From positions 1 to 64,000 of IMG/VR virus record IMGVR_UViG_3300031992_000080: a stretch of DNA of 64,000 bases; one strand, given 5' to 3'. Below the pieces are notes generated by a model that ran no database searches, was not told the DNA's origin, and saw nothing but the letters and a program-made list of their open reading frames with translations. Both the position numbers and the translations under genes were made by a program. Positions 1-64,000 of the stretch are shown here, one piece after another. This DNA is from a virus (Duplodnaviria > Caudoviricetes). Position 1 is the first letter of the stretch. Each line of letters begins with the position of its first letter.

Positions 1-168
1 AGGCTCAGGCTCGTTGAGCTCGTGTGGGATGACCCAATCTTTTGCAAGAAGGTCTTCTTCCGACATGAAGATTCCGTCGGGCCATCCGCGACGAGCGACC
101 TTCATGCCGCTCTTGATCTGAACTAGCGCCTCGTTGAATGTCATGTTTTCTTTCGTGTCTTCTTCCAT
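1..168 (-). CDS. Short DUF2829/Tad2-like protein, runs off the left edge
   Basis: Manual translation MEEDTKENMTFNEALVQIKSGMKVARRGWPDGIFMSEEDLLAKDWVIPHELNEPEP; matches the MTF.EAL..K.G.KVAR.GW...D.LA.DW pattern; AAGGAAA RBS upstream. Confidence 0.55.
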   Translation of the reverse strand, partial: MEEDTKENMTFNEALVQIKSGMKVARRGWPDGIFMSEEDLLAKDWVIPHELNEPEP

Positions 169-263
169 GTGTTGTTTCCTTGTTTTGTGTTGTGCCGGAC
201 TACTGGCGGTTGAATCGGTTGACGGGCGTGTCTTTCATGGCTGCTTCGCGGCTTCGGTCGGGG

Positions 264-710
264 TCATTTCACCGCCTCCTTTCTTTTCCGCGTCACCGGC
301 TCCAGGTAGCTGTGCGACCACCATGCCTCGCGATCCTTGTCTTTGTCGAACAAAAGATCGTATTCGTAGAATTCTCTGATTGAATTGTTGTAGCCGTTCA
401 GAGCATCGCTTTCCGATCCGGTCAGAGACGCCCCGTGGCCTCCGTCTCCATGCGAATAATCCCAAGCGGAACGCAATACGCGGGCCGTCTGACCCTTGCG
501 ACGATTCTCGAAGAAACCACCTTCATTCGGCCCCCGGAAACCACAGATGCAACGAACCCTGCGCCCTGGCTTGAACGGAGGGTCGTCGCACATCATTCGA
601 TACCACCTTTCAATGTTCTCTTCATAAGCCTTGATTTTGGCAGCCGAAAAATGTTCTGGCGGCAGAGTCGGTCTTGCATTGAACATGAACAGGAATTTCT
701 TCTTCGTCAT
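264..710 (-). CDS. Hypothetical protein
   Basis: ORF in a coupled leftward operon, start MTKKKF after GGAGG. Confidence 0.7.
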   Translation of the reverse strand: MTKKKFLFMFNARPTLPPEHFSAAKIKAYEENIERWYRMMCDDPPFKPGRRVRCICGFRGPNEGGFFENRRKGQTARVLRSAWDYSHGDGGHGASLTGSESDALNGYNNSIREFYEYDLLFDKDKDREAWWSHSYLEPVTRKRKEAVK

Positions 711-865
711 TTCGCTTCCTCCTTCTCGATATCGACGCCGGCCTCCTTGAGCCGCTTGAGGAACGAGTCCCACAGTCCGCAGTAGACGAGGACGTCGCAG
801 TTCCAGATCGGAACGCTGATGACCCGCCAGGACTCGGAGATCTTCTTGGGTGGTTTCTTCTTCAT
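707..865 (-). CDS. Small hypothetical protein
   Basis: ATGA overlaps with both neighbours. Confidence 0.5.
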   Translation of the reverse strand: MKKKPPKKISESWRVISVPIWNCDVLVYCGLWDSFLKRLKEAGVDIEKEEAK

Positions 866-1242
866 TTGAGATCTGGCTTCATGACTGCTTTGTGTGCCGG
901 CAAAAAGCACGGCTCGTTGTTTTGCAGAGGATCGACCTCCGCGTTCTTAAGCAGGCAGCGAAAGCCGTATGGCTTCTCCGCCTGAAACCTTCCGTCTCCA
1001 AGCGGATTGACAGTTGTAGTTCCCATGATGATCGCGAACCTCTGGCAGGCCTGGCAGAGTTTTCGGTCTAGCGCGAGCGCGAAAGACGGGCAGAGGAACT
1101 GAAGAATCTGTGCGTTTAACTGCGACTCCGCTCGTTCTGACGCCATCTCGATTTCTCTTTCGAGCTTCCGTTCGCGGATATATTCCATTGTCGCTTCGCG
1201 CGCTGCATTGAATTCAGCACGCATTCTCTCAACTTCGTTCAT
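862..1242 (-). CDS. Hypothetical protein
   Basis: ATGA-coupled ORF. Confidence 0.7.
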   Translation of the reverse strand: MNEVERMRAEFNAAREATMEYIRERKLEREIEMASERAESQLNAQILQFLCPSFALALDRKLCQACQRFAIIMGTTTVNPLGDGRFQAEKPYGFRCLLKNAEVDPLQNNEPCFLPAHKAVMKPDLK

Positions 1243-1649
1243 TGCGCCGGTTCTCCGTTCAGTTCCTGTTCGATATTCTTGAGTAGACCATCGGTGTCTG
1301 CGAGGTCGAACCGCATGGTGTCCTCGTCATGCTCGCCGTTGTCGTTTAGGCGGGTGCGCGGATACATCTCCCAATACGGTGCCCCGTCATGGAAACCGAG
1401 GTTCTCGTAAAAGTCGCAGTAGACCGAAACGTATCGGCCGTTATGCCTCACGACGAAGCGCATCATAGCGCCGCCGAACGGCGGCGTGATTATCACCTCC
1501 CACTCAGGCTTGAAGTGGAGAGCGGGGATGTCGGATTCGTTGACAGCGCGAAAAACACGGTCTACGTCAAAGTGGTCCTCGACACAGAACTTGAGTTCGC
1601 GCCATGCGTTCTTGCGCTTGAGCGCTTCGTATTCCTTGCTTGTCATCAT
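1239..1649 (-). CDS. Phage hypothetical protein (IITPPFGGA...YWE.YP)
   Basis: ATGA-coupled ORF with globular composition. Confidence 0.75.
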   Translation of the reverse strand: MMTSKEYEALKRKNAWRELKFCVEDHFDVDRVFRAVNESDIPALHFKPEWEVIITPPFGGAMMRFVVRHNGRYVSVYCDFYENLGFHDGAPYWEMYPRTRLNDNGEHDEDTMRFDLADTDGLLKNIEQELNGEPAQ

Positions 1650-1858
1650 TTCTTCTTTCCTTCTTCGTAGACGAACTCGACGTCGCCGGATTCATCGTGG
1701 ATGATGGTTCTGTCCGGGTCGTTGAAGCCGTCGCGGACTGAGCGGAAGATCATGCTACCGGCCTCCGTTTCGACAACGGTGTCGCGCACGTTGCGCTGCC
1801 GGCGCAGACGGCAATGGAGCGCGTTATTGCGCTCCTTGATCTCGATGAGGACCTTCAT
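1646..1858 (-). CDS. Hypothetical protein
   Basis: ATGA-coupled ORF. Confidence 0.65.
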   Translation of the reverse strand: MKVLIEIKERNNALHCRLRRQRNVRDTVVETEAGSMIFRSVRDGFNDPDRTIIHDESGDVEFVYEEGKKK

Positions 1859-2058
1859 GTTTTGTCGCCGCCCTCCCTCTTGCTTCTCGCCTCTTCTGCG
1901 AGCTTGCTGATGTAGTCATCGGCGATGGGCCAGAGCAGGACGCAGCCCCATAGCTCCGCGTCCGACATCGGCTTGTCGGCGGACTCGACAAGTGCGACGA
2001 CGAGAAGGCCGACGAGGACGTAGGCCGGGACGGCGAGGCAGGCGATGAGGGTGTTCAT
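1855..2058 (-). CDS. Small membrane protein
   Basis: Hydrophobic N-terminal helix and a second hydrophobic segment; ATGA coupling. Confidence 0.65.
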   Translation of the reverse strand: MNTLIACLAVPAYVLVGLLVVALVESADKPMSDAELWGCVLLWPIADDYISKLAEEARSKREGGDKT

Positions 2059-2384
2059 TTATTTCCATCCATTTCCTTCTCGACGTGTTCCATCGCCCGG
2101 ATGCAGACTGCGGCGCATTGGGCGAGTTCTTGCCGGGCGTGGGCAAGGTCGCCGTTGGCGTAGGCGGCGATTGCCTCTGCCACCTCGCACGCGAGAACAC
2201 GGCGGAATGTGCTTCTGTTCTTGTTGACCGCAATTGCAAGACGTTCGCGTTCGGATTCCAAGTCTTCTTCGATGCTTTCTACGGACAGGGCGTATCCGCG
2301 ATAGCCAGTGAATCTGTCCACAAACTTCGGGTGCTTCTTCTTCGCCGCTTCGAGTTCGGCCGCGACGAGTTCAAGGTTAGTCAT
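2055..2384 (-). CDS. MazG-like nucleotide pyrophosphohydrolase
   Basis: All-alpha pattern EL..A.KKHP.F ... CEVAEAI ... ELAQCAAVCIRAME. Confidence 0.55.
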   Translation of the reverse strand: MTNLELVAAELEAAKKKHPKFVDRFTGYRGYALSVESIEEDLESERERLAIAVNKNRSTFRRVLACEVAEAIAAYANGDLAHARQELAQCAAVCIRAMEHVEKEMDGNK

Positions 2385-2746
2385 TTCAGTTTTTCTCCTG
2401 TGTTTACGTCAAAACCGCCCGCCTTCCTATTGCAGGCGACCGTAAAATATGGAACGTTATCGAAGAGCGCAAAAAGCTCGTTGCGGGAAAGCAGTCCATA
2501 ACGCGGACAGACACCAACCCACGTGCCAATGCGGACCCTGAATCTACGGGCCTCCATCTTTCCGTCTCTCCGCCTGACGTCCATTTCCTCGACTGTTATG
2601 TCATCGATGTTCGTCCTGACGGATAGCCGCGCAAGGCGTTCAAAGATCTCGTTATAGTCACGCGCCCATTCCGAGTCTGGCGTCCCGCGAACATAGCGGT
2701 AGGACTTGAAGACGGGAAGGTTCCCGGTGAAGACTAGCTTCCTCAT
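2381..2746 (-). CDS. Hypothetical protein
   Basis: Start MRKLVF coupled to the stop of the lysozyme gene. Confidence 0.65.
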   Translation of the reverse strand: MRKLVFTGNLPVFKSYRYVRGTPDSEWARDYNEIFERLARLSVRTNIDDITVEEMDVRRRDGKMEARRFRVRIGTWVGVCPRYGLLSRNELFALFDNVPYFTVACNRKAGGFDVNTGEKLK

Positions 2747-3162
2747 CGCAGCACCTCCTCCGCGACACCGATGAACTTTGCAAGATACGGGACGGTCGCG
2801 GCCTTCTCCGCTCCTTTCGGCCCTCCGTTGTGGATGCGCGCGAGGACGGCAGCTGTCGCACGATGCCCGGTGCGCCGCTCGTATGCCTGCCCGTAGCGCA
2901 GGAGGTAGGCGCGCACGACCTGCTCGGCCTTTTCCGGATCGTGCATGTCCTCTAGCGTGTAGCTCGTGCCGAGAACCTCGTTCGCGTCGGCCAGGTAGCC
3001 GGCGCGGATCTGGTAGCGCCCGTGGGCGTCCTCGGCTTCGTTTACGGCGGCATCGTTTTTGCCGCTTTCCACGGTGGCAAGCACGTCGAGGAATTCGGTT
3101 GAGACATTGGCTGCGATTGTGTAGATGCTCATGGTTAGCAGTAGGGTTGTCATGGTTTTCAT
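2743..3162 (-). CDS. Lysozyme-like muramidase/transglycosylase (SLT/destabilase-like) with N-terminal signal
   Basis: LATVESG (catalytic Glu), GRYQI, LARIHNGGPKG motifs; hydrophobic N-terminus. Confidence 0.85.
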   Translation of the reverse strand: MKTMTTLLLTMSIYTIAANVSTEFLDVLATVESGKNDAAVNEAEDAHGRYQIRAGYLADANEVLGTSYTLEDMHDPEKAEQVVRAYLLRYGQAYERRTGHRATAAVLARIHNGGPKGAEKAATVPYLAKFIGVAEEVLR

Positions 3163-3509
3163 TTCTTGGTGCGTTTCTTGAATTTCTCAAGCTCCTCGTC
3201 CGTTTGGAGGATGAAGTTGTCGTATCCGTCATCGCAGCTTGTGAGCCATTCGACGCGAATTGCGTAGATGGCTGCGATGCGCATCGCCTTCTCCGCCGCA
3301 CGGAGCCGCTTGAGTGTTTCCCTACGCAGGCCGGTGGGCGAAGCTAAGAATTTCTTGTCGGGATAGTTCTTGACGTAGTAGTTGCACGGATGGAACTCGT
3401 CTGCGATTTTCTTCGCGTCCATCTTCTCGATGCGCGCGATTTCTTGCGCGACGTATTCTGCGGCCTGCTCGATCTTGAAGCCGACGTAATCCATTGAGCC
3501 TCCGCTCAT
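3159..3509 (-). CDS. Phage hypothetical protein (MSGGSMDY type)
   Basis: Recognisable MSGGS.DY start; ATGA coupling. Confidence 0.7.
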   Translation of the reverse strand: MSGGSMDYVGFKIEQAAEYVAQEIARIEKMDAKKIADEFHPCNYYVKNYPDKKFLASPTGLRRETLKRLRAAEKAMRIAAIYAIRVEWLTSCDDGYDNFILQTDEELEKFKKRTKK

Positions 3510-3727
3510 TTCATGGCCTCCTTTGCCTTGTAGTATTCGGTCTGGATTTTTGCGACCGCATTGAGTGCGGACGCAATCGACTCGTCGCTCACGGGGCATC
3601 CATCACCGTCGCACACGCCATGCGACGATGATGTCATAAACGGGAGCGTGCATGGCGTCTGCATGTCGTCGCGTTCAAGCGGGACGTAAACGGCGTCCAT
3701 GATTGCGTCTTTCAGTTCCTGGTTCAT
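3506..3727 (-). CDS. Hypothetical protein (C..D.CP)
   Basis: ATGA-coupled ORF. Confidence 0.6.
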   Translation of the reverse strand: MNQELKDAIMDAVYVPLERDDMQTPCTLPFMTSSSHGVCDGDGCPVSDESIASALNAVAKIQTEYYKAKEAMK

Positions 3728-4050
3728 TTTCTGTCCTCCCCTAGCGCGGCGCTGGCCTCGCGTTGCATCCCTGCGACATCGGCGCGCAGATAGTCTGTCA
3801 TGTCGGCGTGCTTGTAGATTTGCTCTAGCGTCTCAACCGTTCGCCGTACGATGTCGCGGAGGCGGTCGCGCCCCTCCTGCGTGCGCTCGTTCACCGCATC
3901 CACGATCTCGCGCGCCGTCCGCTCGTCCAGCCCCTCCGCGACGAAGAAGCCGTTGCGGTCGAGGATGGACCAGAACTCGCGGCGCAGACGTCCGCGCTTG
4001 CCGTTGTCGCGCCCTTCGGCTCGCCACGGCGTCGGATGTTGCGCGCTCAT
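3724..4050 (-). CDS. Hypothetical protein, paralog-like to 4047-4499
   Basis: TPWR...IVDAVN...RDRLR motif shared with the neighbour. Confidence 0.65.
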   Translation of the reverse strand: MSAQHPTPWRAEGRDNGKRGRLRREFWSILDRNGFFVAEGLDERTAREIVDAVNERTQEGRDRLRDIVRRTVETLEQIYKHADMTDYLRADVAGMQREASAALGEDRK

Positions 4051-4499
4051 GCCCGGCCCCCTTCCCCTATTGCGGCGCGGGCGCATTCTTTGATTTTTAG
4101 CAGATCATGGACGAGTCCCTCGATCTCGACCCGAGTGCCGCGTTCCTGCCTCGGACAGTTCAGCGCAACAGAAACCCTATTGCAAATCTCCTCAAGGGCG
4201 GCGCGCAGCCGGTCGCGCTCGGCCTCTGCACGCCGGATCGGATCGTAGAGCTTGATCGACAGTCTCTTCGTCTCCTCGATTCCGTTCACGGCGTCTACGA
4301 TGAGCGCGGCGTTCGCCTCTACGATTGCGTCCCACGTCTCTCGATTTCTCTTCGACATTCTGGCTTTCGGGCATGACGGGAGATTTGCCACGACCCCCCA
4401 TCCCGTCTTTTCGTTTTGGAGCCAGAGACCGTCGGGGTCGTTGGCCTCGATGGAGTGTCCGTTCACGCGCCACGGGCGCGGGCTAGGTTCGGTGCTCAT
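4047..4499 (-). CDS. Hypothetical protein
   Basis: PRPWR...LIVDAVN...ERDRLRAAL. Confidence 0.65.
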   Translation of the reverse strand: MSTEPSPRPWRVNGHSIEANDPDGLWLQNEKTGWGVVANLPSCPKARMSKRNRETWDAIVEANAALIVDAVNGIEETKRLSIKLYDPIRRAEAERDRLRAALEEICNRVSVALNCPRQERGTRVEIEGLVHDLLKIKECARAAIGEGGRA

Positions 4500-4702
4500 G
4501 AGTATTCCCTTGCGATGTTTTGAATGTGCTCGATGCAATCGCGCCAGTTCTGTTCGTCAGCCCCATTGCAGATGTCGTAGATTTTTTCCATAGCCTCCTT
4601 GACTTCCTCAAGCTCGTCCTCTTTGTTTTCGAGCCGGTCCGTGATGAGGTCAATGTATGCGAGGATGGCATCCCGCGCTTTGTCGATGTCTTTGTCTAGC
4701 AT
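4496..4702 (-). CDS. Small coiled-coil hypothetical protein
   Basis: ATGA coupling, GGAGG RBS. Confidence 0.55.
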   Translation of the reverse strand: MLDKDIDKARDAILAYIDLITDRLENKEDELEEVKEAMEKIYDICNGADEQNWRDCIEHIQNIAREYS

Positions 4703-4899
4703 TTCGTTTCCTCCTTCTGTTCTTCGCCCGGATCGTCCCACGCGGGGGTCTGGGGCGTGATGGGCTGGTAGCCGCAGGAGCTGCATGGTTGGCACTTCGG
4801 CTCGAAGAACAACGGGCCGACTGGTTCTCCGGTCGGGTGTCTGCACACATCGCCGAAGTAGCGGTCGAGCCAGCGGCAGTCGGTCGGGTCTGGGTTCAT
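4696..4899 (-). CDS. Small Cys-rich hypothetical protein
   Basis: C..LD....C...C..C..C; coupled start. Confidence 0.5.
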   Translation of the reverse strand: MNPDPTDCRWLDRYFGDVCRHPTGEPVGPLFFEPKCQPCSSCGYQPITPQTPAWDDPGEEQKEETKC

Positions 4900-5096
4900 T
4901 TCACGCCCTCCTTGTCTCCCGCGCTGCGGTTCCGCGCGGTCCCGATGTAGTTCCTGATGTCGTCGAGGCACCTGGCGCAGACGTTCTTCACGGTCGTTGC
5001 TCCCCAATGGAACGGGTGAAGTTCAATGGGGCGCAGGGCGTTCTTGTTGCGGACCTCGATGCCGCAATGGTCGCAGTAGTGTTTCGTGACGGTCAT
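4896..5096 (-). CDS. Small Zn-ribbon protein
   Basis: CDHCG...CARC. Confidence 0.65.
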   Translation of the reverse strand: MTVTKHYCDHCGIEVRNKNALRPIELHPFHWGATTVKNVCARCLDDIRNYIGTARNRSAGDKEGVK

Positions 5097-5290
5097 TTCG
5101 TTTCTCCTTTCTCCGCGCGGCTGTTCCACGCGGCGATTGCCCTGCGAATCAGCCCACGGCGGTGCAGCTGTTTGCGCTCGGCGAGCAGAAGGTCGCGAAT
5201 CTGCTCAAGCAGTTCCTCGATGTTCGTGAGACGAAATACCGTGATGTCATCGTTCGAGTGCCATCGGCCGTCGTTGATGTATTTAGGCAT
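5093..5290 (-). CDS. Small hypothetical protein
   Basis: GGAGG RBS, ATGA coupling. Confidence 0.55.
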   Translation of the reverse strand: MPKYINDGRWHSNDDITVFRLTNIEELLEQIRDLLLAERKQLHRRGLIRRAIAAWNSRAEKGETK

Positions 5291-5507
5291 GGTCGCCTCC
5301 CTCCTTCGGGGGAAGAAGACCAATCGAACGGAAGAAATTCACCGCCGGACCTTCGTCGTAGTCATAGCACGGTTCGTCGTCGCGAAACCGGTAGAGAGCG
5401 GCACTGGCCACCTCGCAGATTTCGGAGTGTGATGCCCCCTCTCGGGCATACTCTAGGATTTCCTTTAGCGCCATACGCAAGCCTTCCTCGTTGGAAATTT
5501 CAGCCAT
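5283..5507 (-). CDS. Small hypothetical protein
   Basis: Start MAEISNEE overlapping the upstream stop. Confidence 0.55.
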   Translation of the reverse strand: MAEISNEEGLRMALKEILEYAREGASHSEICEVASAALYRFRDDEPCYDYDEGPAVNFFRSIGLLPPKEGGDHA

Positions 5508-6066
5508 TCTCGGCCCCCTTTCCTTCCGCCGGGGCGAGTAGCCACCGCGTAGCGCATTCGGCGCAGTCCAGTTGTTCCTTGCAGTAATCGTGGTCCGCGC
5601 ACGGGTTGGCGCGCAACGCGGCAATCGCACCTTCCGCCGTCGCGCATTCCGGGCGGTCGCAGTTCCTCGCGGGCGCGGCGAGGGCGGCGTCTGCGATCCT
5701 CGCCAGCTCGCGCTTCGGCGCGCAGCAATCGTCGTTGCACCCCGGATCGATCTCGCTCCAAAGAGCGAGACTGATCTGCCGAAGCGCCTCGCGCATCGCG
5801 GCGGCGGAGCCGGGGGCGGACTTGCACGCACGGCACTTCGCGGAGAATTCGTAGCGCATCTTGCACGCGATGCGGTTGCGGGCTTCTTTCGCGGCATTCG
5901 TCTCCGCGTGCCAATCCGCGTGTTCCCGCTTGTATGCCGCCTCGATGCGGTCGGCAAAGGCATCCAGTTCCTCGCCGATGCTTTCCCATCCGTCTTGTCG
6001 AAAGTTGTCGGCGACGTGGCGCATTTCACAGATGATCGCGTCGATGGTTTCGGGGGTGTCACTCAT
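5500..6066 (-). CDS. Mosaic Cys-containing hypothetical protein (paralog A)
   Basis: MSDTPET..AI..EMR start; AAMREAL...DAALAAPARNCDR...WLLAPAEG shared with the neighbour. Confidence 0.7.
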   Translation of the reverse strand: MSDTPETIDAIICEMRHVADNFRQDGWESIGEELDAFADRIEAAYKREHADWHAETNAAKEARNRIACKMRYEFSAKCRACKSAPGSAAAMREALRQISLALWSEIDPGCNDDCCAPKRELARIADAALAAPARNCDRPECATAEGAIAALRANPCADHDYCKEQLDCAECATRWLLAPAEGKGAENG

Positions 6067-6260
6067 TCCGCTCCTCCTTCCGCCGGGGCGAAGAGCCACT
6101 CGGCCAGAGTCAAGTGCGACGGCGAGACCATGCTAGCGTCTCCGTGCGGACACACCCGACAACCCTTGTATCGGCTTTGCGGATATTTACTCCATTCTTC
6201 CATCGCCCCCACCGCCGTCTTGAATCGGTCGCAATTCCGTGCGGGCGCGGCGAGGGCGGC
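5521..6260. repeat. Dispersed direct repeats between paralogs A and B
   Basis: tccttccgccggggcga at 5521 and 6075; gcgggcgcggcgagggcggc at 5669 and 6241. Confidence 0.85.
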
Positions 6261-6575
6261 ATCATTGTCGCGAATGTCCGCGTTGACGAACTTCTGCATT
6301 TCCAGCGGAAGCTCTCGCACGACACCATGCAAGCGACGAGTTGACCGCTCTAGTGCCTCGCGCATGGCGGCGGCGTTGCCGGTGGCGCGATCCAGTTCCG
6401 CGATTCGGCGCTCGGCCTTGTCCAGCGCTTCCTGCAACCGCTCTGCGACGTTTCCGTCGGGGTGTTGCCCGAGTTTTGGCGCGTTGCATCCGCCCGGCTC
6501 GCCGTAGTAGACGCACCGTTCCGGCGGCGTTCCTTCCGCGCACGCGGCGCAGATTTTCGTCCATTCGTTTGGCAT
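6063..6575 (-). CDS. Mosaic Cys-containing hypothetical protein (paralog B)
   Basis: AAMREAL...DAALAAPARNCDR...WLFAPAEG. Confidence 0.7.
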   Translation of the reverse strand: MPNEWTKICAACAEGTPPERCVYYGEPGGCNAPKLGQHPDGNVAERLQEALDKAERRIAELDRATGNAAAMREALERSTRRLHGVVRELPLEMQKFVNADIRDNDAALAAPARNCDRFKTAVGAMEEWSKYPQSRYKGCRVCPHGDASMVSPSHLTLAEWLFAPAEGGAE

Positions 6576-6577
6576 TG

Positions 6578-6946
6578 CTATTCTCCCTTGGTTTCGTGAA
6601 GGGCCGTGGCCGCGATGTCGTGAATTTCGAGGATTCCGCCGTCGAGCGCAGCCTTGTAGTTGCGCGCCTTCTCCTTGTTCGTCCAGTCGAGGATCTCGAC
6701 GAGCGCCGCACGAAACGTGCAGTCGTTGCAATGGATGTCGTGGATCTCCTCGGCGTTTCGCCAGATGCCGTCTTTCGCCTCTTTTACTCGCCGCTCCACG
6801 GCGGCCTCGATGCGGTCCGCCCAGTCGCGCGCGAGTCTGCGCGCTCCGATGATCCCGTCTGCATCGAGGTGCGGGTCATCGAATTCATTGCCGCGCATCT
6901 CCGCTAGGATCGCGGCGAGGGTTTCGGGGGGCGTGTTGCTGCTCAT
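6578..6946 (-). CDS. Hypothetical protein sharing its N-terminal module with 5500-6066
   Basis: TPPETLAAILAEMR...WADRIEAA versus TPETIDAIICEMR...FADRIEAA. Confidence 0.7.
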   Translation of the reverse strand: MSSNTPPETLAAILAEMRGNEFDDPHLDADGIIGARRLARDWADRIEAAVERRVKEAKDGIWRNAEEIHDIHCNDCTFRAALVEILDWTNKEKARNYKAALDGGILEIHDIAATALHETKGE

Positions 6947-7488
6947 GCCGCAGCCTCCTTGTGCTTCTTGGCGCGCGTGCGCTCGACGAGTTCGCGCAGG
7001 TCGTCCGACGGCTCGGTGAGGGTGTAGACGCCGCTCTTCTGCGCGGCGGCGCCGGATTTGACGAGGGCGGAGAGGACGCGCGGGTAGGTGGCGACGGAGA
7101 TCCGGCGGCCGTTGGTTTCGCGGGCGATCCGCTCCGGGCAGTCGCGGATCATGTCGGAGAGCGTGAATGGCTTGGTGCCGTAGGTCTCCCAGAGGATGTC
7201 GTAGACGCGAACGGTGTTGGACCAGACTCGCGGCGGGGGCGATGTGTCGGGGGCGGTCCAGTCGTCTGGCATGCCGGGGAGGGTCGGCTGCTTGTTCGGT
7301 TCTGTCGGAGCGTCGGCGCCCGGCAGGGCGACGTGCAGGGCGGCCGCGACGAGCTCGACGAAGCGGTCCATCTTGGCGTTGAGCTCGCCAAGCCGGCGGT
7401 AGGTCCCGCGGATGAAGTCGGAGTCCGATCCGGGCGGGTCGTCTGCGCGGCGCGTGGCCGCGTCTTTGGTTGGTGTTGTTTTAGTCAT
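6943..7488 (-). CDS. Hypothetical protein with possible C-terminal winged helix
   Basis: YGTKPFTLSDM...YPRVLSALVKSG...GVYTL. Confidence 0.6.
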   Translation of the reverse strand: MTKTTPTKDAATRRADDPPGSDSDFIRGTYRRLGELNAKMDRFVELVAAALHVALPGADAPTEPNKQPTLPGMPDDWTAPDTSPPPRVWSNTVRVYDILWETYGTKPFTLSDMIRDCPERIARETNGRRISVATYPRVLSALVKSGAAAQKSGVYTLTEPSDDLRELVERTRAKKHKEAAA

Positions 7489-7601
7489 GTGCGTGTGACT
7501 GCTTGGTTTGGTTTTCGGAAGAGGAACCGGGGGAAGAAAACAACATCAGCCATCGAGTGTCCTCGTCGGTTTGGTTGGCCCCCGGCTTGATGCACCGTGC
7601 G

Positions 7602-7859
7602 TCAAGGGGAAGGGGTGCGAAGGAAACGAGCAACTACATGGGGAGGGTATTCAACCTTGATCCGCTTGTCCGGTTTAATGATTTCGACCTTATTGCTTGC
7701 GAGGTAGAGGGCGTCTCGCAGGTCGCGGAAAAACGCGAGCGCGGCGTTGCGCTCAATGGTTGTGTCAATGGACAGCCCTTCGCTCTTGGCAACCATCGTC
7801 AGAGCAAGATTTCCTTTGTCGGACGTTTGGCGAAAATCGATGGTGATTCGGTGTGGCAT
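7602..7859 (-). CDS. Hypothetical protein
   Basis: 85-aa ORF in operon orientation. Confidence 0.55.
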   Translation of the reverse strand: MPHRITIDFRQTSDKGNLALTMVAKSEGLSIDTTIERNAALAFFRDLRDALYLASNKVEIIKPDKRIKVEYPPHVVARFLRTPSP

Positions 7860-7899
7860 GGCTAGTGTCTCCAGATGACGATGGATTCTGGCGTGTCCA

Positions 7900-8397
7900 T
7901 CAGTCGTGCTCCCGTTCGTAGACCTTGTGCTTGGGATTCCACTTCCACCACTCGAAGCGGATGTGGGGGTAGGCGGCGCGGCATTCGCGGAAGGCGGTGT
8001 AGGCGCGCCCTTCGCTTCCGAGCCGGTAGCCGCCCTTGACTTCGTAGCAGACGATGGCGAAGCCCTCCTCCGTGTCGAACACGGTGTAGTCGGGCGTGTA
8101 GCGCGAGCCGCCGGGGAGCTTGAAAGTCACCCCTTCGTAGACGATCTGCTGGCCGTGGCAGTAGAGCGGGAGGATGTGGGTGCGGAGGAAGCGCTGCTCG
8201 TTCTTGTTGGGGCCGCGCCTGCTGGGGAGCGGGATCGCTTTCTGTGGAACTGGGCCCCGCCGCCCCTCCATCCCGCTATCCGAGCTTCCCGGCACGGCGG
8301 GAGACGCCGCGTGTGGAACGGCGGTCGCGGCGAGCTTGCGCCGGATCTGCTCCTGGATCGCCGGGGGGAAGTCGGAGATGGAGGGGTGGCGGGACAT
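7900..8397 (-). CDS. PD-(D/E)xK endonuclease (DUF1064-like)
   Basis: YEGVTFKL...YTPDY...YEVKG...YP.IRF. Confidence 0.75.
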   Translation of the reverse strand: MSRHPSISDFPPAIQEQIRRKLAATAVPHAASPAVPGSSDSGMEGRRGPVPQKAIPLPSRRGPNKNEQRFLRTHILPLYCHGQQIVYEGVTFKLPGGSRYTPDYTVFDTEEGFAIVCYEVKGGYRLGSEGRAYTAFRECRAAYPHIRFEWWKWNPKHKVYEREHD

Positions 8398-8399
8398 GG

Positions 8400-9362
8400 T
8401 TAGAGAACCTCCTCGATGGACGCGGCCGGTGCGGCGGACTCCTCCTGCGCGGCCTTGCGCTTGCGCGCTGCGGCGGCGATGGAGGTGTCCTCGGGCTTCC
8501 CGCCCTGCTGCTTCTCTGGGGTGACGTTCTTCTCGGCCTTGGCCTCGACGATGTTGGCGTCGAACCAGTCCTCCGCCTTGCCCATTCCGTCGCGGATGGA
8601 GGCGAAGACCTTGCGCAGGAAGATGACCTGCGCGGGCTGGATGGAGTCGAGCCGGCGCTGGATACGCGCCTCGATCTGGCTCTTGGTGACGCCCAGCTCG
8701 GCGAAGGCGGTGACGAGCTTCTTGACGGTGGCTTCGGACACGTCGGCGGTGGCCTTGAGGGTGGCGTCGCACTGCTCGACGGCGCTCTCGATCACGTCGC
8801 CGGGGATGCACTCCAGGATGCACGCGCGGACGCGGCGCATGGCCTCGTTCGCAACCTTCTCGTAGATGTCGCGCGGGTCGGTGAGGAGCTTGTCGCCGTT
8901 CTTCGTGTGGCGGACGTGCGAGACCACGAACGAGCGCTCGACGGGGATGTTGCTCTCCATGTCGTAGGCGTAGCAGAGCACCTCGCTGTGCAGCTTGTCT
9001 GAGGCGGTGACCTTGAAGCCGTACTTGAGATTGCCCCACGCTCGGGCGGCGGCTTCGGCGAGGCGGATGGACGGGCCTTGGATGTCCTGCCCGCCGCGCG
9101 CGTAGACGTAGACGGCCTGCTCGGCGAGCTTGGGGCGCATGCAGGCGTTCAGAAGCTTGTCGGCGGCTTTCGCCTCGTTGCGCGGCCAGTTCTTGGCCGC
9201 CATGATGGAGGCGAAGGCTTCGGCCTGCGCCTTGGCTTGCGCGACCTGGACTTCGGACGAGGACGCGCCGGCTGCGATGACGGCGAGGGCGTCGGGCTGG
9301 GCGGTGTTGGCGGTTGCGACGGCCGCGAAGGGCGAGTCGACCTTTTGGATTTCGTTGCTCAT
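8400..9362 (-). CDS. Probable ssDNA-annealing recombinase, partner of YqaJ
   Basis: PR...Y.Y.RGG..I.GPSIRLAE..AR.WGN family motif; directly downstream of the YqaJ gene. Confidence 0.6.
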   Translation of the reverse strand: MSNEIQKVDSPFAAVATANTAQPDALAVIAAGASSSEVQVAQAKAQAEAFASIMAAKNWPRNEAKAADKLLNACMRPKLAEQAVYVYARGGQDIQGPSIRLAEAAARAWGNLKYGFKVTASDKLHSEVLCYAYDMESNIPVERSFVVSHVRHTKNGDKLLTDPRDIYEKVANEAMRRVRACILECIPGDVIESAVEQCDATLKATADVSEATVKKLVTAFAELGVTKSQIEARIQRRLDSIQPAQVIFLRKVFASIRDGMGKAEDWFDANIVEAKAEKNVTPEKQQGGKPEDTSIAAAARKRKAAQEESAAPAASIEEVL

Positions 9363-9431
9363 GGCTTGGTTGTTTGGGTTTGGGTTTGGTTGGTGGATGT
9401 TCCGTGCCGCAGGCGCGGCACGGTGCAAGAC

Positions 9432-10427
9432 CTAGGCGAGGCGGAAGACGCGGGCTCCGGGCTTGACGGCGGTGTGGGCGTCGAGGATCGCGCCGATCTT
9501 TTCGGCGGGCGGGTTGAGGTCGAGGACGAGGGCGTTGAACGCGGCCTCGTAGTCCGTCTTTTCGGAGTCCTTGTTGGACTTCCACGTGGCGAGCTTGCGC
9601 TTGTCGGGCGTCTCAAGGGTCTCGGCGTCGCCCATCGCGCCCTCGATCGCGGCCTTGATGGAGGATTCCTGCTCCTTGAGACGCTTGCTTTCCTCCAGGA
9701 CGGCGGCGAGCTTTTCGCAGGCTTCCTCGATCTCTTCGCTTGCGACGGCCTTCTTGCCTGGGTTGGAGCGCACCCAAAGGCGCTTGCAGTCGTTCTCGTC
9801 CACGGGCGGAGGCGGCTCGCGCGTGAGGACGTAGCGCTTCCAGAAGTCGTTGGCGAGTTCCTTGAGCGCCTGGATGTCGTCCTCGTTGCGCAGGACCTCG
9901 TAGACGCGGAACGATCCGCGCACGGTGAAGATCACCGGAACGTCGAACGCGACCACGGTCGGCATGAGGCCCATGTAATGCTGGCATTGGGCCTTGTAAT
10001 ACTTCGGGACCACCTCCCATTCCTGCATGTCGGAGGATGTCTTGCACTCAAGCGCCCGGTCGGTGCGGATCTGCGTGAGACCCTTGCCGGTGCGCGGGCG
10101 CGAGCCGTCGAGGCAGTAGCAGAGGCGGTCCACGGAGCCGATGCGGAAATCCTCCGGGTCGTCGGTGGCGAGCTGGAGGTTGCACACCTGGACCTTGCGG
10201 CCCGTGTCCTCGGTGTATTTACGCGCGGCTTCCGGTTCGAGCGCGTGGCCGATCATGGCGCGGATGGGGTTGATGGCGTCGCCCTGCGACTGGCCGGTCT
10301 TATCCAGCCAGACGGTGAGCGGAGTGCGCCAGGGCGAGAGGCCGGCGATTGCGGCGATGTCGGAACCGCCGATTCCGGAACGGCGGGCGGCAAGCCATTC
10401 TTGCGTGTTTTGTTTTACGGTTTTCAT
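9432..10427 (-). CDS. YqaJ-like viral recombinase exonuclease (lambda exo family)
   Basis: EWLAARRSGIGGSDIAAI.GLSPW.TP..VW..KTG; GSVDRL; LECKT; Y..QCQHYM. Confidence 0.92.
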   Translation of the reverse strand: MKTVKQNTQEWLAARRSGIGGSDIAAIAGLSPWRTPLTVWLDKTGQSQGDAINPIRAMIGHALEPEAARKYTEDTGRKVQVCNLQLATDDPEDFRIGSVDRLCYCLDGSRPRTGKGLTQIRTDRALECKTSSDMQEWEVVPKYYKAQCQHYMGLMPTVVAFDVPVIFTVRGSFRVYEVLRNEDDIQALKELANDFWKRYVLTREPPPPVDENDCKRLWVRSNPGKKAVASEEIEEACEKLAAVLEESKRLKEQESSIKAAIEGAMGDAETLETPDKRKLATWKSNKDSEKTDYEAAFNALVLDLNPPAEKIGAILDAHTAVKPGARVFRLA

Positions 10428-10897
10428 TTTTCGTGTCGTGTTGTCTGGAGTTGGTAGATGTAGCGGAATCCGGGAGCGCGCGAAATCTTCTGGCGCGAGC
10501 GGATGCAGTATCCGGCGGTGACGGCGTCGCGCAGGAAGCGCTTGAGGGATTTGTCGTTGTCGATTCCAGGGATTCGAATGCCGGATGCCGGGATCGGACG
10601 TCCGGCCGCGCGGAGGACGGCCACGAGGTAGAGGAAGCGCTGTGCGCGCGCGGCTTCCGGTTTCGGTTCTTCGGGCAGGAGCGAGCGAGTCGGGTCTTGG
10701 ACGAGCGCGCGGATCCGGTCGAGCTTGCGAAGGTAGAGCTTGGCCGTGAACGCCCAGCATTCCGGGCAGCGCGAGCGGGGGATATTGCAAGTCGGACACT
10801 CGGATGCCATCGACCGGAACAATCCTTCCGCGTCGCGGATGAACTCGTCGCGCAGGGCGTCGATCTCACTCTGACTCATGGCCGGCCCGTCGTTCAT
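10424..10897 (-). CDS. Hypothetical protein with CxxC/CxxC and possible winged helix
   Basis: CPTC...CPEC; C-terminal helix-turn-helix-like segment. Confidence 0.6.
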   Translation of the reverse strand: MNDGPAMSQSEIDALRDEFIRDAEGLFRSMASECPTCNIPRSRCPECWAFTAKLYLRKLDRIRALVQDPTRSLLPEEPKPEAARAQRFLYLVAVLRAAGRPIPASGIRIPGIDNDKSLKRFLRDAVTAGYCIRSRQKISRAPGFRYIYQLQTTRHEK

Positions 10898-11082
10898 GCG
10901 GGAAGGACTCCGAAAAGCCAGAGAACGCCGGAGACGACGCCGAGGAGGATGATGCCCCAGCAGAGTCCTTCTCCGATGTTGCGAAGGAAGAAGAGGATTC
11001 GGGCGCGGCGGGCGCACCGGACGGCGCGCTCCGGTTCGCTCTTCCACGGGTCGAACCCGATTACGGGGTATTGGGGCGGCAT
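10894..11082 (-). CDS. Small membrane protein
   Basis: C-terminal hydrophobic helix GLCWGIILLGVVSGVLWLFG. Confidence 0.55.
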   Translation of the reverse strand: MPPQYPVIGFDPWKSEPERAVRCARRARILFFLRNIGEGLCWGIILLGVVSGVLWLFGVLPA

Positions 11083-11084
11083 TG

Positions 11085-11507
11085 CTAGAACGGGAGGTCT
11101 GCGGCGAGGTCCGCGGCGGCGGCGGACGGGGCCAGGTGGTCGGGAGCGGGACGGGCGGCGGAGGAGGGCGCGGACGTGGACGATGGACGGGCGGCGGGAG
11201 CGGACGCTCCGGCGCCGTCGATCCGGTGGATTTCGTGGCCGATCACGTCGACGAAGTAGCGCCCGTTCCATTCGCGGCCGCGCAGCTCTCCGTGGACGTC
11301 CACGAGGTCGCCCTCGCGCACGAGGTCGCACTTGCCGGCTTCCTTGCGCTGGAACTGGACGGCGAGGTGCAGAGGGTATTTCTCGGCGCGGTCGGTGAGG
11401 ATCATTTCGCGCTTCTGGAACTTGTCGGAAATGACTTGCAGCTCTCCGATGCGTTCGACGTAGAGCGCTTCGGCCTTGAAGGTCGCGTGGGGTTGTTCGT
11501 ATGGCAT
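11085..11507 (-). CDS. ssb: Single-stranded DNA-binding protein (DUF3127-type OB fold)
   Basis: FQKREMIL...YP..LAVQF...GDLVDVHGELRGREWNGRYF; low-complexity tail ending DLPF. Confidence 0.85.
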   Translation of the reverse strand: MPYEQPHATFKAEALYVERIGELQVISDKFQKREMILTDRAEKYPLHLAVQFQRKEAGKCDLVREGDLVDVHGELRGREWNGRYFVDVIGHEIHRIDGAGASAPAARPSSTSAPSSAARPAPDHLAPSAAAADLAADLPF

Positions 11508-11627
11508 GGTGTTTGGTTGGTTGTCGTGGTTGGAAGAGGGACGGCGAGGGCGAAACAAAACAACAGACCTTTTTGGGGGTTTGTGTTTACCTCGCCGCTT
11601 CCGGCACCGCGCCGGAAGAGGAAGCGG

Positions 11628-12341
11628 TCAGAACTTGCGCAGCTTTGCGAGCCTGTGGTCGGGCGCTGTCATGGCGAGCCAGCCGCACCGCTCGACGAGG
11701 CGCGAGAGAATTCGGTCGTCGTAGCGGGACTTGATTCCGGCGGCATCGAGGTTGGTGGTGACGAGAATCTGCGCCCGCTTCTTGGCGGGGGCATCCGCCC
11801 ATTTGACGATGAAATCGCCAACGGGGTCGGTCTCGGTGCCGAAGTCCTTGCGCGGGCGGTCGGCGCCCATGTCGTCAAGAACGAACGGGACGAGGAGGTG
11901 GTGGGATTCGACGATTCCGAGGTTGCCGTGAGAACACGACACGGAGTCATATGTCTCGACGAGCGGCAGATCGTCCTCGATCCACGGATCGTCCGGACGA
12001 ACGATCTTTGTGAAGGCGAGCTTGGCAATCACGCTCGCCGCCGTTGTCTTTCCACACCCGGTCCTGCCGGTGAGGATGAGCCCTTCGATGTCGCCGGCTG
12101 CAAGGGCGAGCGCGGCGTGGCACACGCGGTCGAAGTCGGAGCCGGCCAGCTCGCGGGTGTAGCCGCCCGCGTCCAGGTCTTGGGCGATGAAGTCAAGGGG
12201 GGTCTCGGCGTCCCAGACGTGGTAGCCGTGCTCGGCCAGATACTGTCGGCGGGTCGTGCGCTCGACAGGGGCGGGAGCGGTCGCGACCTGCTTCTGCAGG
12301 CCGTCTGCGACGGCGGCGAGAGTTTCGGGAAACGTGTTCAT
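11628..12341 (-). CDS. DnaC/IstB-like helicase loader ATPase
   Basis: GRTGCGKTT Walker A; VLDDMG Walker B; VTTNL; RILSRL. Confidence 0.88.
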   Translation of the reverse strand: MNTFPETLAAVADGLQKQVATAPAPVERTTRRQYLAEHGYHVWDAETPLDFIAQDLDAGGYTRELAGSDFDRVCHAALALAAGDIEGLILTGRTGCGKTTAASVIAKLAFTKIVRPDDPWIEDDLPLVETYDSVSCSHGNLGIVESHHLLVPFVLDDMGADRPRKDFGTETDPVGDFIVKWADAPAKKRAQILVTTNLDAAGIKSRYDDRILSRLVERCGWLAMTAPDHRLAKLRKF

Positions 12342-12368
12342 GGATGCGTGTCGGTTGGGTGGTGGTGT

Positions 12369-13157
12369 CTAGATTCCGAGGGCGGCGGTGTCGATTCCGC
12401 CCTTCTCCGGCGGCGGTGCGAACTTGGATGGGTCGCGGCGCATGGCCCGGATCTCGAGCCGCTTCTCGGCGCGCGCCCAGTTGCGGATGGATGCGAGAGC
12501 GGCCGTCCGTGTCATGGGCGTCGTGTCTGCGGGCTTGAAGCGCCATCCTTGCGCGGCGTAGTAGTCGCGCCAAGCGGCGAGCTGGTCGTCGGTGAGGCCG
12601 ACGTTGTGGGCCTGCATCTTGAGCGCGGCCCAGTCCTCGACGATGTAGCTCGGCGTGAAGTCGGCGCCTGGGTCGGTGCGGGAGGAAGAGATTTCTTTCT
12701 CTCGCGCGCGCGTAGCGCCCTCGATAGAGGGCGCAATTTCTTTTAACTCTCCCTTTCTTTGGTTCTTTCTTTCCGTCTCTTTTTCTTGTTCCGTTGGGTT
12801 TCCCTTGGGTTCCGTTAGCTTGACGTTCGCTTCCCCTTCGCTTTCCTTTCGCTTTCCTTTTGCCGCACTTTGGGTTTCCGTTGGGTTCACTTTGGGTTCA
12901 CTTTGGGTTTTCGGGCGGCCACCGAGAGAACCGTTCTTCCGGTTGGCCTTGATCCGTGCGTGGATCATCTTCGACTCTTCGACCATTGCGATCCAAAGTC
13001 CTTCGCATTCACGCGGCACGAAGGTCGGCTCAATATCGTCCTCGATCCAGCTGCACAGCGCCTTGATGAGCCAGCCGGCGGTCTTCTGCGACGCATGGCA
13101 GAAGAGCTTGACTGTTGTCGGACCAAGGAAGGCCGTCTCAATGCGAACGCGCGGCAT
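12369..13157 (-). CDS. Phage replication initiator
   Basis: NRKNGSLGGRPK motif, repeat-encoded low-complexity middle, upstream of the loader gene. Confidence 0.75.
   Translation of the reverse strand: MPRVRIETAFLGPTTVKLFCHASQKTAGWLIKALCSWIEDDIEPTFVPRECEGLWIAMVEESKMIHARIKANRKNGSLGGRPKTQSEPKVNPTETQSAAKGKRKESEGEANVKLTEPKGNPTEQEKETERKNQRKGELKEIAPSIEGATRAREKEISSSRTDPGADFTPSYIVEDWAALKMQAHNVGLTDDQLAAWRDYYAAQGWRFKPADTTPMTRTAALASIRNWARAEKRLEIRAMRRDPSKFAPPPEKGGIDTAALGI
12740..12910. promoter_or_regulatory. Putative replication origin (iterons inside the initiator gene)
   Basis: Six TTGGGTT(T/C) copies between 12794 and 12910 next to a pyrimidine/AT-rich tract; lambdoid arrangement. Confidence 0.6.
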
Positions 13158-13159
13158 GG

Positions 13160-13660
13160 CTAGGCTCGCTTTCCTTTGGCCGGACGACGGGCCGGACGGA
13201 TCGACCCTGCGCGCGCGGCATGCGTGCGGCTCGTGGAAGAACGCGGCGCGATTCCGTAGGAGTAGGTCCGGAACCGGACCGCGACGGGGCTGTCCAGGTA
13301 GGAGAGCCACCACTCGACGGCGCCGTAGGGGAAGCGGACGACGGTCGGTGCGAGGTCGAACGCCGGGATCGGGAAGAGCTTCCGGCGTGCGAAGCGGCGC
13401 ACCTGCGCGACCGTGGCGGGCGAGCCGTCCACGGTCACGAGGTGGCGGACCTGCTCTTCGGTGAGCAGGGGGATCGGCTCGTCCAGCTCCGGCATCGTCG
13501 GGTTCGTCCGGGCGGCGTTCATGAGCCGCACGACCGCAGCCGCGGGAATGGCGAGAGCGCCATGCTCCGACACGGGCAGGTGCGTGTAGACCCAGGTGTG
13601 GCCGACTTGGAGGAGCCGGCCGATCCGCTCGGGCGAGAGAAGGAGAGAGGACGTGGGCAT
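13160..13660 (-). CDS. Tandem HTH (excisionase/HTH_17-like) DNA-binding protein
   Basis: LLSPERIGRLLQVGHTWVY and LLTEEQV...TVAQVRRFARRK...VVRF. Confidence 0.55.
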   Translation of the reverse strand: MPTSSLLLSPERIGRLLQVGHTWVYTHLPVSEHGALAIPAAAVVRLMNAARTNPTMPELDEPIPLLTEEQVRHLVTVDGSPATVAQVRRFARRKLFPIPAFDLAPTVVRFPYGAVEWWLSYLDSPVAVRFRTYSYGIAPRSSTSRTHAARAGSIRPARRPAKGKRA

Positions 13661-13670
13661 GGCCTGCAGC

Positions 13671-14129
13671 CTACTTGTTGTTCACGACGATCACGACGGG
13701 CTTGCCGTCCGCCTTGATCTCGCCGTCGGCGGCGGGCGCCTCCTCGGGCTCGTCATCCTCGGCGGGCGCTTTCGGGTCTTCCTTCGGCGCGGGCTGTTCG
13801 TCCTCGCCATTCTCGGCGTCCTTCGCCGCGTCCTTCGTCACGACATCCGCGAGATCGCCGATGATCTCCCGGAGAAGCTTCCTCATCAGGGAGAAGCGCA
13901 GCTTGTCTAGTGCATCCTTCCTGGCGGTCTTCCCCGTTTCGACAACCCTCTTGATGTTGTCCGTGTCGAGCAGATCGACGCTCTTGTCTCCGAGGTAGGC
14001 GAGGATTGCCGCCACCTCTTCTGCCGTGGCGTCATCGAAGTTGTCCGACTTTGCGGAGAATTCAAAGGCGATTCCCTCTTTGCCGTCCTTCTTGAGGGGC
14101 TTGGCGGTGGTTTCGATGATGAGTTTCAT
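13671..14129 (-). CDS. Hypothetical protein with acidic tail
   Basis: 152-aa ORF. Confidence 0.7.
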   Translation of the reverse strand: MKLIIETTAKPLKKDGKEGIAFEFSAKSDNFDDATAEEVAAILAYLGDKSVDLLDTDNIKRVVETGKTARKDALDKLRFSLMRKLLREIIGDLADVVTKDAAKDAENGEDEQPAPKEDPKAPAEDDEPEEAPAADGEIKADGKPVVIVVNNK

Positions 14130-14284
14130 GGTGTGATTGTGATTTGGTTTTGTGGTTTGTGTTTCCTGGTGGAAATGGTTGACTGGTTGTTCTCGCAGGT
14201 GGTAGGATGCGGCGGGTGTGTTCCACCTTGTTGGAACGATTAAGTGCGAGCCGACTCCCCTTCGGAGGTCGCTCGCGCTAGTGG

Positions 14285-14443
14285 TTATTCATCTGCTCCG
14301 CGTGTGGTGTTCTCGTGGGTGTGTTCCACCTTGTCTGCAAGAAAAAGGAGAGCAAGGTCCGACGCAGAAATCTCCGTGATGTCGGACTCTCTCGCAAGCG
14401 CATCAAGAGCCCATTCCGGCATGTCGATGACGAGGTCTTCCAT
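14285..14443 (-). CDS. Small hypothetical protein
   Basis: Start MEDLVIDM after GGAGG-like RBS. Confidence 0.55.
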   Translation of the reverse strand: MEDLVIDMPEWALDALARESDITEISASDLALLFLADKVEHTHENTTRGADE

Positions 14444-14444
14444 T

Positions 14445-14672
14445 TTACTTTCCTCCGCGAATCTTCGTCCAGTTCTCGGCAATCATTCGCTGAACATCTT
14501 TCTTGTCTTCTTCAGTCAGTTCGACGTGCATCAGCGCGTCAAGAAGAATGTGCCTTGCGTGAGCGGAAGGCGTCTCGTGGTGGAATTCGGCGTCCTTGAT
14601 GAGCTGTTTGTAAAGCTCCATCGGGACTCGCAGTTTCAACTGCTTGATTCGTCCTGATTCTTGGTTGCTCAT
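14445..14672 (-). CDS. Arc-like ribbon-helix-helix regulator
   Basis: QLKLRVPMELYKQL..DA......S...R.IL..AL. Confidence 0.75.
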   Translation of the reverse strand: MSNQESGRIKQLKLRVPMELYKQLIKDAEFHHETPSAHARHILLDALMHVELTEEDKKDVQRMIAENWTKIRGGK

Positions 14673-14704
14673 GGGTGGTTTCCTTTGGTGTCCTTGCGAG
14701 GTGA

Positions 14705-14734
14705 AATCTACCATAGGTGTGTTCCACCTGTCAA
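14705..14734 (-). promoter_or_regulatory. Sigma70-type leftward promoter
   Basis: TTGACA-18-TAGATT with TG extension; the operator lies in the spacer. Confidence 0.7.
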
Positions 14735-14810
14735 TAGCATTTTTCGCTTTCTGCGGAATCTTTTTCATTTCTTGCGGAATGCATCTCTACGAGGCGTGTT
14801 TCGCAAAACG

Positions 14811-15041
14811 ATGTTGTTCGGATGTTTGTTGTTCGCCGGATTGTTCCTCTCGCTGATCATCCATGAAATCAAGGCGAAGGTTTGGCAGGAGGGACGCGGA
14901 ACGAATCCGAATCCGGCTGACAAACGGAAGAATCCATACGCGAACGACGAAGCATTTAACTTCAAATTCGGGTTCTGGCTTTATTTCGGATTTCTGATCA
15001 TAATCCTGCTTGGTCTACTCGGCTTCGTTGAGGACGATTAG
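14811..15041 (+). CDS. Lone rightward small two-helix membrane protein
   Basis: Hydrophobic N- and C-terminal segments; AT-richer than neighbours. Confidence 0.55.
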   Translation: MLFGCLLFAGLFLSLIIHEIKAKVWQEGRGTNPNPADKRKNPYANDEAFNFKFGFWLYFGFLIIILLGLLGFVEDD

Positions 15042-16168
15042 TTCTCGTCCGGCAGGTCGTCGAGCTTGTCCGGAGGGACGAGGATTTCCGGCGGCATGAC
15101 GCGCGCGTCCTCGGCCTCTTGTTGCGCGGAGGCGCCTGCTTTCGGAGCGGCCAGTCCGCACGCTTCGTCGAACCAGCTTGGCATGCCCTGGATGTTGAAC
15201 ACGATCGCCGTGCCGATGTTCGCGCCCTTCGCCGCTTGCGTGGCGCTCGTCTCGGCCGCTTTCCTTGCCGCGCTCACGGCGGCCGCCCCCTCCGGGTCGG
15301 CGCGCTCCAGGGCGAGTTCCAGAAGTTTGCTCTCGCGCTTTACTTGCGTCCCGATCTGCCCGTCCTCGTCTTTCGCCACGCGGCCGAAGACCGGGATTTC
15401 CTCGCCCTCGAGGACGCGGCGGCGCAGTTCGTCCTCGTAGAGCTGCTTCTGGGCGATCTGCCTCTGTTCGAGCGCGAGGTCGTAGAGCTTCTGCAGGCCG
15501 TCCGGGTCGGACTTGGCGAGCAGCCGGAGGCGCAGCATGGTGAGCCCGGCATGGTGTTCGACCTCTTCCGTCGGAAGTCCGCGAGCGAGCGCGCCGATAC
15601 CCTGCAGGATCGCCTGCTGGAAGCGGGCCAGGTGAGGTGCAAGGCCGTAGTTGCGGCGGTCCTCCAGGTTGGGGCCCGACGGCTCCTTCTTGTTGCGAGA
15701 GCCTTTGCCGTCCGCGCCGGCGCCGTTTTCCCGGTCGAGGACGAGAGAGGCGATGAGGTCGGCGGCGGTGTCCACGTCTGCCTGCTCCCCCTGCGTGTTC
15801 GGCTGGGGCCACTTGTCGAGCCATTCCGCAAGGCGGGCCGGCAGGGCGAGCGCCGTCTGCGCCTCCTTTGCAAGCCCGGTGTCGTCGAGTTGTTTCACGG
15901 GGACTACCTTCTGTTTCATGTGGCCTAGCTTCCAACGTTGGTATTTGATCGCCTCGTCCGTGTCCGCGTGACCGGGCGGCGGGTGGTATTCGGGGTTCGT
16001 CCGGGGTTTGATCCCTTCGCTCTTGTTGCCGAACTTGCGCTCGGCTTCGCGCGCTTTGTCTTCCTTGCGCGATTTCTTCCATGCGCGCCGGCCGCGCTCC
16101 ATCGCGGCGGACTGGTGGCGGTCGATCTGGTTGGTTGTCTTCGGGCGGCGCCCTTCGTGCGTTCGCAT
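15038..16168 (-). CDS. terS: Terminase small subunit-like protein
   Basis: YEDELRRRVLEG...PVFG......IGT..KRESKLLELALERADP resembles the TerS signature LEDEA.RRA.EG...YSD.LL..LL. Confidence 0.65.
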   Translation of the reverse strand: MRTHEGRRPKTTNQIDRHQSAAMERGRRAWKKSRKEDKAREAERKFGNKSEGIKPRTNPEYHPPPGHADTDEAIKYQRWKLGHMKQKVVPVKQLDDTGLAKEAQTALALPARLAEWLDKWPQPNTQGEQADVDTAADLIASLVLDRENGAGADGKGSRNKKEPSGPNLEDRRNYGLAPHLARFQQAILQGIGALARGLPTEEVEHHAGLTMLRLRLLAKSDPDGLQKLYDLALEQRQIAQKQLYEDELRRRVLEGEEIPVFGRVAKDEDGQIGTQVKRESKLLELALERADPEGAAAVSAARKAAETSATQAAKGANIGTAIVFNIQGMPSWFDEACGLAAPKAGASAQQEAEDARVMPPEILVPPDKLDDLPDEN

Positions 16169-16206
16169 GGCGGGAGAGATTCTAGCGCAGGGCAACTATT
16201 CGCCAC

Positions 16207-16236
16207 TTGACTTCCGGCAGCCGCTGGTTGTAGTAT
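16207..16236 (+). promoter_or_regulatory. Sigma70-type rightward promoter
   Basis: TTGACT-18-TAGTAT with TG extension. Confidence 0.5.
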
Positions 16237-16303
16237 CCGCCCCGTCGCCGCAAAGCGGCGTGAATAGAAACATGTGTTGTTGCTAAAACGGCGCACAAAA
16301 GGC

Positions 16304-16339
16304 AAGCCGCCCCGGACGAGCGATCATCCGGGGCGGCTT
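16304..16339. terminator. Intrinsic terminator hairpin at the end of the early operon, possibly bidirectional
   Basis: AAGCCGCCCCGGA-10 nt-TCCGGGGCGGCTT; T-rich run on the minus side. Confidence 0.8.
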
Positions 16340-16362
16340 CCTTGTTGCGGGCTTTGTCTGGA

Positions 16363-16620
16363 TCAGCCGATGCCGTGGTAGCCCTCCCACTTTGCGGCCT
16401 CCTCCTCGGTGACCTCCTCGATCATGCGAACATGATACATGGGGTTGACGAGGTTGATCTGCCCGTATGGCGTGCCGTCCTCCCCGACCCAGACCTGGAG
16501 CCCGTAGTTCGAGGCGGGCGAGTTGCGGGTGGAGTAGACGCGGATATTCACGCCGTCGAACGTGGTGAGCACGGCTTTGTAGCGCTTGCCCATGTCAATG
16601 TCTGGAATGATCGGATTCAT
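16363..16620 (-). CDS. Hypothetical protein
   Basis: 85-aa ORF with AAGGAAG RBS. Confidence 0.7.
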   Translation of the reverse strand: MNPIIPDIDMGKRYKAVLTTFDGVNIRVYSTRNSPASNYGLQVWVGEDGTPYGQINLVNPMYHVRMIEEVTEEEAAKWEGYHGIG

Positions 16621-16662
16621 CTTGTTGCTTCCTTTGGTTTTGGTTGTTGTCGTTGCGTTCGT

Positions 16663-17004
16663 TCAGCCGAATTGCAGGCCGCGCGTGTGCAGGGCGTTGA
16701 TTGCGTAGCGGACAACATCTGCAATCCCGACCTTGTTGCGTCTGGCAATCCGTTCAATGATCTCTTTGTCTGCGTCGGACACGCAGATTGCCGTTAGTGT
16801 CCGGCGCGATTGTTGCACGGCAATCTTGCAGACCTTCTCGGATTTCTTGTCAATGATGTTGATCGCGACGCGAATGAGTCCGGCGGCGTCAGCTCCCATT
16901 TTCTGAAGTTCGTCAAAATTCGTCTTCTCGTCCGGCGAGAGGAGGAAGTTCACGTAGCGGGTCTTGGTTCGCGGTTTTGGCGTTGTTCTCATGGCGGTTT
17001 TCAT
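16663..17004 (-). CDS. Tandem RHH/CopG-like DNA-binding protein
   Basis: Two beta-helix-helix units (YVNFLLSPDEK...AGLIRVAI; AICVSDADKEIIERIA...IADVVRYAI). Confidence 0.65.
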   Translation of the reverse strand: MKTAMRTTPKPRTKTRYVNFLLSPDEKTNFDELQKMGADAAGLIRVAINIIDKKSEKVCKIAVQQSRRTLTAICVSDADKEIIERIARRNKVGIADVVRYAINALHTRGLQFG

Positions 17005-17031
17005 ATTATGTCTTTCCCCTTTCTATGTCAA
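17003..17031 (-). promoter_or_regulatory. Sigma70-type leftward promoter
   Basis: TTGACA-17-TAATAT (overlapping CATAAT). Confidence 0.6.
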
Positions 17032-17083
17032 GCGCGCCGGGGCGGCGGTTGCCCGCGCGCCCCTTGTTGCGTGCGCTTGTTGC

Positions 17084-17383
17084 TTATGACGGCGATCCGT
17101 GGAGCGGGTCTGGGCCGCTGATCTTCCGCTTGAATCCATCCCATGCTCTTTTGGCAAGCTCAGGCATGGCTTGTTGCAGGTCGGTGAAACGGACTGTGAT
17201 CGTCGGCCTACCTCCTTTGAAGTAGAGATAGACCGTCGCATCTTGCGGCCTCACCCAACAGCTCTCCGACACCTCCGGCCAACCAATCTCGTCCGGCTCT
17301 ATGTCAACTTCCGTCCCTGGTTCGTCATGCGAGAAAAGCCCAAGTTGCCCGTGCCATGTGCGGATGATTGATTTGATTTTCAT
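17084..17383 (-). CDS. Hypothetical protein
   Basis: Start MKIKSII after GGAGG. Confidence 0.65.
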   Translation of the reverse strand: MKIKSIIRTWHGQLGLFSHDEPGTEVDIEPDEIGWPEVSESCWVRPQDATVYLYFKGGRPTITVRFTDLQQAMPELAKRAWDGFKRKISGPDPLHGSPS

Positions 17384-17385
17384 GG

Positions 17386-17697
17386 TTAGTCCTCCTTGTT
17401 GTTGTTGTTGTTGTTCGTATTGAAGTTGTTGTTCGTCTGGAATTGGACATGACAATCGGCCAGTCTTTTCGTGAATAATCTCATTCGTTCTTCCGTTTCT
17501 CGTTCTCCGCACATGGAACGGACGATCATTCTGTTTCTCGGTTCTGCCGCATCCTCTCTCTGAATGGGAGCGAAATCCGCTTCCCATAGGTCTGCCGCAG
17601 AAGTCCCGACGAACATTTCGTCAAAGATTTCTCCGGCCTGTCTGAACGCAGGATCGTCACGGAAATCAAACGTCATTGTGGTTGTTGTCTTGCTCAT
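17386..17697 (-). CDS. Hypothetical protein with poly-Asn tail
   Basis: ORF; the AAC repeats also precede the next RBS. Confidence 0.6.
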   Translation of the reverse strand: MSKTTTTMTFDFRDDPAFRQAGEIFDEMFVGTSAADLWEADFAPIQREDAAEPRNRMIVRSMCGERETEERMRLFTKRLADCHVQFQTNNNFNTNNNNNNKED

Positions 17698-17954
17698 TTG
17701 CGAGTCTCCTTGTTGTGCTTCTTGTTCATGACGGCGTTCGTCTGGTCGGGCTGAAACTTGGCGAGGCAGATCGCGCGCGTCGGGATGCAGAACCGCGCGC
17801 AGTTTGAGTCCGTCCCGTGGATCATGTCGGGGCGGATTTCTGCGAGGTCTTCCGCCCGCCGCACGGCAACGGAAAATCCGTTCGCGAGGTAGATGGAGAG
17901 CTGATTTCCTTCGGGCCAGTTGGCGAGGAAGGTCTGGATGTGTTTCGGGTTCAT
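17694..17954 (-). CDS. Hypothetical protein
   Basis: AAGGAAA RBS; ATGA coupling. Confidence 0.65.
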   Translation of the reverse strand: MNPKHIQTFLANWPEGNQLSIYLANGFSVAVRRAEDLAEIRPDMIHGTDSNCARFCIPTRAICLAKFQPDQTNAVMNKKHNKETRK

Positions 17955-18022
17955 GGTTGTGGTTTCCTTTGTTGAGTGCGCCCCGCCGTCATGGCGGGGG
18001 CTTGCTTGTTGTCGGTTGCGGC

Positions 18023-18565
18023 CTAGCGGATCGGGCGTCCGTAGCAGTCCTTTCCGTCTTGCGCGGCATTCCGCGCCTTCTCAATGTCCGCGAGGTCGTC
18101 AAGCCCCCACGGGAAGGCTTCGTATGCGGCGCGCGAGACTGGGAAAAGCTCGCAGAGCTTATCTGCGGCGCAATGATAGAGGGTGCTCACGATCGCTTTC
18201 GCTTCCGTCTTTTCGTAATCGTCCGTCTCGCAAGACTGGTAGTTGTAGCATCCAAGAGCCTTGAGCAAGAAGCCGATGCCAGTAAGCCCGTTGAAGTCGG
18301 GCGCGCCATCGTTGACTTCCGCGAGGGAACCGGGCTTGATTCTGTCGCACCGGGTGTCATAGTGATACTCCGGCGCGGATTTGTTCTCGTTGTAGCGGAA
18401 ATTCACGGAGCGGTAGTTTTCGTTCCACAGAATCTGCCCGATCTGGTCTGGGTCTTCTTCGGCGCAGACGAGTTCGCCGTTGTTGTTGATTGCCCGGATT
18501 CCAAAGTGCTTCGCCGCAGAAACGAGGAAGTCAATGTGGGCTTTGCTTACGATCCATGCGCTCAT
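18023..18565 (-). CDS. Conserved mobile-element hypothetical protein
   Basis: MSAWIVS..HID.L...LW.EN..SVN.RY.E...L....Y.YQSCE pattern. Confidence 0.75.
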   Translation of the reverse strand: MSAWIVSKAHIDFLVSAAKHFGIRAINNNGELVCAEEDPDQIGQILWNENYRSVNFRYNENKSAPEYHYDTRCDRIKPGSLAEVNDGAPDFNGLTGIGFLLKALGCYNYQSCETDDYEKTEAKAIVSTLYHCAADKLCELFPVSRAAYEAFPWGLDDLADIEKARNAAQDGKDCYGRPIR

Positions 18566-18610
18566 GGTTTGTGTTCCTTTCTTTGTTGTTGGTTGTTGGT
18601 TGGGTGGTGG

Positions 18611-18853
18611 TTAGTGCTTCGGTGCGTAGAGCTTGCAGAGTTCGTTGAATTCCTCCGGCGTGAGCGGTTCGTCCGGCGCGTCCGTGTCGGTGTAGGTCAC
18701 GCCGCACTCAAGGTTCTTGAACGCGTCAACGGCGCGATCCCGCTCCTCTCCGTCCGTCCCAGCGATCCACTCCATGAGGAAAGCGCGGTATTCGCGCTTG
18801 GTCTTGAAGAGATGTTCTTGCCCGTGGGCTTTGATTCCTATTTTCTTTTTCAT
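18611..18853 (-). CDS. Hypothetical protein
   Basis: 80-aa ORF. Confidence 0.65.
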   Translation of the reverse strand: MKKKIGIKAHGQEHLFKTKREYRAFLMEWIAGTDGEERDRAVDAFKNLECGVTYTDTDAPDEPLTPEEFNELCKLYAPKH

Positions 18854-18859
18854 GTGTCC

Positions 18860-19072
18860 TTATGCGTGAAAGAGATCATCCATCGCTTCGCGGATCACCG
18901 CGTTCACCGCTTCAGAGATTGCGAGAGCGGCGCGAAATCCACCCTCGTTCATGCCGCTCAACTCGTCACCGATCATGTTGTTCATGGTTGTGATCGCACG
19001 ATCCAGTCCCTGCCAGTAGGCTTTTCTGGCGGTCTGGTCTTGTCTGATTTTTGCCTTCATTTCCGTTGTCAT
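18860..19072 (-). CDS. Hypothetical protein
   Basis: AAGGAG RBS. Confidence 0.65.
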   Translation of the reverse strand: MTTEMKAKIRQDQTARKAYWQGLDRAITTMNNMIGDELSGMNEGGFRAALAISEAVNAVIREAMDDLFHA

Positions 19073-19105
19073 GGTTTGTTCTCCTTGTTGTCTTTGTTGC
19101 GCGCC

Positions 19106-19525
19106 TTATTCGGCGGCTCGCTTGCCGAGTTCAAATCCGGCGGCTTCCCCGCGCGCGTCTTTCCACCGCCCGACAACCTCCGCGAGTTCGTCCTTGTTGG
19201 TGACGAGTTCGCCCCAGAAGTAGACGCGGCTTGCGCTTGCGTTCGCTTCAATGTTGAGCGCGTCAAAGTAGGCTACGCGGTCGGGACTGTCCAGATTGTA
19301 TGGGTCAAGCCCCGCTTCCTCTGCGACCTTGTAGGCGGCATTGAGCGCGAGATCGTTAAAGAGCGCGTTGCCGACGGCATCGTAAGGCGGCGGGAATTCC
19401 TCTAGTTTCTCCGCGACGAGATCGGGCGTAATGTCCCCGCCCCATGCGCGCGCCCATTCATCAAGCGCGGCGGTGTCCTCACGCCCCAAGCCGAGGGCGA
19501 GACTGATTGCGGTTTTCGTGTCCAT
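19106..19525 (-). CDS. Acidic hypothetical protein
   Basis: AAGGAG RBS; D/E-rich. Confidence 0.7.
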   Translation of the reverse strand: MDTKTAISLALGLGREDTAALDEWARAWGGDITPDLVAEKLEEFPPPYDAVGNALFNDLALNAAYKVAEEAGLDPYNLDSPDRVAYFDALNIEANASASRVYFWGELVTNKDELAEVVGRWKDARGEAAGFELGKRAAE

Positions 19526-19580
19526 TGTTCTTCTCCTTGTTGTTCTGCCGCGCGGGATGTTGGCGGCGTTTGTTGTTGTT

Positions 19581-19643
19581 GACTTCCCGCGACACGCCCC
19601 TGCGTGTTTCGGCGCGTAGTCGGCGCGCCATCATCGGGCGGGA
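19581..19643 (-). ncRNA. Hammerhead ribozyme, type I topology, variant core
   Basis: 5'-UCCCGC CCGAUGA U GGCGCG CCGACUA CGCGCC GAA ACACGC AGGG GCGUGU C GCGGGA AGUC; three 6-bp helices, GUC site at 19591/19590, loop II GACU complementary to 3' AGUC. Confidence 0.8.
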
Positions 19644-19658
19644 GGGGCGTATCGTGTG

Positions 19659-21176
19659 CTAGGCGGCAAGGCTCCTTTCCAGTTGCTTGCGGTGTTTGCG
19701 GAACAGTTCGGCAAGTCTCTGCGCAACTTCGCGCGCGTCTGCGGGCGGCGTTGTGTTCTTTCGGGCGTAGCATTGCTTCACCTTCCATCCGTCCCCGATC
19801 TCAATGTCCACTCGCCCTTCGTCCTTGCCAGCAAGGGCGAGACACACGCAGTTTTGCGCGGCCATGTTCGCGGAGTAGGATCCGCCGCCAATGCAGTTGC
19901 CCATGTTGTTTCCTTCGCGCAAGAATTCATCCTGCGAGGTGAGCCAGACGATCTGCCAGTCTCCGAGATTGAGCTTATTTTCGTTCTTCTGGACAAGCGC
20001 GCGAAGCTTCTCCACGAATTCCGCGATCAGCGCGTCCCGCTCCGCTTGCGTCCGCGCGTAGATTGCGCGTTGCTTTTCAAGCTCCTTCTCCCTGCGCGCG
20101 TTCGCACGCGCCCATTCGCGCTCCCGCCGCCGCATTTCGCGCATCTGCTTCTTGTGGCGAATGCGTTCCGCTTTCTTGCGCGCTTCGTAGAACGCGGCGA
20201 AGTCGGTCGGGTAGGCGGTGCAACGGGCGCGCAGGTCAAGCCCTTCAAGCTTCGCGTTCGTCATGGCTTCGCAATAGCGCCCCGCGTCAATGCCGTGCTT
20301 CACGCAGTAGGCGTAGGCGGCGCGGATCGGGATTTCGGTCGGGCGAGACTGCCGGACGGCGGAGAAGAACACGCGCGGCGCGTTCCTTGCGCGTTCGCGC
20401 TCCTCCACATCCGCAAGGGTGCGCTTCCCGCTCCGGCTCATCCACACTAGATCGTTCCAGTTGTAGCGCGTGGCGAGTCCGGGATTCTGGATCAGCAGTT
20501 TCATCAGCACCTTGTTGCGGGCGAGTTCCGCACATTTCTTCGGGTTGCGGACGGGAGAAAAGCGGTAGGCGTTGAAGAGTCCGGCCTTGACAAGAAGCTC
20601 GGTCTTCGGGTCTTTGGCGTAGGCGTAGAGGATTTCCGCCAGTTGCTTTGCGTAGTTCGGGCAGTAGTTAGGCCAATGCTCCGTTGCGAGGAGCGCGGGA
20701 TCATCTGCCGCAAGCGGCTTCCACCCGCAGTAGCGGTAGCGGGAGCGGGCGAGGAGGTCTGCGCGGGCGAGGCAGTCGGACGGCAAGGCCATCGTCACGC
20801 CGTTCCAATCAAACCAGTTGTCCTCATCATCTTCGCGCCACGCCTGGTGGCAATAGTAGCCGGAGCAAGTCTGGTAGATGTTGTGCTTCGTGTTGTAGGC
20901 AACATTCCAGTCCACACACCAACCCGCAATCCCCTTCCAGTTGAGATCGTGGATGTAGATTCTGCCCTTCGCCGGGTTGAATTCGGCAATGGGCTTGACC
21001 TCCTTCTCTCCCCTGCGGCTTGCGACCGTGACGAGTTCCAGTCCGTCACGCCCCACCTTGCGGAAAAGGGTTGTGAAGATCGTTGTCCTGCTTTTGTCGG
21101 GAATCTTGACTTTCTCCCGATATTCGCGCGCCGCTTTCGTGACGGCGCGCAGTTCGGTCTTGTTGAGTTTCTTCAT
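19659..21176 (-). CDS. pcfJ: PcfJ-like protein
   Basis: C-terminal WLTSQDEFLREGNNMGNCIGG.Y...IEI...W.V.Q...R.N; paired with PcfK. Confidence 0.85.
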   Translation of the reverse strand: MKKLNKTELRAVTKAAREYREKVKIPDKSRTTIFTTLFRKVGRDGLELVTVASRRGEKEVKPIAEFNPAKGRIYIHDLNWKGIAGWCVDWNVAYNTKHNIYQTCSGYYCHQAWREDDEDNWFDWNGVTMALPSDCLARADLLARSRYRYCGWKPLAADDPALLATEHWPNYCPNYAKQLAEILYAYAKDPKTELLVKAGLFNAYRFSPVRNPKKCAELARNKVLMKLLIQNPGLATRYNWNDLVWMSRSGKRTLADVEERERARNAPRVFFSAVRQSRPTEIPIRAAYAYCVKHGIDAGRYCEAMTNAKLEGLDLRARCTAYPTDFAAFYEARKKAERIRHKKQMREMRRREREWARANARREKELEKQRAIYARTQAERDALIAEFVEKLRALVQKNENKLNLGDWQIVWLTSQDEFLREGNNMGNCIGGGSYSANMAAQNCVCLALAGKDEGRVDIEIGDGWKVKQCYARKNTTPPADAREVAQRLAELFRKHRKQLERSLAA

Positions 21177-21186
21177 GTCGCACCTC

Positions 21187-22188
21187 CTAGAAATCAAAGA
21201 GGGTCATCTGCGGGTCGGGCTTCTTCGGCGCGGGCTTCGGGATCACGGGCGGTTTGTAGTTGCCGGACGGCGGTGTGTAGGGCTTGGGCTTCGGCGTCGG
21301 CTTCCACTCGCAGTTGAGAGAGTCCTCCTCAAAGTAGTGCATGAGTTCGCAGAAAACATCCTCGTCCTCCGCGAAGTATCCGCGCGCGCCCTTCTCGGCT
21401 TTTTTCTGCGCCCATTCGTAGAGGTGATTCGCCGCGCCTTGCAGTGTTTTCTTTCCCTCTATCTTCGCGCGGAGTTCTGGGCTTGCGTTCTTGTCAAAGT
21501 AGGCTTTCAGCCGCTCTTCCATGTGGTTCGTGGCTTTCCACTCCCACTTCGGCGGCTTCTCCTCCTCCGGCTTGTCGGCGGGCTTCTCGTCCGTCTTGTC
21601 CTCGCCGTCCTTGTTGTCCTCCGGCTCGGCGGGATCGGGCGGCGTGTTCTCGCCGTCCGGCTTCTCGGCGGTCTTCTCTTCGCCGCCGAAAACGGACGGG
21701 AGGTTTCTCTGCAACGCCGTGTCAAGAGAGATGTCTCCCCGCTCGTCATTGGTCAGCGGACGGATTGCGACTTCGCCGGAGTCAAGGATCGTCACTTTGT
21801 CCTCGCCGTCCGTGCAGTAGTCCCGCTCGTTCTCGTCATCGTAGACTCGCCATCCGTGCGACTCCGCGACCTCCATCCAGTTGCTCGGCGTGTCCCCGCT
21901 CTCGTTGAGCCAGTCCGCAAAATCCTGCAAGGTCTTGATCTCCGGCGCGGTCTTGTTGTCGGTCTGCGGCGCGTTCTGCGCTTCGGGCGCGGGCGCGGTA
22001 TGCTCCGGCTCGGCGGCGGGTTTGGCGGGCGCGGGTTCGTCCGGCTTCTCGTCCGGCTTCGGCGCGTCCGTGGTCTGCGGCGCGGGCTTCATCTGCGCCA
22101 TCATCTGCGAGACTGCGGCGAGTTTCGCCGCCATCTCTTGTTTCATGCGCTCAAGCTCCGCAAGCGCGTTCTGTGCTTCTTCGTTCAT
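21187..22188 (-). CDS. pcfK: PcfK-like (AcrIIA9 family) protein with long N-terminal extension
   Basis: KKTLQGA..HLYEWAQKKA.KG.....DEDVF..LMHYFEED...QMTLFDF. Confidence 0.8.
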   Translation of the reverse strand: MNEEAQNALAELERMKQEMAAKLAAVSQMMAQMKPAPQTTDAPKPDEKPDEPAPAKPAAEPEHTAPAPEAQNAPQTDNKTAPEIKTLQDFADWLNESGDTPSNWMEVAESHGWRVYDDENERDYCTDGEDKVTILDSGEVAIRPLTNDERGDISLDTALQRNLPSVFGGEEKTAEKPDGENTPPDPAEPEDNKDGEDKTDEKPADKPEEEKPPKWEWKATNHMEERLKAYFDKNASPELRAKIEGKKTLQGAANHLYEWAQKKAEKGARGYFAEDEDVFCELMHYFEEDSLNCEWKPTPKPKPYTPPSGNYKPPVIPKPAPKKPDPQMTLFDF

Positions 22189-22221
22189 GGGGTTTTGCCC
22201 TTGTTGTTGTTCTTGTTGTGT

Positions 22222-22307
22222 GGCTTGCCATCATCGGCGCGCGGGTTGCCGTCCCTGCGCGGACACGCGCCCCGCCGGAAAGGACGGCGGCGGGGGCGTG
22301 TTTCGGC
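22222..22307 (-). ncRNA. Hammerhead ribozyme, type II topology, same variant core
   Basis: 5'-GCC GAA ACACGC[CCCCGCCG..CGGCGGGG]C GCGUGU C CGCGC A GGG ACGGCAA CCC GCGCG CCGAUGA U GGC; GUC site at 22262/22261; helix II only 3 bp. Confidence 0.65.
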
Positions 22308-22311
22308 TTGT

Positions 22312-23148
22312 CTACTTCGCCGCCCCGCCCTCCTTCTTCTCGCCGTTGTTGCGGATCGCGTCTTGGATCGTCTGCGGCGCGCCCTTCGGCGTGTGCGCGC
22401 CGGAAATGATCTGGAAGATGCCGTCGCGCTCCTCGGTGCGCGTCTCCTCCATCTCCATCAACTCCCCGCCGTTGGCTGTGAGCTTCGCCGCGTCCTCGTC
22501 CCCCATCGTCATGCACTCAACGATGGCGGCGAGACTGGCGCGCGTCCATTGCTCTGCGATTACGCCGACGAGCGCAAGGTCGGGAATGCTCGTTGTCTCG
22601 CCATCCGCGTTGTGTCCGGCGAACACCGCCGCGCCCGCAATCAGCCGTTCGCGTCCGGCGTTGAGGAAAAGCGCAGTTCCGGCGGGGTTGACTCCAGAAA
22701 CATCCCAGAATGCGTCCGCAATCCACATATCGCAACCGCGCCCGATGTCAACGCGATCAATCATCGCGCCGATATGTCCGCGCAAGTGTTCGTAGGTCTG
22801 CCCGCGCGAGACTGCCCACAACTCCAAGCGCGTCTCCGCGTCTCCGTCCTTGTTCTCCGTGAACGGAAACGCGGTGAGGAGCAGGGCTTTCTCGTTGTCT
22901 TCCGTCCGCAGGGGATGCCCCTGCGCGAAAGTCCATGCGATTGCGGTCTTGAAAAAGTCCTTGCCGACAAGCCGCGCTTGGATTGCGCGGCAACGCGGAT
23001 CGTGCGCGTCCGGGTTTTGAAGAATTTCGGAGGTGTAGATTTCGCGCCGGAGCAAGCGCGGCGCGTTGTTGTTGTTGTTTTTCATGGCGTTTTGCCTTTC
23101 GGGGTTGGGGTTTCGTGAAAATGGTGGGATTGCGGTATTGCGGCACAT
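22312..23148 (-). CDS. DUF3846-like protein
   Basis: HLRGHIGAMIDRVDI....DMWI......VNPAGT.L......IAG.AVF.GHNADGETTSIPD. Confidence 0.6.
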   Translation of the reverse strand: MCRNTAIPPFSRNPNPERQNAMKNNNNNAPRLLRREIYTSEILQNPDAHDPRCRAIQARLVGKDFFKTAIAWTFAQGHPLRTEDNEKALLLTAFPFTENKDGDAETRLELWAVSRGQTYEHLRGHIGAMIDRVDIGRGCDMWIADAFWDVSGVNPAGTALFLNAGRERLIAGAAVFAGHNADGETTSIPDLALVGVIAEQWTRASLAAIVECMTMGDEDAAKLTANGGELMEMEETRTEERDGIFQIISGAHTPKGAPQTIQDAIRNNGEKKEGGAAK

Positions 23149-23168
23149 GGCTTGCAGGCTCCTTGTTG

Positions 23169-23249
23169 CTAGTTGTTGATCCCTGCGGCGGCGGCGTGTA
23201 GAATCACGGCGGCGGCGGTGTAGATTGCGGCGAGAATCGCGGCTTTCAT
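23169..23249 (-). CDS. 26-aa hydrophobic peptide
   Basis: Manual translation MKAAILAAIYTAAAVILHAAAAGINN; fills an intergenic gap; A/C-rich leader. Confidence 0.4.
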   Translation of the reverse strand: MKAAILAAIYTAAAVILHAAAAGINN

Positions 23250-23273
23250 TGTGTTGTTCGTGTTGGTTTCCGG

Positions 23274-24053
23274 TTAGTCCGCATAGTCCTCTGTGTAGGT
23301 CTGCGCGGGGTTGTAGATGTTCGTGCGGTCGGCGTAGTGGCTCGGCTTGGTGCGGAAATATCCGCTTTCGTCCGGGCGGCGCGTGATCGGCTTCGCGCCC
23401 GCTTTGATTCGGTATCCGAACGGGCTAGACGGATCGGGAATCGGGCGGACGCGCGCTTGCATGAATCCGCATTCTTCGCCCGTCTTTTCTAGCTCAATCA
23501 GAGAAAGGCTCTTGCCCGTATCCTTCAAAACGCCGTAGAAGTCATAAAAAGTCATGGAATAATGGAAGTGCGAAACAATCACTTTGCCCGCAAGGCTCTT
23601 CGCCTTGTTGCCGTCCGTCTCCGGCGGCTCTGGCGGCGTGTTCTTCGGCTCGGTGGCGCGCTCGTCCTTGTTGCGTTCTGGCGCGGGATCGTGCGGCGGC
23701 GTGTTCTCCGGCTTCCCTTCGCGTGCGTCCGGCGTGTCTGTAAATAAGTCCATTTGCCCGGCGCGCGGAAAAATCTCGGTCTGCCAAGTGCAAGGCGCGA
23801 ATCCCGCGCGCGTCTGGCGCGCGAGACTGCCGCTTGCGATTGCGGCGCGCAAGTAGTCAGCTTGTGCGTCCGTGAATTCCGGCGCGCGGTGCGTCTGCGC
23901 GTGCTTATCTGGCATGGGGTTGCCGAAAAGATCAACGGCGGCGGCGGGCGTGGTGTGCGCGCTCGTCGGCGTTGTCGCAATGGCGGCTTGGATTGCGGCG
24001 GGGTTCAAGGCGGCGGCTATTGCGGCGGCAATGGCGGCTTGCGTGGTCTGCAT
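23274..24053 (-). CDS. Hypothetical protein (Ala-rich N-terminus, SH3-like-looking C-terminal domain)
   Basis: GKVIVSHFHYSMTFYDFYGVLKDTGKSL.L.EL. Confidence 0.7.
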   Translation of the reverse strand: MQTTQAAIAAAIAAALNPAAIQAAIATTPTSAHTTPAAAVDLFGNPMPDKHAQTHRAPEFTDAQADYLRAAIASGSLARQTRAGFAPCTWQTEIFPRAGQMDLFTDTPDAREGKPENTPPHDPAPERNKDERATEPKNTPPEPPETDGNKAKSLAGKVIVSHFHYSMTFYDFYGVLKDTGKSLSLIELEKTGEECGFMQARVRPIPDPSSPFGYRIKAGAKPITRRPDESGYFRTKPSHYADRTNIYNPAQTYTEDYAD

Positions 24054-24073
24054 GGCGGGCGTTCCTTTCCGGG

Positions 24074-24496
24074 CTAGGCGGTGGCTCCGTCCGTGAAGCG
24101 GAGAATGTCGGCGGCGCGCTCGTCAAGTCTCGCGGCGCGGTTCACTTTGTCTGCGGCGTTCTGCGCGTCTGTGCATTCCGCCAAAACGAAAGCACCGGGC
24201 GCGGGGGCGGTGTTGTATCCCGTCCGGTCGCGGTCAATGATGAGATACACGGCGAAACGCGCGCCGGAATCGGGCGCGGTGTGCTCTGGCTCAATGGTGG
24301 CGGTTGTCCGCGTGCCGTCCGTGTGGTAGTCCCGGAATCCGGCAAGGTCGGCGGCGAGTTCGTCCGGCGTGGCGGCGGCGAGTTCGCGCGCGTATTGCGT
24401 GGCAATCTCCTCGCAAAACTGCGCGCGGGCGGCGCGGCGTTTCGTCTCCGGCGAGACTGCGGCGGGCGTGGGCGTGGGCGTGGCGGTGGTGTTCAT
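24074..24496 (-). CDS. Hypothetical protein
   Basis: GAAAGG RBS. Confidence 0.65.
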   Translation of the reverse strand: MNTTATPTPTPAAVSPETKRRAARAQFCEEIATQYARELAAATPDELAADLAGFRDYHTDGTRTTATIEPEHTAPDSGARFAVYLIIDRDRTGYNTAPAPGAFVLAECTDAQNAADKVNRAARLDERAADILRFTDGATA

Positions 24497-24527
24497 GGTT
24501 TTTTGCCTTTCGTGTTGTTCTGGTGGA

Positions 24528-25385
24528 TCAAGCGGCGGTTGCGTGGCGGATGATTCTGGAAATTCCGGATATGATTTCCGCTTGCATTTCGCGCGGGCTT
24601 GCGGTAAATGGAATGTAGATCGTTTGTGCGGGGTCTAGTCCAAGTGCCGCGCAAGCGGCGGTTGCCCCGATTGCATGGCAACGCCCGCTTGCGCTGTCAA
24701 AGTCCGAACCAGTCACGGCGTGAAGGTCTTGCAAGTCCATGTGTCCAATCCTGCGGGTCACTTCGGGGCGGGTTGCATACCATACGGCGGAGAGGTCTAG
24801 CGGTTCGCCGTGGCGTTTGGCGGGATAGTAGCTTGCAACTTCGCGGCAAGGGCGGCGGGTTTCAACGGCGTTCTCAATCCATAGGGCGGTAGAATATCCT
24901 CGGCGCTCAAGCGCCGAAACGGCGGCGGCGGCTGTCGCGCCCCGCTTCTCAAAATCAGTTAGCGGGGCGGTGCATGGGAGACAAGCGGCGAAGATGATAG
25001 TTGCAAGTTTCGCGGGGCGTGGTTGGCGGCGGCGACGCGTAAAAAAGCGCGCGTCTCCGTTTCCCGTCATAAAGTCCAGTAGGCGGGCGGGGTCTAGTGT
25101 CTCTCCGTCCTCGGCGTGTTGCCACTTCGCGCGCGTGTCCGTTCCGGTGATACCGTCTTCAATCTGGGCGGCAATCGTTTCGGCAAGGCGCGGGATTTTC
25201 GCGCTTGGCTCGTCCGTGGCGAGTGCGGGCACGGCGGCGGCAAGGGTATTTCCGTAGAAATTGCCCCTGCGGTTGCCTAGCTCGGCGGCATAGCGGGAAA
25301 TTTGGCTTGTTCCGCGCGCCTTGTCAAGCGCGTTTTGGACGAAATCGGCGGTTGCCGGGAAAATCCGTGTGAATGGTTCGGGCAT
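24528..25385 (-). CDS. vWA-like partner of the AAA+ ATPase
   Basis: G..LD..R.L......FF......TII.AAC......F...G.TA.A.V..LE..GY...LW; directly downstream of the AAA+ gene. Confidence 0.55.
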   Translation of the reverse strand: MPEPFTRIFPATADFVQNALDKARGTSQISRYAAELGNRRGNFYGNTLAAAVPALATDEPSAKIPRLAETIAAQIEDGITGTDTRAKWQHAEDGETLDPARLLDFMTGNGDARFFTRRRRQPRPAKLATIIFAACLPCTAPLTDFEKRGATAAAAVSALERRGYSTALWIENAVETRRPCREVASYYPAKRHGEPLDLSAVWYATRPEVTRRIGHMDLQDLHAVTGSDFDSASGRCHAIGATAACAALGLDPAQTIYIPFTASPREMQAEIISGISRIIRHATAA

Positions 25386-25401
25386 GGCGTTTTCTCCTAT
25401 C

Positions 25402-26535
25402 CTAGCGGGTCGCGGCGATAAATTCCTTGCGCTTCTGTTCTGGCATTCCTTCGGAAAAATCGTCCAGAATTGCGCGCGCGGTCTTGAAAAGTCCGGCGGC
25501 GGCAAGCTTTGAATAGTCAATAACCGTCCGGGTTGAAAAGAAAGTGCGGGTTATGTGGCGCGTTTCAACGGCGCGGCGCGCGGTGTCTCGCGCGTCAATA
25601 ACGGCGGCGGCTTTCGCTTCGTCTGCCGTGATGGCGAGCGCAAGGCGCTTTTCAAGTTCGGTATCGTAGTTGACTGGAAGATAGCGGAAGCGGTTTAAAC
25701 TGGCGGAGTCAAGGGCCGTCCTGCCTGTGTAGTCCTGTGTGGCTCCGTGCCCGGTGGTGTTTCCTGCGGCGAGAATGTAGGCCTGCGGATTCTTCTTGAT
25801 CCTGCCTAGGATCGGAAAGGAAAGCTCGCCGTTGGCAATTGCCGAATTGACGACAATTGCCGTTTGCGGATCGGCGGCGTCCAGTTCGTCAAATAGGAAA
25901 ACTCCGCCATTGCGATAAATGCGCGTGAATTCGCTTTCGTGGAACGAAAACGCAAGTTGCCCGTTCTCGGCGGGCTCTGGAATGAGTTTCCCGAAAATGT
26001 CGCTTGCGGAAACTTCGCCGGAAACGGAGAGACTTCCAAAACGCGCGCTTTCGTCCATGTCCGGGAAAAGGACGGCGGCGGCTTGGCGCGCAAGGTAGGT
26101 TTTTCCGCTCCCTGTCGGGCCGTAAAGGTAGCAGTTGACTCCGCAACGGATCCGCGCCAAAAGCTCGTTCAATGCGGGGTGCGCGGCTTCCCCTTCGGGA
26201 AGGGTGATTTCCTTCGGGATTTCGGGAAGGTGGAAATGCGTGATGTTCGGCGCGTGGGCGTTGGCGGCGGCTTCGGCGGCGGCGCGCGCGGCCTCGGCGG
26301 CTTCGTCCTTCGCCGTCTGGATTTCGGCGCGCAATGCGTCAATTTGCGGCGCAAGGGCGGCGGCGGCGCCGTTGGCAATGGCGGCAACGGCTCCGGCGGC
26401 GGCGGCAAGGGTCGCGGCGGGATCGGCGGGCGGGGTCTGCATGGTCTGCGGCGGGGTCTGCTTCGGGGCGGTGTCTCCGCCGAAAAGATTGCCCTGGCGC
26501 GCGGCTTCGGTAAGTTCTGCAATGGTGGTGTTCAT
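25402..26535 (-). CDS. MoxR/CbbQ/CobS-like AAA+ ATPase
   Basis: GPTGSGKT, LFDELDAAD, AAGNT.G.GA..DY.GR..LD.ASL.RF. Confidence 0.9.
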   Translation of the reverse strand: MNTTIAELTEAARQGNLFGGDTAPKQTPPQTMQTPPADPAATLAAAAGAVAAIANGAAAALAPQIDALRAEIQTAKDEAAEAARAAAEAAANAHAPNITHFHLPEIPKEITLPEGEAAHPALNELLARIRCGVNCYLYGPTGSGKTYLARQAAAVLFPDMDESARFGSLSVSGEVSASDIFGKLIPEPAENGQLAFSFHESEFTRIYRNGGVFLFDELDAADPQTAIVVNSAIANGELSFPILGRIKKNPQAYILAAGNTTGHGATQDYTGRTALDSASLNRFRYLPVNYDTELEKRLALAITADEAKAAAVIDARDTARRAVETRHITRTFFSTRTVIDYSKLAAAGLFKTARAILDDFSEGMPEQKRKEFIAATR

Positions 26536-26561
26536 GGTGTCGGGGGTGGTTGGTTGGGTGG

Positions 26562-26924
26562 TTAGGCAATCTCCATTTGTTCGGGAGCGATCCTTGCTAG
26601 AAAGCGCGTCCACGCGCAAGCGGCCGGGAATCGTCCGGCGGCGTGGGCAAGGGGGTTTGATTCGGCACGCGCGCAAGCCGCGCGCAATGCGTCAAGCCGT
26701 CCCCTTTGCATTGCGTCTTTAATTTCGTCAACTTCGCGGACAAGGGCGGCGCGCGCGGCGTTCGGGCGCGGCACGGAAAAAGCGGCGTTCTCGCAAGCGC
26801 GCGCCGCTTCCCGGTAGATCGCAAAAACATAGTAGGCGCGAGAGATTCGCGCGGGGGTGGCTGTCTGCACAAGCCGCTTTTTATGTTCGCGGCGCGCGGC
26901 GTTCGGGCGGGGGGTGGCGTTCAT
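26562..26924 (-). CDS. Hypothetical protein, first gene of the leftward early operon
   Basis: GAAAGG RBS just downstream of the promoter. Confidence 0.6.
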   Translation of the reverse strand: MNATPRPNAARREHKKRLVQTATPARISRAYYVFAIYREAARACENAAFSVPRPNAARAALVREVDEIKDAMQRGRLDALRAACARAESNPLAHAAGRFPAACAWTRFLARIAPEQMEIA

Positions 26925-26956
26925 GGTTGGTGCCTTTCGTGGTCTTGCGGGGCGGT

Positions 26957-26985
26957 AGTCTAGCATAGTCCGCTTTTTATGTCAA
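26957..26985 (-). promoter_or_regulatory. Strong sigma70-type leftward (early) promoter
   Basis: TTGACA-17-TAGACT with TG extension. Confidence 0.75.
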
Positions 26986-26999
26986 GCGTTTTTTTATGT

Positions 27000-28250
27000 C
27001 TTTTTTTCTGCGTTGTTCTTTCTTGCGAAACGCCCCTTGTAGAGACTCTTTTCGTAAAATGCCGTTTTCCATTTTAGCCTTTATTCATGGGCTTTTCATG
27101 CGTTCTCGCCTTGCGTTTTCGCGCGTCTCAATCATGCGCGTTTTTCGTAGTTCTAGGCGTGTCTAACAATCGGCTTTTTAGCTTCGTCTAACATAGCTAA
27201 ATCCCGCTAAATAGTAAATCTGTCTTTACAATTGTTTGGCGCGTCTAAAGCATGGTCTGGCGGGGTTCGTCCGGCGGGGTCTGCTGGCGTTCCGGCGGGG
27301 CGGTTCTCTCGCTCGTTCGTCCAGCGTTCTCCCCTCCCCTCGCGCCGGGGAAGGTGGGAGCGGGGAAGGGGGTAGGGGGTAGGGGCGGGGGGTGGATGGG
27401 GGTAGGTAGCAGGGCAACGGCAACGGATCGGAGTAGGCGTGTAGGTAGGTAGGTAGGTAGGGCGGTAGCAGGGTAGCAGGTGGCGCGCGCGGGGACGGCA
27501 ACGGCTGGATCGGGGCGGGGAGATGGGGCAAGGCTCGTCAAGGCGCGGCAAGGCTCGTCCGGGCTTCATGCGGGTTTCTGTCTAGCGGTCTGGAAGGGCG
27601 GCGGGTAGTCTGGCGGGATTGGGGGGAGGGCCGCGCGCGGTGCGGTGTGTTGGCGTTTTTCGGGGCGCGGGTCTATGTCGCATAATCCCGCATTCCGGCG
27701 CTTATAAACTCGCCATGCGTGCGGCGGATTGCGGGCGGGCGGGCGTCCGGTGGGACTGTTGCGGGCCGTCTGGGTATCCGTCCGGCCTGCCCCGTCGGGC
27801 CGTCGGGGCCGTCCGGCGGGGGTTGTTGCGGCGTTTTTAAGCCGTTTTTCGGCAAAAAACACGCCCCGCAAAATTATAAGTATTGATTTTTCAATATGTT
27901 ATGCGGATAATGGGGAGGGTTGAAAGCCTTTCTGGAAGGATCAAAGGAAGGCGCGCGGGCGGGAATGAGAAGGGAGGGGAGGACGGGCAAGGCGGGCGGC
28001 ATGGGGGAGCGGGAAGGGAGGGAGGAAGGGAGGCACGGCTACCCCGTCCCCCTCCCCGACCACACCGCCGACCGCCGCCCCGCGCGGGTCCTGCGGGGGA
28101 CTTTCTCGCACACTGAGGTCGAAGTTTGAAAAGGAGCTACTGCTTGGGACGGGTGGGTCGTGTGGGCGCACCTGCGAGGGCGCGCGCGTGCGGGTGCGAG
28201 GTTGGTGTCCGGATTTTTTTCGGGAATGGTTGCCGTGGTGGATACTGTTT
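27000..28250. other. Non-coding inter-arm region, candidate genome terminus or packaging region
   Basis: No credible ORF; AT-rich patches, G-runs at 27347-27402, (GTAG)5 at 27441-27460, palindrome TATTGA-TTTT-TCAATA at 27881-27896, purine-to-C-rich switch near 28035. Confidence 0.5.
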
Positions 28251-28254
28251 TGGC

Positions 28255-29952
28255 ATGGGGAACCAAGCGAACAGAGGGCTGCGGCGAACGGCTGCGGGGA
28301 CGCGGAAGGATCGCGTGGAGCGGTCGACGCGCGTGATTGGATACGTGCCGACGCCGACGGGGCTGCGGTTCCACAACAGCCGTGCGCTCGTGAAGGGTGC
28401 GATGGGGCCTGTTGGGAGCGGCAAGTCGGTATTCTGCTGCGAGGACATCTGGATAAAGAGCTGCACGCAGGTGCCGATGGCGCAGATCGACCCGGCGTGG
28501 GGGATGCGGGTGCGATACAGCAAGTGGCTTGTGATCCGGAACACGTATTGGGACTTGCAGCAGACGACGATCAAGACGTGGCTGGACTGGTTTCCGCAGA
28601 CGAAGATGCGGGAAAGCCAGCCGTTGGGCGGTGTTCTGGAGTTCGAGCATCCGAGCAACGAGCGGCTTCGCGCGGAGGGGCGGGAAGACGAATGCACGGC
28701 GGTGCGGATCGAGCTGGTGTTTCTGGCGCTGAACAAGGAAGAGCAGGTGCGGCACCTCAAGTCGCTGGAGGTGTCCGGGGTGTGGATCAACGAGGCGAGC
28801 GAAGTGCCGCTCAAATACGTGAGCCGTGCGTTCGAGCGAACGGGGCGTTTTCCGAGCAAGAAGGCGGGCGGGCCGTTCAAGAACCTGGGGATGATCATGG
28901 ACACGAACCCGCCGAGCGACACGGGGTGGTGGTACCAGCTTGCGGAGGTGCGGCGGCCGCAGGGCTACGAGTTCTTCCGGCAGCCGCCGGCGGTGCTGCG
29001 GCGCGAGAAGGGTGGCCGGATCTGGTACGAGCCGAACAAGGGGCAGGATCCCGGGATTCCCGCGGCGGAGAACGTGGAGAACCACAACGAGGGGTGGGAA
29101 TACTACATGCGGCAGACCCGTGACGGGGACCATGCGCGGATCAAGGTGTTCCTGATGGGGGAATACGGGACGACGGTGAGCGGAAAGGCGGTGTATCCGC
29201 AGTATTCGGACGAGGCGAACTACCTCGACGAGACGCCGGAGCCGTGGTGGGGGCTTCCGCTGTTCATGGGGACGGACTTCGGGAGGACGCCGGCGACGGT
29301 GCTTTTGCAAGTGCTTCCGTCCGGGAAGATCGTGGTTCTGGACGAGATATGCGGGGAGGACATGACGATCGGGGAGTTCTGCGAGCAGCTTCTCCTTCCG
29401 CGTCTCATCACGAAATACCGGTTTGCGGAGGGGATGCGGGTGATGAACTTCGCGGACCCGGCTGGGGCGAAGCCGAACGAGACGGACGCGCAGGGCGCGA
29501 TCTACCGGATGAACGAGCTGGGGATTCCGACGGTGCCGTGTCCGGTGACGGGCAACAGCCCGCTGCTGCGGATCGAGGCGGTCGCGAGCGCGCTTCGGCG
29601 GCGGATGGACGACGGGAGCGCGGGCCTGGTGCTTTCGCGCAACTGCCGGCGGCTGCGGGAGGGTTTTCTGGGGCGGTATTACTACAAGACGGCGGCGAAT
29701 TCGGACGCGGCGGACGAGCGCGTGGCGGCGAAGCCGGACAAGAACATGTTTTCGCACCCGCACGACGCGCTGCAATACGGGGTTTTCGGGGCGACGCACC
29801 AGAGCGGGGAATCGATGTTCGACGTGAGCGGGCGAAGCAACCGGCTGTGGGTGCCGGACGGATTCGGAGGCTACCGGCTCTCGGGCCCGGTGCCGACGGC
29901 GGGCGGCGCGTGCGGGACGGAAGCCCGCATTTCCATGGCGGGCTTCTGCTGA
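28255..29952 (+). CDS. terL: Terminase large subunit
   Basis: GPVGSGKS Walker A; GVWINEASE Walker B; DTNPP; GTDFG RNase-H motif; HPHDALQY. Confidence 0.97.
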   Translation: MGNQANRGLRRTAAGTRKDRVERSTRVIGYVPTPTGLRFHNSRALVKGAMGPVGSGKSVFCCEDIWIKSCTQVPMAQIDPAWGMRVRYSKWLVIRNTYWDLQQTTIKTWLDWFPQTKMRESQPLGGVLEFEHPSNERLRAEGREDECTAVRIELVFLALNKEEQVRHLKSLEVSGVWINEASEVPLKYVSRAFERTGRFPSKKAGGPFKNLGMIMDTNPPSDTGWWYQLAEVRRPQGYEFFRQPPAVLRREKGGRIWYEPNKGQDPGIPAAENVENHNEGWEYYMRQTRDGDHARIKVFLMGEYGTTVSGKAVYPQYSDEANYLDETPEPWWGLPLFMGTDFGRTPATVLLQVLPSGKIVVLDEICGEDMTIGEFCEQLLLPRLITKYRFAEGMRVMNFADPAGAKPNETDAQGAIYRMNELGIPTVPCPVTGNSPLLRIEAVASALRRRMDDGSAGLVLSRNCRRLREGFLGRYYYKTAANSDAADERVAAKPDKNMFSHPHDALQYGVFGATHQSGESMFDVSGRSNRLWVPDGFGGYRLSGPVPTAGGACGTEARISMAGFC

Positions 29953-30020
29953 CGGCCGACTGCGACAGATAGTTGCAGGCCTTGCGCGCGGATGGTTGCC
30001 GTGGGTCAGGATACGGAGCC

Positions 30021-32486
30021 GTGAGCACGACCGCGCCCGGCATCCCCTACCCCGCCCCGTCCGCCAGCGAGATGGCGGCGGCGGCGTCCGCGTTCAACGC
30101 GAGGCTCGGCGTCGCCAAGTCCGAGGAAACGGTCGCGACGGGACACATTCCCGTGTCGGCGTCGACGGGAAGGCCGCCGGCGCTGACTGACGGCGATCCC
30201 GGCGCCCGCGCGGACGTGGAGCCGGTGAAGCAGGCAAGGCCCGTCGAGCGAGTCGGGGATTACGTCCGTGCGACGTTCCGGCGGAACGCGGCCCACCGGC
30301 GGCAGTCCGGGACGGACGCGCGGCTTCTGGCGAACAAGCTGGATGCGGCGCACGAATACAGCCAAGACGACAAGGACCTGATCCATGCGACGGGCGCGCC
30401 GGACGTGTATCTTGCCTACAACGCGTCGACGCGAGGCGCGGCGGTTGCGGCGATCTCGGAGATCGAGACGGCGGGGCAGAGCAAGTGCTGGACGCTGGCG
30501 CCGACGCCGTGGCCGGAGCTTTCGAAGGCCGCCCGGGAGGAGATCCTGAACGGCGCGATGCTGGACTACCAGCAGCTTCTTTCGCTCGTGGCGGCGCTTG
30601 CGCAGGCGCGCTCGCTCACGCCGGAGCAGGTGCAGGAGCTTCTTCCGCCCCGGGAACACATGTCGCAGCGCGTCTTCGAGTGGACGGAAGAGGCCCGGCG
30701 CGAGGAGAAGGAGCGTGCCGACCTCGCCTGCGAGCGCATGGAGGCGAAGATCGACGACCAGCTCACGGAGGCGAACTTCGAGAGCGTGTTCGCGGACTGC
30801 ATCGAATATCTCGGGACCTACGGCGTGTGCGTGGTCTACGGGCCTGCGGTGCGCCGGCGGCGGGCCGTTTCCGGCGTGGACCGCGCGGACGGTTCGCGCA
30901 CCCTCAAGGCGGAGTGGAAGCAGACGCTCGAGTTCGAGGCCGTCAATCCGATGGACTGCTACCCGGCGCCGGGCGCGAAGAAGATCACGGACGGGCCGTT
31001 CGTGCGCGTGGTCCGGTTCGATCCGTCGGAGCTTGCGGCGTTCGCGAAGATTTCCGAAAAGGACGCGCCGGCGTGGCGGCGGGACGCGATCGAGAAGATC
31101 CTGCGGGCCTTCCCGAACGGCGGCGTTGTGGAAAACGAGGCGGCGGACTGGTCCTCGCTGGAGCTGGACGGCGAAAGCGGGCAGACGGCCACGTCCTCCT
31201 CGCAGATCGAGGGGCTTCAGTTCTTCGGCGAAATCCGCGGCGCGGAGCTTCTTGCGACGGGGATCTCGAAGAACGGTTCCGGCGGGAAGATCGACCCCGA
31301 GGAATACTACGAGGTCGAGGCGCTGACGATCCTGGACATCGTCGTTTCGTGCAGGGTCGTGGAGCCGGAAATCGGGCGTCCGCTGGCGAAGGCGGAGTTC
31401 TACCGGTCGCCGGAATCGTGGTGGGCGGAGAGCGTCCTGGAGCGCGTGCGGACGCCGCAGCGCGTCGTGAACGCGGCCGAGCGCAACATCATGGTGAACA
31501 TGGCGCAGGCGTCCGGCCCGCAGGTCTGCGTGGACACGACGCGCTTCGACGGCGACCTGACGGTCCGCCCGTGGAAGCGGTGGGACATGAAGCCCCCGAA
31601 AATGGGGCAGCCCCTGCCTTCGCAGGAGCCGCTGCGGTTCTATTCGGTTCCGAGCGTCCTGCCCGATCTGATGCAGGTCAAGGCGCAGGCCAAGACGGAC
31701 CGCGACGAGCTGTCCGGGATTCCGGCGTTTTCCTACGGGCAGACCTCCGGCGTGGCGCCGGGCGTGACGCGCACCGCGTCCGTCATGTCGATGCTGACGG
31801 AGGGCGCGACGCGCGGGCTCAAGCACGTCGTGCGTCAGATCGACCGGATGGTGCGCGACATCGTGATGCGGCTCTACGCCCGAAACCTGCTCTACGAGAA
31901 GGACGAGTCGCTCAAGGTCGGCGACGTGCAATGCAACCCGTCCGGCGTTCTCGGCTTCGCGCTCCTGGAGCAGAACTACAACCGGCTTTTGCAGTTCCTG
32001 CAGCTCACGGGCAACCCGACGGACGCGCAGATCATCGGGACGAAGGGCCGCGCGATCATCCTGCGGGAGATCGCCAAGCAGCTCGGGCTCAACCCGGACA
32101 AGATCATCCCCGGCGCGGAAAAGCTGGAAGAGCTCCAGAAGCTCAACGAGGCCAAGGAGCTCTACGCGGCCGAGCAGCAGCGCGCCAACGTGGAGGCCAC
32201 GGACGCGGCGAACGCGCGCGCGGACGCCGGCGGCGAAAACGGCGGCGGCGAGCCGTCCGCCCCCGTGGCGCAGGCGCCGGAGGAAGAGACGGCGCAGACG
32301 CCCGGCGTGGGCGCTGGCGTGAACAACCAGCGGGCGCGGCAGGCCGCTGCCCGGCGCGCCGTGCAGGGCGGAAGCGGCCCGGGCGTGTCGCCGGCCGCCA
32401 ACGGGACGATCCGACAGACGATTTCGGAGCCGCGGCAGCGCGCGGCCCAAGGCGCGGCAAGCGCCGAAACGCGGGGAGGGGGCTAG
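30021..32486 (+). CDS. Portal protein
   Basis: ~820-aa ORF after TerL; YG.AV, DELSGIP, QFLQ...P motifs and a disordered Q/A-rich tail typical of podovirus portals. Confidence 0.88.
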   Translation: MSTTAPGIPYPAPSASEMAAAASAFNARLGVAKSEETVATGHIPVSASTGRPPALTDGDPGARADVEPVKQARPVERVGDYVRATFRRNAAHRRQSGTDARLLANKLDAAHEYSQDDKDLIHATGAPDVYLAYNASTRGAAVAAISEIETAGQSKCWTLAPTPWPELSKAAREEILNGAMLDYQQLLSLVAALAQARSLTPEQVQELLPPREHMSQRVFEWTEEARREEKERADLACERMEAKIDDQLTEANFESVFADCIEYLGTYGVCVVYGPAVRRRRAVSGVDRADGSRTLKAEWKQTLEFEAVNPMDCYPAPGAKKITDGPFVRVVRFDPSELAAFAKISEKDAPAWRRDAIEKILRAFPNGGVVENEAADWSSLELDGESGQTATSSSQIEGLQFFGEIRGAELLATGISKNGSGGKIDPEEYYEVEALTILDIVVSCRVVEPEIGRPLAKAEFYRSPESWWAESVLERVRTPQRVVNAAERNIMVNMAQASGPQVCVDTTRFDGDLTVRPWKRWDMKPPKMGQPLPSQEPLRFYSVPSVLPDLMQVKAQAKTDRDELSGIPAFSYGQTSGVAPGVTRTASVMSMLTEGATRGLKHVVRQIDRMVRDIVMRLYARNLLYEKDESLKVGDVQCNPSGVLGFALLEQNYNRLLQFLQLTGNPTDAQIIGTKGRAIILREIAKQLGLNPDKIIPGAEKLEELQKLNEAKELYAAEQQRANVEATDAANARADAGGENGGGEPSAPVAQAPEEETAQTPGVGAGVNNQRARQAAARRAVQGGSGPGVSPAANGTIRQTISEPRQRAAQGAASAETRGGG

Positions 32487-32489
32487 GAC

Positions 32490-32789
32490 ATGGCCGACAC
32501 GACGCCGCGGGACTACCAGTTTTCCGAGCAGGAGCTGAACGACTTCATGCTCGCGCCCGAATCGGCGCGGCTTGCGGTGGTCCGTCTGCTCGACCGGGCC
32601 GTGAAAACGGCCGACCAATTTGTCGATTCGGCGCAGACCGACCGCGAAAGCGCGGTGTCGCAGGGAATGCACCGGGTCGCCATTGCACTGCAGGAAACCG
32701 TCCGCGGCGCTCCCGCGCGACTTGCCGCCCTAGCCCGGCAGGACAAGCCGCAACCAGGGAACTCGCTCGGAGCGGCCGGATTCGTGTAG
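32490..32789 (+). CDS. Small head-associated protein
   Basis: Position between portal and scaffold. Confidence 0.65.
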   Translation: MADTTPRDYQFSEQELNDFMLAPESARLAVVRLLDRAVKTADQFVDSAQTDRESAVSQGMHRVAIALQETVRGAPARLAALARQDKPQPGNSLGAAGFV

Positions 32790-32895
32790 CGCGCAAGTCT
32801 GGACGGGCAAATCGGTCATCTCCGCTGCCCGCCAGGACGGAACTCGAAGGATCAGGCCCCTTCGCTCCGGCAAGCCCGAAAGGACACCCCAAACC

Positions 32896-33813
32896 ATGAA
32901 CACCCGAACCAACGACAAGCACGACACCCCCGACACGGACGGACGCACCGACGCGCCCGCCGCCACCCCGTCCAATCCGGCTCTCGCGGCCGCGGTCTTC
33001 TCCGCATCCGCCGACGCGCCGGACGCATCCGCTCCTCCCGCGGCCGAAACCGAGGAAGACCACCGCAAGGCGGTCAACGACGGCCGGCTCCGCAAGATGA
33101 GCGAAGACCTCAAGGCCGAACGAGAGAAAAACGCCGAGCTGCAACGCCAGCTCGAAGAGCTCTCGAAGAAGCGCTCGCAGGCCGCCTACGGCGATCTGCC
33201 AGAGGTCCAGAAGCTGGACGACGTGGGCCAGGCGGCCGTCATCGGAGCCGCCGCACGGGTCGAGGAGCGCGTCACGCAGAGGTTCCAGGCGCAGATGGAC
33301 GAGCTCGCCCGCTCGCGGGCCGCGGAAGCGGCCGCGATGCAGCGCAACGCCGCCGTCAAGGCCCAGAACGAAGCGTATGCCGAGCTGGAGAGGAAGTATC
33401 CGGGAATCGTCGGCCGGCTTGCCGCCGGCGGCGACCTCGCCGGAACGTGGGAGGCGTTCCGCCGGGAAGTCGACGACTTCTACGGCGTTTCGCGCAACCA
33501 GATTCTCCAGCGCGCCAACGAGCGCGGCCACGGCGCGGCGATCGTGCGGCTCGTGGAGGAGTTCATGCAGCGCGGGAACTTCTCGCGGCAATACGACCAA
33601 CCCGGCGGGACGCCGCGCACCGCGGCCGCGCCCGCCAACCCCGCCGGCGCAGGTGCCGGAGGGAAGAAGACCTATCCGTCTCGGGAGGCGGTCGAGAAGG
33701 CACTCGAAACGATCGCCCAGCAGTATCGGAAGGGTCTCATCGACCGCAAGTCCTACGACGCGCGGTCGGAAGAACTCGAGGACGCCCTCCGCTCCGGGCG
33801 CTACCTGAAGTAG
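32896..33813 (+). CDS. Capsid scaffolding protein
   Basis: Coiled-coil with disordered N-terminus, immediately before the capsid gene. Confidence 0.8.
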   Translation: MNTRTNDKHDTPDTDGRTDAPAATPSNPALAAAVFSASADAPDASAPPAAETEEDHRKAVNDGRLRKMSEDLKAEREKNAELQRQLEELSKKRSQAAYGDLPEVQKLDDVGQAAVIGAAARVEERVTQRFQAQMDELARSRAAEAAAMQRNAAVKAQNEAYAELERKYPGIVGRLAAGGDLAGTWEAFRREVDDFYGVSRNQILQRANERGHGAAIVRLVEEFMQRGNFSRQYDQPGGTPRTAAAPANPAGAGAGGKKTYPSREAVEKALETIAQQYRKGLIDRKSYDARSEELEDALRSGRYLK

Positions 33814-33859
33814 CGAACGGAAGGGGACGCGTCCTCAGAACCCCGAAAGGAAAGCGAAG

Positions 33860-34864
33860 ATGTTCGCTCCCGAATACAAACTCAACCACAAGCTCCCCGA
33901 CGCGTGGGAGCCCGTGATCTACTCGAAGAAGATCGACGACAAGGTCCACGACAACGTGATCTTCAACTCGGTTTTCAACCGCGACTACGAAGGCGAGCTC
34001 AAGGGCATCGGCTCGAAGCTCGTCATCCGTTCGTGGCCCGACGACCTCAAGCCCCGCGACTACATCCTGGGCACCCCCATCACCCCGCAGCGCCACGACG
34101 CGCGCGCGAAGGAGGTGACGGTCGGGCGCGCCTGGGAGCTCTCGCTCGTCATGGACCAGTGGGACCTGATGAACTCCGACATGAAGCAGTGGGAGTCCAT
34201 CCGTTCCAAGAAGATCGCCGTGGCGTGCGCGGAGTTCCTCGAGGACAAGTGGTTCGCCGAGGCGCAGGGCGCCGCGGTCGGCAATCCCTACGCGAACTGG
34301 AACTTCGGCAACGCGGCGGGCATCAACGGAGACATCCAGCTCGGCACCGCGCAGGCGGCCGTCGAGCTCGTCGCCGACAAGTCCCCGACCTCGCCGGGCG
34401 CCGGCCGCATCGCCAAGAACGTGCTCCAGCACTTCTACGACATCGACATGGTGCACACCCGCCACCAGGGCGCCTCGTCCGCGACGGGCAAGTTCATCAT
34501 CACGGTGCCGGAAGTCCTGAAGGTCCTCCGCGAGTTCGACGCGTTCGAGCGCACGTCCTGCAACGATTCGGTGCAGGATCTGCTCCGGCGCGACGTGATG
34601 TCCTACGGCCGCCTCGGCGCGACCGGCTTCGACATCTACGTCACGAACCGCCTCCGCGGCACGAAGAACGCGACGACGGGCAAGACCGTCTACCCGCTCT
34701 TCTTCGGCGACACCCGCGCGTGGACGTATGCCGACCTGTTCTCGGAGACCGGCGTCAAGCCCGATCCGAAGATCCCCGGCATCGACTACGAATACCACAT
34801 CGGCGGCTACGACTGGTTCCTGGCGCAGCCGGAGTACTTCGGCGTGTCCTACGTCGCGGTCTAA
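33860..34864 (+). CDS. Major capsid protein (P22-coat-like)
   Basis: 334 aa; WEP.IYSKK...NRDYEGE.K..G..L.I; strongly biased codons. Confidence 0.88.
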   Translation: MFAPEYKLNHKLPDAWEPVIYSKKIDDKVHDNVIFNSVFNRDYEGELKGIGSKLVIRSWPDDLKPRDYILGTPITPQRHDARAKEVTVGRAWELSLVMDQWDLMNSDMKQWESIRSKKIAVACAEFLEDKWFAEAQGAAVGNPYANWNFGNAAGINGDIQLGTAQAAVELVADKSPTSPGAGRIAKNVLQHFYDIDMVHTRHQGASSATGKFIITVPEVLKVLREFDAFERTSCNDSVQDLLRRDVMSYGRLGATGFDIYVTNRLRGTKNATTGKTVYPLFFGDTRAWTYADLFSETGVKPDPKIPGIDYEYHIGGYDWFLAQPEYFGVSYVAV

Positions 34865-34891
34865 CCACCACAGCAAGAAGGAGAAATCGAC

Positions 34892-35449
34892 ATGGCCAAC
34901 ACCATTCGTTTCACGAACTACGACGGCGACGTGACTCCCGTCGAACAGCGCGGCGTCCGCGCCCAGTACCCGCAGGGCTACAACGGCCCGGCGTTCGGCT
35001 GGGTCGGCCGCCTCTCGGACCTGGTCGCCAACGGCGGCAAGATCAAGCTGGCCGAAGGCTTCGTGCCGCGTCGCTACGCGGTGCGCGCGGAGCCCATGCC
35101 CGGCCACTGGACCACGGACTACGATCTGGTCGGAGGCGACGTCTTCCTCAAGGACGAAGCCTCCGTGACGATCGCCTCGTCCGGCACCGCCGCCGGTGTG
35201 TCGCTCTCGGGCATCACCATCGCCGGCGCCAAGGCCGCCTCCGGCTCGACGCCCGCCGCCGACGCCACGACCGGCCTGGTCGCGCAGGGCGCCGTTTCCG
35301 GCACGCTCGTCGGCAACGACGACACCTGGCTGACGGTCACGGCGACGCCCGCCTCGTCCGGCGACGTCGAGAAGGGCGTCTCCGACGCCTACGTCGAGGT
35401 GCTCGTCTACGCCGAGCAGGTCGATCCGATGCCTCCCAAGCAGTTCTAG
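34892..35449 (+). CDS. Capsid decoration/minor capsid protein
   Basis: G/A/T/S-rich protein after the capsid gene, before a terminator. Confidence 0.55.
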   Translation: MANTIRFTNYDGDVTPVEQRGVRAQYPQGYNGPAFGWVGRLSDLVANGGKIKLAEGFVPRRYAVRAEPMPGHWTTDYDLVGGDVFLKDEASVTIASSGTAAGVSLSGITIAGAKAASGSTPAADATTGLVAQGAVSGTLVGNDDTWLTVTATPASSGDVEKGVSDAYVEVLVYAEQVDPMPPKQF

Positions 35450-35458
35450 GCTGCACCC

Positions 35459-35496
35459 CCCCGTGGCGGGGTCCATCCCCCGCCACGGGGTTCTTC
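35459..35496 (+). terminator. Intrinsic terminator
   Basis: CCCCGTGGCGGGG / CCCCGCCACGGGG stem followed by TTCTTC. Confidence 0.75.
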
Positions 35497-35523
35497 AGAA
35501 CCAGACAAAACAAGGAAACCGAC

Positions 35524-35901
35524 ATGGACACTCCCTACCTCATGGACAAACGGAACTTCCACTACGTTCCGAACAATCCCGAGATTTTCAAGCAGCACGA
35601 GAACGACGTGATCCCGATCACGGTCGAGCAGGCGCAGGCGCTCGACCGCGAGGGCCGGGCCGCCGGGCTGAAGATTCTCCGCGCGGTCGTCGCGGCGGAC
35701 AACGCCGCCGCCCTCGCGGAGGCCGAGGCGACCGCCGAGCCCGTGCCCGCGCAGGCCGAGGCGCCGGCGGCGCCGGTCGATCTCAAGGACCTGCCGCTCG
35801 CGGAGCTTCGCGAGATGGCGAAGAAGGCCGGCGGGTTCCCCGACGGCAAGGACGTGGACAAGGCGAGCCGCCGCGAGCTGCTCGCGATTCTCCAGGACTA
35901 G
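35524..35901 (+). CDS. Hypothetical protein with C-terminal Rho-N/HeH-like motif
   Basis: LKDLPLAELREMAKK.......KASRRELLAIL. Confidence 0.6.
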   Translation: MDTPYLMDKRNFHYVPNNPEIFKQHENDVIPITVEQAQALDREGRAAGLKILRAVVAADNAAALAEAEATAEPVPAQAEAPAAPVDLKDLPLAELREMAKKAGGFPDGKDVDKASRRELLAILQD

Positions 35902-35905
35902 AGAC

Positions 35906-36373
35906 ATGGCTGGCGAGGCGGTCGTTTGGGGCGAGCTTCTCGCGCGCACGCGCGAGATGATCATGGACGAGGCGGGGTACCACCCAGGAGGAGCCGTCCG
36001 CTGGAAGGACGAGGAGCTCCTGCGCTTCCTCTTCTTCGGCGTCACGGCGCTGGAGAAGATCCGCCCGTCCGTCCGCTACCAGGGGATGCGTCTCGTCGAG
36101 CGCGAGTTTCCCGCCGTCGAGCCGACCGCCGCCCAGGTCGAGGAGGCGAGGGCCGGCAAGTCCGGCGAAGCGGCGGACGAGGCCGAGGCCGAGCTCCGGG
36201 ATTCCGTCGTGGCATCCGCGTCTTCCGCGCCCGTTCGCGTCGACCGGCACTACCACGAGGCCCTCGTCCACTACGCCGTCTACCTGGCGTTCCAGATGGA
36301 CGAGAACGACGCCACGCCGTCTTATCGCGCAAACATGCACAAGAAGCGGTTCGAGGAGGCCGCGCAGACATGA
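35906..36373 (+). CDS. Head-tail adaptor (DUF6682-like)
   Basis: RWKDEELLRFL..G...L...RP...YHEALVHY..Y.AF..D. Confidence 0.7.
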   Translation: MAGEAVVWGELLARTREMIMDEAGYHPGGAVRWKDEELLRFLFFGVTALEKIRPSVRYQGMRLVEREFPAVEPTAAQVEEARAGKSGEAADEAEAELRDSVVASASSAPVRVDRHYHEALVHYAVYLAFQMDENDATPSYRANMHKKRFEEAAQT

Positions 36374-37056
36374 CGCCTCTTGCCGGAACGATCGACGCGG
36401 TCCGCATCGCGGACATCCTGTCGCGCGCCGTCATGGACTACATCCGGGACGACCAGCGCGCGAGCTATCCGCTCACGGGCGACGTCTGGATGGTCGCGCG
36501 CAGCAAGCGCGCGTGGAAGAAAATCAAGGACGGTTTCGAGCGCTACACGACCGCGGACGGCGCGATCTCCCTCTACAAGCTGCCGGACGGCGTCATCAAG
36601 GCCGTCGCGCACCAGTTCCCCCGTTCCAAGAATCTCTGGAACGGGCCTGACCTTCTCCGGAACAACAAGCTCGCGAGCATGTTCGCGAGCCTTTTCCACG
36701 ATTTGATTTGGGGGCATCGCCGCGAGCTGGCGGAGGCGCTGGGCATCTCCGTGCCGGACGTGCTTCGCATCGGCAACGACCTGTTCATCCAGGCGTGGCG
36801 GGCAATCGACGGAAGTTTCAAGGGCAAGGTCGAGAGCTGGATCGCGTTCCAAGCCGTCTCCGCCGCGACTCCGTGGTATCACAAGCTCAAGGGGTCCGCG
36901 CTCGCGCTTGTCGCGCTTGGTCTCATCTCCGGGTGCTACTCGGTGCCGGAAGGGGAAGTGCTGGAAGTCGGCGGCGTCGAGGTCGTCGAGCAGATCATGA
37001 AGGAATACGGCGACGGTTTGAAGCCCGTCGCGCAGGACGAGGACGATTCGAAATGA
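36370..37056 (+). CDS. DUF1353-like protein with late hydrophobic segment and lipobox-like motif
   Basis: WNGPD......ASLFHDLIW; ALALVALGLISGC near the C-terminus. Confidence 0.55.
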   Translation: MTPLAGTIDAVRIADILSRAVMDYIRDDQRASYPLTGDVWMVARSKRAWKKIKDGFERYTTADGAISLYKLPDGVIKAVAHQFPRSKNLWNGPDLLRNNKLASMFASLFHDLIWGHRRELAEALGISVPDVLRIGNDLFIQAWRAIDGSFKGKVESWIAFQAVSAATPWYHKLKGSALALVALGLISGCYSVPEGEVLEVGGVEVVEQIMKEYGDGLKPVAQDEDDSK

Positions 37057-37451
37057 GCGAACGCAAGGCCACGGACAAGCAGCGCTCGTGGTGCGGGGAC
37101 CACGTCCCCAATCCGGCGCAATACCGCTACGGGATGATTCCCGGAACCGAACGGCCGGAGATCGAAAGCACGGTCGAGCTGTCGGAGAAGGAGGTCGAGA
37201 CGATCAGGACGCGCATCCGGGATCTCGGCGCTCGGTTCGCGATCGTGCGTCCGACACCGCGCGACCCGGGACACCTCGACGTGGAGTTCCGTTCGGCGCG
37301 CCCGTTCGAGCGCATCCGCCGCATCACCGGCTATCTCGTGGGCACGTTGGACCGCTGGAATTCGGCCAAGCAAGCCGAGGAGCGCGACCGCGTGAAGCAC
37401 GGGATTCCGAATCCGGAAGAGGAAGTCAACCTGCATATCAAGGAGGACTAG
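37053..37451 (+). CDS. Stand-alone NrdD C-terminal (glycyl-radical) domain protein
   Basis: FERIRRITGYLVGTLDRWNSAKQAEERDRVKH matches the class III RNR C-terminus; intact start, stop and coupling. Confidence 0.85.
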   Translation: MSERKATDKQRSWCGDHVPNPAQYRYGMIPGTERPEIESTVELSEKEVETIRTRIRDLGARFAIVRPTPRDPGHLDVEFRSARPFERIRRITGYLVGTLDRWNSAKQAEERDRVKHGIPNPEEEVNLHIKED

Positions 37452-37454
37452 GGA

Positions 37455-38123
37455 ATGGACATCGACTGTCACGAAGAAGGTTCGCCCGTGAAGGGCATTC
37501 TCGTCGGCGTCCTCGCCTCGCTTGCGTTCGTCGCGTGCTGGATCCTCGTCGCAACGCAAGCCGGTTGCACGACGGACGGCAAGTTCCCGCCCGGCGCCAT
37601 CGAGTTCGTGACGAACGTCGCGCAGCGCATCGAGGCGACGATCGAAGAGCGCAAGAACGAATCTCCGGACAAGGGAGCGGATGAGGCGGCGGCCCCGCAA
37701 ACAACGAAGCCGTCCGTCTCGACCGCTAGTTCCGCTCCCGAATCCGGCTCTCTTGTTTTCCGCTACGGCGGCTTCGACGGAAGCCGTGCCGTCGAGGATC
37801 CGAACACGCAGATCGCGGATCTGCACATGACGCGATCAAAGCTCACTTACAAATGGGCGAAGGGCTCGCTCAAGAATTGGGGGCTCGCCGACACGGATGC
37901 CGGCGCTATCGCGTGCTGCTTCTTCTGGGATGGAAAGCAGTGGATCGGGGCCAAGACGGATTGGATTTCGACCTCTCGCACTTCGCGCGATTTCAACAAT
38001 CTGAATGGTGGCTACAATGGATGGAAGCCGGAGTTGTATTGGGCGGCCCCGAAGCGTGCGTTCTGCATCGTGTCGCGTGATGGCAAGAAGCGCACCAATC
38101 TTCTGGAAACGACGGAGCCGTAG
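37455..38123 (+). CDS. Putative lipoprotein
   Basis: Hydrophobic helix then QAGC lipobox-like motif; Trp/Gly-rich C-terminal domain. Confidence 0.65.
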   Translation: MDIDCHEEGSPVKGILVGVLASLAFVACWILVATQAGCTTDGKFPPGAIEFVTNVAQRIEATIEERKNESPDKGADEAAAPQTTKPSVSTASSAPESGSLVFRYGGFDGSRAVEDPNTQIADLHMTRSKLTYKWAKGSLKNWGLADTDAGAIACCFFWDGKQWIGAKTDWISTSRTSRDFNNLNGGYNGWKPELYWAAPKRAFCIVSRDGKKRTNLLETTEP

Positions 38124-38127
38124 GGTC

Positions 38128-38550
38128 ATGGGCACGAGCGAGAACCAGAGCCACGCCAAGCAGAAGGAGTTCGACAGCTACGTCGAACTCGTGGACGGCT
38201 CGAAGATGCTGATGAGCGAGAAAGAGTCGTGCCGGCGACTTTTGGCGACGAGCTACGGCAACACCAACGGGGATCCGCCGGAAGTGAAGCAGAAGAAGAT
38301 GTGCGAGTTCGACTGGGAGCTTTCCAAGCACATCGTCCACATGCGGGTGCTTCTCTCGGAGCTGATCCGCACGGTGGGAGACAAGGGCGCAACGGCGCCG
38401 GCCAAGCCCGCCGCGCCCGCGTCCAAGTGGGACCGGATTCTCGACCGGCTCACGCTGTGGCGCAACCAGATCGCCGCCGTCGCCATCGCGGCGTTCTTCG
38501 CTCCGCATTCGGTGGACGTAATCAACGCGCTCAAGGGGTTCACGAAATGA
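38128..38550 (+). CDS. Hypothetical protein with C-terminal membrane helix (possible lysis role)
   Basis: QIAAVAIAAFFAP segment; coupling. Confidence 0.6.
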   Translation: MGTSENQSHAKQKEFDSYVELVDGSKMLMSEKESCRRLLATSYGNTNGDPPEVKQKKMCEFDWELSKHIVHMRVLLSELIRTVGDKGATAPAKPAAPASKWDRILDRLTLWRNQIAAVAIAAFFAPHSVDVINALKGFTK

Positions 38551-39263
38551 GCGAGCAGCCGGTTCAGACGTGGGACGGCGCCGCCGCCCGCGAATACGCG
38601 AAGGGCAAGCTCTCGGAGCTGCTTGGCGAGATCGTCTGGCGGACGCCGGGTGCGAACGACCTGGAACGCCGCAAGGCGCTGGAAATGTCCGCCGACCAGT
38701 TCCTGCGCCAGACCAAAGCCTGGCGAGAACACGTCTTGCTGCCTCCGCCGGAGCCGGCGTGGGGACCCCATCCCTGTTTCTTCTTCGGCCCGCACCCGGG
38801 TTTTTTGCCCTCGGGCGTCCTTGCGTGTAGCGCCCAGACCGGTTCAGGAGTCCCGGTGGGGGTGGTTTCCCCGGGCGCGGGCCTTTTCTTCCGTGCGTGG
38901 CCGCGGTGGCACGGCCCGTTCTGGACGTTCCATCCGGGTCCCGCGCGGATCATGTGGGATGCGCCGTTCGCCCCGTGGGCGCTTCCGTGGGGCGGGCCGC
39001 CGCCGGAGCCGGAGATCTATCTCTCGATCGCGCCGGGCGGCGACGAGCTTCCCGAGGAAGTCCTGCGCCGTTGGGGCGCCGCGATTGCGGACGGGGCCTA
39101 CAACATCCTGGCGATGCAGCCGAACAAGCCGTGGAGCGACCCGCACGGGGCGCAGCTCGCGGCAAACCGGTTCAACGCCGCCGCCGTGACCGCCCGCGCG
39201 GAAGCGGAGCCAAAAGACCTGCAAGGGCAGCCGACCGCCCGCAACCCAATCCCATTCGTGTAA
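38547..39263 (+). CDS. Tail adaptor-like protein with Pro/Trp/Phe-rich insertion
   Basis: L....PG......AL...A..F...T.AW ... AIADGA...L..QPNKPWSDP..A. Confidence 0.6.
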   Translation: MSEQPVQTWDGAAAREYAKGKLSELLGEIVWRTPGANDLERRKALEMSADQFLRQTKAWREHVLLPPPEPAWGPHPCFFFGPHPGFLPSGVLACSAQTGSGVPVGVVSPGAGLFFRAWPRWHGPFWTFHPGPARIMWDAPFAPWALPWGGPPPEPEIYLSIAPGGDELPEEVLRRWGAAIADGAYNILAMQPNKPWSDPHGAQLAANRFNAAAVTARAEAEPKDLQGQPTARNPIPFV

Positions 39264-39266
39264 GAC

Positions 39267-40796
39267 ATGACAACGCTCACTCTCCGCTGCAACCTCTACG
39301 ACAAAACCCTGGAGCCGGCCCTGCGCGCGGAGCCGGAATCGATTGCCGTCGGCGAGACGGTGAAACTGCGGCTGCTGGGTCTTGGATTCGGCGCAGACGA
39401 CATGCCGGCGCTCAATGCCGTGCTTGCGTCGGATGCCGTGACGCCGCCGCTTCGTGCGCGCATGCGGAACGATTCGATCGGCGACATTGCAATCTTTCCG
39501 TTCCCCGGCGACGATCCATCCGAAGGAAACGGTTGGTATGCGGAGACGGTGGATGGCGAGACGGCGACGTGTTGCAATCTCGATCTCGGGACGGCGCAGG
39601 CATACGGACTGTTCGGCGGGGCGCCGCAACCAGATGGCGTTCGCAGAAAGGTCCGGCTTATCATCGAGCGGAGCTTCCCGAACGATAGTCCGACGCTCTA
39701 CGCGAGCGACATGTTGACATTGGGGTCGTGGAGCTTCCCCGGCCATGAGTTGCGGTTTCTTGGGCAGCCGAAGGGAACTGACATCACGCAGGATGACTTG
39801 CAAGCGGCGTTGGACAATGCGGCTTCTGGGTTCAAGGCGGAACTTTTGACTCGCGCGGAGCAAATCGCCGCGGCGATGAGCGGCGTCACTGAGGAAACGA
39901 TTTCGGGATTGCGCGACGCTCTTCAGTCCGTGACGGCTGAGGATGTGTCCGGTATTGTCGCCTCCGGGCTTTCCGGGTATGCCAAAAGAGAATATCCGAC
40001 GATTGAAGGATCAATCCGCTTTGAGAACAACGATAATGTCAATGGTTTTTCAGGCGGTTGTTACATTGGCGCCGAGCAAACTCAAGATGAAGATGGGAGT
40101 CGTGGCGTTATTGTTCTTGGTGGCGAAAAAGATCCCGAACACGCAGAAGCATACATTGGTTCTCCGGTTGTTGACGAAGGGCGAATCGTTACTGTCGGCA
40201 TGTTGTCCGGCGAAGTCGCAAGCGGGATCATCGGCCGCAGCTTCGCAGACCTCAAGTCGGGCCTTGAAAACTTTTTTGGCGTCAACATAAACAGCAGCGG
40301 GGATTTTGATTGGCGCAATGGCAACCCGGTCGCTTCTCCATTGTCCGGCGCGCTTTCCACGCTTGGCATCGGCTCCATCTCCAACGAATCCGATTTCGCC
40401 GCAATCCTTGAGGCAATGGGCCGCGTCGCAAGCGAGTTGTCCGATCGCATCGACAGTCTGAATCCTGGCGGAGCGTCTTCGTTCTGCGAACTGGTCGAAA
40501 ATTGCATTGGCAATCGGCTCTCCGGCATCGAAGACCAGATTTCGGGTCTTGCGAGCGCTTCAAATTCTGTCACGAATTACATGTCGAGTATCACGAGTCT
40601 TCTTGGTTCCAATGGCGGTGGAACGGATGCCGCCATTCTCACACGCTTGAGAACGCTGGAATCGGCTGTCGCGGCTTTGCAATCCGGTTCCGGGACGCCT
40701 TCCGGTTCCGGCGAGCACTCCGGCTCCGGGACGCCCGATGACTCCGGCACTGCCGATCCGCCGTTCGCTCCTCCGTTGACTCCGCCAATTGCCTGA
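39267..40796 (+). CDS. Virion/tail-associated protein
   Basis: 509-aa ORF in the tail module; coiled segments and a GS-rich tail. Confidence 0.6.
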   Translation: MTTLTLRCNLYDKTLEPALRAEPESIAVGETVKLRLLGLGFGADDMPALNAVLASDAVTPPLRARMRNDSIGDIAIFPFPGDDPSEGNGWYAETVDGETATCCNLDLGTAQAYGLFGGAPQPDGVRRKVRLIIERSFPNDSPTLYASDMLTLGSWSFPGHELRFLGQPKGTDITQDDLQAALDNAASGFKAELLTRAEQIAAAMSGVTEETISGLRDALQSVTAEDVSGIVASGLSGYAKREYPTIEGSIRFENNDNVNGFSGGCYIGAEQTQDEDGSRGVIVLGGEKDPEHAEAYIGSPVVDEGRIVTVGMLSGEVASGIIGRSFADLKSGLENFFGVNINSSGDFDWRNGNPVASPLSGALSTLGIGSISNESDFAAILEAMGRVASELSDRIDSLNPGGASSFCELVENCIGNRLSGIEDQISGLASASNSVTNYMSSITSLLGSNGGGTDAAILTRLRTLESAVAALQSGSGTPSGSGEHSGSGTPDDSGTADPPFAPPLTPPIA

Positions 40797-40801
40797 CATC
40801 C

Positions 40802-41917
40802 ATGACACCCATGTTCAATCAATTTCCTCCTTGCCCGCCGCAGTTCCCGCCGCGCGTTCGACCGTTTCCTCCCCCGCCCCCGCCAATGGCGGCTCCGTTT
40901 CCGTCGATCGACACCGTTCCGATGGCGACGCGGGAGGAACTTGAAGCGGAAATCGCACGTGCGACGGAAGCGGAGTCCGGGCTTGTCGACAGGGCCGTGG
41001 AAGCTGCGACCGATGCGGCGGCGCGCGATCTTGCCGCCATGCATGCTTCGGTGACAAGCGGCTTGGAGGAGATGCGCGAATACACGCAGCAGGCCGTCGA
41101 AAACATGCAGACGGATGCGGCGCAACGCATGGCATCCATGCAAGCGTCAGTTACCGCGGCGATCTCCAATGCGAATCAAGCGGCGGGATCCGCGGCCGCG
41201 ATTACTACCGGGTTTGCACAAGAGGCTGCCGATGCCGCCGCCCGCGATGCCGTCCGCGATTTGTTCTCCTGCGGAGGGCTTGCAACACAAGTCGCCGATG
41301 CCGCGGCCGTGCGAGTTTTGAACACGGTCGAGCCTGCGCTTGCCGTGGTGAACGACATTGAAGTCGGCCTTTCCGGCAAGGCCGACAAAAGCTATGTCGA
41401 TGCCTGTCTCAAGCAAGCCGTCGTGATGGTTCAAAGTCCGAACGGTTATTCCCAGATTCAGGTCACCGACGACGGCGATCCGATGTTGCTGCTCTCTCGT
41501 CCGTGGCAGGTCGTTTACCGGGATTCAAATGATACCGTTCGGCCTCTCCGACGCTACGGATGGACGCCGTCTGATGAAATCGAGAACTACTTGGACGGCT
41601 CTACGCGGCATGGGATCCTTTCTGAAGACGACGACGGCGACGAAGACAGGCGTGTCGTGTTCTTGTATACTTACAACAGTGCGTTAAAATGTGTTATCAA
41701 GTCCGCTCGATTCAGTAATGGACGCCTTTCGTATTGGGAAGACAGGCAGCCGAGTTCTTTTACCGTTCGGTTTTCAAATGGAATCTATTCCACAACGGAT
41801 GCGGGAGAACAGATCACCATTTATGAATCTGCGTTTCAGCTCTACTACCTTGTGAAGGAATCCGCCATCGGGGCTCTCGAAGCGCGTGTCGCGGCATTGG
41901 AGGCGGCGCAGACATGA
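40802..41917 (+). CDS. Tail fibre-like protein with polyproline N-terminus
   Basis: Coiled coil, LSGKADKSYVD, C-terminal LEARVAALE. Confidence 0.6.
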   Translation: MTPMFNQFPPCPPQFPPRVRPFPPPPPPMAAPFPSIDTVPMATREELEAEIARATEAESGLVDRAVEAATDAAARDLAAMHASVTSGLEEMREYTQQAVENMQTDAAQRMASMQASVTAAISNANQAAGSAAAITTGFAQEAADAAARDAVRDLFSCGGLATQVADAAAVRVLNTVEPALAVVNDIEVGLSGKADKSYVDACLKQAVVMVQSPNGYSQIQVTDDGDPMLLLSRPWQVVYRDSNDTVRPLRRYGWTPSDEIENYLDGSTRHGILSEDDDGDEDRRVVFLYTYNSALKCVIKSARFSNGRLSYWEDRQPSSFTVRFSNGIYSTTDAGEQITIYESAFQLYYLVKESAIGALEARVAALEAAQT

Positions 41918-42255
41918 ACCGAACGAGCGGAACCATAACGCGACTCCGCGACAAGGTGACGGCGCAGGCGATTCCCGGCGTTTGTCAAATGCCGCCTCCG
42001 CCTGTTGTGAGAACGTTCGTTCCTCCGCCTCCGCCGGCGCCTTTGCCGCTCATGCGGTATCCGCGCATGGACAATCCTTACGCGACGAAGCGAGAGGTCG
42101 CGGCGGGATTGGACGCCGTGCGCACGGCTCTCAAGGCACGGCTCGATTCGCTCAAGCCCGTCTCGACCAACGAACCGGACACTTGCTACCAGATGAGGGA
42201 CAGGCAGAACGCGCTCGTGGAAAACATGAATGCGCTTGCCGCGAAGAACAACTGA
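41914..42255 (+). CDS. Small polyproline protein
   Basis: PPPP...PPPPP...YATKREV resembles the N-terminus of the upstream gene. Confidence 0.6.
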   Translation: MNRTSGTITRLRDKVTAQAIPGVCQMPPPPVVRTFVPPPPPAPLPLMRYPRMDNPYATKREVAAGLDAVRTALKARLDSLKPVSTNEPDTCYQMRDRQNALVENMNALAAKNN

Positions 42256-42273
42256 CACAAGGAGACGACAATC

Positions 42274-43533
42274 ATGGCTCAAAATATCACATCTCTCACC
42301 GGACAGGGCGCGATTCGCGTGCTTGGCAACATCCCGTTTTCGGAGGATGTCTACACCGCCGGGCAGGTCGAGACGCGCATCGGCCAGATCGAAGAAGTCG
42401 TTTCGGACGCCATCGCCGAAGCCGTCTCGACCGTCTGGAAGGCGGGCGAGAGCAAGACCGCCGCGCAGCTTACCACGGCACTGCTCGTCGCGGCGAACGA
42501 GGGCTACGTCTACAACCTCACGACGGACGCGACCACCGACTCGAACTGGGCGGAGGGCGCGGGCAAGACGATTCTCGCCGGGACGGACGTGGCGGTCATC
42601 AACGTCGGCACGGAAAGCGAACCGGTCTACAAGTTCAACGCGCAAGCGGTGCGTGACGCTTCGGCGGTGCGCTCGATCTCCGTGAACGGCGGCGCGGCCG
42701 GGACGCCGGACGCGAACGGCAACGTGAACCTCACGGTCTCGATCGAGAACACGACCTACACGATCGGCGGGCCGGCGTTCAGCGCGACGAGTGGCACGAT
42801 CACCCTCACGCCCTCGACCGGCACGGCGCAGTCCGTGACGCTCGGAGCCGCGACCTCGACCACCGCGGGCCTCATGTCGGCGGAGGACAAGGAGAATGTC
42901 TCCGGGCTCATCGTCGCGATGCGCGAAACGGGCGGCGACGTGGCTCGTCTGGAAGGCACGATGAGTGAAATCTCCGGCATCGTTTCCGGTATCGACAGCA
43001 CCGTCTCCGGCCTCAAGAACTTTTCGCAAATCACGGTCACCGATTCCCAGGGCGTTACTGTCACGTGTGGCACGATCACGCCAAAATCCAACTCGGACAG
43101 CTCTCTCCGCTTCATGCCGGCGGATGATCATGTGCGGCTCATTGTGGATCAGCCGCATTCCGTCGGCGATTTCACGACGATCGTGATCGGCACGAGCGGT
43201 TTTGTATCCGACGTCAAGATCAACAGCGGCATCAGTATCGTCGATTCCTGCGGTGTCGCGAAAATCCCGCTTGCGGGAAGCGGCAGTGACACTTACGGCG
43301 TCGTGAAGTTGGACCCCGTCGCGTATGGCATGGCCGGCGTCCCGACCGGCGGAGCCGTCTACAACGCGATTTCTGGCGTGAACGAGTCGCTTTCCACGAA
43401 GGTTTCCGGCGGGACCCTGCACACGAATCTCGTGAACCGCTCGCTCGCAAATCCGGCCGGGACTGTGAGCGGCAACACGATTTACGCGCTGCTTGCCGCT
43501 CTCCATGCGTCCGACGGCCAGACAGAATCCTAG
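42274..43533 (+). CDS. Tail fibre/appendage-like protein
   Basis: VRSISVNG...PDANGNVNL and ATSTTAGLMSAEDK fibre-shaft motifs. Confidence 0.65.
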   Translation: MAQNITSLTGQGAIRVLGNIPFSEDVYTAGQVETRIGQIEEVVSDAIAEAVSTVWKAGESKTAAQLTTALLVAANEGYVYNLTTDATTDSNWAEGAGKTILAGTDVAVINVGTESEPVYKFNAQAVRDASAVRSISVNGGAAGTPDANGNVNLTVSIENTTYTIGGPAFSATSGTITLTPSTGTAQSVTLGAATSTTAGLMSAEDKENVSGLIVAMRETGGDVARLEGTMSEISGIVSGIDSTVSGLKNFSQITVTDSQGVTVTCGTITPKSNSDSSLRFMPADDHVRLIVDQPHSVGDFTTIVIGTSGFVSDVKINSGISIVDSCGVAKIPLAGSGSDTYGVVKLDPVAYGMAGVPTGGAVYNAISGVNESLSTKVSGGTLHTNLVNRSLANPAGTVSGNTIYALLAALHASDGQTES

Positions 43534-43568
43534 CCACTTCCAAAACAAACCCAACACGCAAAACAACC

Positions 43569-45056
43569 ATGCCAACCAAAAAGGAACAAGCGAACAAGCA
43601 GATCGCGGCGAAGGCGACGGAGCCTTCGTCCGTCTCCGACCTTCTCCGCCACGCCTACGTCATCACCGACGGCTGCGTCCGCTTCGAGCAGTTCAAGCGG
43701 CTCTTCGCCGCGGCCGGACTCGACCCGCTCCCCAAAGTCTGGAACGCCTGCACGCTTCCCGGCCACGGGGCTCTCGGATGCAGTATCTCGCACTACTCGC
43801 TCGTGCGCCACGCGCTCGAAGAGGACCTGCCGATGCTCGTCGTGTTCGAGGACGACGCGGTTCCCGTGGACGGCGCGGCGGAGAAGCTCGCGGAGGCGAT
43901 CCGCGCGCGCCAGCCGGACGCGCTCTGCCTCTCGCTGGGCTGGAACTACGACTCCGACCCGGACAAGGGCGCCGACCGCGGGGCCAAGCGCAAGGTCTAT
44001 GGCTCGCAAGCTTACGCGCTCTTCGGGCGGAAGGCTTACGAAGCATACATCGAGACCTACGAGAAGCACGGCTGCGAGGCGGACGCGGTGCTGGGCCTCA
44101 TGTCCGGCTCCGCGATGGCGCCGGAAAATCTCTTTGCGCAGTATTCGCCAGTGAAGAGCATCCACTCTCCCGGAGGCTGGACGGCCGAGGCGGAAATCGA
44201 GAAGGCGGTAAACGCCGAGGCGGGTAGCAGACTCTCCAAGGCGCGCGCCGAACTGGCGAAGATGCAGGCCGAGAAGGCCGTCCACGTCGCGTGGTGCATC
44301 GACGTGCAGGGGCAGGGAGCGGCGCAGTTCGCCGACCAGCTCTATGTCTCCGTCAAGTCCGTCCGGGACACGCGCGCGCCGGGCGACTCCGTGATCGCGC
44401 ACGTCTGCTATGCGAACGTCTCCGTTGAACTCATGGAGCGCCTCCATGCGCTTGAGCGCGACGGCTTCAAGGTCGCCACGCGGCACATCACGGACCGGGA
44501 CCTCGCCTACTGGCAGCAGTTCACGAAGCACGACCCGCGCAGCGCGGCCCGACCGTGGGGCGGCATCGTGTTCGCGCGCCTCTGGCTCCCGCTGCTATTG
44601 CCGAACGTGGAAAAATGCGTCTACCTCGACGCAGACACGATGTGCCGCGCGCCGATCTCGGAGCTTTTCTCAAAGCCGCTCCCGGAAGGCAAGTGGCTCG
44701 GGATGGACATGGGGTCGGTTCCCGAATACGGCTACAACTCCGGCGTGATGCTGATGGACTTCGCCGCCATGCGCGCGGACAAGACGCTCTACCAGCGGCT
44801 CGGCGAGTTCATGCAGAAGAACACGCGTTCTTTCTATTGCCCGGACCAGACCACGATCAACCGCTTCTTCGCGGACAGGATCGCGGAGATCGGGCGCGAG
44901 TGGAACTACCCGCCCACGCCGGGCGTCGCCGACCCCGCGATGGCGGCGGCGAAGCTCTGGCACTTCTACAACGGGACGCAAAAACCATACCGAATCGCGG
45001 GGGACGACTTCGGGCGCGCGCTCGTCGCGTGGAACAACCAACTTCAAGGAGACTAG
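43569..45056 (+). CDS. Two-domain glycosyltransferase (GT25-like + GT8)
   Basis: GCSISH...L......VFEDDA (GT25); FARL.LP.LLP...K.VYLDAD, NSGVMLMD, DQ..IN, WNY, HF (GT8). Confidence 0.88.
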   Translation: MPTKKEQANKQIAAKATEPSSVSDLLRHAYVITDGCVRFEQFKRLFAAAGLDPLPKVWNACTLPGHGALGCSISHYSLVRHALEEDLPMLVVFEDDAVPVDGAAEKLAEAIRARQPDALCLSLGWNYDSDPDKGADRGAKRKVYGSQAYALFGRKAYEAYIETYEKHGCEADAVLGLMSGSAMAPENLFAQYSPVKSIHSPGGWTAEAEIEKAVNAEAGSRLSKARAELAKMQAEKAVHVAWCIDVQGQGAAQFADQLYVSVKSVRDTRAPGDSVIAHVCYANVSVELMERLHALERDGFKVATRHITDRDLAYWQQFTKHDPRSAARPWGGIVFARLWLPLLLPNVEKCVYLDADTMCRAPISELFSKPLPEGKWLGMDMGSVPEYGYNSGVMLMDFAAMRADKTLYQRLGEFMQKNTRSFYCPDQTTINRFFADRIAEIGREWNYPPTPGVADPAMAAAKLWHFYNGTQKPYRIAGDDFGRALVAWNNQLQGD

Positions 45057-45058
45057 GA

Positions 45059-45514
45059 ATGCCGACCGAACTTGGGAACACTCCGCTGAACACGAACATC
45101 GTCAACACTGGCGACCTTGCAAACCTCGCGCTCGACTCGACCTTGCAGCGCGTTGCGGCGGCGCTTGAAACGGACTCGCGCTACATCGTCCTTCCTTATG
45201 TCACGGCGTCGAGCGGAATCACACTTGCGCTCAACACGGCGGTCTACCGCTCTGCCCTGAACGCGGACGGCACGTTCCCGACGATCACGGCGACGGGCAT
45301 TCCGACGGCGGCGGCATACTACCAGTTCGAGCTTGAGCTGGCCGTTCCAAGCACCGTGCCTTCGACCATCACGGGGCCGAGCGGCTGGACGTGGCTCGAC
45401 GGCCACGGTCTGCCCGACCCGGCTGACTTGAGCGGCGGCGAGACGATCTGCATCTCGGTGCGGCTGGACTGCACGGCGCGCACGTTCCTCGCGTCGGTTT
45501 GGAGGGTGGCGTAA
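45059..45514 (+). CDS. Tail-associated protein
   Basis: Beta-rich small domain; TAATG coupling to the next gene. Confidence 0.6.
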   Translation: MPTELGNTPLNTNIVNTGDLANLALDSTLQRVAAALETDSRYIVLPYVTASSGITLALNTAVYRSALNADGTFPTITATGIPTAAAYYQFELELAVPSTVPSTITGPSGWTWLDGHGLPDPADLSGGETICISVRLDCTARTFLASVWRVA

Positions 45515-46767
45515 TGTATCCCATTCCGGCCAACGCGACGCGCATCCGGTACTTGGAAAGTACCGGGACGCAGTACATCGATACAGGGGTATTGTGCGAC
45601 AACAATACCAATGTAGAAATTGGAGCGCTCTGGAATACCACATCATACAACATGATTATGTTTGGAGTGCTTGACAATTCGTCTGGCACGACATATCGGT
45701 TTATGACCCAAATTTATAACCAAAACAATCCACAGTCGTATTGGGGGGCGTCGACATCTAGCACGAGAAGCGGCGCGGCGAGAAACGAGTGGCATGATTA
45801 CGCTCTTGGGAGCGGAGTTTTCAAGGTGGACGGATCGACGGTGCAGACATGGGCGGACGTGTCGTTCACCACGACGGCAAACCTTTTCGTGCTCGCAAGA
45901 AGCCTCAAGAACGTCAATGACCCGGCGACAATTGCTGATTCGTTTTTTCGTGGGCGTGTCCGGTATGTGCGAATTACGAAATCCGGCGTCCTCGTCCGCG
46001 ACTTCGTCCCCGTCCGCGTCGGCACGGTCGGCTACCTCTTCGACCGGGTGAGCGGGCAGCTCTTCGGCAACGCGGGGACGGGCGACTTCGTCCTCGGCCC
46101 GGACACGTTCTCGCAGGGCGTGCTGCCGACGAGGATGTGCGTGATGGGGGTGAGGAAGAAGTTGCCTTACGACGCCGAGGTGGAATACATCGAGATCGGC
46201 GGCGACGGCGCGTTCATCGACACGGGCGTGACGCCGCAGAACAGTCCGTCCGCCACGATTCGCGCACAGTATCTAGGCACATCGCAGTCGAGCGCACAGA
46301 CGACGCCGCTCTTCGGGCGAAGAGTTTTCGGCGGAGCAAGCAAATATTTCGCGTTCTGGGTTCGTTCCGACACGCTCAAGATGGCGGTCAACTGGGGTAC
46401 ATACGATACGGGCTGGCAGAGCCAAACGACGGACAAGACCGCATTCCACGACTACGCCCTCAACTCGTCCGGCGGCTACTTCGACGGGACAAACTTCGTT
46501 TCCGTCGCGTCAGGCGGGAGCATCGGCGATTGGACTGGCGTTCCGTTGGGCGTCGGCGGTGTTGTGCAGTCTGGCGGCGCGTCGGCATTAGAGACTCGCG
46601 GCGTGAAACTCCGTATCGCATCGTTTGCGCTCTACAACGGTGGCGTTCTCGCGTTCGATGGAATCGCGGTCCGCAAAGGCCAGGTCGGCTACCTCTACGA
46701 CAAGGTTTCCAAGCAGCTCTTCGGCAACGCCGGAACCGGCGCGTTCACAATCGGCCCCGACAAATAG
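45514..46767 (+). CDS. Receptor-binding/tail protein with two tandem LamG-like domains
   Basis: Twice Y.E..G...IDTGV ... VGYL.D.VS.QLFGNAGTG.F..GPD. Confidence 0.7.
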   Translation: MYPIPANATRIRYLESTGTQYIDTGVLCDNNTNVEIGALWNTTSYNMIMFGVLDNSSGTTYRFMTQIYNQNNPQSYWGASTSSTRSGAARNEWHDYALGSGVFKVDGSTVQTWADVSFTTTANLFVLARSLKNVNDPATIADSFFRGRVRYVRITKSGVLVRDFVPVRVGTVGYLFDRVSGQLFGNAGTGDFVLGPDTFSQGVLPTRMCVMGVRKKLPYDAEVEYIEIGGDGAFIDTGVTPQNSPSATIRAQYLGTSQSSAQTTPLFGRRVFGGASKYFAFWVRSDTLKMAVNWGTYDTGWQSQTTDKTAFHDYALNSSGGYFDGTNFVSVASGGSIGDWTGVPLGVGGVVQSGGASALETRGVKLRIASFALYNGGVLAFDGIAVRKGQVGYLYDKVSKQLFGNAGTGAFTIGPDK

Positions 46768-46776
46768 GAGACACCC

Positions 46777-47280
46777 ATGTTCGCGAAACTCATCGACCAG
46801 ACAACGATCTCGACGACCCCTCCGCGCTCCGCCGTGATCGACGGCGCGTTCGTGTGCGGCACGCTCCCGGAGCCGTATCTCAACTCGCAGGGCTGGTATC
46901 GGCTCGAGACCACGCCCGCGCCGGAAACGCAGGACGGATACCACGCCGAACCGCGCTACGCCTACGACAACGACGAGGCACCGACGCGCATCGTCCAGTC
47001 ATGGGAGGTCGTGCAAGACGCGCCCCCGCCGCCGCGCTCGATCAGCAAGTTCAAGCTCAAGCTCGAGATCGCCAAGCGCGGTCTGCTTCCCGCTTTCGAG
47101 CAGCTTCTTGCCGGCTTCGAAGTCGCGCCCGGCTATCCTGCGACGGACGCATTCCGCGATGCTGTGACGCTCGACGAGAACAACGCGGACTTCAAGCAGG
47201 CGGTCGAAGCCGTGAAGAAGACTCTCGGCATCACGGCCGAACAAGTGGAGGAGATTTTGTCCGCGAGCGTCGCGGACTGA
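46777..47280 (+). CDS. Tail fibre-associated/assembly protein
   Basis: GWYRLETTPAP...GYH....Y...I.Q.WEVV; ISKFKL motif. Confidence 0.55.
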   Translation: MFAKLIDQTTISTTPPRSAVIDGAFVCGTLPEPYLNSQGWYRLETTPAPETQDGYHAEPRYAYDNDEAPTRIVQSWEVVQDAPPPPRSISKFKLKLEIAKRGLLPAFEQLLAGFEVAPGYPATDAFRDAVTLDENNADFKQAVEAVKKTLGITAEQVEEILSASVAD

Positions 47281-47345
47281 ACATCGTCCGCGGTCCGGGT
47301 GGGCCGCGGCATTCCAAACAACAACAACAACAAAAGGAACGAACC

Positions 47346-47657
47346 ATGACACACGAAACGAAGAAGCGGGTCAAGGCGGATGCGTTTGCCGAAATGCGGC
47401 GCACGGCGCTTGCCTGCATGATGGCGGTCGTCGGGACCGACATCGAAGACACCTGGGACGGCGTGATGAACGCCAAGGCCAAGGTCGGGAAATACGGCGA
47501 CGAGTCCGAACGCGCGGCGTTCGACATGGCGCAGGACAAGTGGATGCACGCCTATCTCGAGGAGTGGACCTGCGAAAAGGTCCGCGCCGCGGAAGCGCTG
47601 CTCGAACACGAAAAAGACGCCGAACACGAGGAAGCGCTTGCCGCCAAGCGCGCCTAG
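47346..47657 (+). CDS. Hypothetical protein
   Basis: (AAC)n leader plus AAGGA RBS. Confidence 0.65.
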   Translation: MTHETKKRVKADAFAEMRRTALACMMAVVGTDIEDTWDGVMNAKAKVGKYGDESERAAFDMAQDKWMHAYLEEWTCEKVRAAEALLEHEKDAEHEEALAAKRA

Positions 47658-47731
47658 GAAAAAGCTTCCCCCGCCGGGTGGCGGGACGAAGACCAAAGAA
47701 CAACAACAACAACAAGAAAGGAAGTCACAAC

Positions 47732-48253
47732 ATGACTGACGAAACGAACAACAAGCCCGACTATCTCGGTCAGGGTCTCCGCGGTCCGGTGTGGACGGCA
47801 GCCTCCGTCGGCATCGGCGGTCTCGCGCTCTACGCGCTCAACACGCTCGCCCGTGGCGGGTTCGGCTTCGGCGGCGGCATGCCGCCCGCCGGCGATCCGC
47901 CCTGGGCCCGCGACATGACCTACGAGCGTGAGCTCACCAAGGCCAACGCCGAGACCGCCGCGCTCCAGGCGAAGCTGGACTGCCAGAACGCGATCATCGC
48001 GTCCGAGCGCCGCTACGAGGACAAGTTCGACGCCATCGAGCGCGAGATCTGCGCGCAGAAGGTCCACAACGCCGTCAACGACGGCGCGGTGGCCGGCATC
48101 GCCGCCCAGACGGCGCAGCTTCAGAAGCTGACCGCTCCCTACATTGTGCAGCCCGTGATGGCCGCTTCGGAGGGTGCGCTCAACTACGTCCCGCCCGCCT
48201 TCGCGGCGGCGAAGGCGACGGGCGCGTCCACCACGACCGCCGCGGCCGCCTAA
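47732..48253 (+). CDS. Conserved phage protein (hydrophobic Gly-rich N-terminus plus coiled coil)
   Basis: GIGGLAL..LN...GGFG...C.Q.V.NA...A.I..Q...L..LT. Confidence 0.7.
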   Translation: MTDETNNKPDYLGQGLRGPVWTAASVGIGGLALYALNTLARGGFGFGGGMPPAGDPPWARDMTYERELTKANAETAALQAKLDCQNAIIASERRYEDKFDAIEREICAQKVHNAVNDGAVAGIAAQTAQLQKLTAPYIVQPVMAASEGALNYVPPAFAAAKATGASTTTAAAA

Positions 48254-48317
48254 TAAAACCCCTCCTCCCCGTCCGCGAGGGCGGGGAGGAGGACTTCGGA
48301 CGAAAGGATTCGAAAAC

Positions 48318-48656
48318 ATGAAATTCGCAGACTTCAACGAAATCGTCAACCGCTTCGCCAAGACGAACGTCATGCCCTCCCTGAAGACGGCGCAGTCGCG
48401 CTTCCTCATGGGGATGGCGCTCGGGGCCGGCGTGCTCAAGGCCGAGACGATGATCCCGCAGCTCGACGCGCTCCACGTCGTGACCTACGACGAGGACGGC
48501 AAGCCCGACGGCATCGACACCCGGCGCCTCGGTGACGCGCTCATGGGCGGCTTCGACGCCTCCCCGGAGTTCGTCTTCGACAAGTTCGGACTCAAGCTCA
48601 ACTTCACGAAGGACGACGCCAAGGCGTTCCTCAAGGAGCTTGGGGTCGCAGCCTAG
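48318..48656 (+). CDS. Hypothetical protein, partner of the preceding gene
   Basis: GAAAGG RBS; DG.PDGID...L. Confidence 0.7.
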   Translation: MKFADFNEIVNRFAKTNVMPSLKTAQSRFLMGMALGAGVLKAETMIPQLDALHVVTYDEDGKPDGIDTRRLGDALMGGFDASPEFVFDKFGLKLNFTKDDAKAFLKELGVAA

Positions 48657-48682
48657 ACCAATCACCAGCCCAGCCGCAAGCC

Positions 48683-51600
48683 ATGCCCACGTATCCCGCA
48701 AACTCTCTCGGCCAACCGATGTTCACCCGGCATCCCTTCGGGGAGCCGAAGTGGCAGCTCGCCTCGCAAAGCGAGTTCGACGGCCTCGCGCCGTCGCAGA
48801 TCGTCCGCTATCTCAACGCGGGCGACCGTGGTTTCGAGGACGCGGAGAGCCAGAGCAGGCTTGCGGCGCGGCTGGACGCGACGCCCGACGCGGACAACCT
48901 CGTGACGAATCCAGCGCCGGCGGGCGAGGCGAAGGGCGTGACGGTCGACGCGCACCGTTACGTCGTCGATCCGATCGTGGACGACCGCCACCAGTTCACC
49001 GGGCTCTACACGGGCGGCCCGATCCGCGTGACGGACGAACCGACGCGCGATGGCGGCGCGCACAAGCGCTGCACCCAAGTCCTCACGCGGACGTTCTGCG
49101 CGGGGCACGGATACTGGAAAGACGAGGCTGGGCGCTACCACGCCGCATGGCCGACGGCGTTCGACGAGGACGGCAAGCCGACGGCGTGGACGGCGCGCAA
49201 CCCGGAAGCGGACGAGCAGGTCCACTACGAGGCAGGCGATCCGACGTGGCTTCCCGTGCCGGAGGACGCGGACATCCGCGAATACATGAGCGCGGACGAC
49301 GCGCTCAAGTTCCACCGCCCCGCGCTCGACTCGCGGCTCACGCCGTATCTCGTGCTCCAGGACAAATTCCCCGGCTCCTTCACGCGGGAGGTCTACTGGC
49401 GCGAGTTCACGCATGAGTCGATCGCGCAGCTGGAAGAACTCGGCAAGGACCGCGCACGGCTGGAAGCCGTCGTGAAGTGGCACTTCACGGGCAAGGTCGC
49501 GCCGCAGGTGCTGGACGCGCACGTCCGGCTCGACCCGCAGACCAACACGGTCGTGTTCGTCTGTTCGCTGCTCTACGTGCAGCTCGGCGAGCCGAAGACG
49601 CCGGAAGAGCTGCTCGACCTGCCGTTCGTGGCCGGCCCCTGCACACGCGAGACGCTGCGGATGTTCGGGTGGAACCAGTTGCGGGACGGCGAGGGCTACA
49701 AATACACGCACGTCTTCACTTGGCCACGCCTCAAGGACACGCCGGAGGTTCGCGCGGCGCTTGAGTTCGTCAAGGACAACAAGCCGGTCGCGGCGCAGAC
49801 GGACGAGTCCGGCGCCGAGATCCGTCCTGCCTACGACTCGTGGATCGTCGCGCTTCTCTCAAGGCACGGCGAGACGAATCCCGGCTATGCAGGTTACGAG
49901 ACGAGCAAGCCGGAACCGGTTCTCGACAACAGCCAGGCGGACAACACGGGGCGGCTTACGGCGCCGCTCACGACGCCGAAAGGTTCGGCGCCCGATTCGG
50001 ACAATCAAGGAATGACGCTCGCGACGGCTCCGGCGCAGTTCTACCGGATTGCGAAGCAGGGCATCTCTGTCGACCAAGACGGTTCGCTTTCGTTCTCGAT
50101 CGTCCTTGCCCGCTCAGAATGGCACGGTGCGGACGACGGCAAGGATTGGGAAAGCAACGGGCAGCGACAGCTTTCGTCCGTTTCGTCGCCGGATGGCTGG
50201 GGAATCGCCGAAACGCGGACGATTCCGTCCGTCCCTCGCGAGAACGCGATCCCGACCATGATCGGAATCAAGGCCGCGACATTGGAGATCATCACGGCCA
50301 AGCACCAGACGGAGGGCGCAGAAGGGCATTCGGACGTATCGTTCACGCGGGCCCAACTCTACGACTACGAGACCAAGATTCCTGCGAACACGCAGAATCC
50401 GTTCGGCATCGACTTCGATGCGACCAGCCAGGGTTACAACCCTTACCCACGCCCGACCTACAATCTGACTTACGAGCGGGTTTCGCCGGGAGCGGTTTCC
50501 AACCTGATTTCGAAAATCAAGAGCAAGCTCGGCGGCGACCCGGCGATTTCGCTTACGTATCACCCGGAAGGCTACTACACGGTTTGGGCTCGCGGAACCG
50601 GCAAGGTGCCGCGTCATATCGAGGAATGGTTGACTTCTGTCGATTGGTTCAAGCACGAGACGGTCGAGCAATGGCTCGGCGTAACGCTCGGGACGAAGGG
50701 CGGCACAGGGCCGGACGCGAGCGAGCGCGGGTTCTACGATACAATCACGGTCAATTCGAACACCGGCGCGGAGACGAAATCCGGCTGGCATTCGCTCGCG
50801 TCAATCCGCGGCGACCTGGACGCGAACTGGATGGGCTCGGAGACGAGTTCGGAAAACAAATTGTTCGTCACGCTTGCGAACAACACGAAAAGCGAAGTGT
50901 CTTTCTCGCACGGGCACAATCACGGACATTGGGCGTCAATGTCGGTTTCCGACGACCCGGATTCGCTTGGAGGACACGGAGACGGGACTCGGACGGACAA
51001 CGCCGGAAACACGGACGACAAAAAACGCTCCCACGCGATTACGAGCGTCCGCGTCTCGACGAACGAGGACGGGACGTTCAATCTCACGATCAACAGGACG
51101 TATCCGCACCAACGCGTCTGGGTCTGGCGCGAGAAGCAGGCGACGCGCAAGGGCAAGTGGCGCTTCGTCTACCGGGCGTCATACCGGAACTGGCCGAGCC
51201 GGCACGCGATCTACAACGATCTCGTGACGAACTTCGTTGCCTACGTATATACAGCTTACGGAGTGACCGTCAATCTAAACGGCGACGACTGGACATGGCA
51301 TTATTCGCCGTCCGTGAATGTTTTCGGTCTTGTCGATGATGGCGGCGTGTCGCTTACGCCGGTCGAATGGAACCAACCCAACGCAAAGAATCACAATGCC
51401 GGGGATGAAGGAATCGACAATCTGTCAAATTACAAAATCCACGCTATTCCATGGTCGGCTTCCGGGAAATACAAGACGAGCCCGGACGCGGCTCTTGCCG
51501 TAGGACCGGCGTTTCACCCGTTGCTCGGATACGTGTTCAACATCGAGAAACAACCGATTTACTTCGGGCACTACGACGATTACGATTCCGCAAAACGTGT

Positions 51601-51925
51601 TTTCGATGCACTCGGAGAAGTTTACGGAGACGACGGAAGCTCCAAAGAGCCGTCGTGGAACAACCGACAATGGACATTCAAGCTCGTCGGGAACAAATGC
51701 TATGGGCCGACGGCGTTTGCCTACAATGGAGAACATCCGGGGCCGACGGATTTGTCCATCGACCCGAAGGACCCAGACCCCGCCGGCGAACAACTCGACG
51801 CGCGAACGTCGCTCCTGAACAAACATCTCAAAGATGCTGGCGGCGACAAAGCCGTCAAGCGAGCTGAATGGGAGCGCTGGTTCAAAGGCGGAGCCGGGGA
51901 GAATGGGATCCAGCAAGACGAGTAG
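48683..51925 (+). CDS. Large virion/tail protein (1080 aa)
   Basis: Long ORF with coding-type bias in the late module. Confidence 0.7.
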   Translation: MPTYPANSLGQPMFTRHPFGEPKWQLASQSEFDGLAPSQIVRYLNAGDRGFEDAESQSRLAARLDATPDADNLVTNPAPAGEAKGVTVDAHRYVVDPIVDDRHQFTGLYTGGPIRVTDEPTRDGGAHKRCTQVLTRTFCAGHGYWKDEAGRYHAAWPTAFDEDGKPTAWTARNPEADEQVHYEAGDPTWLPVPEDADIREYMSADDALKFHRPALDSRLTPYLVLQDKFPGSFTREVYWREFTHESIAQLEELGKDRARLEAVVKWHFTGKVAPQVLDAHVRLDPQTNTVVFVCSLLYVQLGEPKTPEELLDLPFVAGPCTRETLRMFGWNQLRDGEGYKYTHVFTWPRLKDTPEVRAALEFVKDNKPVAAQTDESGAEIRPAYDSWIVALLSRHGETNPGYAGYETSKPEPVLDNSQADNTGRLTAPLTTPKGSAPDSDNQGMTLATAPAQFYRIAKQGISVDQDGSLSFSIVLARSEWHGADDGKDWESNGQRQLSSVSSPDGWGIAETRTIPSVPRENAIPTMIGIKAATLEIITAKHQTEGAEGHSDVSFTRAQLYDYETKIPANTQNPFGIDFDATSQGYNPYPRPTYNLTYERVSPGAVSNLISKIKSKLGGDPAISLTYHPEGYYTVWARGTGKVPRHIEEWLTSVDWFKHETVEQWLGVTLGTKGGTGPDASERGFYDTITVNSNTGAETKSGWHSLASIRGDLDANWMGSETSSENKLFVTLANNTKSEVSFSHGHNHGHWASMSVSDDPDSLGGHGDGTRTDNAGNTDDKKRSHAITSVRVSTNEDGTFNLTINRTYPHQRVWVWREKQATRKGKWRFVYRASYRNWPSRHAIYNDLVTNFVAYVYTAYGVTVNLNGDDWTWHYSPSVNVFGLVDDGGVSLTPVEWNQPNAKNHNAGDEGIDNLSNYKIHAIPWSASGKYKTSPDAALAVGPAFHPLLGYVFNIEKQPIYFGHYDDYDSAKRVFDALGEVYGDDGSSKEPSWNNRQWTFKLVGNKCYGPTAFAYNGEHPGPTDLSIDPKDPDPAGEQLDARTSLLNKHLKDAGGDKAVKRAEWERWFKGGAGENGIQQDE

Positions 51926-51943
51926 CGGTGGAGGCCGTACGCC

Positions 51944-53512
51944 ATGAACGAAGCGGAACGCTCGGTGGAAGAATCGAACAAAATCGCGCAGGAACTCAAG
52001 GTCGAAGAACTTGAAAGGCAGGTCGCTCGGCTGGCAAGTCTTTGTGAAAGATTGTCCGCGCAACTGGCTGAAACGCAACGTCAAGTCGAACAGGCGCAGC
52101 TTACGGCCGACGAGGCGCTTGGCGACGCGGAAGAATCGGAGTCCGGCTCAACCACATCCTCGTCCGACGCCGCCGGGTCCTCGACAGAAGAGTTGCCGAC
52201 GCCGGCCGTCCCGCCGCATGCCTTTCAGGTGACGACAACGCCGGAAGGGAAAGTATACTGTCTGCTCCCCAAGGGCGAGGACGGGACGTATTTCCCCGGC
52301 GCATTGGGAGGAAAGCACCTCGGAAACGACGCCGGGGAGACCGCGGAGGACAATGCTGGCCCGTATCCGGCCGGCGGGCAAGGGAGCGGGTCGGATGAGC
52401 CTTCCACATGGGCTCACTACGGCTGGTATGAAGTCGGCGAGATGGACGCGGGATCCGAGGAAGTGAACGACAAAATGGTTGTCGCGACCTTTACGGTTCC
52501 CGTCGATCCGCCGGAGGACGAACGCGGGAGCGGGACGGCAACGGCGGAGACGAAGGGACCCCAGCTCGACAGCGTGAGTCTGGAGGATGCAAGCGACTGG
52601 AAGGGAACGTGCGAGCGGAGCTGGAAGGAATACGACGATCCGGAGTCCGGGTCCGTGACGCGCAAGGTCCCGATTGCGATGGTCGCCAACGGGCTTGTCA
52701 CACAGCTCACGATGACGCCATTTCTTTCGCTTGGCAGCAATGGCAGTGGCGATGACTGGCATCCGGACAGCGAGTGTGGCGTATACCTGTCCCTCGATCC
52801 GGAGAACGAGCACGCCTGCCCCAAGTATGTCGAGGAGTCATACACGGAGACCGAAACGCACGTTGTCGGAAAGGACCTCAACGGCAATCCGATCACGAGA
52901 GAAGTCGAGGTCACGAAGACGCGGCCGAAGCAGGCCGAGGACGCGCTGGGCAACAAGCTGACCAATCCGGACGGAAGCCCGATCTACGAGCAGGCGAAGG
53001 ACGAAGGCGGCTATCCGCTCTACAACAGGCCAAAACATCAGGTTCACAATTTCGAAACCGGGGACGATGGCGGGGACACGACGATCGACGCCGAATACAA
53101 CCGGACGAACGAGCTCGTCGCCGTCCGCGTTCCGAAGAACGGCGGCGCCGAGCTGATGTGGCGGCACGTCAAGTTTTCGCAGGAGGCACCATGCCCGCCT
53201 GTGATCGAAGTCTCGGAGCCGGTGCGATACGGGAACGTAATCAAATTCACGATTTCCATTTACGAGGGGGCGAAGGGGAATGGGAATGGTTCTTCGAGCG
53301 GGTCTTGCGGAAAAGGAGCGCTGATCAGCGCGACGGATGTGGAGATCCCGATCATCGATCCGAACCTGGCTCTTCAGGAGAAGTGCGTCATAACGGACGT
53401 GATCGTTTCGTCGACCGGCATTACGTTCACGAGGGAGAAGGTTCTTTGCTCGGTCGGCGCCGGAGCTTGCGCCCCGATCACGCTTGAAGGGGAGGCGTGT
53501 GAGGAGACATGA
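51944..53512 (+). CDS. Acidic virion-associated protein
   Basis: 522-aa ORF; N-terminal coiled coil. Confidence 0.65.
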   Translation: MNEAERSVEESNKIAQELKVEELERQVARLASLCERLSAQLAETQRQVEQAQLTADEALGDAEESESGSTTSSSDAAGSSTEELPTPAVPPHAFQVTTTPEGKVYCLLPKGEDGTYFPGALGGKHLGNDAGETAEDNAGPYPAGGQGSGSDEPSTWAHYGWYEVGEMDAGSEEVNDKMVVATFTVPVDPPEDERGSGTATAETKGPQLDSVSLEDASDWKGTCERSWKEYDDPESGSVTRKVPIAMVANGLVTQLTMTPFLSLGSNGSGDDWHPDSECGVYLSLDPENEHACPKYVEESYTETETHVVGKDLNGNPITREVEVTKTRPKQAEDALGNKLTNPDGSPIYEQAKDEGGYPLYNRPKHQVHNFETGDDGGDTTIDAEYNRTNELVAVRVPKNGGAELMWRHVKFSQEAPCPPVIEVSEPVRYGNVIKFTISIYEGAKGNGNGSSSGSCGKGALISATDVEIPIIDPNLALQEKCVITDVIVSSTGITFTREKVLCSVGAGACAPITLEGEACEET

Positions 53513-54114
53513 AAATCTTCATGCGGAACGGGAAGCCGATCCTTCGCAACGGAAAGTTCGTGACGGGGGATTGCTGCTGCGGGTGCGAGAGCGACGTCCG
53601 GTGCGGGTTGCCGCATACGGCAATCGACTTGAGCGATCCGTCTGTGGTATCCGGAACCGGGCAGGGGTTGACCGCTTCCGACCGACCAACTCTTACTTTG
53701 TCATTCATGCCAAATGGCGGAGGGGAAGCCGGGACAAAAAGCACGGTGCAAATAGCAAGGTTTAGCACGGCTTGGAGGTGGACGATCGAAACGAACCCGG
53801 AGCCGACGTGGGGGCATAATTGCTATGACAAATGTTCCTCCAGAGTCCGAACAAGTTATCTGAAGTGGGCGGGAGACCCGAACGTCGAACTGTTTGAATA
53901 TGGCACCCTGACTTTGAGACTGGAAACCGCAGCCGATGCAAGATTCGTGATGAATGTCACGGTGTTGCGTTCTTATCTTTCCGAAGTGACAAATAAAGCC
54001 GATGGGTTGTCGTACCGGGCCGCGCGATACAATCCTCCCAATGGCGACAGCTTTACCATGTCCGTCGAAAATTCTAATTATGCCCAGATCGGCATAGGCC
54101 AACGGTTCAACTGA
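53509..54114 (+). CDS. Hypothetical protein with DCCCGC motif
   Basis: ATGA coupling; AT-richer C-terminal part. Confidence 0.6.
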   Translation: MKIFMRNGKPILRNGKFVTGDCCCGCESDVRCGLPHTAIDLSDPSVVSGTGQGLTASDRPTLTLSFMPNGGGEAGTKSTVQIARFSTAWRWTIETNPEPTWGHNCYDKCSSRVRTSYLKWAGDPNVELFEYGTLTLRLETAADARFVMNVTVLRSYLSEVTNKADGLSYRAARYNPPNGDSFTMSVENSNYAQIGIGQRFN

Positions 54115-54118
54115 AGAC

Positions 54119-54568
54119 ATGTGCAACTGCAAGAAAGACAAGACGATGAACGCACTCTTACTCCCGCCGCCGATTGTCGGAGGGCAGAAAACAAAACCCG
54201 ATTCTGTCGCAATCCGGTCCGGCGCGTGCCCGTTTTGCCTGCGCAAGCACCTGCTCAAGGCAGACGGATACGCGGAAGAGGTTGACGAGGATCCCACGCG
54301 GGACTGGGAACGCGAGCAGCTTCTCAAGAACCTGCTGCTGGCGGAGGATCACGCGGCCGCGCTCGGCGACGCGGGCTTCAAGGCGGCGATCCGCGATGAG
54401 CGCCTGAAGGCGGAGCGGGGCGAAATGCCGACCCTCGCGCCGCTCCTCGCGCGGGCGCGGGAGATGGTTGCGAAAGCGGGCGGACATGGTAGCCCTGTGA
54501 TAGAGAACAAGGCGGAGGGCGCACGCGCCGGCGCGCAGCCCGTCCCCGCCGCCCGGACGGGAGAATGA
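54119..54568 (+). CDS. Small Cys/His protein
   Basis: MCNCK...CPFCLRKH...LAEDHA. Confidence 0.65.
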   Translation: MCNCKKDKTMNALLLPPPIVGGQKTKPDSVAIRSGACPFCLRKHLLKADGYAEEVDEDPTRDWEREQLLKNLLLAEDHAAALGDAGFKAAIRDERLKAERGEMPTLAPLLARAREMVAKAGGHGSPVIENKAEGARAGAQPVPAARTGE

Positions 54569-55329
54569 ACGACATGGACGAAGAGCTACGGAGACAACAG
54601 CAGGCCCAGGCGGCGTTCGGAACGGCGCCTGCGCAGGACCCGCAGCAGGCGGTGGCCGACATCAAGGCCCGTGGGGCGGCGAACGCGCCGGTCCCGGGAG
54701 ATGGGGCGCATGCCGGAGAAAACATGGCCCGCATCCAGGACGAGACGGCGCGAAGCGCGAACCTTCTCGGCACCGGAATGCCGGAGGCGCAATCGTGGGG
54801 CGTCCCGGGCGCCGACGCGTCGCTGCGGCAGCAGTTCGGCGCGCAGGTCGAGTCCGCGTTCGGACCGGCGGCGCCGGCCCCGCAGGACCCGACGCGGCTC
54901 GACCCGGCGCTCGGCGAGGGGCTCGACGCCGGAACGCGCGACGCGATCCAGACCAACTTCGACGAGAACCTCAAGGCCGCCCGCGACGCGGTGGCCCGCC
55001 AGTCCTGGCGCGGCGGCCGGTTCGCCGGCGCGTCCCGCCGCGACGGATCCGGCGACGAGATTTCCGCCTACCGAGACCGCCTGCTCAAGCTGGCCGACGA
55101 AACCATGCAGCGCCAGGCCGTCGACAAGACACGGGAGCGACCAGCCGATCCGTATGCTCCTCAGCGCGAGCGCGAAGCGCTCGTCGCACGGCGTCTCGGC
55201 ACATTCGACCTGTTTTCCGACGCAAAGGCGACGAGAACGCCAATCTCGGCGCAGACCGTCCAGACCCAGGCCTACGACAAGGTGCTCATGGGCAATGACA
55301 ACCGCGATCTGTTCGATTCGTTCCTGTAA
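54565..55329 (+). CDS. Putative internal virion/ejection protein
   Basis: Q/A-rich helical protein preceding the large internal proteins. Confidence 0.5.
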   Translation: MNDMDEELRRQQQAQAAFGTAPAQDPQQAVADIKARGAANAPVPGDGAHAGENMARIQDETARSANLLGTGMPEAQSWGVPGADASLRQQFGAQVESAFGPAAPAPQDPTRLDPALGEGLDAGTRDAIQTNFDENLKAARDAVARQSWRGGRFAGASRRDGSGDEISAYRDRLLKLADETMQRQAVDKTRERPADPYAPQREREALVARRLGTFDLFSDAKATRTPISAQTVQTQAYDKVLMGNDNRDLFDSFL

Positions 55330-55335
55330 GGAGTA

Positions 55336-57549
55336 TTGATGATGACTGAAGAAGAGCGCAAAAGGAACATGGACGAAGCGCGAGCGCAGCTCGCGCAAAC
55401 AGATCAGCTCCTGAAAAACCGCGCCGAGGAACGTGCTCGCCGCGAGAAGGCCGATGCAGACAGAAAGCGCGGCATTATCGGGAACGTTCAACGAGACGCG
55501 GCAGACGATCTTGTCGAGGCTGGCGCAAAACGTCAGCCTATGGCGCTCACCGGACAGGATGCGGAAGAGTATTTCAAAGAACGGGACAATCTAAAGAGTG
55601 CTTCCGCAGCGGCCGGAAAGACTGCGCTCGGAGCCGGTGAAGACAGGCTTGGCAGACTTGAGACGAGAGGACGCCAGAATGTTATCGACCTGAAGAACCG
55701 GCAGGCGCACGACGCGATCAACGCCTACTACGGGCCTCTCATCCGGCAGGGCAAGGCGTCCCCGTTCCATGCGCTCGCGGCACACGAGGAGCAGCGGCGG
55801 CGCTACGAGGAGAAGACGCGCCTGCAGGGCGACTACGACAAGCTCAAGCAGGAGCAGGACGAGAAGCAGAAGGCCGCGCAGGCGGCCGCGGAGGACCTGC
55901 ACAAGCGCATGGGGTCGAGCACGTTCGCCGTCTTCACGGCGCTTGACCGCCTCAACGATCCGGATCTCTCCGACAGCGAGCGCGCTTCGACCCTTTCCGT
56001 CGCGGCGGCCGCCGCGCAGAAGCTCGGAGACCAGTTCGTGGAGAACAAGTTCGGCGCGGATTCCGGCTACCGATCGGAGGTCGTGAAGGTTGAGGGGGAG
56101 AACCCCGCCACGGGGCGCACGGCCGTCGGATACGAGATCATGGTGAAAGACAGGAACGGAAACCCCGTCATGGACTACCGGACCGGGCGTCCACTCGTGA
56201 TGAAGCTCGACGCGGACCGTGCCCGCAAGGCGATGGAGCAGCACTTCGGCTACGAGTTCCAGACGGACGAGGACGGAAAGCGGTCTTTTTCCGTGAACAA
56301 GGGTGGTGGCGAGCTCCGGGACGGCCGCTTCTCGTTCGGACGCCAGGACTTCGGCTCCATGCAGGTCGGCGACCGCCTCTTCGGCGGGCAGTATTCGGCC
56401 AAGACGCGCGACGAGATGGACAAGCAGGCGCGCGAGAGGCAGCAGGCCGAGGACGCGCACGCACTCGCCGAAGAGAGGATCGAGTCCTCGAAGAGCGCTC
56501 GCAGGCTTGCCGGCAACGCGGACGCGCGCGCCGCCGCCGCCGCCGATCGGGATGAGCGCATGGCAACGCTCAAGGAAGAAGCGCAGCGGTTGCAAAACCA
56601 GTATGAGCAAGAGACGATGCCGGACCGCAAGAGGGCGGTCCAGAAGCAAATCGAGCAAATCGAAGCGCAGATCGATCATCTGACAAAGAGCGACGAGCTT
56701 GCCGGCAACGCGGACGCGCGCGCCGCCGCGGAAAGCGCTGCGCGAGTCAAACAAATCCAGGCCGAGACGCGGCTGACGGAAGAGAAGGTCGCCCAGCTTC
56801 AAGCGGCGGCGCAAGCCGCAAAGGAATCTGGGAAGAAGTCCGACGTGGACGAGTTCGTCCTCAAGACGGCGTCCGATCTCGTGAAAGACCAGCAGTTCCG
56901 TGCGAACTACGACACGACGCAGCAGGCCGCGGATGCGGCGCGGGAAATCGCGCGGCGGCTCGTGGAAGCGTCCGGCCCGGCGCAGTCCGGAGAGCAAGGG
57001 AAACCCGCGTCGTCAAGCAAACTCGATGCATACGCAACGGGAAGAAGAGAAGGCGAACGCGGCGCGTCCGCCGGAGCGGGGACGAGAACGACGGGTGGAG
57101 GCGACGATCTGGGCATTGTCAAGCCGAATCCTCTCAAACAAACCGGAGGCGTCATCAAGACAGACGACGGCGCTTTCTACTATGACAAGGAGGACATCGA
57201 GGACCGCTTTAACGAGGAGACGGGACAAAACGACGCCGTGCCACGAGAAGGCGCCAAGCCGTTCTTCGTTTCAAAGACCGAGCTTCCGAAGGTTCTACAA
57301 GACGTTCACTACGTAAACAGAACCGGCATCCGAGAAATCGCATTCCGAGTTCCCGGCGCGGACAGTCCAGCCGATGGCAGCGCACAAGAGACGGTCATTG
57401 AAATCCTGGACCGCATGGGCTACCAGCCGCCGGAGGACGGCGAGTATTTTCTGACTGAAGCCGAAAAGCGAAAACTCGACAAGTGGATTCGCGACGAGAA
57501 GCTTCCGCCAAGGCCGCGCGACAGCAAGCACAACAAGAATCGCCGATAA
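55336..57549 (+). CDS. Putative internal virion/ejection protein (coiled coil)
   Basis: 737 aa, highly charged; 33-bp internal repeat (LAGNADARAAA) at 56505 and 56697. Confidence 0.6.
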   Translation: MMMTEEERKRNMDEARAQLAQTDQLLKNRAEERARREKADADRKRGIIGNVQRDAADDLVEAGAKRQPMALTGQDAEEYFKERDNLKSASAAAGKTALGAGEDRLGRLETRGRQNVIDLKNRQAHDAINAYYGPLIRQGKASPFHALAAHEEQRRRYEEKTRLQGDYDKLKQEQDEKQKAAQAAAEDLHKRMGSSTFAVFTALDRLNDPDLSDSERASTLSVAAAAAQKLGDQFVENKFGADSGYRSEVVKVEGENPATGRTAVGYEIMVKDRNGNPVMDYRTGRPLVMKLDADRARKAMEQHFGYEFQTDEDGKRSFSVNKGGGELRDGRFSFGRQDFGSMQVGDRLFGGQYSAKTRDEMDKQARERQQAEDAHALAEERIESSKSARRLAGNADARAAAAADRDERMATLKEEAQRLQNQYEQETMPDRKRAVQKQIEQIEAQIDHLTKSDELAGNADARAAAESAARVKQIQAETRLTEEKVAQLQAAAQAAKESGKKSDVDEFVLKTASDLVKDQQFRANYDTTQQAADAAREIARRLVEASGPAQSGEQGKPASSSKLDAYATGRREGERGASAGAGTRTTGGGDDLGIVKPNPLKQTGGVIKTDDGAFYYDKEDIEDRFNEETGQNDAVPREGAKPFFVSKTELPKVLQDVHYVNRTGIREIAFRVPGADSPADGSAQETVIEILDRMGYQPPEDGEYFLTEAEKRKLDKWIRDEKLPPRPRDSKHNKNRR

Positions 57550-57558
57550 TCGAACGAC

Positions 57559-60500
57559 ATGTCAACCGACAATCTTGGCCTACCGACCTCCCTCGACGAA
57601 GAAGAGAAGAACCGGTCCGCGCTCGAGGAGGCCGAGCGGGCCGCATCGGCCGCGCGGGCGCCGCTGCCGAGCGCGGACGAGCCGGAGTCGGATTTGTCCG
57701 CACAGGTCGATCCGGTTGCGGACGCGAGCGACGTGCCACGGGACGAACCCGTCCCAGCTCCGGAGCCGAGCCCCGCTTTCGCGGACGAGCAACCGGTCCC
57801 GCCGCCGGACGAAAGGCCGGAGGAATCCGCCGATTCTTCTCCAGCCACGTCCGAGCCGGAGAAAATCCAGCCGGAATGGGATTCCGAAAACGGTTGGGAG
57901 GAAGGGTGGGAGGACCGCGAAGACCGGCGTCCGGGAGAGGACGACTGGACCACGCTTCGCCGCCACAACCTGGCCGACATCGGCAACGAGCTGGCCGTCA
58001 TTGCAAACGCGGCGCGCTCGAACGAGACCGTAGACCGGACTTTTCGTTCCATTGACGGCTTCGGCGGCGCCGGCGCGGACGAGATGCTGGACATTCTCGC
58101 GAACGGAACGGATCGCTTCCTCGACCGGGACGATACGGTTGCACAAGACCTCTACAAGACGCTGGAACGCGCAACGGACGGCATCTACTCGCAGCTCGGC
58201 GGCAAGATCGAGGATTTCTGGATCGGAAACCGGCGCGTCGTCCATGACGATTACGCCTTTGGCGTCGTCCGCGACCAGCAGGACGTCGACGACCGCCGCC
58301 GGTTCATGGACGAACAGGACGCCCGCGCACGGCAAATGGCGAAGGAGGTCGCGTTTCTCAAGCAGAACCACGACCGTTCGCTTTTCGGGCGCATGCTTTG
58401 GCATGTCCGAAATGACGAGGACTGGAACGATGAAAGATTCGGCGTGTTCGACGGAACGAACAAGCTCACGCTGAACGAAATCGAAGAAGTCGCCGGCATG
58501 AGCGGCTTCAAAGAAGCGAAGAATCACGTGGCGCAGGAGCGCTTCGACGCCCTTGCCAAAGCCGTCCACGAGCGCTACCTCAAGGAACGCGGGGAGCGGT
58601 CGGTCTTGGAGGCGGCGTCGGACAATTTCCGCGGCGGCCTCGTCGAGCTCGGCACGATGGAGGAAAGCCTGCGGAACCTTCTCGTCAACGGCGGAAGCGG
58701 CGAGGCTTTCATGCGCCGCGCCCGCGAGCTCAAGGACGTGGAAGAGCTCAATGCCGCCGAGACGCCGACGGGCCGCGATTTCACGGAGATCGGCGGGCCG
58801 CTCGAAGCGCTCGGGTGGATGTTCCAGCAGTTTTCGCGCCTCGCCCCGCAGATGATCGCCCAGTTCGGCATCGCGCTCGGGACGGGCGGCGCGGGCAATC
58901 TCGCGGCCGGAGCGGCAGGGCGCATGGGCGCCTCCGCCGCGACGAAGGCGGCGATCCGCTCGGGCTTTTCGCGTGTCGGCGGCTACGCGACGACGGTCGC
59001 GCTCGACGTGGCCGACGTGACCGGACAACTCGCGGGAGAAGCCGCCGAGCGCGGGCAGGAAGGAATCGACCTGGGGGAGCTGGCGCTCGTTTCCGTGCCG
59101 TTCGTCGGCGCGGACCTCTACGGCTCGATCGGGCGCGGCGTCCGGCGCGCGGCCGGGAAGGCGGCCGGCGACATCGCGCGCGACATGGCGAAGAGCGCGC
59201 AGGTCTACACGGCGCGCGGGTTCTGGCACGACGTCCTGCGCGGCTCCACGAGGGTTCTCAAGGACGCGGGGCTCGAAGGCGCGACGGAGGCGGCGCAGGA
59301 CTGGTTCGTCCGCCTCGGCAACCTCGGCAAGAACGGGACGCTGGCGCTGGCGGGGCAGGGCGAAGAGAGCTTCGACGTGTTCGACGCCATGCTCGGGAGC
59401 GCGGAGACGTTTTTTGCGGCGGCCGCAAGCGGCGGCGCCGGCGCAATCGGGAGCTATGCGAATTTCGGGAAGAACTCTTCGTTCACGGGCGAGTATTGGC
59501 AGCAGAAGCGCCAGTTCGAGCGAAGCGCCCCGCGCGTGGACCGCTACATGGGCTGGGAGGCCGGTACGACGGCCCGGATCGTCCGCGCCGGAAAGGCGGG
59601 GTCGGACGTGGAGTCCGCTCGCAACGGCTACGGCTCCGTCCTCGCGGAAATCCTGCGCGACCAGGCGGCGGGCAACGCAACGCGGCTCGACGCGCTGGAT
59701 GCGACCCTGCTCGGGCAGGCGATCGTGGCCGGGCAGGCGATCAAAGACCTTGAGTCCGTGTCCCGCAACGCCGAGAGGAGCCTTGCCGCGGTCCGCGCCG
59801 GCGCGCGAATCGAAAAAAAGGACAAGGACGGAAATCCGACGGGCGAGTTCTACACGGCCGAGGAGCTTCTCCGCTTCAAGGAGCGGACGGACCACGCGCT
59901 GGAGAACGCGCGTGGCGTCAAGTCGCAGAAGCGCGACAACATGGGCGACAACGCGAAGGGCATCCTCGACGCGCTGGACGCGACGATCGGCGGTCCGACC
60001 CTTGCGGAAGGCGTCCGCATGCAGCGCGAGCGCGTGGCCGCCGGCGCGCAAGCCGACCCGATCCGCACGGAAGGGTTCGACGTGCCGGTCGTGCCGCCGT
60101 CGGTGGACGAGCGCACGGGCGTCGTGACGACCGTCTACATGGAGCGCGAGCAGGAGGGGTCGAGCCACCGGATGCAGATCGTGGAGACGCTCGACCCGGA
60201 TTCCGGCGACATCGTCTACCGCGTGAAGAACCTTCGCTCGGACGCACGGCCCGCCGACGCGGCGAGCGAGTTCCTGGCGCGCGACTTCGGCGGCGACGAC
60301 AAGGCCGCTCTCGCTGCGGCCCTCGACTTCGCGCGCGACTACGCGGACTGGTCGGCCGTCGGCGCGGCCGCCAACGAGGCGTTCGACCGCGCGGCCGCTT
60401 CCTACGTGGAGGCGAACTATCCCGGGCGCCTGGCGATCTGCGCGGACAACGAGACGGAGCTTTTCGCGAAGCTCGCGGACGCCGGGATCGACCTCGCGAG

Positions 60501-63500
60501 CGGCGACTACAGGACCGACACGGACGAACGGCTGCGCTCCCTGTTCCACGGGAGCCAGGAGAGCGCACTCACCGTCCCGCCGCTCGCCGACCGCGACGGC
60601 CCGGTCTTTTCCGTGATCGTGCGAGCCCGCAACGCGACGCCCGCTACCCTCGCGGCGACCCTCGACCACGAGACGATGCACGTGGATTTCGCGCGCCGGA
60701 TCCAAGAGGCGGTCTCCCGGCGAGAAAACCCGAAGACGGGCCGCATGGAGCTTGCGAACAAGCCGCTTCTGGACGAGCTGTTCGCCGGCTGGAAGAAGCC
60801 GGACGGCACGCCGATCGACCCGGCGGAGCTTTCCCCGGCCTTCCTGCAGCGCCGCGTCCGCGTGGCCCTTCTCGGACTGGACCGCGACGGGAGGGGCAAC
60901 CCGCTCTCGCAGGAAGCCGTCCTTGAGGCCATGGCGGACGACGAGGCGCAGGAGCGCGAGGAGGAACTCTACGCCTACGCGACGGAGAGCGTGAACGCGG
61001 GCGCTTCGGAGGGCACCGGCCTCGTGGCGGGGCTCGTCCATCCGTTCCGCGCGCGCAAGATGCGAATCCTGCGGCAGACGCACCCGGAGCTCGTGAAGTT
61101 CGCCGGCGCCTACGTGGCCGGGCGTCTCGGTGCCTTTACCGGCGGAATGGGCGGAGGGGTCGTGACCGACATGTGGGAGGACACGGCCGCGACGGACGAC
61201 GAGATCGCGGACTATCTCTTCCGGCTTCGCCAGCCACCGGCGAGCGACTACGCGCCCAATCCGCACGCGGACGATCCGGAAGGGGCCCGCCGCGCGCTCG
61301 GCGTGGAACCCTCCGCGCCGGAGGAAGGCAGGACGAGCGGGGCCGGCGAAAGCGGCTCTCCCGGCGCTCCCGCGCCCGCGGAGCGCAACTACGCCTCGCG
61401 CGAAGAAATCGTGGCGGACCTCGCGGCTGCGAGGGAGAACATGGCCGGTCTCCGCAGGGCCAACGCGGAGTCCTCGCAGATCGACGAGGCGGCGAGCCGC
61501 GTCCGGCGCTTGCAGGGCATCCTGCGCGAGTGGGACGAATCGCACCGCGAGGCGCCGCGAGACGCGCGCCCCGCGCCCCGCGGGGCGCCGGCGGAGGCGC
61601 CGCAACCGCAACGACCCGCGCCCGCGGAAACGAGCCCGCAGGAAAACCGGACGGGTTCGAAAGCCCCGGAGGAGCCTGCGCCAAGCGCGACGCCGGAGCC
61701 CGCTCCCGCGGAGCCGCGGCCGATCCCGAAGGGGGACGGGCGGGCGCGCGTCCCGGCCGCCGGCAAGGGCAAGGTGTCGATGAAGTCGCCTGACCGCTCG
61801 GAGAGCTTCGACGGGACGGTCGCCTACATGGATCTCGGGGACATCGTGAACGACCAGGTTCCCGGGTTCGACATGGCGTTCCAGAACCGCGGGCAGAACG
61901 ACGCGGCTCGCGAGGTGAAGGCGAAGCAGATCGGGATGAACCCCGACGCCGACACGCTCACGGACGCCGGGACGATGATCGACGAAGGGACGATCGTCGT
62001 TGCGAAGGTCGACGGCAAATTCATGGTGATCGCCGGAAACACGCGCGCGTGGGGCCTGCAGCTCGCCGCGCAGCTCGGAAAGCTCGGACCCGTGACGGAG
62101 CGCGTCCGGGCGGACGCCGCCATGGATGGCGTGGATCTTTCCGGAATGGCGAACCCCGTGAAGGTGCGCGTTCTCTCGGCCTCCTACACGCACGAACAGC
62201 TCGAACACATCGCGGAGGTGTCCAACCGCCAGAGCAAGAACCGCGTGGCGGACGAGAACCTCGCGCTCGACGATGCGAAGAAGATTCTCTCCGGCAAGAA
62301 GATCAAGGGCGCGTCCGGCTCGCTTCTGGACATGTTCGCTCCGGGGCCGGACGGCCAGCTCGACAACGCGAGCAACCGCGACTTCATGATGGCGTTCATC
62401 GCGGAGACTGGAGACAACGCCCTGCTCGGCAAGGACAAGGACGGGCGTCCGATCCCGAACGCGCAGGCATACGCGCGGGCGCAACGCGCGCTCGTGGCGG
62501 CGGTCCTCTTCGGCGAGAACGCCGACCGCGCGGAGACGGCGCGGATGCTCGGCGCGCTCATGGGCGAAGGCGCGGGCATGAAGAAGCTCGCCGCCGGCAT
62601 TGCGGCTGCGGCCCCTTCGCTCGTCGCGGCCTTCCGCGGAAACAAGGCGTTCGACCTTTCGCCGGAACTCCGCGCCGCGTTGAACGAAATCGCGCAGGCG
62701 CGCGCGGACGGCGTGACCGTGGACGATCGCTTCGCGCAAGCCACGATGGACCTCGGTGACGAGTCCGCCGCGAAGACCGGACCGAACGCGCCCGCGCTCG
62801 TCAAAGACATCGCCCGCGCCCTCTGGAGCCGTGGCGTCGGAACCGGCAGGGGCGTTTCCGGGAAGGCCGTGCGGGAGCTGTTGCTCGACTACGCCGAGCG
62901 CGTCTACCGCCCCGCCAAAGGAACGCAGCCCGCATGGAAGCTCCCTGCGGAAGATGGCGAAGGCCTTTTTGGAGACGCGCTCCGCAACACGAAGCAGTCC
63001 GTGTGGAACGCGGCGCTCGCGGCAGCCATGAGGGACGATCAGGGCCTCGGCCTGCGCTCACGCAACGGCGAAGCAGGCATCCGCGCCCGGAACGACGACG
63101 GGAGCCTCAAGATCGCGTCGCACGAGCGCAAGCAGGTGCTAGCGGACGCGGAGCGCAAATTCGGGAAGAAGCCACTCGTGCAGGTGCCGCCGCGCGATCG
63201 CATCCAGACCGTGTTCGTGCAGAGTCGCAAGGCGCTCGGCGCGGCCGGCGTCCAGCCGTCCGCCGCCATGTCGGACGCGACGGCCGAGATCGTCTACCGC
63301 TACGACGGCGACGGCAAGGCGTTCGTCCTTGCGCGTCTCCCTGCGGAATATCCGGGTCTGGACCGCCAGCGCTACATGTTCGGCAGCAAAGAAGCAGACG
63401 AGGCGGCGAAGCGGCGCGAGCGCCGGGAGCTGGGGCGCATTGCGCGCCGGAACAACGGCAACGGCCGCTTCGACGGGATCTTCCAGCCGCTGCTCCTCGG

Positions 63501-64000
63501 GCCGGGCCCGCGCGCGCGGAACGGGGAGTTCTCGCCGCAGACGCCGGCGTTCAAGGCGCAGCTGGACGATGTGATCGCCCGCTACAAGGGGACGCCGCAG
63601 TGGCTCAAGGCCCCGAACGGGAAGGACTCCATCCTCGCGGCGACGCCGGACTACGGCCCGCTGCTCTGGGCGACCGTCCGCACGCAGAGCTTCAAGGACT
63701 GGTTCGGGGATTGGGAGAACGATCCAGCGAACGCGAGCAAGGTCGTGGACGCGAACGGCGAGCCGCGCGTGGTGTACCACGGGACGGGAAGCGAGGAGGA
63801 GTTCGAGTCCTTCGACCGCAACCGCGTCGGTTCGCGGTTCGAGAACGTGGACGTCGACTACAACTTCTTCTTCACGGCGTCCGAACTTGCGGCCGAAGGT
63901 TATGGGGAAGTGTATCCATTCTTCCTCAACATCCGCAACCCGGAGATTCGCAACGTCAGGTTCGAGGAAGGCGAAGAAGAGGTTGGCGACCTCGACCTCC
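57559..64000 (+). CDS. Giant polyvalent internal virion protein (>2100 aa, partial) with DdrB-like ParB and ART-PolyVal-like domains
   Basis: ATG at 57559, same frame open at every point spot-checked up to the edge; FQNRG...IAGNTR...SN...E.LA.DDA at ~61.8-62.3 kb; FKDWFGDW...VVDANGEP.VVYHGT...F..FD...FFF...Y.EVYP.FLNIRNP at ~63.7-64.0 kb. Confidence 0.85.
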   Translation, partial: MSTDNLGLPTSLDEEEKNRSALEEAERAASAARAPLPSADEPESDLSAQVDPVADASDVPRDEPVPAPEPSPAFADEQPVPPPDERPEESADSSPATSEPEKIQPEWDSENGWEEGWEDREDRRPGEDDWTTLRRHNLADIGNELAVIANAARSNETVDRTFRSIDGFGGAGADEMLDILANGTDRFLDRDDTVAQDLYKTLERATDGIYSQLGGKIEDFWIGNRRVVHDDYAFGVVRDQQDVDDRRRFMDEQDARARQMAKEVAFLKQNHDRSLFGRMLWHVRNDEDWNDERFGVFDGTNKLTLNEIEEVAGMSGFKEAKNHVAQERFDALAKAVHERYLKERGERSVLEAASDNFRGGLVELGTMEESLRNLLVNGGSGEAFMRRARELKDVEELNAAETPTGRDFTEIGGPLEALGWMFQQFSRLAPQMIAQFGIALGTGGAGNLAAGAAGRMGASAATKAAIRSGFSRVGGYATTVALDVADVTGQLAGEAAERGQEGIDLGELALVSVPFVGADLYGSIGRGVRRAAGKAAGDIARDMAKSAQVYTARGFWHDVLRGSTRVLKDAGLEGATEAAQDWFVRLGNLGKNGTLALAGQGEESFDVFDAMLGSAETFFAAAASGGAGAIGSYANFGKNSSFTGEYWQQKRQFERSAPRVDRYMGWEAGTTARIVRAGKAGSDVESARNGYGSVLAEILRDQAAGNATRLDALDATLLGQAIVAGQAIKDLESVSRNAERSLAAVRAGARIEKKDKDGNPTGEFYTAEELLRFKERTDHALENARGVKSQKRDNMGDNAKGILDALDATIGGPTLAEGVRMQRERVAAGAQADPIRTEGFDVPVVPPSVDERTGVVTTVYMEREQEGSSHRMQIVETLDPDSGDIVYRVKNLRSDARPADAASEFLARDFGGDDKAALAAALDFARDYADWSAVGAAANEAFDRAAASYVEANYPGRLAICADNETELFAKLADAGIDLASGDYRTDTDERLRSLFHGSQESALTVPPLADRDGPVFSVIVRARNATPATLAATLDHETMHVDFARRIQEAVSRRENPKTGRMELANKPLLDELFAGWKKPDGTPIDPAELSPAFLQRRVRVALLGLDRDGRGNPLSQEAVLEAMADDEAQEREEELYAYATESVNAGASEGTGLVAGLVHPFRARKMRILRQTHPELVKFAGAYVAGRLGAFTGGMGGGVVTDMWEDTAATDDEIADYLFRLRQPPASDYAPNPHADDPEGARRALGVEPSAPEEGRTSGAGESGSPGAPAPAERNYASREEIVADLAAARENMAGLRRANAESSQIDEAASRVRRLQGILREWDESHREAPRDARPAPRGAPAEAPQPQRPAPAETSPQENRTGSKAPEEPAPSATPEPAPAEPRPIPKGDGRARVPAAGKGKVSMKSPDRSESFDGTVAYMDLGDIVNDQVPGFDMAFQNRGQNDAAREVKAKQIGMNPDADTLTDAGTMIDEGTIVVAKVDGKFMVIAGNTRAWGLQLAAQLGKLGPVTERVRADAAMDGVDLSGMANPVKVRVLSASYTHEQLEHIAEVSNRQSKNRVADENLALDDAKKILSGKKIKGASGSLLDMFAPGPDGQLDNASNRDFMMAFIAETGDNALLGKDKDGRPIPNAQAYARAQRALVAAVLFGENADRAETARMLGALMGEGAGMKKLAAGIAAAAPSLVAAFRGNKAFDLSPELRAALNEIAQARADGVTVDDRFAQATMDLGDESAAKTGPNAPALVKDIARALWSRGVGTGRGVSGKAVRELLLDYAERVYRPAKGTQPAWKLPAEDGEGLFGDALRNTKQSVWNAALAAAMRDDQGLGLRSRNGEAGIRARNDDGSLKIASHERKQVLADAERKFGKKPLVQVPPRDRIQTVFVQSRKALGAAGVQPSAAMSDATAEIVYRYDGDGKAFVLARLPAEYPGLDRQRYMFGSKEADEAAKRRERRELGRIARRNNGNGRFDGIFQPLLLGPGPRARNGEFSPQTPAFKAQLDDVIARYKGTPQWLKAPNGKDSILAATPDYGPLLWATVRTQSFKDWFGDWENDPANASKVVDANGEPRVVYHGTGSEEEFESFDRNRVGSRFENVDVDYNFFFTASELAAEGYGEVYPFFLNIRNPEIRNVRFEEGEEEVGDLDL

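Follow-up and report, generated by a model that had tools for sequence, protein, structure and literature searches.

An 11.6-kb early gene block depleted of restriction-type palindromes in an uncultured rumen phage

The leftward gene arm and its surroundings

We analyzed a 64,000-nucleotide stretch (the window; IMGVR_UViG_3300031992_000080, positions 1-64000) of the 76,109-bp (76-kb) genome record of an uncultured phage from the sheep rumen. The sequences used here come from sheep and bovine gut metagenomes. Read from its genes, the virion is of the podovirus type, with an SU10-type portal. One relative was binned with a Verrucomicrobia MAG, a mere lead to the host. The features of the region, with strand where one applies, are as follows.

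15038..16168, minus: first gene past the block, 376 aa, no family; leftward from here site density is normal
16304..16339, minus: terminator-like hairpin (16-bp stem, -43 kcal/mol, z -7.3, U-rich tail)
16363-16620, minus: last block gene, downstream of the predicted second promoter
16557..28118: TCGA-free block, from site counts
16663-17004, minus: penultimate block gene, weak RHH/repressor hints, downstream of the predicted second promoter
17003..17031, minus: predicted second promoter (TTGACA-17-TAATAT consensus), within the graded left edge
17671..28118: strict zone, 1 site of the six-motif set against about 154 expected at genome density
19659..21176, minus: PcfJ-domain protein, 505 aa
21187..22188, minus: acidic protein, 319-333 aa, weak PcfK-like C terminus under the curated cut-off
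22312..23148, minus: 278-aa protein, weak DUF3846 match under the curated cut-off
24528..25385, minus: DUF7192 protein, by family match
25402..26613, minus: AAA_5 (MoxR/CobS-like) ATPase, phrog_249
26562..26924, minus: first block gene, 120 aa from the ATG at 26924, pI 10.8, no family match
26957..26985, minus: predicted promoter (TTGACA-17-TAGACT with an upstream TG), a sigma-70-type consensus match only
27297..28118: noncoding tract between the block and the terminase gene, G-rich on the plus strand, low complexity, with a (TAGG)n run
28126..29952, plus: large terminase subunit, first gene of the rightward structural arm; TCGA resumes at 28119
30021-32486: SU10-type portal, downstream of the terminase gene
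57694-74187: giant polyvalent protein, 5,497 aa, with ddrB-ParB, ART-PolyVal, and LPD23 domains

The block is a single co-directional, leftward (early) gene arm of about 17 genes, all on the minus strand, and differs from the remaining genome in k-mer usage and GC3. It adjoins the noncoding tract, from which transcription diverges on both sides, in agreement with an earlier, sequence-only reading that had placed the right border there with promoters pointing away. The predicted promoter at 26957..26985 lies directly upstream of the first block gene and about 330 bp inward of the tract; an A-rich stretch and TTAGAC repeats lie ahead of it. At the opposite end, the hairpin at 16304..16339 is the strongest in the region and directly follows the last block gene. 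Both elements are kept in relative L009, the hairpin with a compensatory base-pair change, and between them they give the block a promoter-to-terminator layout. Beyond the gene at 15038..16168 are replication and recombination genes (DnaC-like, SSB, and RecE/YqaJ-like).

The sequence-only reading described the cargo as small genes of an anti-defense type, and neither part was borne out. With seven of the approximately 17 genes coding for 259-505 aa, the cargo cannot simply be called small, and no block protein matched a known anti-restriction or anti-defense family in PHROGs and Pfam scans. Family matches in the block are confined to AAA_5, DUF7192, and PcfJ, with weak matches to PcfK and DUF3846. 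A PcfK gene also lies upstream of PcfJ in relative L010, and the PcfJ protein is 86% identical in L009 and 34-37% identical in L010 and in the distant relative G001:C1. The first block gene shares 59% identity with the first leftward gene of relative L016; its product is basic, with no family match, and is thus not an Ocr-like acidic first protein. Acidic proteins are encoded further in (139 aa, pI 4.3; 319 aa, pI 4.6), with no recognizable folds.

Among the block ORFs taken as genes, PHROGs and Pfam scans found neither homologues of the T5 pre-early proteins A1, A2, and dmp nor any nuclease family. PHROGs scans gave no RNA polymerase; PF00940 (phage RNA polymerase) had no match in the genome, and the control genomes gave none either. 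There was no base-modification gene among the proteins scanned. A methyltransferase elsewhere in the genome had been a suggested check, but a search with six Pfam families found none encoded by the phage; the TCGA sites outside the block, roughly 480, therefore need other protection.

Extent of the site void and its independence from coding content

Counting over the whole 76,109-bp genome, we found no TCGA for 11,563 bp, from the site at 16556 to that at 28119; the second-largest TCGA gap is 786 bp. For GCWGC the gap measures 12,061 bp (16218 to 28277), and an ACGT void spans 17671 to 28342. ACGT, CCGCGG, CGGCCG, and GCCGGC are near-absent from the block, and GGCC, CGWCG, and CCGG are low. 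Within the strict zone, the sole site of the six-motif set (TCGA/GCWGC/ACGT/CCGCGG/CGGCCG/GCCGGC) is a CGGCCG at 26621. The left edge is graded, with 6 six-motif sites within about 16.34-17.7 kb. The void is real and far beyond chance, and the avoided set comprises about ten words of restriction-enzyme type that are common in the remaining genome.

These counts bear out most of the sequence-only reading. It had placed the TCGA void at 16512-28119; the void and its right edge hold, whereas a further TCGA at 16556 moves the left edge 44 nt to the right. Its GCWGC interval (16221 to about 28278) agrees with ours, and where it had noted at least ten TCGA in 8401-9600 as a sign of density elsewhere, we count 11. 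The remark that CAG/CTG and GGCC are thin is right for GGCC (23 versus 74) and for CAG (79 on the plus strand versus 147) but not for CTG (135 versus 129). TCGA and GCWGC were correctly named as avoided; of the other words listed above, all but GGCC had been missed. Since about ten words are avoided rather than two, the void does not simply name two host restriction-modification enzymes, as had been proposed.

For a null that preserves coding content, synonymous codons were permuted inside each gene, keeping every protein and each gene's codon usage (300-1000 permutations). Block counts, observed/expected, were as follows.

TCGA: 0/33
GCWGC: 0/30
ACGT: 3/18
GGCC: 23/75
CGWCG: 15/41
CCGCGG: 0/15
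CGGCCG: 1/14.5
GCCGGC: 0/10

None of the 300-1000 permutations matched the observed values. As the permuted genes would still carry 33 TCGA and 30 GCWGC, neither amino-acid content nor codon usage explains the void, which also answers the earlier concern that composition might. In the same test, depletion of TCGA, GCWGC, and CGWCG was absent from the other three parts of the genome, while GTAC, CCWGG, GGWCC, GGSCC, and TTAA were depleted genome-wide.

The rerouting of synonymous codons that had been noticed by eye is evident in the counts. Codons for F, L, I, and V in the block are NTC in 55% of cases, but in only 2 of 72 when the next codon begins with GA, and Ala followed by Ala uses GCA or GCT in 0 of 91 cases versus 24% elsewhere. 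No such context-dependent codon choice was found in the remaining genome. Palindromes make up five of the ten most depleted 4-mers of the block. The noncoding tract has no six-motif site versus 9.3 expected from dinucleotide shuffles, an expectation that strand asymmetry may inflate. Together, the palindromes and the site-free tract indicate a constraint on double-stranded DNA. On the coding strand, some strand-specific, nonpalindromic words are scarce as well (observed/expected ACGAC 1/17, CGACG 4/25, and CAGC 7/40), but the words eliminated entirely are palindromes. Avoidance therefore acts on DNA, against palindromes, and in this region, as the sequence-only reading held.

Relatives and the candidate genome end

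Relative L009 has diverged from the window by 9.2% over 8,681 aligned bases (796 substitutions) and keeps the void. Random placement of these substitutions would create about 15 TCGA, 13 GCWGC, and 9 ACGT sites, but only 2, 2, and 0 are seen; the control words GATC, CATG, TGCA, CTAG, and AGCT behaved neutrally. Outside the block, TCGA turns over freely. Thus, purifying selection against new sites is still acting on the void, which is not the relic of a recently acquired island, a possibility raised against the sequence-only reading.

G001:C1 (77.6 kb) has a site-poor zone in the position equal to the block, the last 2.9 kb of its leftward arm. Observed/expected counts there are 1/11 for TCGA, 0/7 for ACGT, 1/9 for GATC, 1/11.5 for GCWGC, 8/30 for GGCC, and 8/32 for CCGG, while CATG, TGCA, CGCG, and GCGC are normal, as is the terminase side. 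The genes of this zone have no homology to the window's block genes, and the early genes of the relatives are largely nonhomologous. A positional counterpart in a distant relative is thus established. In the closer relative L016 (terminase 82%), TCGA is not avoided over the 3.5 kb that precede its terminase gene, and the low-GC relative L012 has no sharp site-free block, so the trait is limited to some lineages.

The noncoding tract at 27297..28118 is a candidate region for the genome end. Two independent relative assemblies of about 77 kb are broken at the block/terminase junction: one contig of about 77.2 kb starts and ends at the window equivalents of 27297 and 27321, and the G001:C1 contig starts 955 bp before its terminase gene, its two ends having 69 bp in common with 1 mismatch. 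Such breaks could stem from the low-complexity, G-rich tract rather than from real ends. Counting against a physical end there, the junction at 27.3-28.1 kb is spanned by contigs from two runs, and the window's own record lacks end repeats, is broken elsewhere, and has an ORF across its ends. The 76-kb record contains the block once, and k-mer depth in run X1 (10.9 for the block-bearing contig, 11.3 for a neighboring contig) is that of a single copy, in contrast to a long terminal direct repeat of the T5 kind.

Proposed staged entry and its alternatives

T5-like phages are restricted only via sites in the first-step-transfer (FST) region (PMC10644984), and T5 tolerates many sites elsewhere in its genome in vivo, through a protective factor described there as unidentified (PMC10644984, citing Davison and Brunel 1979). 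The FST region occupies about 8-12 kb at the genome end, and our block, within that size range, has a candidate terminal position; both segments lack sites that are tolerated in the rest of the genome. However, the FST region lies in a terminal repeat of about 10 kb and carries A1, A2, and dmp in two operons of opposite orientation, whereas the block is single copy, runs in one direction, and lacks these homologues. The T5 evidence is also experimental, while here we have an evolutionary footprint of about ten words in a podovirus-type phage with an SU10-type portal.

In Murciavirus (Autographiviridae), only the Type I motifs of the first-injected leading region matter for restriction (PMC12455610). 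This region and the T7 class I region have host-type promoters a few hundred base pairs from the leading end, early genes along the direction of entry, and a terminator closing the unit; the block, judged by sequence, has the same arrangement with a predicted promoter. Unlike these phages, ours has no detected single-subunit RNA polymerase or Ocr-like first gene, avoids short Type II-like palindromes rather than Type I motifs, and carries a divergently transcribed terminase gene next to the block. Leading regions of conjugative plasmids are first-entering DNA, rich in anti-defense genes, and PcfJ/PcfK-type genes are common to the block and conjugative elements. Their DNA enters single-stranded, however, and 1,751 Enterobacterales plasmids showed no consistent short-palindrome depletion in leading regions (PMC13478746), whereas depletion in the block is near-total. 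Palindrome avoidance across whole phage genomes, attributed to restriction-modification selection, applies to this phage for GTAC, CCWGG, GGWCC, and TTAA; the block adds to this a further tier, limited to a single transcription unit whose edges are sharp to about 1 kb.

The explanation we favor, with a probability of roughly 60%, is staged DNA entry with the block first, combining a T7-like layout with T5-like behavior. The block would be the part of the genome that stands unprotected in the cell until the phage disables host restriction. The terminase-side end (about 27.3-28.1 kb) would enter first, and host RNA polymerase would start at the promoter at 26985 and transcribe leftward, in the direction of entry. 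DNA past the terminator (~16.3 kb) would enter or become accessible only once block proteins neutralize Type II-like restriction enzymes, whose host specificities the avoided words may represent. Because the block would be exposed before the protection it encodes, selection would purge TCGA, GCWGC, ACGT, CCGCGG, CGGCCG, and GCCGGC (and partly GGCC, CGWCG, and CCGG) from the block alone; GTAC, CCWGG, GGWCC, and TTAA would be sites that the protection cannot cover and so are avoided genome-wide. The first-entry interpretation of the sequence-only reading is partly supported, and its logic has published precedent in T5 and Murciavirus (PMC10644984, PMC12455610).

Alternatively, the whole genome might enter together, with the block alone lacking a coating virion protein (the 5,497-aa polyvalent protein) or base modification and so having to avoid sites by sequence. 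The phage does encode this protein, with its ddrB-ParB, ART-PolyVal, and LPD23 domains, and the lack of a methyltransferase leaves the remaining genome in need of other protection. Polyvalent proteins are thought to be co-injected, but we know of no mechanism that would spare exactly one promoter-to-terminator unit beside the terminase junction. With no base-modification gene among the scanned proteins, and with the P1 Dar proteins acting on the whole DNA rather than on one region (as cited in PMC12455610), we consider this unlikely. Entry could also be staged while the words are targets of the phage's own early nucleases that destroy host DNA. T5 breaks down host DNA while first-step transfer is under way, its own DNA surviving by means as yet unexplained (PMC10644984), but about ten palindromes would require several nucleases, none was detected in the block, and the remaining genome would still require protection on entry, making this improbable.

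An origin of the block as a module from another element, such as a conjugative one, that avoids these sites throughout would make the void inherited rather than positional. The distinct k-mer usage and GC3, the presence of PcfJ and PcfK, families named for conjugative-plasmid genes, and the mostly nonhomologous early genes of the relatives, suggesting module exchange, fit such an origin. Yet selection has preserved the void in two phage lineages after their divergence, which refutes an acquired module as the sole explanation. In addition, its borders coincide with the phage's own promoter region and terminator, the noncoding tract is site-free too, the PcfJ homologue genes of L010 and G001:C1 are TCGA-rich, and G001:C1 has its site-poor zone in the equivalent position with other genes; we hold this origin to be very improbable. 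Least credible to us is a constraint on RNA or translation, whereby early mRNAs evade a sequence-specific RNase or translation is tuned as in plasmid leading regions. The low coding-strand words ACGAC, CGACG, and CAGC and the codon adaptation reported for plasmid leading regions (PMC13478746) are in its favor, but the fully eliminated words are palindromic and missing also from the noncoding tract upstream of the promoter, the permutation null already holds each gene's codon usage, and the main words are not avoided on one strand only.

Returning to staged entry, we suggest tentatively, and with some doubt, that it represents two-stage delivery in an SU10-type-portal podovirus lineage of ruminant guts, whose leading 11.6-kb operon would encode a broad, previously unrecognized anti-Type II counter-measure. 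This role could fall to the AAA_5/DUF7192 pair, to the PcfK/PcfJ pair, or to the acidic orphan proteins. The void is the footprint expected for first-entering DNA, as in T5 and T7; the principle is already known, and the block is an uncommonly clean example from a new phage lineage. If this two-stage reading is correct, the two avoidance tiers would separate restriction systems that the counter-measure can neutralize (TCGA, GCWGC, ACGT, CCGCGG, and others) from those beyond its reach (GTAC, CCWGG, GGWCC, and TTAA), and the extent of the void (11.6 kb in this phage, about 3-5 kb in the distant relative) would gauge the amount of DNA left exposed until protection begins.

Extent and specificity of the site-free block

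We mapped restriction-type words across the phage genome, a single contig of 76,109 bp (IMG/VR class linear; CheckV completeness 100%) whose first 64 kb form the window. The block, an early stretch of ~11.6 kb, is free of TCGA from 16557 to 28118; the second-largest TCGA gap genome-wide is 786 bp, and the density outside the block (7.5 per kb) would place 87 copies within it. GCWGC is absent from 16218 to 28277 (35 expected in the block) and ACGT from 17671 to 28342, while CCGCGG, GCCGGC, and CGGCCG are almost missing from the block and GGCC, CGWCG, and CCGG are lowered. The sequence-only reading had placed a region free of TCGA and GCWGC at 16513 to 28118. Its right edge and other counts held, its left edge lay 44 nt too far left (a TCGA sits at 16556), and the void is broader than it stated, taking in more words than these two. 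The left border is graded, with 6 sites of a six-word set (TCGA, GCWGC, ACGT, CCGCGG, CGGCCG, and GCCGGC) in 16.4 to 17.7 kb; from 17671 to 28118 this set occurs once, against ~154 expected.

We compared the block with a null in which synonymous codons were permuted within each gene, preserving the proteins and per-gene codon usage. Avoidance has already left its mark on codon usage, which makes this null conservative. No permutation reached the observed block value of any of eight words.

Occurrence of eight words in the block under codon permutation
Word, observed, expected
TCGA, 0, 33
GCWGC, 0, 30
ACGT, 3, 18
GGCC, 23, 75
CGWCG, 15, 41
CCGCGG, 0, 15
CGGCCG, 1, 14.5
GCCGGC, 0, 10

Composition, amino acids, and codon usage are therefore not behind the depletion; an explanation by amino-acid or GC content fails, since permutation predicts 33 TCGA and 30 GCWGC where the block has neither. 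Under the same null, TCGA, GCWGC, and CGWCG were not depleted in the left arm outside the block, the structural arm, or the giant gene at the end of the genome's rightward arm. ACGT was slightly low in these parts (z -3.3 for the structural arm and about -1.3 for each of the others), whereas the block has lost it almost entirely (z -4.9). The synonymous rerouting that had been noticed by eye proved measurable as context dependence: in the block, NTC codons for Phe, Leu, Ile, and Val make up 55% overall but 2 of 72 where the next codon starts with GA, and the first Ala of Ala-Ala pairs is never GCA or GCT (0/91, versus 24% before other residues). Outside the block, both frequencies are independent of context.

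Palindromes make up 5 of the ten most depleted 4-mers in the block. On the coding (minus) strand of 17671-27296, and on that strand only, the non-palindromic words ACGAC (1 observed, 17 expected) and CGACG (4 observed, 25 expected) are also scarce, a loss not accounted for by the palindromes listed here. A different set, GTAC, CCWGG, GGWCC, GGSCC, and TTAA, is depleted in the three parts outside the block. GTAC has 21 copies in the whole genome (the window plus L014, a further piece of its DNA) against ~165 expected under codon permutation, and CTSAG is likewise avoided genome-wide. With one set specific to the block and a separate set genome-wide, there are thus two tiers of avoidance.

Genome layout and content of the block

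The genome consists of two divergent gene arms. The leftward arm, from ~27 kb down to ~0.3 kb, is entirely on the minus strand, as are all block genes. The main features are as follows.

14705-14734, minus strand: third perfect -35 promoter (predicted), TTGACA-18-TAGATT with an upstream TG, outside the block, heading the replication genes
16339-16304, minus strand: terminator-like hairpin (-43 kcal/mol, z -7.3), the region's strongest, directly after the last block gene
17031, minus strand: second consensus promoter (predicted), inside the graded left border
26985-26957, minus strand: predicted promoter TTGACA-17-TAGACT with a perfect-consensus -35, just ahead of the first block gene
27297-28118, G-rich on the plus strand: low-complexity tract, G-quadruplex-like, with (TAGG)n and GGGGAGGGG runs
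28126 onward, plus strand: large terminase subunit, first gene of the rightward arm
30021-32486, plus strand: SU10-type portal, with structural genes after it
57694-74187 (L013, a further DNA piece, beyond 64000), end of the rightward arm: polyvalent protein of 5,497 aa in a single ORF, with LPD23 (three stretches), ART-PolyVal, and ddrB-ParB domains

The hairpin is kept in a relative, with a compensatory change. To its left, a 376-aa orphan is followed by DnaC-like, SSB, and RecE/YqaJ-like genes, and site density is normal. Based on the promoter at 14705-14734 ahead of the replication genes, host polymerase probably also reads this middle region. A search for phage RNA polymerase (PF00940) found no match in the genome, with control genomes unmatched too. 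An Rfam scan of 14-30 kb (E<=0.1) found no family, hammerhead ribozymes included, and none at 19581-19643 or 22222-22307. A 30-bp element at 17384-17413 recurs at 5706-5735 of L009, from the relative with 86% PcfJ identity, so that it occupies differing places in the two. Contigs from the metagenome run X1 tend to stop at 17385-17424 and 28005-28066.

The right end of the block is ~1.2 kb of non-coding DNA, comprising the G-rich tract and a ~330-bp part with TTAGAC repeats and an A-rich stretch. The tract, a candidate packaging site, origin, or genome end, has 0 sites of the six-word set against 9.3 expected from dinucleotide shuffles, an expectation that strand asymmetry may inflate. Small ORFs at 27207-27569 (minus), 27566-27862 (minus), and 27920-28129 (plus) fall in the low-complexity tract and probably do not represent genes. 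The position of a G-rich tract upstream of the terminase gene is kept in relatives (start of contig L015, end of contig G001:C1).

The block has ~17 genes. Family matches were restricted to an AAA_5 ATPase, DUF7192, and PcfJ, with PcfK and DUF3846 below threshold. No known anti-restriction family and no nuclease was found among them, and the first gene does not encode an acidic DNA mimic. For two orphan proteins, the ESM Atlas returned nothing usable. The block had been described as carrying small genes of anti-defence type. The cargo is not simply small, as 7 of the ~17 encode 259-505 aa; the anti-defence role is putative, with no known family matched. A TCGA or GCWGC methyltransferase elsewhere in the genome had also been proposed as a check, and a six-frame search of the genome with six DNA methyltransferase Pfam families gave no match, that with MT-A70 (PF05063) being uninformative, since control genomes were unmatched too. 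The 5,497-aa polyvalent protein is probably co-injected; a segment homologous to its ORF (35% identity) is carried by G001:C1.

Selection, position, and candidate genome ends in relatives

Sheep and bovine gut metagenomes contain near-identical DNA. Neither the block nor the structural arm had a megablast match among 50,697 phage records. The nearest portals, ~30% identical, belong to Rhizobium, Roseobacter, and Pelagibacter podophages, and there is no close cultured phage.

A protein search led to a relative, a 77,235-bp contig with PcfJ 86% identical; 8,681 bases of its block could be aligned to the window, and 9.2% of them differ. Its first 11.1 kb has 3 TCGA, 2 GCWGC, and 0 ACGT, with normal density further on. 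We simulated neutral drift 500 times by placing the 796 substitutions randomly, matched for base and codon position. The simulated means for new sites were 14.8 TCGA, 12.8 GCWGC, and 8.9 ACGT, versus 2, 2, and 0 in reality, and all 500 simulations gave higher counts. GATC, CATG, TGCA, CTAG, and AGCT, taken as control words, agreed with the neutral expectation, and outside the block TCGA sites were both gained and lost between the two phages. Selection against sites is ongoing in the block. A passive relic of horizontal transfer is ruled out as the sole cause, because the real substitutions left far fewer sites than random ones.

Two other contigs carry PcfJ homologues that are TCGA-rich. G001:C1 (pieces L020-L023), a distant relative from this phage group whose genome looks complete at 77,569 bp, has the same two-arm layout and a terminase 48% identical. 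Its depleted zone is the last 2.9 kb of the leftward arm, beside the terminase junction. Observed and expected counts there are 1/11 for TCGA, 0/7 for ACGT, 1/9 for GATC, 1/11.5 for GCWGC, 8/30 for GGCC, and 8/32 for CCGG; CATG, TGCA, CGCG, and GCGC are normal, as is the terminase side over its first 3 kb. This zone contains no homologues of window genes. By this comparison, avoidance appears to follow position rather than gene content. G001:C1 was binned with a Verrucomicrobia MAG, no more than a hint at the host.

The block trait is not universal among relatives. No TCGA void was found upstream of the terminase gene in L001-L007 (IMG/VR contigs found by terminase, 38-56% identical), and no TCGA avoidance there in L016 (terminase 82%), whose GCWGC and ACGT gaps are not significant under codon permutation. 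L012, a low-GC contig (terminase 56%), has no sharp block and avoids GATC on both sides. Relatives also carry extra DNA exactly at 28416/28417, in the N-terminal part of the terminase gene (966 letters in a contig of run X3; ~470 bp in L016, between 3756 and 4225), which may be an intron, intein, or homing element.

Several relatives' contigs end near the junction at 27.3-28.1 kb. The 77,235-bp contig starts at the window equivalent of 27297 and ends at that of 27321, without overlap; in another relative, a 16-kb contig begins 336 bp ahead of the terminase gene; and G001:C1 starts 955 bp before its own terminase gene, with 69 bp common to both ends at one mismatch, not as expected from an exact k-mer overlap. 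A genome end at the junction is a candidate, unproven, and the low-complexity tract itself could break assemblies there. In runs X1 and X3, Logan contigs continue across the junction, as expected for concatemers or terminal repeats but also compatible with no end at this place. The window's own record is broken away from the junction, and its ends are probably not physical ones, because they lack overlap and an ORF spans them.

Proposed staged entry and regional restriction

A restriction cut at any place is lethal for a phage. Avoidance limited to one region is therefore sensible only if the remaining DNA escapes exposure at that time. In well-studied phages, lambda and T7 among them, packaging begins at the terminase-proximal end, and the last-packaged DNA leaves first; by analogy, the block would be first to enter the cell. 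We favor, at a probability of roughly 0.6, entry in stages, either transcription-coupled or paused, in which block products would neutralize a number of restriction systems ahead of the remaining genome's arrival. This reading is favored because the layout is T7-like and Type II sites elsewhere are tolerated in a T5-like manner. As in T7, a few hundred bp separate a promoter from the putative leading end, genes are co-directional with entry, and a terminator stands at the far border. As in T5, many Type II sites are tolerated outside the block; unlike T5, the block has no homologues of T5 pre-early genes and is not part of the T5 system. With the same depth as its flank, the block is not a long terminal repeat either.

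The principle is already published. According to the passage of PMC10644984 citing Davison and Brunel 1979, T5-like phages are restricted solely via sites in the first-step transfer (FST) region. In Murciavirus, Type I motifs count only in the first-injected region, and the authors suggest that leading regions are under sub-genomic selection (PMC12455610). Experiments on T5-like and T7-like phages have demonstrated selection by restriction on part of the genome. Leading regions in a plasmid survey were without consistent palindrome depletion (PMC13478746). The present phage is a further case, uncultured and from an unrelated lineage whose injection mechanism has not been studied.

What distinguishes this case is that ~10 words are nearly all lost, with a border sharp to ~1 kb and two tiers of avoidance. 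Sequence data by themselves suffice to recognize the rule of regional restriction in this phage. The border is so sharp that it can delimit the exposed DNA, predict the first-entering end, and single out ~17 genes among which a broad anti-Type II function is to be expected. Regional codon permutation and neutral drift between relatives are applicable to viral metagenomes, where such screening could find staged injectors and list the restriction specificities that they face. A second, unrelated T5-like system would offer a new handle on how T5 shields its later-entering DNA.

Follow-up and report, generated by a model that had tools for sequence, protein, structure and literature searches.

Organization of the early operon

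The window, a stretch of 64,000 nt (positions 1 to 64,000 of IMG/VR record IMGVR_UViG_3300031992_000080), belongs to the 76-kb genome of an uncultivated tailed phage. As read from the sequence, the part studied here is a leftward early operon and the first region to be transcribed. Its features, in window coordinates, are as follows.

26986-28119, strand not assigned: ORF-poor spacer of ~1.1 kb between divergent gene arms
26957-26985, minus: candidate early promoter, sigma-70-like (TTGACA, 17 nt, TG-n-TAGACT), A-rich tract upstream
22312-26924, minus: promoter-proximal genes, whole set
within 22312-26924, minus: promoter-proximal 120-aa ORF
25402-26520, minus: CobS/MoxR-like AAA_5 ATPase gene
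24528-25388, minus: DUF7192 gene
within 22312-26924, minus: two ORFans
23169-23249, minus: hydrophobic mini-ORF, 26 aa
22312-23148, minus: DUF3846-like gene, weak match
22227-22307, minus: hammerhead site 1, type II; stem II open, 3 bp (GCC/GGC)
21187-22188, minus: pcfK-like gene, 333 aa; PcfK-like part at residues 218-294
19659-21197, minus: pcfJ-like gene, 512 aa (PF14284, 2.4e-12)
19585-19643, minus: hammerhead site 2, type I; predicted cut after C19591
17084-19525, minus: seven small ORFan genes, 3' of hammerhead site 2
17003-17031, minus: candidate internal promoter, sigma-70-like (TTGACA, 17 nt, TAATAT)
16663-17004, minus: 113-aa gene, second half weakly RHH-like
16363-16620, minus: last gene of the operon, ORFan, 85 aa
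16304-16339, minus: intrinsic-like terminator, a 16-bp hairpin and then a U tract
16557-28118: purged block of 11.6 kb with minus-strand genes; free of TCGA, with GCWGC, GGWCC, ACGT, GCCGGC, CGGCCG and CCGCGG absent or nearly so

One transcript probably spans the whole operon. The two promoter-like sites and the terminator hairpin, all proposed in the initial annotation, were present, and all three were kept in the relative L002. The early promoter is identical in L002 (315-343). The internal promoter, which extends into the first ATG of the following gene, lies at 11357-11385 of L002, and the terminator at 12051-12086, where a G-C pair of the stem is replaced by U-A as a compensatory change. 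The spacer at 26986-28119 is rich in repeats and in minus-strand C, with runs of G on the plus strand, and the AT skew switches sign at ~28 kb. This spacer may mark an entry end or an origin.

The second promoter had been annotated together with a twin-RHH gene near the operon end. The promoter motif was confirmed, but the twin-RHH assignment is weak: only the second half of the 113-aa protein matched RHH_1 (PF01402; E 0.005-0.025, sub-threshold), the first half gave no RHH_1 match, and the two halves share no similarity.

The annotated PcfK-PcfJ pair stood, more firmly for one member than for the other. PcfJ has a solid Pfam match, and homologues of its gene were found. The PcfK match to PF14058 (E 0.0027) is below the Pfam cut-off but is backed by homology, the gene being 39-43% identical to the PcfK-like genes that precede PcfJ in the distant relatives L005-L008. 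The two adjacent genes are thus recognized as a pair by Pfam for PcfJ and by homology for PcfK.

Hammerhead ribozymes flanking the pcfK and pcfJ genes

Two hammerhead folds had been proposed to lie right after stop codons and to bracket pcfK-pcfJ. Minimum-free-energy (MFE) folding agreed with this proposal, including the cut sites, and a descriptor search and family models of our own picked out both folds. Site 1 starts 4 nt after the UAG stop at 22314-22312, and site 2 starts 15 nt after the UAG stop at 19661-19659. At both sites, the MFE fold was a three-way junction with C17 at 22262 and 19591, respectively, and followed the helix order I, CUGANGA, II, GAAA, III, NUH, I, for which any circular permutation was accepted. 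Both sites contain GAAA and then ACACGC...GCGUGU-C, with G12-A13-A14, the A15.1-U16.1 pair and the NUH triplet in place.

Site 1 is ordered as GAAA, a 14-bp stem III, GUC, the predicted cut after C22262, a stem I hairpin and the core CCGAUGA + U; GGC in loop I may pair with GCC in the tail as a pseudoknot. Site 2 is composed of stem I (UCCCGC/GCGGGA), the core CCGAUGA + U, stem II (GGCGCG/CGCGCC), GAAA and stem III (ACACGC/GCGUGU). Its loop II GACU and 3' tail AGUC are invariant, and a pseudoknot between them is possible. When more flanking sequence was included at site 2, the MFE structure was an alternative fold in which ACGCCCCU pairs with AGGGGCGU and stem III is broken. The two spacers that hold the ribozymes are 123 and 133 nt long and strongly structured, whereas the other operon spacers range from 6 to 79 nt, most of them with a folding energy of 0 kcal/mol; those among the seven ORFan genes are short, CA-rich and without structure.

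The descriptor search of 152 kb (both strands) returned only these two sites. In 100 shuffles, the mean was 0.1 hits, and two hits were reached in 1/100. Site 1 scored 23.4 bits against Rfam Hammerhead_II (RF02276; gathering score, 37), with an E value of 7e-4 in the genome, and site 2 gave no Rfam hit with RF00163 or RF00008. The canonical site 2 copies of the relatives L003 and L004 were also missed by the Rfam models, indicating that these models are insensitive to this phage subfamily. Two covariance models of our own, trained only on unrelated canonical phage hammerheads, placed the two sites as the top matches in 108 kb: R1, built from 23 type II sequences, gave 24.5 bits (E 8e-6) for site 1, and R2, built from 9 type I sequences, gave 39.8 bits (E 2e-10) for site 2, scores that are somewhat inflated because the training sequences were gathered by a shared stem III word. 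Chance matches in GC-rich spacers, where short stems form easily and where the lenient descriptor has a nontrivial background on preselected pattern matches, can be practically discounted, given the excess over genome-wide shuffles, the detection of both sites by the independent models, the compensatory changes described below, and the core words of 11-12 nt that the sites share. Although circularly permuted relative to each other, the two sites have both core and stem III words in common.

Both folds are conserved in relatives, a point on which the proposal depended. Site 1 was found in L002, where the sole change is the loss of a bulged A in stem I, and site 2 has orthologues in L002, L003 and L004. 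The four copies of site 2 differ at N7, in loops or bulges, or by changes that are compensatory: stem III of L002 gains a C-G pair, and the closing C.A of stem II becomes G-C in L003 and L004. The changes are all consistent with maintained helices and amount to few events in four related contigs in all, all of them close. The 5' edge of site 1 is the exact point at which homology with L002 resumes, past an extra upstream gene, and L004 has kept the site 2 ribozyme and its leader with a different gene behind them. The ribozymes are retained in close relatives, but none accompanied the pcfK-pcfJ pairs of more distant relatives at 32-37% identity.

A variant core with C at position 4 and an extra U after A9

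Instead of the consensus C3-U4-G5-A6-N7-G8-A9 followed by G10.1-C11.1, both sites read C-C-G-A-U-G-A-U-G. The other core positions and all three stems are intact at both sites and in L002, and the site 2 core of L003 and L004 is the canonical CUGAUGA-G without the extra U. The C4 + extra-U core was present in at least 21 distinct IMG/VR hammerheads, among which each of the three topologies is represented. These made up 12/112 and 9/116 pattern matches, versus 0.37 in shuffles, and C4 copies adjoin U4 copies within the same arrays. About one-fifth of the members of the subfamily with an extra U after A9 have the C4 core. Both folds are genuine members of the hammerhead family and belong to this large phage subfamily. 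Judged from its distribution, the odd core is a recurrent natural phage variant and not the product of decay.

The same two deviations have been described singly in viroids, as U4C and as an extra nucleotide after A9, each compatible with function (PMC3088659, refs 30 and 31). U4C in a viroid hammerhead 'considerably decreases activity in vitro', and the viroid with U4C stayed infectious (PMC3088659). Unlike in the viroid variants, the two deviations are combined here, in a DNA phage, and the combination is recurrent in the IMG/VR phage hammerheads. No published description of it was found within the library that could be searched.

A tentative suggestion is that the C4 + extra-U core defines a distinct, selected class of phage hammerheads tuned for slower or conditional cutting, so that pcfK-pcfJ processing would be partial or timed, not constitutive. 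The odds are against this. If it is true, the timing might depend, for example, on where translation stops, 4-15 nt upstream, or on competition from the alternative site 2 fold.

Alternatively, both motifs may be derived from hammerheads but be dead or nearly so through U4C, serving now as structured spacers that stabilize mRNA, are targeted by host RNases or link recombining modules. Compatible with such a loss are the lowered activity of U4C in vitro (PMC3088659), the placement of both sites at junctions of mosaicism with relatives, the alternative fold that competes with site 2 and the score of site 1 below the Rfam threshold. We nevertheless regard it as unlikely. Random decay would not be expected to change the same single position in both sites and leave every remaining core position and stem intact, and the same core recurs beside U4 copies in many unrelated phage hammerheads whose stems covary. 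The infectivity of the U4C viroid also argues against inactivity.

Avoidance of restriction sites

The purging of restriction-modification sites from the operon, as initially annotated, was strongly supported by site counts, Markov expectations and codon usage. TCGA occurs 484 times in the 76-kb genome and leaves one gap of 11,563 bp (16556..28119), the second-largest gap being 786 bp; the gap for GCWGC is 12,061 bp (16217..28278). The first three TCGA sites beyond the block lie in the last gene of the operon. Against the Markov expectation of 30.5, no TCGA was observed in the block. Observed and expected counts were 3 and 31 for ACGT, 23 and 77 for GGCC, 1 and 24 for GGWCC, 0 and 17 for GCCGGC, 1 and 17 for CGGCCG, and 0 and 10.5 for CCGCGG. 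In all, about ten different palindromes are depleted, and GATC, CATG and TGCA showed no depletion in the block.

Within the block, NTY codons before GAN codons end in C in no case and in T in 51 cases. In other contexts, the C- and T-ending counts are 277 and 137 (P = 8e-23 versus 0/51), and in the rest of the genome they are 338 and 52. This synonymous codon choice indicates selection acting on the DNA. The purge is also present, slightly leaky, in L002, and its boundaries match the transcription unit plus the spacer. No DNA methyltransferase of three main families was found in the phage genome, and the linear record has no terminal repeats. The L002 contig ends near the spacer, which is only suggestive as to the first-entering end.

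Compared with the remainder of the genome, the block shows the local absence of restriction sites that is expected of first-entering DNA. Synonymous changes would have removed many type II restriction sites from the block, which host restriction would reach before any protective early function took effect. The purge is best explained by such early exposure, with the block presumably entering first, an order that we infer by analogy with other phages. That the desert instead stems from a foreign source of the block, or from a quirk of its composition or codons, with no selection tied to entry order, is improbable. Mosaicism of the block with respect to L002 and its slightly reduced GC content (0.60 versus 0.64) would suit that explanation. 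It does not account for the sparing of GATC, CATG and TGCA, which have the same composition as depleted words, for the context-specific avoidance at the codon level, or for the number of palindromes hit, the match of the block edges to the transcription unit and spacer, and the persistence of the purge in L002.

Proposed processing of the operon transcript

We put the probability at roughly 0.6 that two genuine hammerheads process the operon and that restriction-site purging of an early-exposed block occurred independently of them. Cleavage of the polycistronic RNA by the ribozymes, once after C22262 and once after C19591, would release a pcfK-pcfJ mRNA of 2,671 nt. That two self-cleavages free this RNA is a reasonable reading because the folds are conserved, belong to a real family and lie in sense orientation within a single operon whose genes all point the same way. 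The fragments would have defined ends, a 2',3'-cyclic phosphate and a 5'-OH, which the predicted folds tuck into hairpins. Stem III would cap both new 3' ends, stem I the new 5' end of the pcfK message, and a GCGGGA...UCCCGC hairpin the 5' end of the message downstream. Cleavage in vivo is most likely, and the hairpins may protect the ends. Together, ribozyme and leader would form a portable insulator and processing cassette.

The locus is clean for study, with two topologies sharing one variant core, candidate promoters and terminator, and predicted hairpin-protected ends. The natural U4 and C4 orthologues lend themselves to direct comparison. The restriction-site desert, about as sharp as could be wished, yields a prediction of the first-entering DNA of an uncultivated phage and singles out the genes of the block, pcfK and pcfJ among them, as candidates for early anti-defence roles.

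Comparison with known systems

The initial annotation knew of no earlier description of the combination, but had not searched for one; that the combination is new, or that its features form one system, was not supported. Multiple hammerheads that flank genes or gene blocks in prophages were reported by Perreault et al. in 2011, who proposed processing of long phage transcripts (PMC3088659); a 2019 review repeated this role as an open hypothesis for which 'additional work is needed' (PMC6765202). Restriction-site-free DNA that is injected first is known from T5/BF23 (PMC10644984) and from the leading region of Autographiviridae (PMC12455610). Each principle is therefore already in the literature. 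Our IMG/VR scans found hammerhead arrays in many phage contigs, up to about nine hammerheads per contig, and one array (L116) brackets a homologue of the operon's AAA_5 gene. No restriction-site purge was found at the other IMG/VR hammerhead arrays scanned. Because these arrays are unpurged and the distant pcfK-pcfJ pairs lack ribozymes, the ribozymes, the purge and the pcfK-pcfJ pair appear to be independent; no mechanistic link between the ribozymes and the purge is apparent.

The ribozymes resemble the Perreault-type phage clusters (PMC3088659; Rfam clan CL00010: RF00163, RF02276 and RF00008) in fold, core, GUC cut, a stem II that is short and open, and a candidate pseudoknot between loop and tail, as well as in their sense-strand intergenic placement and the proposed cutting into gene- or operon-length mRNAs. 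They differ in that both copies have C4 and the extra U, that only two copies are present and bracket pcfK-pcfJ, and that Rfam gathering scores are not reached.

In T5/BF23 and the Autographiviridae, restriction sensitivity is set by the sites in first-entering DNA (PMC10644984, PMC12455610), and the first-entering region has early host-takeover and anti-defence genes next to a long noncoding stretch; the block described here would be similar. By contrast, the present record has no terminal repeat, and its purge is unusually broad (about ten palindromes) and sharp (0/484 TCGA).

As in the RNase III processing of T7 early mRNA, a polycistronic early transcript would be cut at structured spacers into stable hairpin-ended messages. 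In T7 a host enzyme acts on these sites, whereas here the spacer itself would catalyze the cut and leave 5'-OH and cyclic phosphate ends. RiboJ is an engineered hammerhead insulator placed upstream of a gene, where it removes the upstream RNA, which can vary, so that the message begins with a constant leader and a 5' hairpin. RiboJ is synthetic; by analogy, the cassettes of this operon would be its natural counterpart.

Genome context and structure of the early operon

The full virus record is 76,109 bp long and is rated complete by CheckV; the window is its first 64 kb. The AT skew separates minus-strand genes to the left of about 28 kb from plus-strand genes to the right. Since the gene arms diverge at about 28 kb, the operon represents the first leftward transcription unit, adjoining a spacer of about 1.1 kb. 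About 17 genes lie in the same orientation between the operon promoter and the terminator. The features are as follows.

26957-26985, minus strand: sigma-70-like promoter (TTGACA, 17 nt, TG-n-TAGACT) with an A-rich tract upstream
22227-22307, minus strand: site 1, hammerhead ribozyme of type II permutation (GCC, GAA, 14-bp stem III, C at the cut, stem I hairpin, CCGAUGA-U, GGC)
19585-19643, minus strand: site 2, hammerhead ribozyme of type I (UCCCGC, CCGAUGA-U, GGCGCG-loop-CGCGCC, GAA, ACACGC-AGGG-GCGUGU, C at the cut, GCGGGA)
17003-17031, minus strand: second promoter-like site (TTGACA, 17 nt, TAATAT)
16304-16339, minus strand: terminator hairpin (16 bp) with a U tract

We infer that a single transcript plausibly spans the whole operon. 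Its annotated products are a CobS/MoxR-like AAA_5 ATPase, DUF7192, a weak DUF3846 match, a weak PcfK match and a solid PcfJ match; the remainder are ORFans. DNA and protein searches of INPHARED phages gave no match, and PcfJ-based scans of viral_contigs and genome_contigs gave none either.

The closest relative, L002, is a 77-kb Logan contig (SRR24653714) with 84 to 95% identity over the operon. Both promoter sites and the terminator are kept in L002, where the terminator stem carries a compensatory change from G-C to U-A. The initial annotation had placed a second promoter and a twin-RHH gene near the operon end. The promoter-like site is supported by this conservation. The 113-aa gene 3' of it matched RHH_1 below threshold and in its second half only, its halves showed no detectable repeat, and neither a PDB sequence search nor a half-versus-half comparison gave a match; the twin-RHH assignment is a weak one.

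The spacer between the divergent arms (26986-28119) contains few ORFs, is rich in repeats and lies within the TCGA-free block described below. The L002 contig terminates inside it, at the point equivalent to window position 27297. The spacer is a candidate genome terminus, origin or site linked to injection. Its repeats include long C-runs/G-runs, a (CTAC)n-like stretch and recurring TTAGAC-like words.

Depletion of restriction sites

The purge of restriction sites is the strongest observation of the analysis. The genome contains 484 TCGA sites, on average about one in 157 bp, and a single long stretch of 11,563 bp lacks them (16556 to 28119); the next-largest gap is 786 bp. GCWGC has 197 sites in the genome and a gap of 12,061 bp at 16217 to 28278. 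Compared with the Markov expectation of the block itself, TCGA was found 0 times versus 30.5, ACGT 3 versus 31 and GGCC 23 versus 77. Relative to site density elsewhere in the genome, depletion was seen for GCWGC (0 versus 35), GGWCC (1 versus 24), GCCGGC (0 versus 17), CGGCCG (1 versus 17) and CCGCGG (0 versus 10.5). The frequency of GATC, CATG and TGCA, words composed of the same bases as TCGA, was unchanged in the block.

Codon usage follows the same pattern. In the block genes, NTY codons preceding a GAN codon ended in C in 0 cases and in T in 51, versus 277 and 137 in other contexts (P=8e-23). Outside the block, NTY codons before GAN ended in C in 338 cases and in T in 52. The DNA word as such is therefore under selection. 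L002 has the same site desert, apart from a few leaks. The purging of restriction-modification sites proposed in the initial annotation is thus confirmed by the gaps, the word depletion, the codon bias and the desert in the relative.

No DNA methyltransferase of the families PF00145, PF01555 and PF02086 is encoded in the genome. The best reading of the pattern is that the block is exposed to host restriction before protective functions act. As a separate observation, GTAC is scarce across the entire genome, with 21 sites in 76 kb.

Two hammerhead ribozymes flanking pcfK-pcfJ

The operon spacers are mostly 6 to 79 nt long, CA-rich and without structure. The two longest, of 123 and 133 nt, are the only strongly folded ones, and in both the hammerhead junction is the minimum-free-energy fold. 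Stem III of site 1 begins with the same ACACGC/GCGUGU as that of site 2. The cuts are predicted after 22262 and 19591, 4 and 15 nt past UAG stop codons, in agreement with the initial annotation. The operon's third long spacer is occupied by a 26-aa hydrophobic mini-ORF, MKAAILAAIYTAAAVILHAAAAGINN, at 23169-23249 on the minus strand.

A relaxed descriptor covering three topologies found exactly sites 1 and 2 on both genome strands. In 100 dinucleotide shuffles the mean was 0.1 matches, and one shuffle reached two. Rfam gave no match at the gathering level in the entire window; site 1 reached 23.4 bits, below the gathering cut-off of 37, and site 2 had no match. The canonical orthologues are missed as well, indicating that the Rfam models lack sensitivity for this phage subfamily. 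An intrinsic terminator at stem III of site 1 was ruled out, as the stem has no U tract. Circular-RNA and splicing readings were ruled out by inspection, since the two cut ends cannot rebuild hammerhead helix I.

A conserved upstream sequence, ACGCCCCU (19644-19658, minus strand), can base-pair with a stem III segment of site 2, AGGGGCGU (19592-19603). This pairing forms a competing non-hammerhead fold, which is the minimum-free-energy fold of site 2 in longer context.

Both ribozyme folds are conserved. Among four related contigs, L002 retains both sites, and L003 and L004, 2-kb fragments with PcfJ at 73 to 78% identity, retain site 2. Site 2 differs at N7 (U or C), in loops and bulges, or by compensatory changes: stem III of L002 has an extra C-G pair, and in L003 and L004 G-C replaces a C.A and closes stem II. 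The core of site 2 in L003 and L004 is the canonical CUGAUGA, indicating that the lineage began as an orthodox hammerhead and that C at core position U4 (C4) is derived. In site 2, neither GACU of loop II nor AGUC of the tail varies amid changing neighbours, which shows no covariation but would fit a pseudoknot. At site 1, the sole difference between L002 and the window is the loss of a bulged A.

Following an extra 207-aa gene, homology with L002 restarts precisely at the 5' boundary of site 1. The gene behind the site 2 ribozyme and its 60-nt leader in L004 is a different one. These junctions indicate that ribozyme and leader act as a unit travelling with, or insulating, the next gene. An exact scan for the leader word in viral_contigs gave no match.

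Relation to hammerheads of other phages

Phage hammerheads were gathered from IMG/VR by the shared stem III word, and 48 were complete among the 121 matches listed, for the most part canonical type II and type I. Covariance models were trained on such hammerheads without any sequence of the window clade. With 23 training sequences, the type II model recovered site 1 with a score of 24.5 bits (E 8e-6) and its L002 counterpart at E 5e-7. The type I model, from 9 sequences, scored site 2 with 39.8 bits (E 2e-10), 1.2 bits under the canonical L003/L004 copies. These scores are partly owed to the stem III word used for collecting the training sequences. Over 108 kb, the two models gave no other significant match.

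In IMG/VR, the type II model gave 67 matches across 38 loci, in arrays on one strand (eight copies in L050, about nine in L089, five in L066 and four in L116). Two unrelated phages carry canonical hammerheads beside homologues of operon proteins. In L116 (2615-5247, minus strand), the array encloses an AAA_5 ATPase homologue (32% identity), and in L087 (2939-3381, minus strand), a type I hammerhead comes directly after a gene homologous to the 180-aa ORFan (31% identity).

Sites 1 and 2 combine C4 with a U inserted after A9. IMG/VR was scanned for this variant core with CCGANGAUGG and either CCGAAAC, or CGAAAC and GUC, under stringent stem rules. Complete hammerheads with C4 and the extra U made up 12 of the 112 and 9 of the 116 matches listed, versus 0.37 expected from shuffles. 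They include all three topologies, and their stems are unrelated and co-varying. With U4 in place of C4, the first pattern yielded 45 among the 118 matches listed, versus 0.5 expected; many of this set have stem I CCCGC/GCGGG, as in site 2. The counts indicate that the extra U marks a large phage subfamily, within which C4 is a common polymorphism. As a rough estimate, C4 makes up about one in five of the subfamily, assuming equal chance backgrounds in both scans. C4 copies often adjoin U4 copies within single arrays, as in L308, L363, L307 and L247, the last with six copies, one of them C4. The odd core of sites 1 and 2 is therefore a natural recurrent class.

IMG/VR loci with C4 and extra-U hammerheads
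L149, L160, L175, L231, L247, L255, L258, L270, L290, L307, L308
L321, L331, L363, L156, L165, L215, L224, L234, L236, L243

No homologues of operon proteins were found near these hammerheads among the loci listed. An extra residue after A9 is a known viroid hammerhead variant, another being U4C. The U4C change lowered activity in vitro and still supported viroid infectivity (Perreault et al., PMC3088659). No description of C4 combined with the extra U was found in the literature searched, which at incomplete coverage is weak evidence of novelty.

Proposed processing of the transcript

The two ribozymes would cut co-transcriptionally or soon after, releasing a pcfK-pcfJ RNA of 2,671 nt. At site 1, a single nucleotide is predicted to separate stem III from the new 3' end. 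The 3' fragment modelled for site 2 refolds, and its 3' end would pair with upstream sequence. The pcfK message would begin with the stem I hairpin from its second nucleotide, and the downstream message with a GCGGGA...UCCCGC hairpin. UCCCGC, the 5' strand of stem I, is repeated 27 nt downstream in the site 2 leader (19526-19590, minus strand), which enables the newly cut 5' end to fold back on itself. The repeat is kept in L002 and in L004, in the latter before a different gene.

In bacterial mRNA decay, a 5'-OH end and hairpins are expected to slow end-dependent decay, and the cut products would accordingly be expected to decay more slowly. Speculatively, C4 may make cutting slower or conditional, with stopping of the upstream ribosome 4 to 15 nt away and the competing fold at site 2 as possible controls.

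Comparison with known systems

The individual features are real and well supported. There is no sign that the three features combined in the initial annotation form a single system: 12 other phage hammerhead arrays showed no significant local loss of 4-bp palindromes, and PcfK-PcfJ pairs at 32 to 37% identity, among the distant PcfJ homologues L005 to L009, have spacers of 12 to 78 nt and no ribozymes. A descriptor match in the coding region of L007/L008 and a match of our own type I model R2 at L007 2171-2221 were rejected as noise, without a core or plausible context. At one distant PcfK-PcfJ phage locus (L005, 1339-4848), ArdC-N/MPTase-PolyVal, GmrSD-like, Lar-like and YqaJ genes lie near pcfK-pcfJ, which is consistent with an anti-restriction or early-gene setting for the pair.

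The claim that the combination is undescribed does not hold, given the arrays in many IMG/VR loci and the precedent of Perreault et al. (2011, PMC3088659), who found several hammerheads around genes or gene blocks of prophages and suggested that they process long phage transcripts. Processing of phage transcripts by hammerheads is restated, as unproven, in a 2019 review (PMC6765202). With this prior hypothesis and the IMG/VR arrays, the central idea of the initial annotation is already a known one, and the operon is a modest example of the hammerhead-array hypothesis.

For the purge, the first-step-transfer region of T5/BF23 offers a parallel, restriction being effective only with sites in that region (PMC10644984). 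The leading region of Autographiviridae is likewise documented as meeting restriction before protection (PMC12455610). Here first entry is putative, and the end of the L002 contig at the spacer is at most suggestive. As an instance of this already known strategy, the purge is very clean.

Follow-up and report, generated by a model that had tools for sequence, protein, structure and literature searches.

The early mRNA of phage T7 is a long transcript of the host polymerase that is processed by RNase III between cistrons. For prophages, Perreault et al. (2011) described hammerheads that flank genes or gene blocks, with examples in A. tumefaciens (ardA), C. scindens and A. caulinodans, observed their cleavage both in vitro and in E. 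coli, and proposed a role in processing (PMC3088659); what ribozymes do between phage genes is an unsettled question (PMC6765202). Restriction-site purging of first-entering DNA was reported for the first-step-transfer DNA of T5 and BF23 (PMC10644984) and for the region injected early in Autographiviridae (PMC12455610). Ribozyme segmentation and purged early DNA are both already known in phages, and the locus described here is therefore not a new kind of system, even though the original prediction had been aware of no description of its combination of features.

We analysed an uncultured, podovirus-like rumen phage, whose host is likewise uncultured, with a genome of 76,109 bp, of which a 64,000-nt stretch, the window, provides all coordinates given below. 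As in the clusters of Perreault et al., hammerheads, here two, flank a short gene block on one strand; they lie between genes of one putative transcript, comprise types I and II, form a stem I/II pseudoknot and could process the transcript into operon- or gene-length mRNAs. In contrast to those clusters, both copies carry a CCGAUGA core with an extra U, the block is strongly purged, the phage is probably lytic, and one of the ribozymes (B) has a competing flank helix. A literature search covering mainly non-subscription journals found no paper joining hammerhead, ribozyme, phage and PcfJ.

Layout of the early operon

The gene set of the phage is podovirus-like and includes a 5,542-aa polyvalent protein. 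Between promoter P1 and the terminator all called genes are encoded by the minus strand, their spacing ranging from -4 to 188 nt, and we infer that these genes form a single transcript. The features are as follows (L122 and L391 being close relatives):

27001..28254, no strand: non-coding interval from P1 to terL, candidate genome end or packaging site
26978..27000, minus: candidate operator, a GACATA-N11-GACATA repeat across the -35 box of P1
26957..26985, minus: promoter P1, sigma-70 type by sequence motif, TTGACA-17-TAGACT with TG-extended -10
26562..26924, minus: first ORF, 120 aa, no family
25402..26535, minus: AAA ATPase (AAA_5 / CobS-like; Pfam E 4.5e-12; phrog_249)
24528..25385, minus: DUF7192 protein (Pfam E 4.5e-09)
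22312..24496, minus: three ORFs (140, 259, 257 aa), the last with a weak DUF3846 match
21187..22188, minus: pcfK-like gene (Pfam PcfK E 0.0027, under cut-off)
19659..21176, minus: pcfJ-like gene (Pfam PcfJ E 2.4e-12)
17084..19525, minus: seven small ORFs (139, 70, 80, 180, 86, 103, 99 aa), no convincing family
17003..17031, minus: internal promoter P2, TTGACA-17-TAATAT, identical in L122
17007-17029, minus: second GACATA-N11-GACATA repeat, overlapping P2
16663..17004, minus: small DNA-binding protein gene, C-terminal RHH likely, N-terminal RHH unconfirmed, 98% identical in L122
16363..16620, minus: last ORF, 85 aa, no family
16304..16339, minus: intrinsic terminator-like hairpin with a 16-bp stem, retained in L122 with a compensated change

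Both promoters and the terminator are conserved and lie where they had been predicted; P1 is identical in L122, and its position in L391 is occupied by a perfect TTGACA-17-TATAAT. The GACATA-N11-GACATA repeat has exact matches in the window at P1 and P2 only, is retained in L122 and is absent from P1 of L391. Being common to both promoters, it may represent the operator of the RHH protein. In this protein, Pfam RHH_1 matched the C-terminal half only (E 0.023), for which the structure model predicted a beta-alpha-alpha arrangement, while the N-terminal half had a pLDDT of 42-50; a fold search with the model gave neither a match nor a function. Of the second promoter and twin-RHH gene foreseen in the original prediction, P2 is therefore present, whereas the 'twin-RHH' label is weakly supported.

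Searches of the ESM Atlas, PADLOC and fold searches returned no function for the small ORFs, and the PcfJ protein had no relative in viral_contigs. Family and profile searches of the early proteins identified no anti-restriction gene in the purged block. ArdC is the first gene of the same operon in a distant relative (TerL 49% identical).

Two hammerheads around pcfK-pcfJ

Over the whole genome, a descriptor search returned two hammerheads and no others; their C17 lies at 22262 and 19591, respectively:

22222..22307, minus: hammerhead A, type II, core CCGAUGA with an extra U, cut after 22262, 14-bp stem III
19581..19643, minus: hammerhead B, type I, core CCGAUGA with an extra U, cut after 19591
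19643..19653, minus: 11-nt flank that can pair with the 3' strand of stem III in hammerhead B, either a competing fold or a lock on the new 3' end

As predicted, both lie right after stop codons, the folds starting 4 nt past the stop at 22312 (A) and 15 nt past the stop at 19659 (B), and they bracket pcfK-pcfJ with 2,671 nt between the cuts. In each, the core is surrounded by three helices, and their arrangement is a valid hammerhead permutation. Core positions C3, G5, A6, G8, A9, G12-A15.1, U16.1 and H17 are as expected and invariant in 25 aligned copies, whereas the canonical U4 and the A9-G10.1 adjacency are replaced in both ribozymes by C4 and the extra U. The stem I/II contact is formed in ribozyme A by GGC of loop I and GCC of the tail (3 bp; 4 bp in L391), and in ribozyme B, where the pseudoknot of type I copies covaries, by GACU of loop II and AGUC of the tail. 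A further pseudoknot between loops III and I of ribozyme A was rejected, as it is lost in L391 and has no family support.

Against Rfam RF02276 (Hammerhead_II), ribozyme A scored 23.4 bits, below the gathering score of 37, and ribozyme B was unreported; since this core variant is missed at Rfam thresholds, such ribozymes are under-counted. Neither the window nor five related loci contained a further ribozyme class according to Rfam. Both deviations are known singly from viroids: U4C in a viroid hammerhead lowers activity in vitro (PMC3088659), and a U as the extra residue between A9 and G10.1 of CChMVd raised the rate 3-4-fold (PMC3705267). Here they occur together, a combination for which we found no paper, and, in contrast to the viroid variants, the extra base in the phage family can also be a bulge after G10.1.

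The U4C and extra-U core is common in a large phage family, from which we found 171 distinct copies. Across 25 aligned type I copies, 96.9% of cells were paired and 13 of the 17 pairs had changed on both sides, a covariation that none of 500 shuffles reached (slid controls, 33-44%). The loop II/tail pseudoknot covaries across classes as well (GGC/GCC, GACU/AGUC, UGGG/CCCA, CGGUU/AACCG). Ribozyme A shows compensated changes in L122 and L391, orthologues of B were found in L122, L391 and L124, and among orthologues of A and B whole base pairs were gained or lost. The L124 ribozyme has a canonical core with U4, ribozyme A of L391 lacks the extra U, and in L122 ribozyme A sits after the stop of a different gene. 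Within the family, 96 of 118 copies start at most 20 nt from a stop, and hammerheads of all three permutations were found in this operon across the clade. These comparisons bear out the predicted conservation of the folds and support structural selection on both ribozymes, which probably cleave themselves.

For the naked RNA, an energy model that includes neither the pseudoknot nor co-transcriptional folding favours the competing fold over the fold of ribozyme B (-36.2 vs -29.6 kcal/mol); the predicted probability of the ribozyme helices rises from 0.00 in free RNA to 0.96 once the stop codon plus 9 nt are constrained to stay single-stranded. The same on/off switch is predicted for L124. The flank helix might hence block ribozyme B until the flank is covered by a ribosome that terminates on pcfJ; cutting would then report pcfJ translation. 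We regard such gating as unlikely. In the family, native flanks mostly disturb the ribozyme less than shuffled ones do (p 1e-9), and the interference of this flank ranks 4th of 136. On the other hand, it is similar to the stem III strand of ribozyme A, perhaps as the relic of a duplication, it is weaker in L122, and it shows no covariation on both sides; besides the simplifications of the energy model, a lock on the cleaved 3' end (-32.1 kcal/mol) would explain the helix equally well. As a family-wide rule, ribosome gating was rejected because family flanks avoid interference.

The restriction-site purge and its relation to the ribozymes

The operon overlaps a block from which several restriction sites are missing:

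16557..28118, no strand: block lacking TCGA, GGWCC and GCWGC; ACGT is also absent from 17671 onward, and the purge is strongest from about 17.9 kb

Between 17.9 and 27.0 kb, observed counts against those expected from the rest of the genome were 0 vs 68 for TCGA, 0 vs 28 for GCWGC, 0 vs 27 for ACGT and 0 vs 18.5 for GGWCC. The purging named in the original prediction is thus present, but its limits differ from those of the operon: the TCGA gap (16556-28119) passes P1 by about 1.1 kb to the start of terL, and the purge frays below about 17.9 kb. Codon shuffling left the purge in place (TCGA 0 vs 32, GCWGC 0 vs 26). Real synonymous changes added 4 sites, compared with 28 and 48 under random placement (0/300 simulations, twice), and the late-gene control for synonymous avoidance gave 0.46. 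Judged from these sequence comparisons, site avoidance is under ongoing selection, and the most likely reason is that host nucleases meet this DNA while the phage cannot yet protect itself.

As in T5/BF23 and Autographiviridae, an early block of about 10 kb appears selected against restriction sites that are present in the rest of the genome. Here, however, at least nine motifs are depleted, no A1/A2 was identified, searches of the early proteins matched neither an Ocr-like first gene nor a phage RNA polymerase, and early entry of the block is proposed by analogy. Two related complete contigs break in the interval matching 27001..28254, possibly as an assembly effect, and contigs continue through this candidate end. 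In the source run, a depth test of the block for a long terminal repeat showed no twofold step (10.9 vs 11.3), each contig giving one flat depth. A 127-nt end repeat in G002 and a near-exact end overlap in G001 were discarded as genome ends since they look like assembly overlaps.

The original prediction had combined the purge, the ribozymes and P2 with its RHH gene. Read as one programme, they would have evolved together so that pcfK-pcfJ is released without the host, in place of the RNase III processing of T7. Indeed, the three traits co-occur here and are retained in the closest relatives, ribozymes are present in the terL-divergent operon of four more clade lineages, and the operon has no intergenic stem of RNase III size besides stem III of ribozyme A and the terminator. 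In more distant relatives, however, the traits separate: G002 and G003 carry 3-4 ribozymes, but their weakly depleted motifs number at most 1-3, compared with 9 depleted motifs in this phage, while G001 is mildly purged and yielded no hammerhead. A local purge is likewise absent from 41 other ribozyme loci of the family, where windows of equal size gave 2 vs 1 depleted words. The tie to pcfK-pcfJ is not specific either, since in other lineages the ribozymes enclose a gene of 582 aa or of 301 aa that follows the AAA-like gene, and the distant L123 has a pcfK-pcfJ pair with neither ribozymes nor purge. Purge and ribozymes occur independently in related phages, as far as their genomes tell, and we doubt that a single integrated programme exists. 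A general coupling of ribozymes and purge (25/55 vs 16/103 loci; 16 vs 1 words) had initially appeared with unequal windows and unmatched controls and was gone with equal windows. Given that both traits are known and are independent in relatives, the locus adds a clean example to what is known and does not constitute a new system.

Proposed working of the operon and its meaning

We consider it likely that this is an early operon with two separately selected traits, namely an entry-related purge and functional hammerheads that segment the transcript. Host RNA polymerase would transcribe it from P1, away from terL, on DNA that lacks many type II restriction targets, as first-entering DNA does. 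The two conserved hammerheads would cut the transcript of about 10.6 kb into pieces of about 4.7, 2.7 and 3.3 kb. A strong helix would form the end of each upstream piece, and the downstream pieces would each begin with a 5'-OH and an unstructured CAA-rich leader, the 5'-OH of the pcfK-pcfJ piece lying behind a hairpin. The likely effect would be to insulate cistrons, so that stability and translation are set separately where genes often swap, and the RHH protein probably represses both promoters by feedback, as their common repeat suggests.

The proposed counterpart of T7 early-mRNA processing holds as an analogy, in that a long early transcript of the host polymerase would run from promoter to terminator and be cut between cistrons. 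In contrast to T7, catalysis would be by RNA, with two cuts only and no long double-stranded sites, and the ends would be 5'-OH and 2',3'-cyclic phosphate, where RNase III leaves 5'-phosphate and 3'-OH. Because of these 5'-OH ends, the process would work like RNase III processing without being it, and there is no sign of a host without RNase III.

Cleavage could also destabilise the early mRNA, or the excised piece could be ligated into a circle, its 5'-OH and cyclic phosphate ends being substrates of RtcB. For decay there is the precedent of glmS cleavage (PMC6765202), but both new 3' ends are predicted within strong helices, Perreault et al. sought circles and spliced products and found none (PMC3088659), and a hybrid ribozyme across the junction would, by inspection, need a 6-bp stem to be opened; we hold either fate to be very improbable. 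That the block is a recently imported module, its word usage and ribozymes stemming from another element and the latter being passengers or decaying, is hardly credible: early and late codon usage differ, gene content of the block turns over among relatives and the core is non-canonical, but site avoidance is still selected, ribozyme changes are compensated and all three permutations recur in this operon.

On the favoured reading of two separately selected traits, the purge marks early-exposed DNA and thus a place to seek unknown anti-defence genes. It is a long shot that ribozyme B cuts only upon ribosome termination at pcfJ, within a first-entering, restriction-proof segment whose own RHH protein shuts off both promoters; if true, mRNA would be processed in response to translation and with no need of host enzymes. 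The operon offers a tidy test case: it would be cut only twice, its promoter and terminator are clear, close relatives supply natural variants of both ribozymes, and an on/off fold is predicted for one of the two.

The early operon and its control

A sequence check bore out both promoters, P1 (26957-26985) and P2 (17003-17031), and the terminator (16304-16339), all on the minus strand, where they had originally been predicted. P1 and P2 are identical in the close relative L122, in which the terminator stem carries a compensated change; in L391, another close relative, the P1 position is taken by a different promoter with a perfect consensus. The operon genes share a single orientation with short gaps, and the remaining terminator-like matches in a minus-strand scan from P1 to the terminator were weak and intragenic. 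As predicted from sequence, the operon is likely a single transcript of about 10.6 kb. Within the window, exact matches to a GACATA repeat were found over P1 and P2 only:

26978-27000, minus strand: GACATA-N11-GACATA repeat over P1
17007-17029, minus strand: GACATA-N11-GACATA repeat over P2

The repeat is conserved in L122 and absent at P1 of L391, and at both promoters one GACATA copy partly coincides with the -35 box. This makes a reasonable candidate operator for the RHH gene behind P2. This gene had been proposed to encode twin RHH units, one of which was supported and the other not. It has two candidate starts (16992-17004, minus strand). The upstream ATG has its RBS within P2 and would be usable on the P1 transcript only; the second lies about 4 nt past the likely P2 start and would be near-leaderless.

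Short GC hairpins at 17981-17999 and 17054-17075 follow stop codons, lack U tails and are conserved in L122; they are possible stabilisers or pause sites. A putative 26-aa Ala-rich ORF (approximately 23165-23247 of the window, minus strand) lies in the 188-nt gap ahead of a DUF3846-like gene. A third TTGACA-type promoter (14705-14734, minus strand) would serve the replication/recombination genes, and the kilobase around it is also poor in the restriction-target words that are depleted in the early block.

Two hammerheads around pcfK-pcfJ

A descriptor search of the whole genome recovered exactly two hammerheads, as originally predicted:

22222-22307, minus strand: ribozyme A, type II, C17 at 22262
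19581-19653, minus strand: ribozyme B with its flank, type I, C17 at 19591

They have a common stem III and core letters in different circular permutations. Both have the core CCGAUGA and an additional U ahead of G10.1. In Rfam, ribozyme A scored 23.4 bits, short of the 37-bit threshold, and ribozyme B was not reported. When close relatives are compared, entire base pairs have been added to or lost from stem III, and stem I is altered on both sides; the core of L124 is canonical, ribozyme A of L391 is without the extra U, and that of L122 is placed after the stop codon of a different gene. Judged by these comparisons, both ribozymes are under selection despite the sub-threshold Rfam result. 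U4C alone reduces activity in vitro, yet was functional in vivo in a viroid (PMC3088659), and in CChMVd an extra U at the matching position gave a 3-4-fold faster rate (PMC3705267). From conservation and these two precedents, both predicted ribozymes are therefore likely to be active.

Cutting would yield pieces of about 4,690, 2,671 and about 3,290 nt. The first would end 3' in the 14-bp stem III, and the pcfK-pcfJ piece would start with a 5'-OH hairpin and have at its other end an 11-bp helix, made by pairing with the flank that follows the stop codon of pcfJ. 5'-OH ends withstand 5'-end-dependent decay, and terminal helices retard 3' exonucleases. Because both oppose decay, the most likely use of cutting is cistron insulation and separate tuning.

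In naked RNA, the flank helix behind the pcfJ stop is predicted to outcompete the ribozyme B fold, whose helix probability rises from 0.00 to 0.96 in the model when the stop codon and 9 nt are held unpaired. Flanks in the hammerhead family mostly avoid such interference, and the helix is therefore a local feature; it may be a ribosome gate, a product lock or a duplication relic from ribozyme A.

The hammerhead family

Pattern scans, which bias family counts and include a few false matches, found 171 distinct copies in all three permutations, and 38 other loci carry two to six each. Where the upstream gene could be assigned, 96 of 118 copies begin no more than 20 nt past its stop, and the median distance from cut to next start is 45 nt. 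In an alignment of 25 type I copies, covariation was seen at 13 of 17 base pairs, and the pseudoknot between loop II and the tail covaries too.

Types I, II and III occur together in one operon of G002, a more distant clade member. Loci L146 (1945-4982), L350 and L348 carry five or six hammerheads within a few kilobases, with a single copy at each gene junction. Their extra base is in alternation a U preceding G10.1 or an A/U bulge following it, and the spacing stays constant. In unrelated phages (L001/L002, L338, L348, L364), the hammerhead-bearing operon likewise diverges from a terminase-like gene.

Perreault et al. 2011 (PMC3088659) described prophage hammerheads that border genes or short gene blocks, proposed processing to operon- or gene-length mRNAs and demonstrated that such ribozymes cut in vitro as well as in E. 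coli; a 2019 review considered the function of such ribozymes unresolved (PMC6765202). Our search of largely open-access literature did not find this exact combination described. The operon is a case of the known clustered-hammerhead arrangement. It would work analogously to T7 early-mRNA processing in a first-entering region, without being a member of the T7 or T5 systems.

Restriction-site purge and phage setting

Restriction-target words are missing over long spans: TCGA from 16556-28119, GCWGC from 16217-28278, GGWCC from 15658-28087 and ACGT from 17670-28343. The block is also low in CGWCG, CCWGG, GGCC and several 6-mers; GATC and CATG are not depleted in it. Codon shuffles do not account for the purge. 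Synonymous differences to two relatives, which are mutually non-independent, added 4 sites each versus about 28 and 48 under random placement; late genes were neutral. GTAC (21 sites) and CCATGG are scarce across the whole genome, in contrast to the block-specific motifs. First-entering DNA is purged likewise in T5/BF23 (PMC10644984) and Autographiviridae (PMC12455610), and by analogy the block here may enter first.

The original prediction joined the ribozymes around pcfK-pcfJ, the purge and the second promoter with its twin-RHH gene into one system; the observation was confirmed, and the interpretation was only partly supported, as ribozyme segmentation is known and clade members carry ribozymes and purge separately. 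The terL-divergent operons of L318, L314/L317, G002 and G003 (TerL 49-55%) carry hammerheads around other genes and are weakly purged, with no 8-kb window depleted in more than 3 motifs, versus 9 in this phage. In G001 the purge is mild and no hammerhead was found, and a distant pcfK-pcfJ locus (L123) has neither hammerheads nor purge. A comparison of equal-sized windows close to and distant from the ribozymes at 41 family loci gave a null result (2 versus 1 words). Ribozymes look older than the strong purge in this clade, and the two are co-located because both are early-operon features.

In the 49%-TerL relative, the corresponding operon opens with an ArdC gene (ArdcN and MPTase; L318:4033-4995, minus strand). 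The L318 interval upstream of terL contains repeated GGAAAGATTC words. Two related complete contigs end 930-960 nt ahead of terL, possibly because of local repeats; other contigs continue through this position.

The full virus record is 76,109 bp, the window being its initial 64 kb, and the phage is present in sheep and bovine gut metagenomes. Its terminase is similar to BcepC6B-like podovirus terminases at about 35%; a TerL relative at 46% sits in a Verrucomicrobia MAG bin, a weak hint at that host. A non-coding interval of 1.2 kb precedes terL; from there the early operon runs in the opposite direction, and a terS-like gene (weak match) adjoins the terminator on its far side. The terS-like gene (15038-16168, minus strand) and terL (28255-29952, plus strand) are divergent and 12 kb apart, with the early operon in between. 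Downstream on the plus strand follow portal, capsid and a very large protein:

57559-74187 (genome), plus strand: 5,542-aa polyvalent protein with ART-PolyVal, ddrB-ParB and LPD23 domains

This protein is probably injected into the host and could protect the later-entering DNA.

Follow-up and report, generated by a model that had tools for sequence, protein, structure and literature searches.

A putative self-cleaving type I hammerhead with a U4C core behind the pcfJ-like gene of a phage

A 76-kb IMG/VR virus record almost certainly carries, on the minus strand directly behind a pcfJ-like gene, a genuine homolog of the hammerhead ribozyme. We read it, with a probability of roughly 0.7, as a self-cleaving type I hammerhead in a leftward polycistronic phage mRNA, where its predicted cleavage would uncouple the neighbouring genes. 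The reading draws on hammerhead homology, on helices and a pseudoknot that covary across a wider class of phage RNAs, and on conservation above the level of synonymous sites. The core has C in place of U at position 4, and we think it likely that the element still cleaves at a biologically useful rate; cleavage with C4 is probably slower than with U4, yet not abolished.

Results

Sequence and fold of the element

The window, by which we mean the whole 64,000-nucleotide stretch of the record that was analysed, contains the element on its minus strand. Read 5' to 3', its parts are as follows.

19643-19581, minus strand: type I hammerhead, between the pcfJ-like gene and a 139-aa ORF
19643-19638, minus strand: helix I, 5' strand UCCCGC, paired with 19590-19585
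19637-19630, minus strand: core C3 C4 G5 A6 U7 G8 A9 plus an extra U (CCGAUGA-U), with C4 at 19636 and the extra U at 19630
19629-19611, minus strand: helix II hairpin GGCGCG-CCGACUA-CGCGCC, 19629-19624 paired with 19616-19611
19621-19618, minus strand: loop II bases GACU, pseudoknot partner of the tail AGUC
19610-19608, minus strand: core G12 A13 A14 (GAA)
19607-19592, minus strand: helix III hairpin ACACGC-AGGG-GCGUGU, 19607-19602 paired with 19597-19592; its ends are A15.1 (19607) and U16.1 (19592)
19591/19590, minus strand: predicted cleavage site between C17 (19591) and G1.1 (19590), placed by position in the hammerhead consensus
19590-19585, minus strand: helix I, 3' strand GCGGGA
19584-19581, minus strand: 3' tail AGUC, partner of loop II GACU

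These parts stand in the type I order of helix I 5' strand, core, helix II hairpin, GAA, helix III hairpin, H17 and helix I 3' strand, and a descriptor parses them with helices of 6, 6 and 6 bp. The conserved core residues C3, G5, A6, G8, A9, G12, A13, A14, the A15.1-U16.1 pair and H17 are all present, C17 lying within a GUC triplet, and the U that the strict consensus has at core position 4 is absent, its place being taken by the C at 19636. An earlier note on this DNA had described a complete hammerhead with three 6-bp helices, GAA and a GUC triplet, and a core reading CCGAUGA-U instead of CUGAUGA; the letters agree with it on every one of these points. Judged by its sequence, the element is a hammerhead homolog with a variant core and not a strict-consensus member.

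The minimum-energy fold of a 76-nt stretch is exactly the three-way junction, and its energy is unremarkable for such a GC-rich RNA (z-score -0.95). The structure-pattern search with C4 allowed that the earlier note had proposed was run with a descriptor accepting any base at position 4, 0 or 1 extra nucleotide and helices of at least 5/4/4 bp. It matched the window at 19643-19581 alone, and none of 100 shuffles that preserved the window's composition gave a site; relaxed to 4/3/3 bp, it gave 0.08 sites per shuffled window.

Gene context and a second hammerhead

The hammerhead starts 15 nt past the pcfJ stop codon (19661-19659), and 55 nt separate its end from the start codon of the 139-aa ORF (AUG at 19525). 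The neighbouring features are these.

19659..21197, minus strand: pcfJ-like gene, 512 aa (Pfam PF14284 PcfJ, E 2.4e-12)
19106..19525, minus strand: downstream ORF, 139 aa, with a syntenic 139-aa gene in contig L002
22219..22308, minus strand: second hammerhead, type II topology, core CCGAUGA-U, predicted cleavage after C22262

The pcfJ-like protein also matches PHROG 8470, a family of unknown function. Pfam and PHROGs assign no function to the downstream ORFs, and the 139-aa ORF has no family match in them. A search of the minus strand in the pcfJ gap found no promoter-like or terminator-like site, so the genes around the gap are probably co-transcribed.

The second hammerhead lies directly after a stop at 22312, on the same strand as the first. 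It folds into the hammerhead junction as its minimum-energy structure and is kept in L002 (L002:2140-2225). In a 201-nt search the type II hammerhead model RF02276, whose topology it shares, gives it 23.4 bits (E 0.008), short of the model's gathering score of 37; the main element, by comparison, is type I, with helix I open. With cuts predicted after 22262 and 19591, the pcfK-like gene and pcfJ are enclosed in about 2.67 kb, and the same arrangement of hammerheads bracketing genes has already been described in prophages (PMC3088659). In L013, too, a type II hammerhead sits beside the type I copy.

A wider class of phage hammerheads

Viral, metagenome and genome collections were first scanned with a pattern in which only the core (Y at positions 4 and 7), helix II and GAAAC were fixed. 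Of the roughly 50 loci that matched, 24 parse as complete type I hammerheads, and nearly all of these read CUGAYGA-U-GG. Many class members span from the stop codon of one gene to the ribosome-binding site of the next. Pattern matches with C4 in GC-rich bacterial coding regions lack helices I and III and were set aside as chance (L008, L009, L014, L020, L026, L029, L034, L041 and L048-L052). One narrow DNA pattern gave 0 matches; the single match to another (L007) arose by chance and has no hammerhead.

Twenty class members, all from outside the clade to which the window belongs, went into a covariance model. It matches the window element over its full length with 66.2 bits (E 1.7e-17), a score to which the core and either helix II or helix I contribute partly by construction, as the patterns that fetched the members had fixed those parts. 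The next-best match in the window (17 bits, 22036-22115) falls within the pcfK-like ORF; its position 4 is A and helix III is missing, and we reject it as chance. Over the whole 76-kb genome the model found no further copy. In the collections it recovered copies beyond the reach of the pattern, with helix II reading GGCAAG/CUUGCC, GGCCUG/CAGGCC or GAGGG/CCCUC.

In the 29 best sequences, 95.6% of cells form a standard pair, against 28-48% in controls with the partner shifted by 1-3 columns. Two-sided changes occur in 14 of the 18 helix pairs, and the observed pairing values were reached by none of 500 shuffles; the alignment behind these counts was fitted to the model, and with the core and helix II fixed by the patterns the independent signal is that of helices I and III. 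Helix covariation in homologs, whose absence the earlier note had named as one finding that would refute a hammerhead, is present.

The same note had thought a 4-bp pseudoknot possible between GACU of loop II and AGUC of the 3' tail, and this pairing proves to be real: it covaries across the class, with at least seven pairing types (GACU/AGUC, GACC/GGUC, UGGU/ACCA, CGGU/ACCG, UGGG/CCCA, GGCU/AGCC and UGGC/GCCA) and a tail that always begins 1-3 nt past helix I. The best Watson-Crick match averages 3.85 bp, compared with 2.94 bp after permutation of the tails across sequences, and 0 of 2000 permutations came as high.

Rfam gave no hammerhead match at 19643-19581 when the window was searched at gathering scores, and no match at E<=10 in the 301 nt around the hammerhead. 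Infernal with RF00163, put forward as a check in the earlier note, thus returned nothing at either threshold. The hammerhead models of Rfam 15 miss the whole class in the same way, at gathering scores or E<=10 and with canonical-core members included (L017, L035, L011, L040, L018 and 15 other loci); the miss is therefore uninformative for this site.

Two of the collected loci deserve mention in their own right. L037:7170-7290 is a CRISPR array, with repeat GTCGCTCCCCGTGCGGGGAGCGTGGATTGAAAT, in which a 35-nt spacer is identical to the 5' two-thirds of an L012-type hammerhead; a host therefore appears to target a phage at its ribozyme. Within about 2.7 kb of one phage contig (L039:1150-3900) lie two pistol and three twister-P5 ribozymes, each scoring above its Rfam gathering threshold, together with a hammerhead of the class.

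The inserted U and the C4 core

Two further scans, in which helix I was anchored, helix II was free and position 4 was Y, gave more than 160 viral loci. Applied to the collected loci, the strict descriptor yielded 129 distinct complete hammerheads, distributed as follows.

U4 with inserted U: 109 of 129
C4 with inserted U: 10 of 129
C4 without insert: 1 of 129
U4 with no insert or a different inserted base: 9 of 129

The extra U after A9 had been presented as a peculiarity of this core, known as a single insertion from a viroid hammerhead. Its compatibility with function stands; its oddity does not, for it is the standard form of the class. According to the account in PMC3705267, the CChMVd (+) hammerhead has an extra residue in the same place, between A9 and G10.1; the natural insert there is an A and is rare, whereas an inserted U is the rule in the phage class. 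With U as the insert after A9, the CChMVd hammerhead cleaved 3-4 fold faster, as that account reports (PMC3705267, citing De la Pena and Flores 2001).

C4 is found in 11 of the 129 hammerheads (about 9%), from at least nine contigs with different helices. Three C4 copies with different helices occur on one contig (L096, 300-1800), and a dense array of the class, at least five copies in about 3 kb, includes one with C4 (L167:8700-12100). Among raw pattern matches the share is 14 of 154. Complete hammerheads make up 7 of the 14 C4 matches and 77 of the 140 U4 matches, and mean helix and pseudoknot lengths are equal in the two. Because completeness and these lengths match those of U4, we regard C4 as a recurrent minority state that is unassociated with visible decay; as far as the collected sequences go, U4C in the window is one instance of a recurrent variant (about 9%) and is not unique. 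One C4 copy, at L004:3562-3640 on the minus strand, has an intact core and helix II and has lost the geometry of helices I and III, the helix I partner lying about 30 nt too distant. An intact U4 copy is found 3 kb off, at L004:627-700; the C4 copy is likely to be a ribozyme in decay.

U4 supplies the U of the CUGA U-turn. Comprehensive mutagenesis of a type III hammerhead found all single mutants of this turn low in activity, and the sole active change within it was a C3:G8 double swap (PMC9901934). A natural viroid variant with U4C is considerably slower in vitro and still cleaves in vivo, as summarized in PMC3088659 (citing Ambros and Flores 1998). The 2011 survey of hammerheads dropped every match with a core mutation (PMC3088659), which is why C4 copies are missing from the catalogues.

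Conservation at orthologous sites

The window PcfJ has just two relatives in the protein collection, and both carry the element directly behind pcfJ. A scan of viral contigs with back-translated PcfJ peptides gave no match, nor did a blastn search of GenBank phages. In L003 and in a further contig, L021, the orthologous site has a canonical CUGAUGA core, with U at the equivalent of 19636, and both share with the window identical helices I and III and the GACU/AGUC pair. L002, at 86% PcfJ identity, retains C4. Three differences separate its hammerhead from that of the window: U7C, GU in place of UG where A9 meets helix II, and an inserted pair in helix III, a C:G pair compensated on both strands (ACCACGC/GCGUGGU). 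Position 7 is the free position of the hammerhead core. Contigs from three bovine-gut metagenomes, each from a different study, have exactly the L002 form, C4 included; these are DNA contigs, and a look-up of sequencing runs listed none of RNA with this sequence. From the canonical ortholog at the same site, and from C4 in L002 and the bovine-gut contigs, we take the C4 form to be fixed in a clade of ruminant-gut phages and not to be an assembly error.

Between the window and L002, pcfJ is 83.8% identical over the whole gene and 73% at third codon positions, and the downstream ORF 90% and 84%. The hammerheads are 92% identical, each difference being neutral or compensated and the core positions unchanged apart from the free U7. 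The 55-nt leader between the tail and the AUG is 55/55 identical (100%). That identity in hammerhead and leader exceeds identity at third codon positions, and that the core is unchanged, suggests that the fold, and modestly the core, remained under selection after U4C.

The downstream leader and an alternative hairpin

Four features flank the hammerhead or lie in the leader of the downstream gene.

19580..19526, minus strand: conserved 55-nt leader of the downstream ORF, with a CAA-rich tract
19557-19552, minus strand: second UCCCGC, within the leader
19538-19533, minus strand: Shine-Dalgarno AAGGAG, within the leader
19653-19643, minus strand: 5' arm of an alternative hairpin, GAUACGCCCCU, partner 19601-19591

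The first 44 nt of the leader are identical in L021 too. The second UCCCGC had been proposed to trap the new 5' end in a hairpin or to act as a switch against helix I. When the 3' product is folded, the minimum-energy structure does have this repeat paired to the new 5' end; the fold energy of the leader equals that of shuffles (z 0.05). A downstream repeat of the helix I strand is found in 15 of 127 class members, in none of them at a comparable distance. The proposal is not borne out: the pairing can form and is no feature of the class, and strict conservation of the leader is the one point in favour of a possible role for the repeat.

The better switch candidate may be an 11-bp hairpin, which we offer as a lead and not as a finding. 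In it, GAUACGCCCCU (19653-19643) pairs over 11 bp with AGGGGCGUGUC (19601-19591), C17 included, and the pairing is mutually exclusive with helices I and III. In an extended transcript the alternative fold has an energy of -36.2 kcal/mol, against -29.6 kcal/mol for the hammerhead fold with the pseudoknot term left unscored, and it has the lowest energy in the window, in L003 and in L021. When the upstream letters were shuffled 2000 times, a 12-nt complement arose once. Elsewhere in the class there is no comparable complementarity (observed mean 5.65, shuffled 5.81). Within the clade, every difference in the 5' arm of L021, L002 and X6 is compatible with pairing (such as U-G to C-G and A-U to G-U), and in L003 and L021 the hairpin is kept through two one-sided compatible changes. 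Terminating ribosomes could mask the 5' arm, since it begins 6 nt past the pcfJ stop codon.

Discussion

How might a hammerhead between two phage genes act? In the reading we favour, the 4-bp pseudoknot between GACU of loop II and the AGUC tail behind helix I would hold helices I and II together, and the RNA would cleave itself co-transcriptionally between C19591 and G19590. The pcfJ message would then end in a compact folded ribozyme with a 2',3'-cyclic phosphate, and the downstream message would begin with a 5'-OH, 65 nt ahead of the AUG at 19525, and carry the conserved CAA-rich leader. Together with the type II hammerhead at 22219-22308, cleavage would free a segment of about 2.67 kb, pcfK-like gene and pcfJ, from the operon transcript. 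Cleavage would in this way uncouple the fates of neighbouring messages; an effect on mRNA stability or expression is presumed.

Whether the element is a hammerhead at all is hardly in doubt. That the motif arose by chance, or is just a GC-rich intergenic hairpin or terminator of the ordinary kind, could be argued from the unremarkable fold energy (z-score -0.95) and from the silence of Rfam, which is just as silent on canonical members of the class. That reading is refuted by the homologs and the covariation, and with a canonical-core ortholog at the same site, a class-model E of 1.7e-17, 0 descriptor matches in 100 shuffled windows and a minus strand free of terminator-like sites, we give it next to no credence. 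The graver question is whether U4C disabled cleavage and left a catalytically dead relic, its folded RNA kept for another reason, for instance because it marks a boundary of processing or decay with a stable structure or is bound by a protein. Conservation of helices does not by itself prove catalysis, the accounts of U4 mutants in PMC9901934 and of U4C in PMC3088659 describe low activity, and the C4 copy at L004:3562-3640 has lost helices I and III. Against this, the other core positions are intact in both hammerheads of the clade at a divergence of 16-27% at third codon positions, C4 arose repeatedly in otherwise perfect hammerheads with the pseudoknot, three of them in L096, and the natural viroid variant with U4C is reported to self-cleave in vivo (PMC3088659). 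On balance we hold a dead relic, and with it either of these examples, to be unlikely, though it is an alternative to be reckoned with.

The 11-bp hairpin suggests a different elaboration, in which C4 makes a deliberately slow, gated ribozyme: the hairpin would sequester C17 together with strands of helices I and III, the RNA would refold to the active hammerhead only where ribosomes reach the pcfJ stop codon, and cleavage and release of the leader would report translation of pcfJ. We consider this improbable. It is quite improbable also in the barer form of a conformational gate, with the hairpin (19653-19643/19601-19591) as an uncleavable fold from which ribosomes terminating at the pcfJ stop would release the RNA and so couple cleavage to translation. 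The minimum-energy rank of the alternative fold in the window, L003 and L021 speaks for a gate, as do the rarity of the complement, which arose once in 2000 shuffles and which other class members lack, and the preservation of pairing by every difference of the 5' arm in L021, L002 and X6. Weighing against it, the hairpin shows no two-sided compensatory changes, is confined to one clade and is weakened by a bulge in L002; its 5' arm resembles a helix III strand and is possibly the leftover of a duplication, and the link to ribosomes is purely inferred. A self-cleaving hammerhead, probably slowed by C4, is the reading that we carry forward.

Intergenic hammerheads with a pseudoknot are already known from phages, and the window element is, on its sequence, a fairly ordinary member of that company, with a C4 core whose activity is putative. 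The phage and prophage hammerheads of Perreault et al. 2011 (PMC3088659) have the same core architecture and lie between phage genes; there, as in the window, a Watson-Crick pseudoknot between stems I and II replaces loop-loop contacts, and several of those ribozymes flank single genes or short gene blocks. C4 copies, on the other hand, were excluded from that survey by design, and the window element is a type I hammerhead whose pseudoknot forms from loop II and the 3' tail and which Rfam 15 does not detect. It is also reminiscent of the viroid U4C variant (Ambros and Flores 1998, via PMC3088659), which has the same single core substitution. In the account given there, the viroid variant is a replication ribozyme of an RNA genome, whereas the window element belongs to the mRNA of a DNA phage, with a C4 that is fixed in its clade and present in about 9% of its class.

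The element adds a well-supported case to a large class of phage hammerheads that goes undetected by the standard RNA catalogue, and in which C stands in place of the supposedly invariant U4 in about one of 11 members, in independent lineages and in otherwise intact hammerheads. If C4 copies cleave, the consensus used in hammerhead searches is too strict, and a scaffold of inserted U and pseudoknot tolerates a change in the U-turn that cripples model ribozymes. The pair of putative ribozymes around the pcfK-like gene and pcfJ would offer a simple system for the role of phage hammerheads in gene expression.
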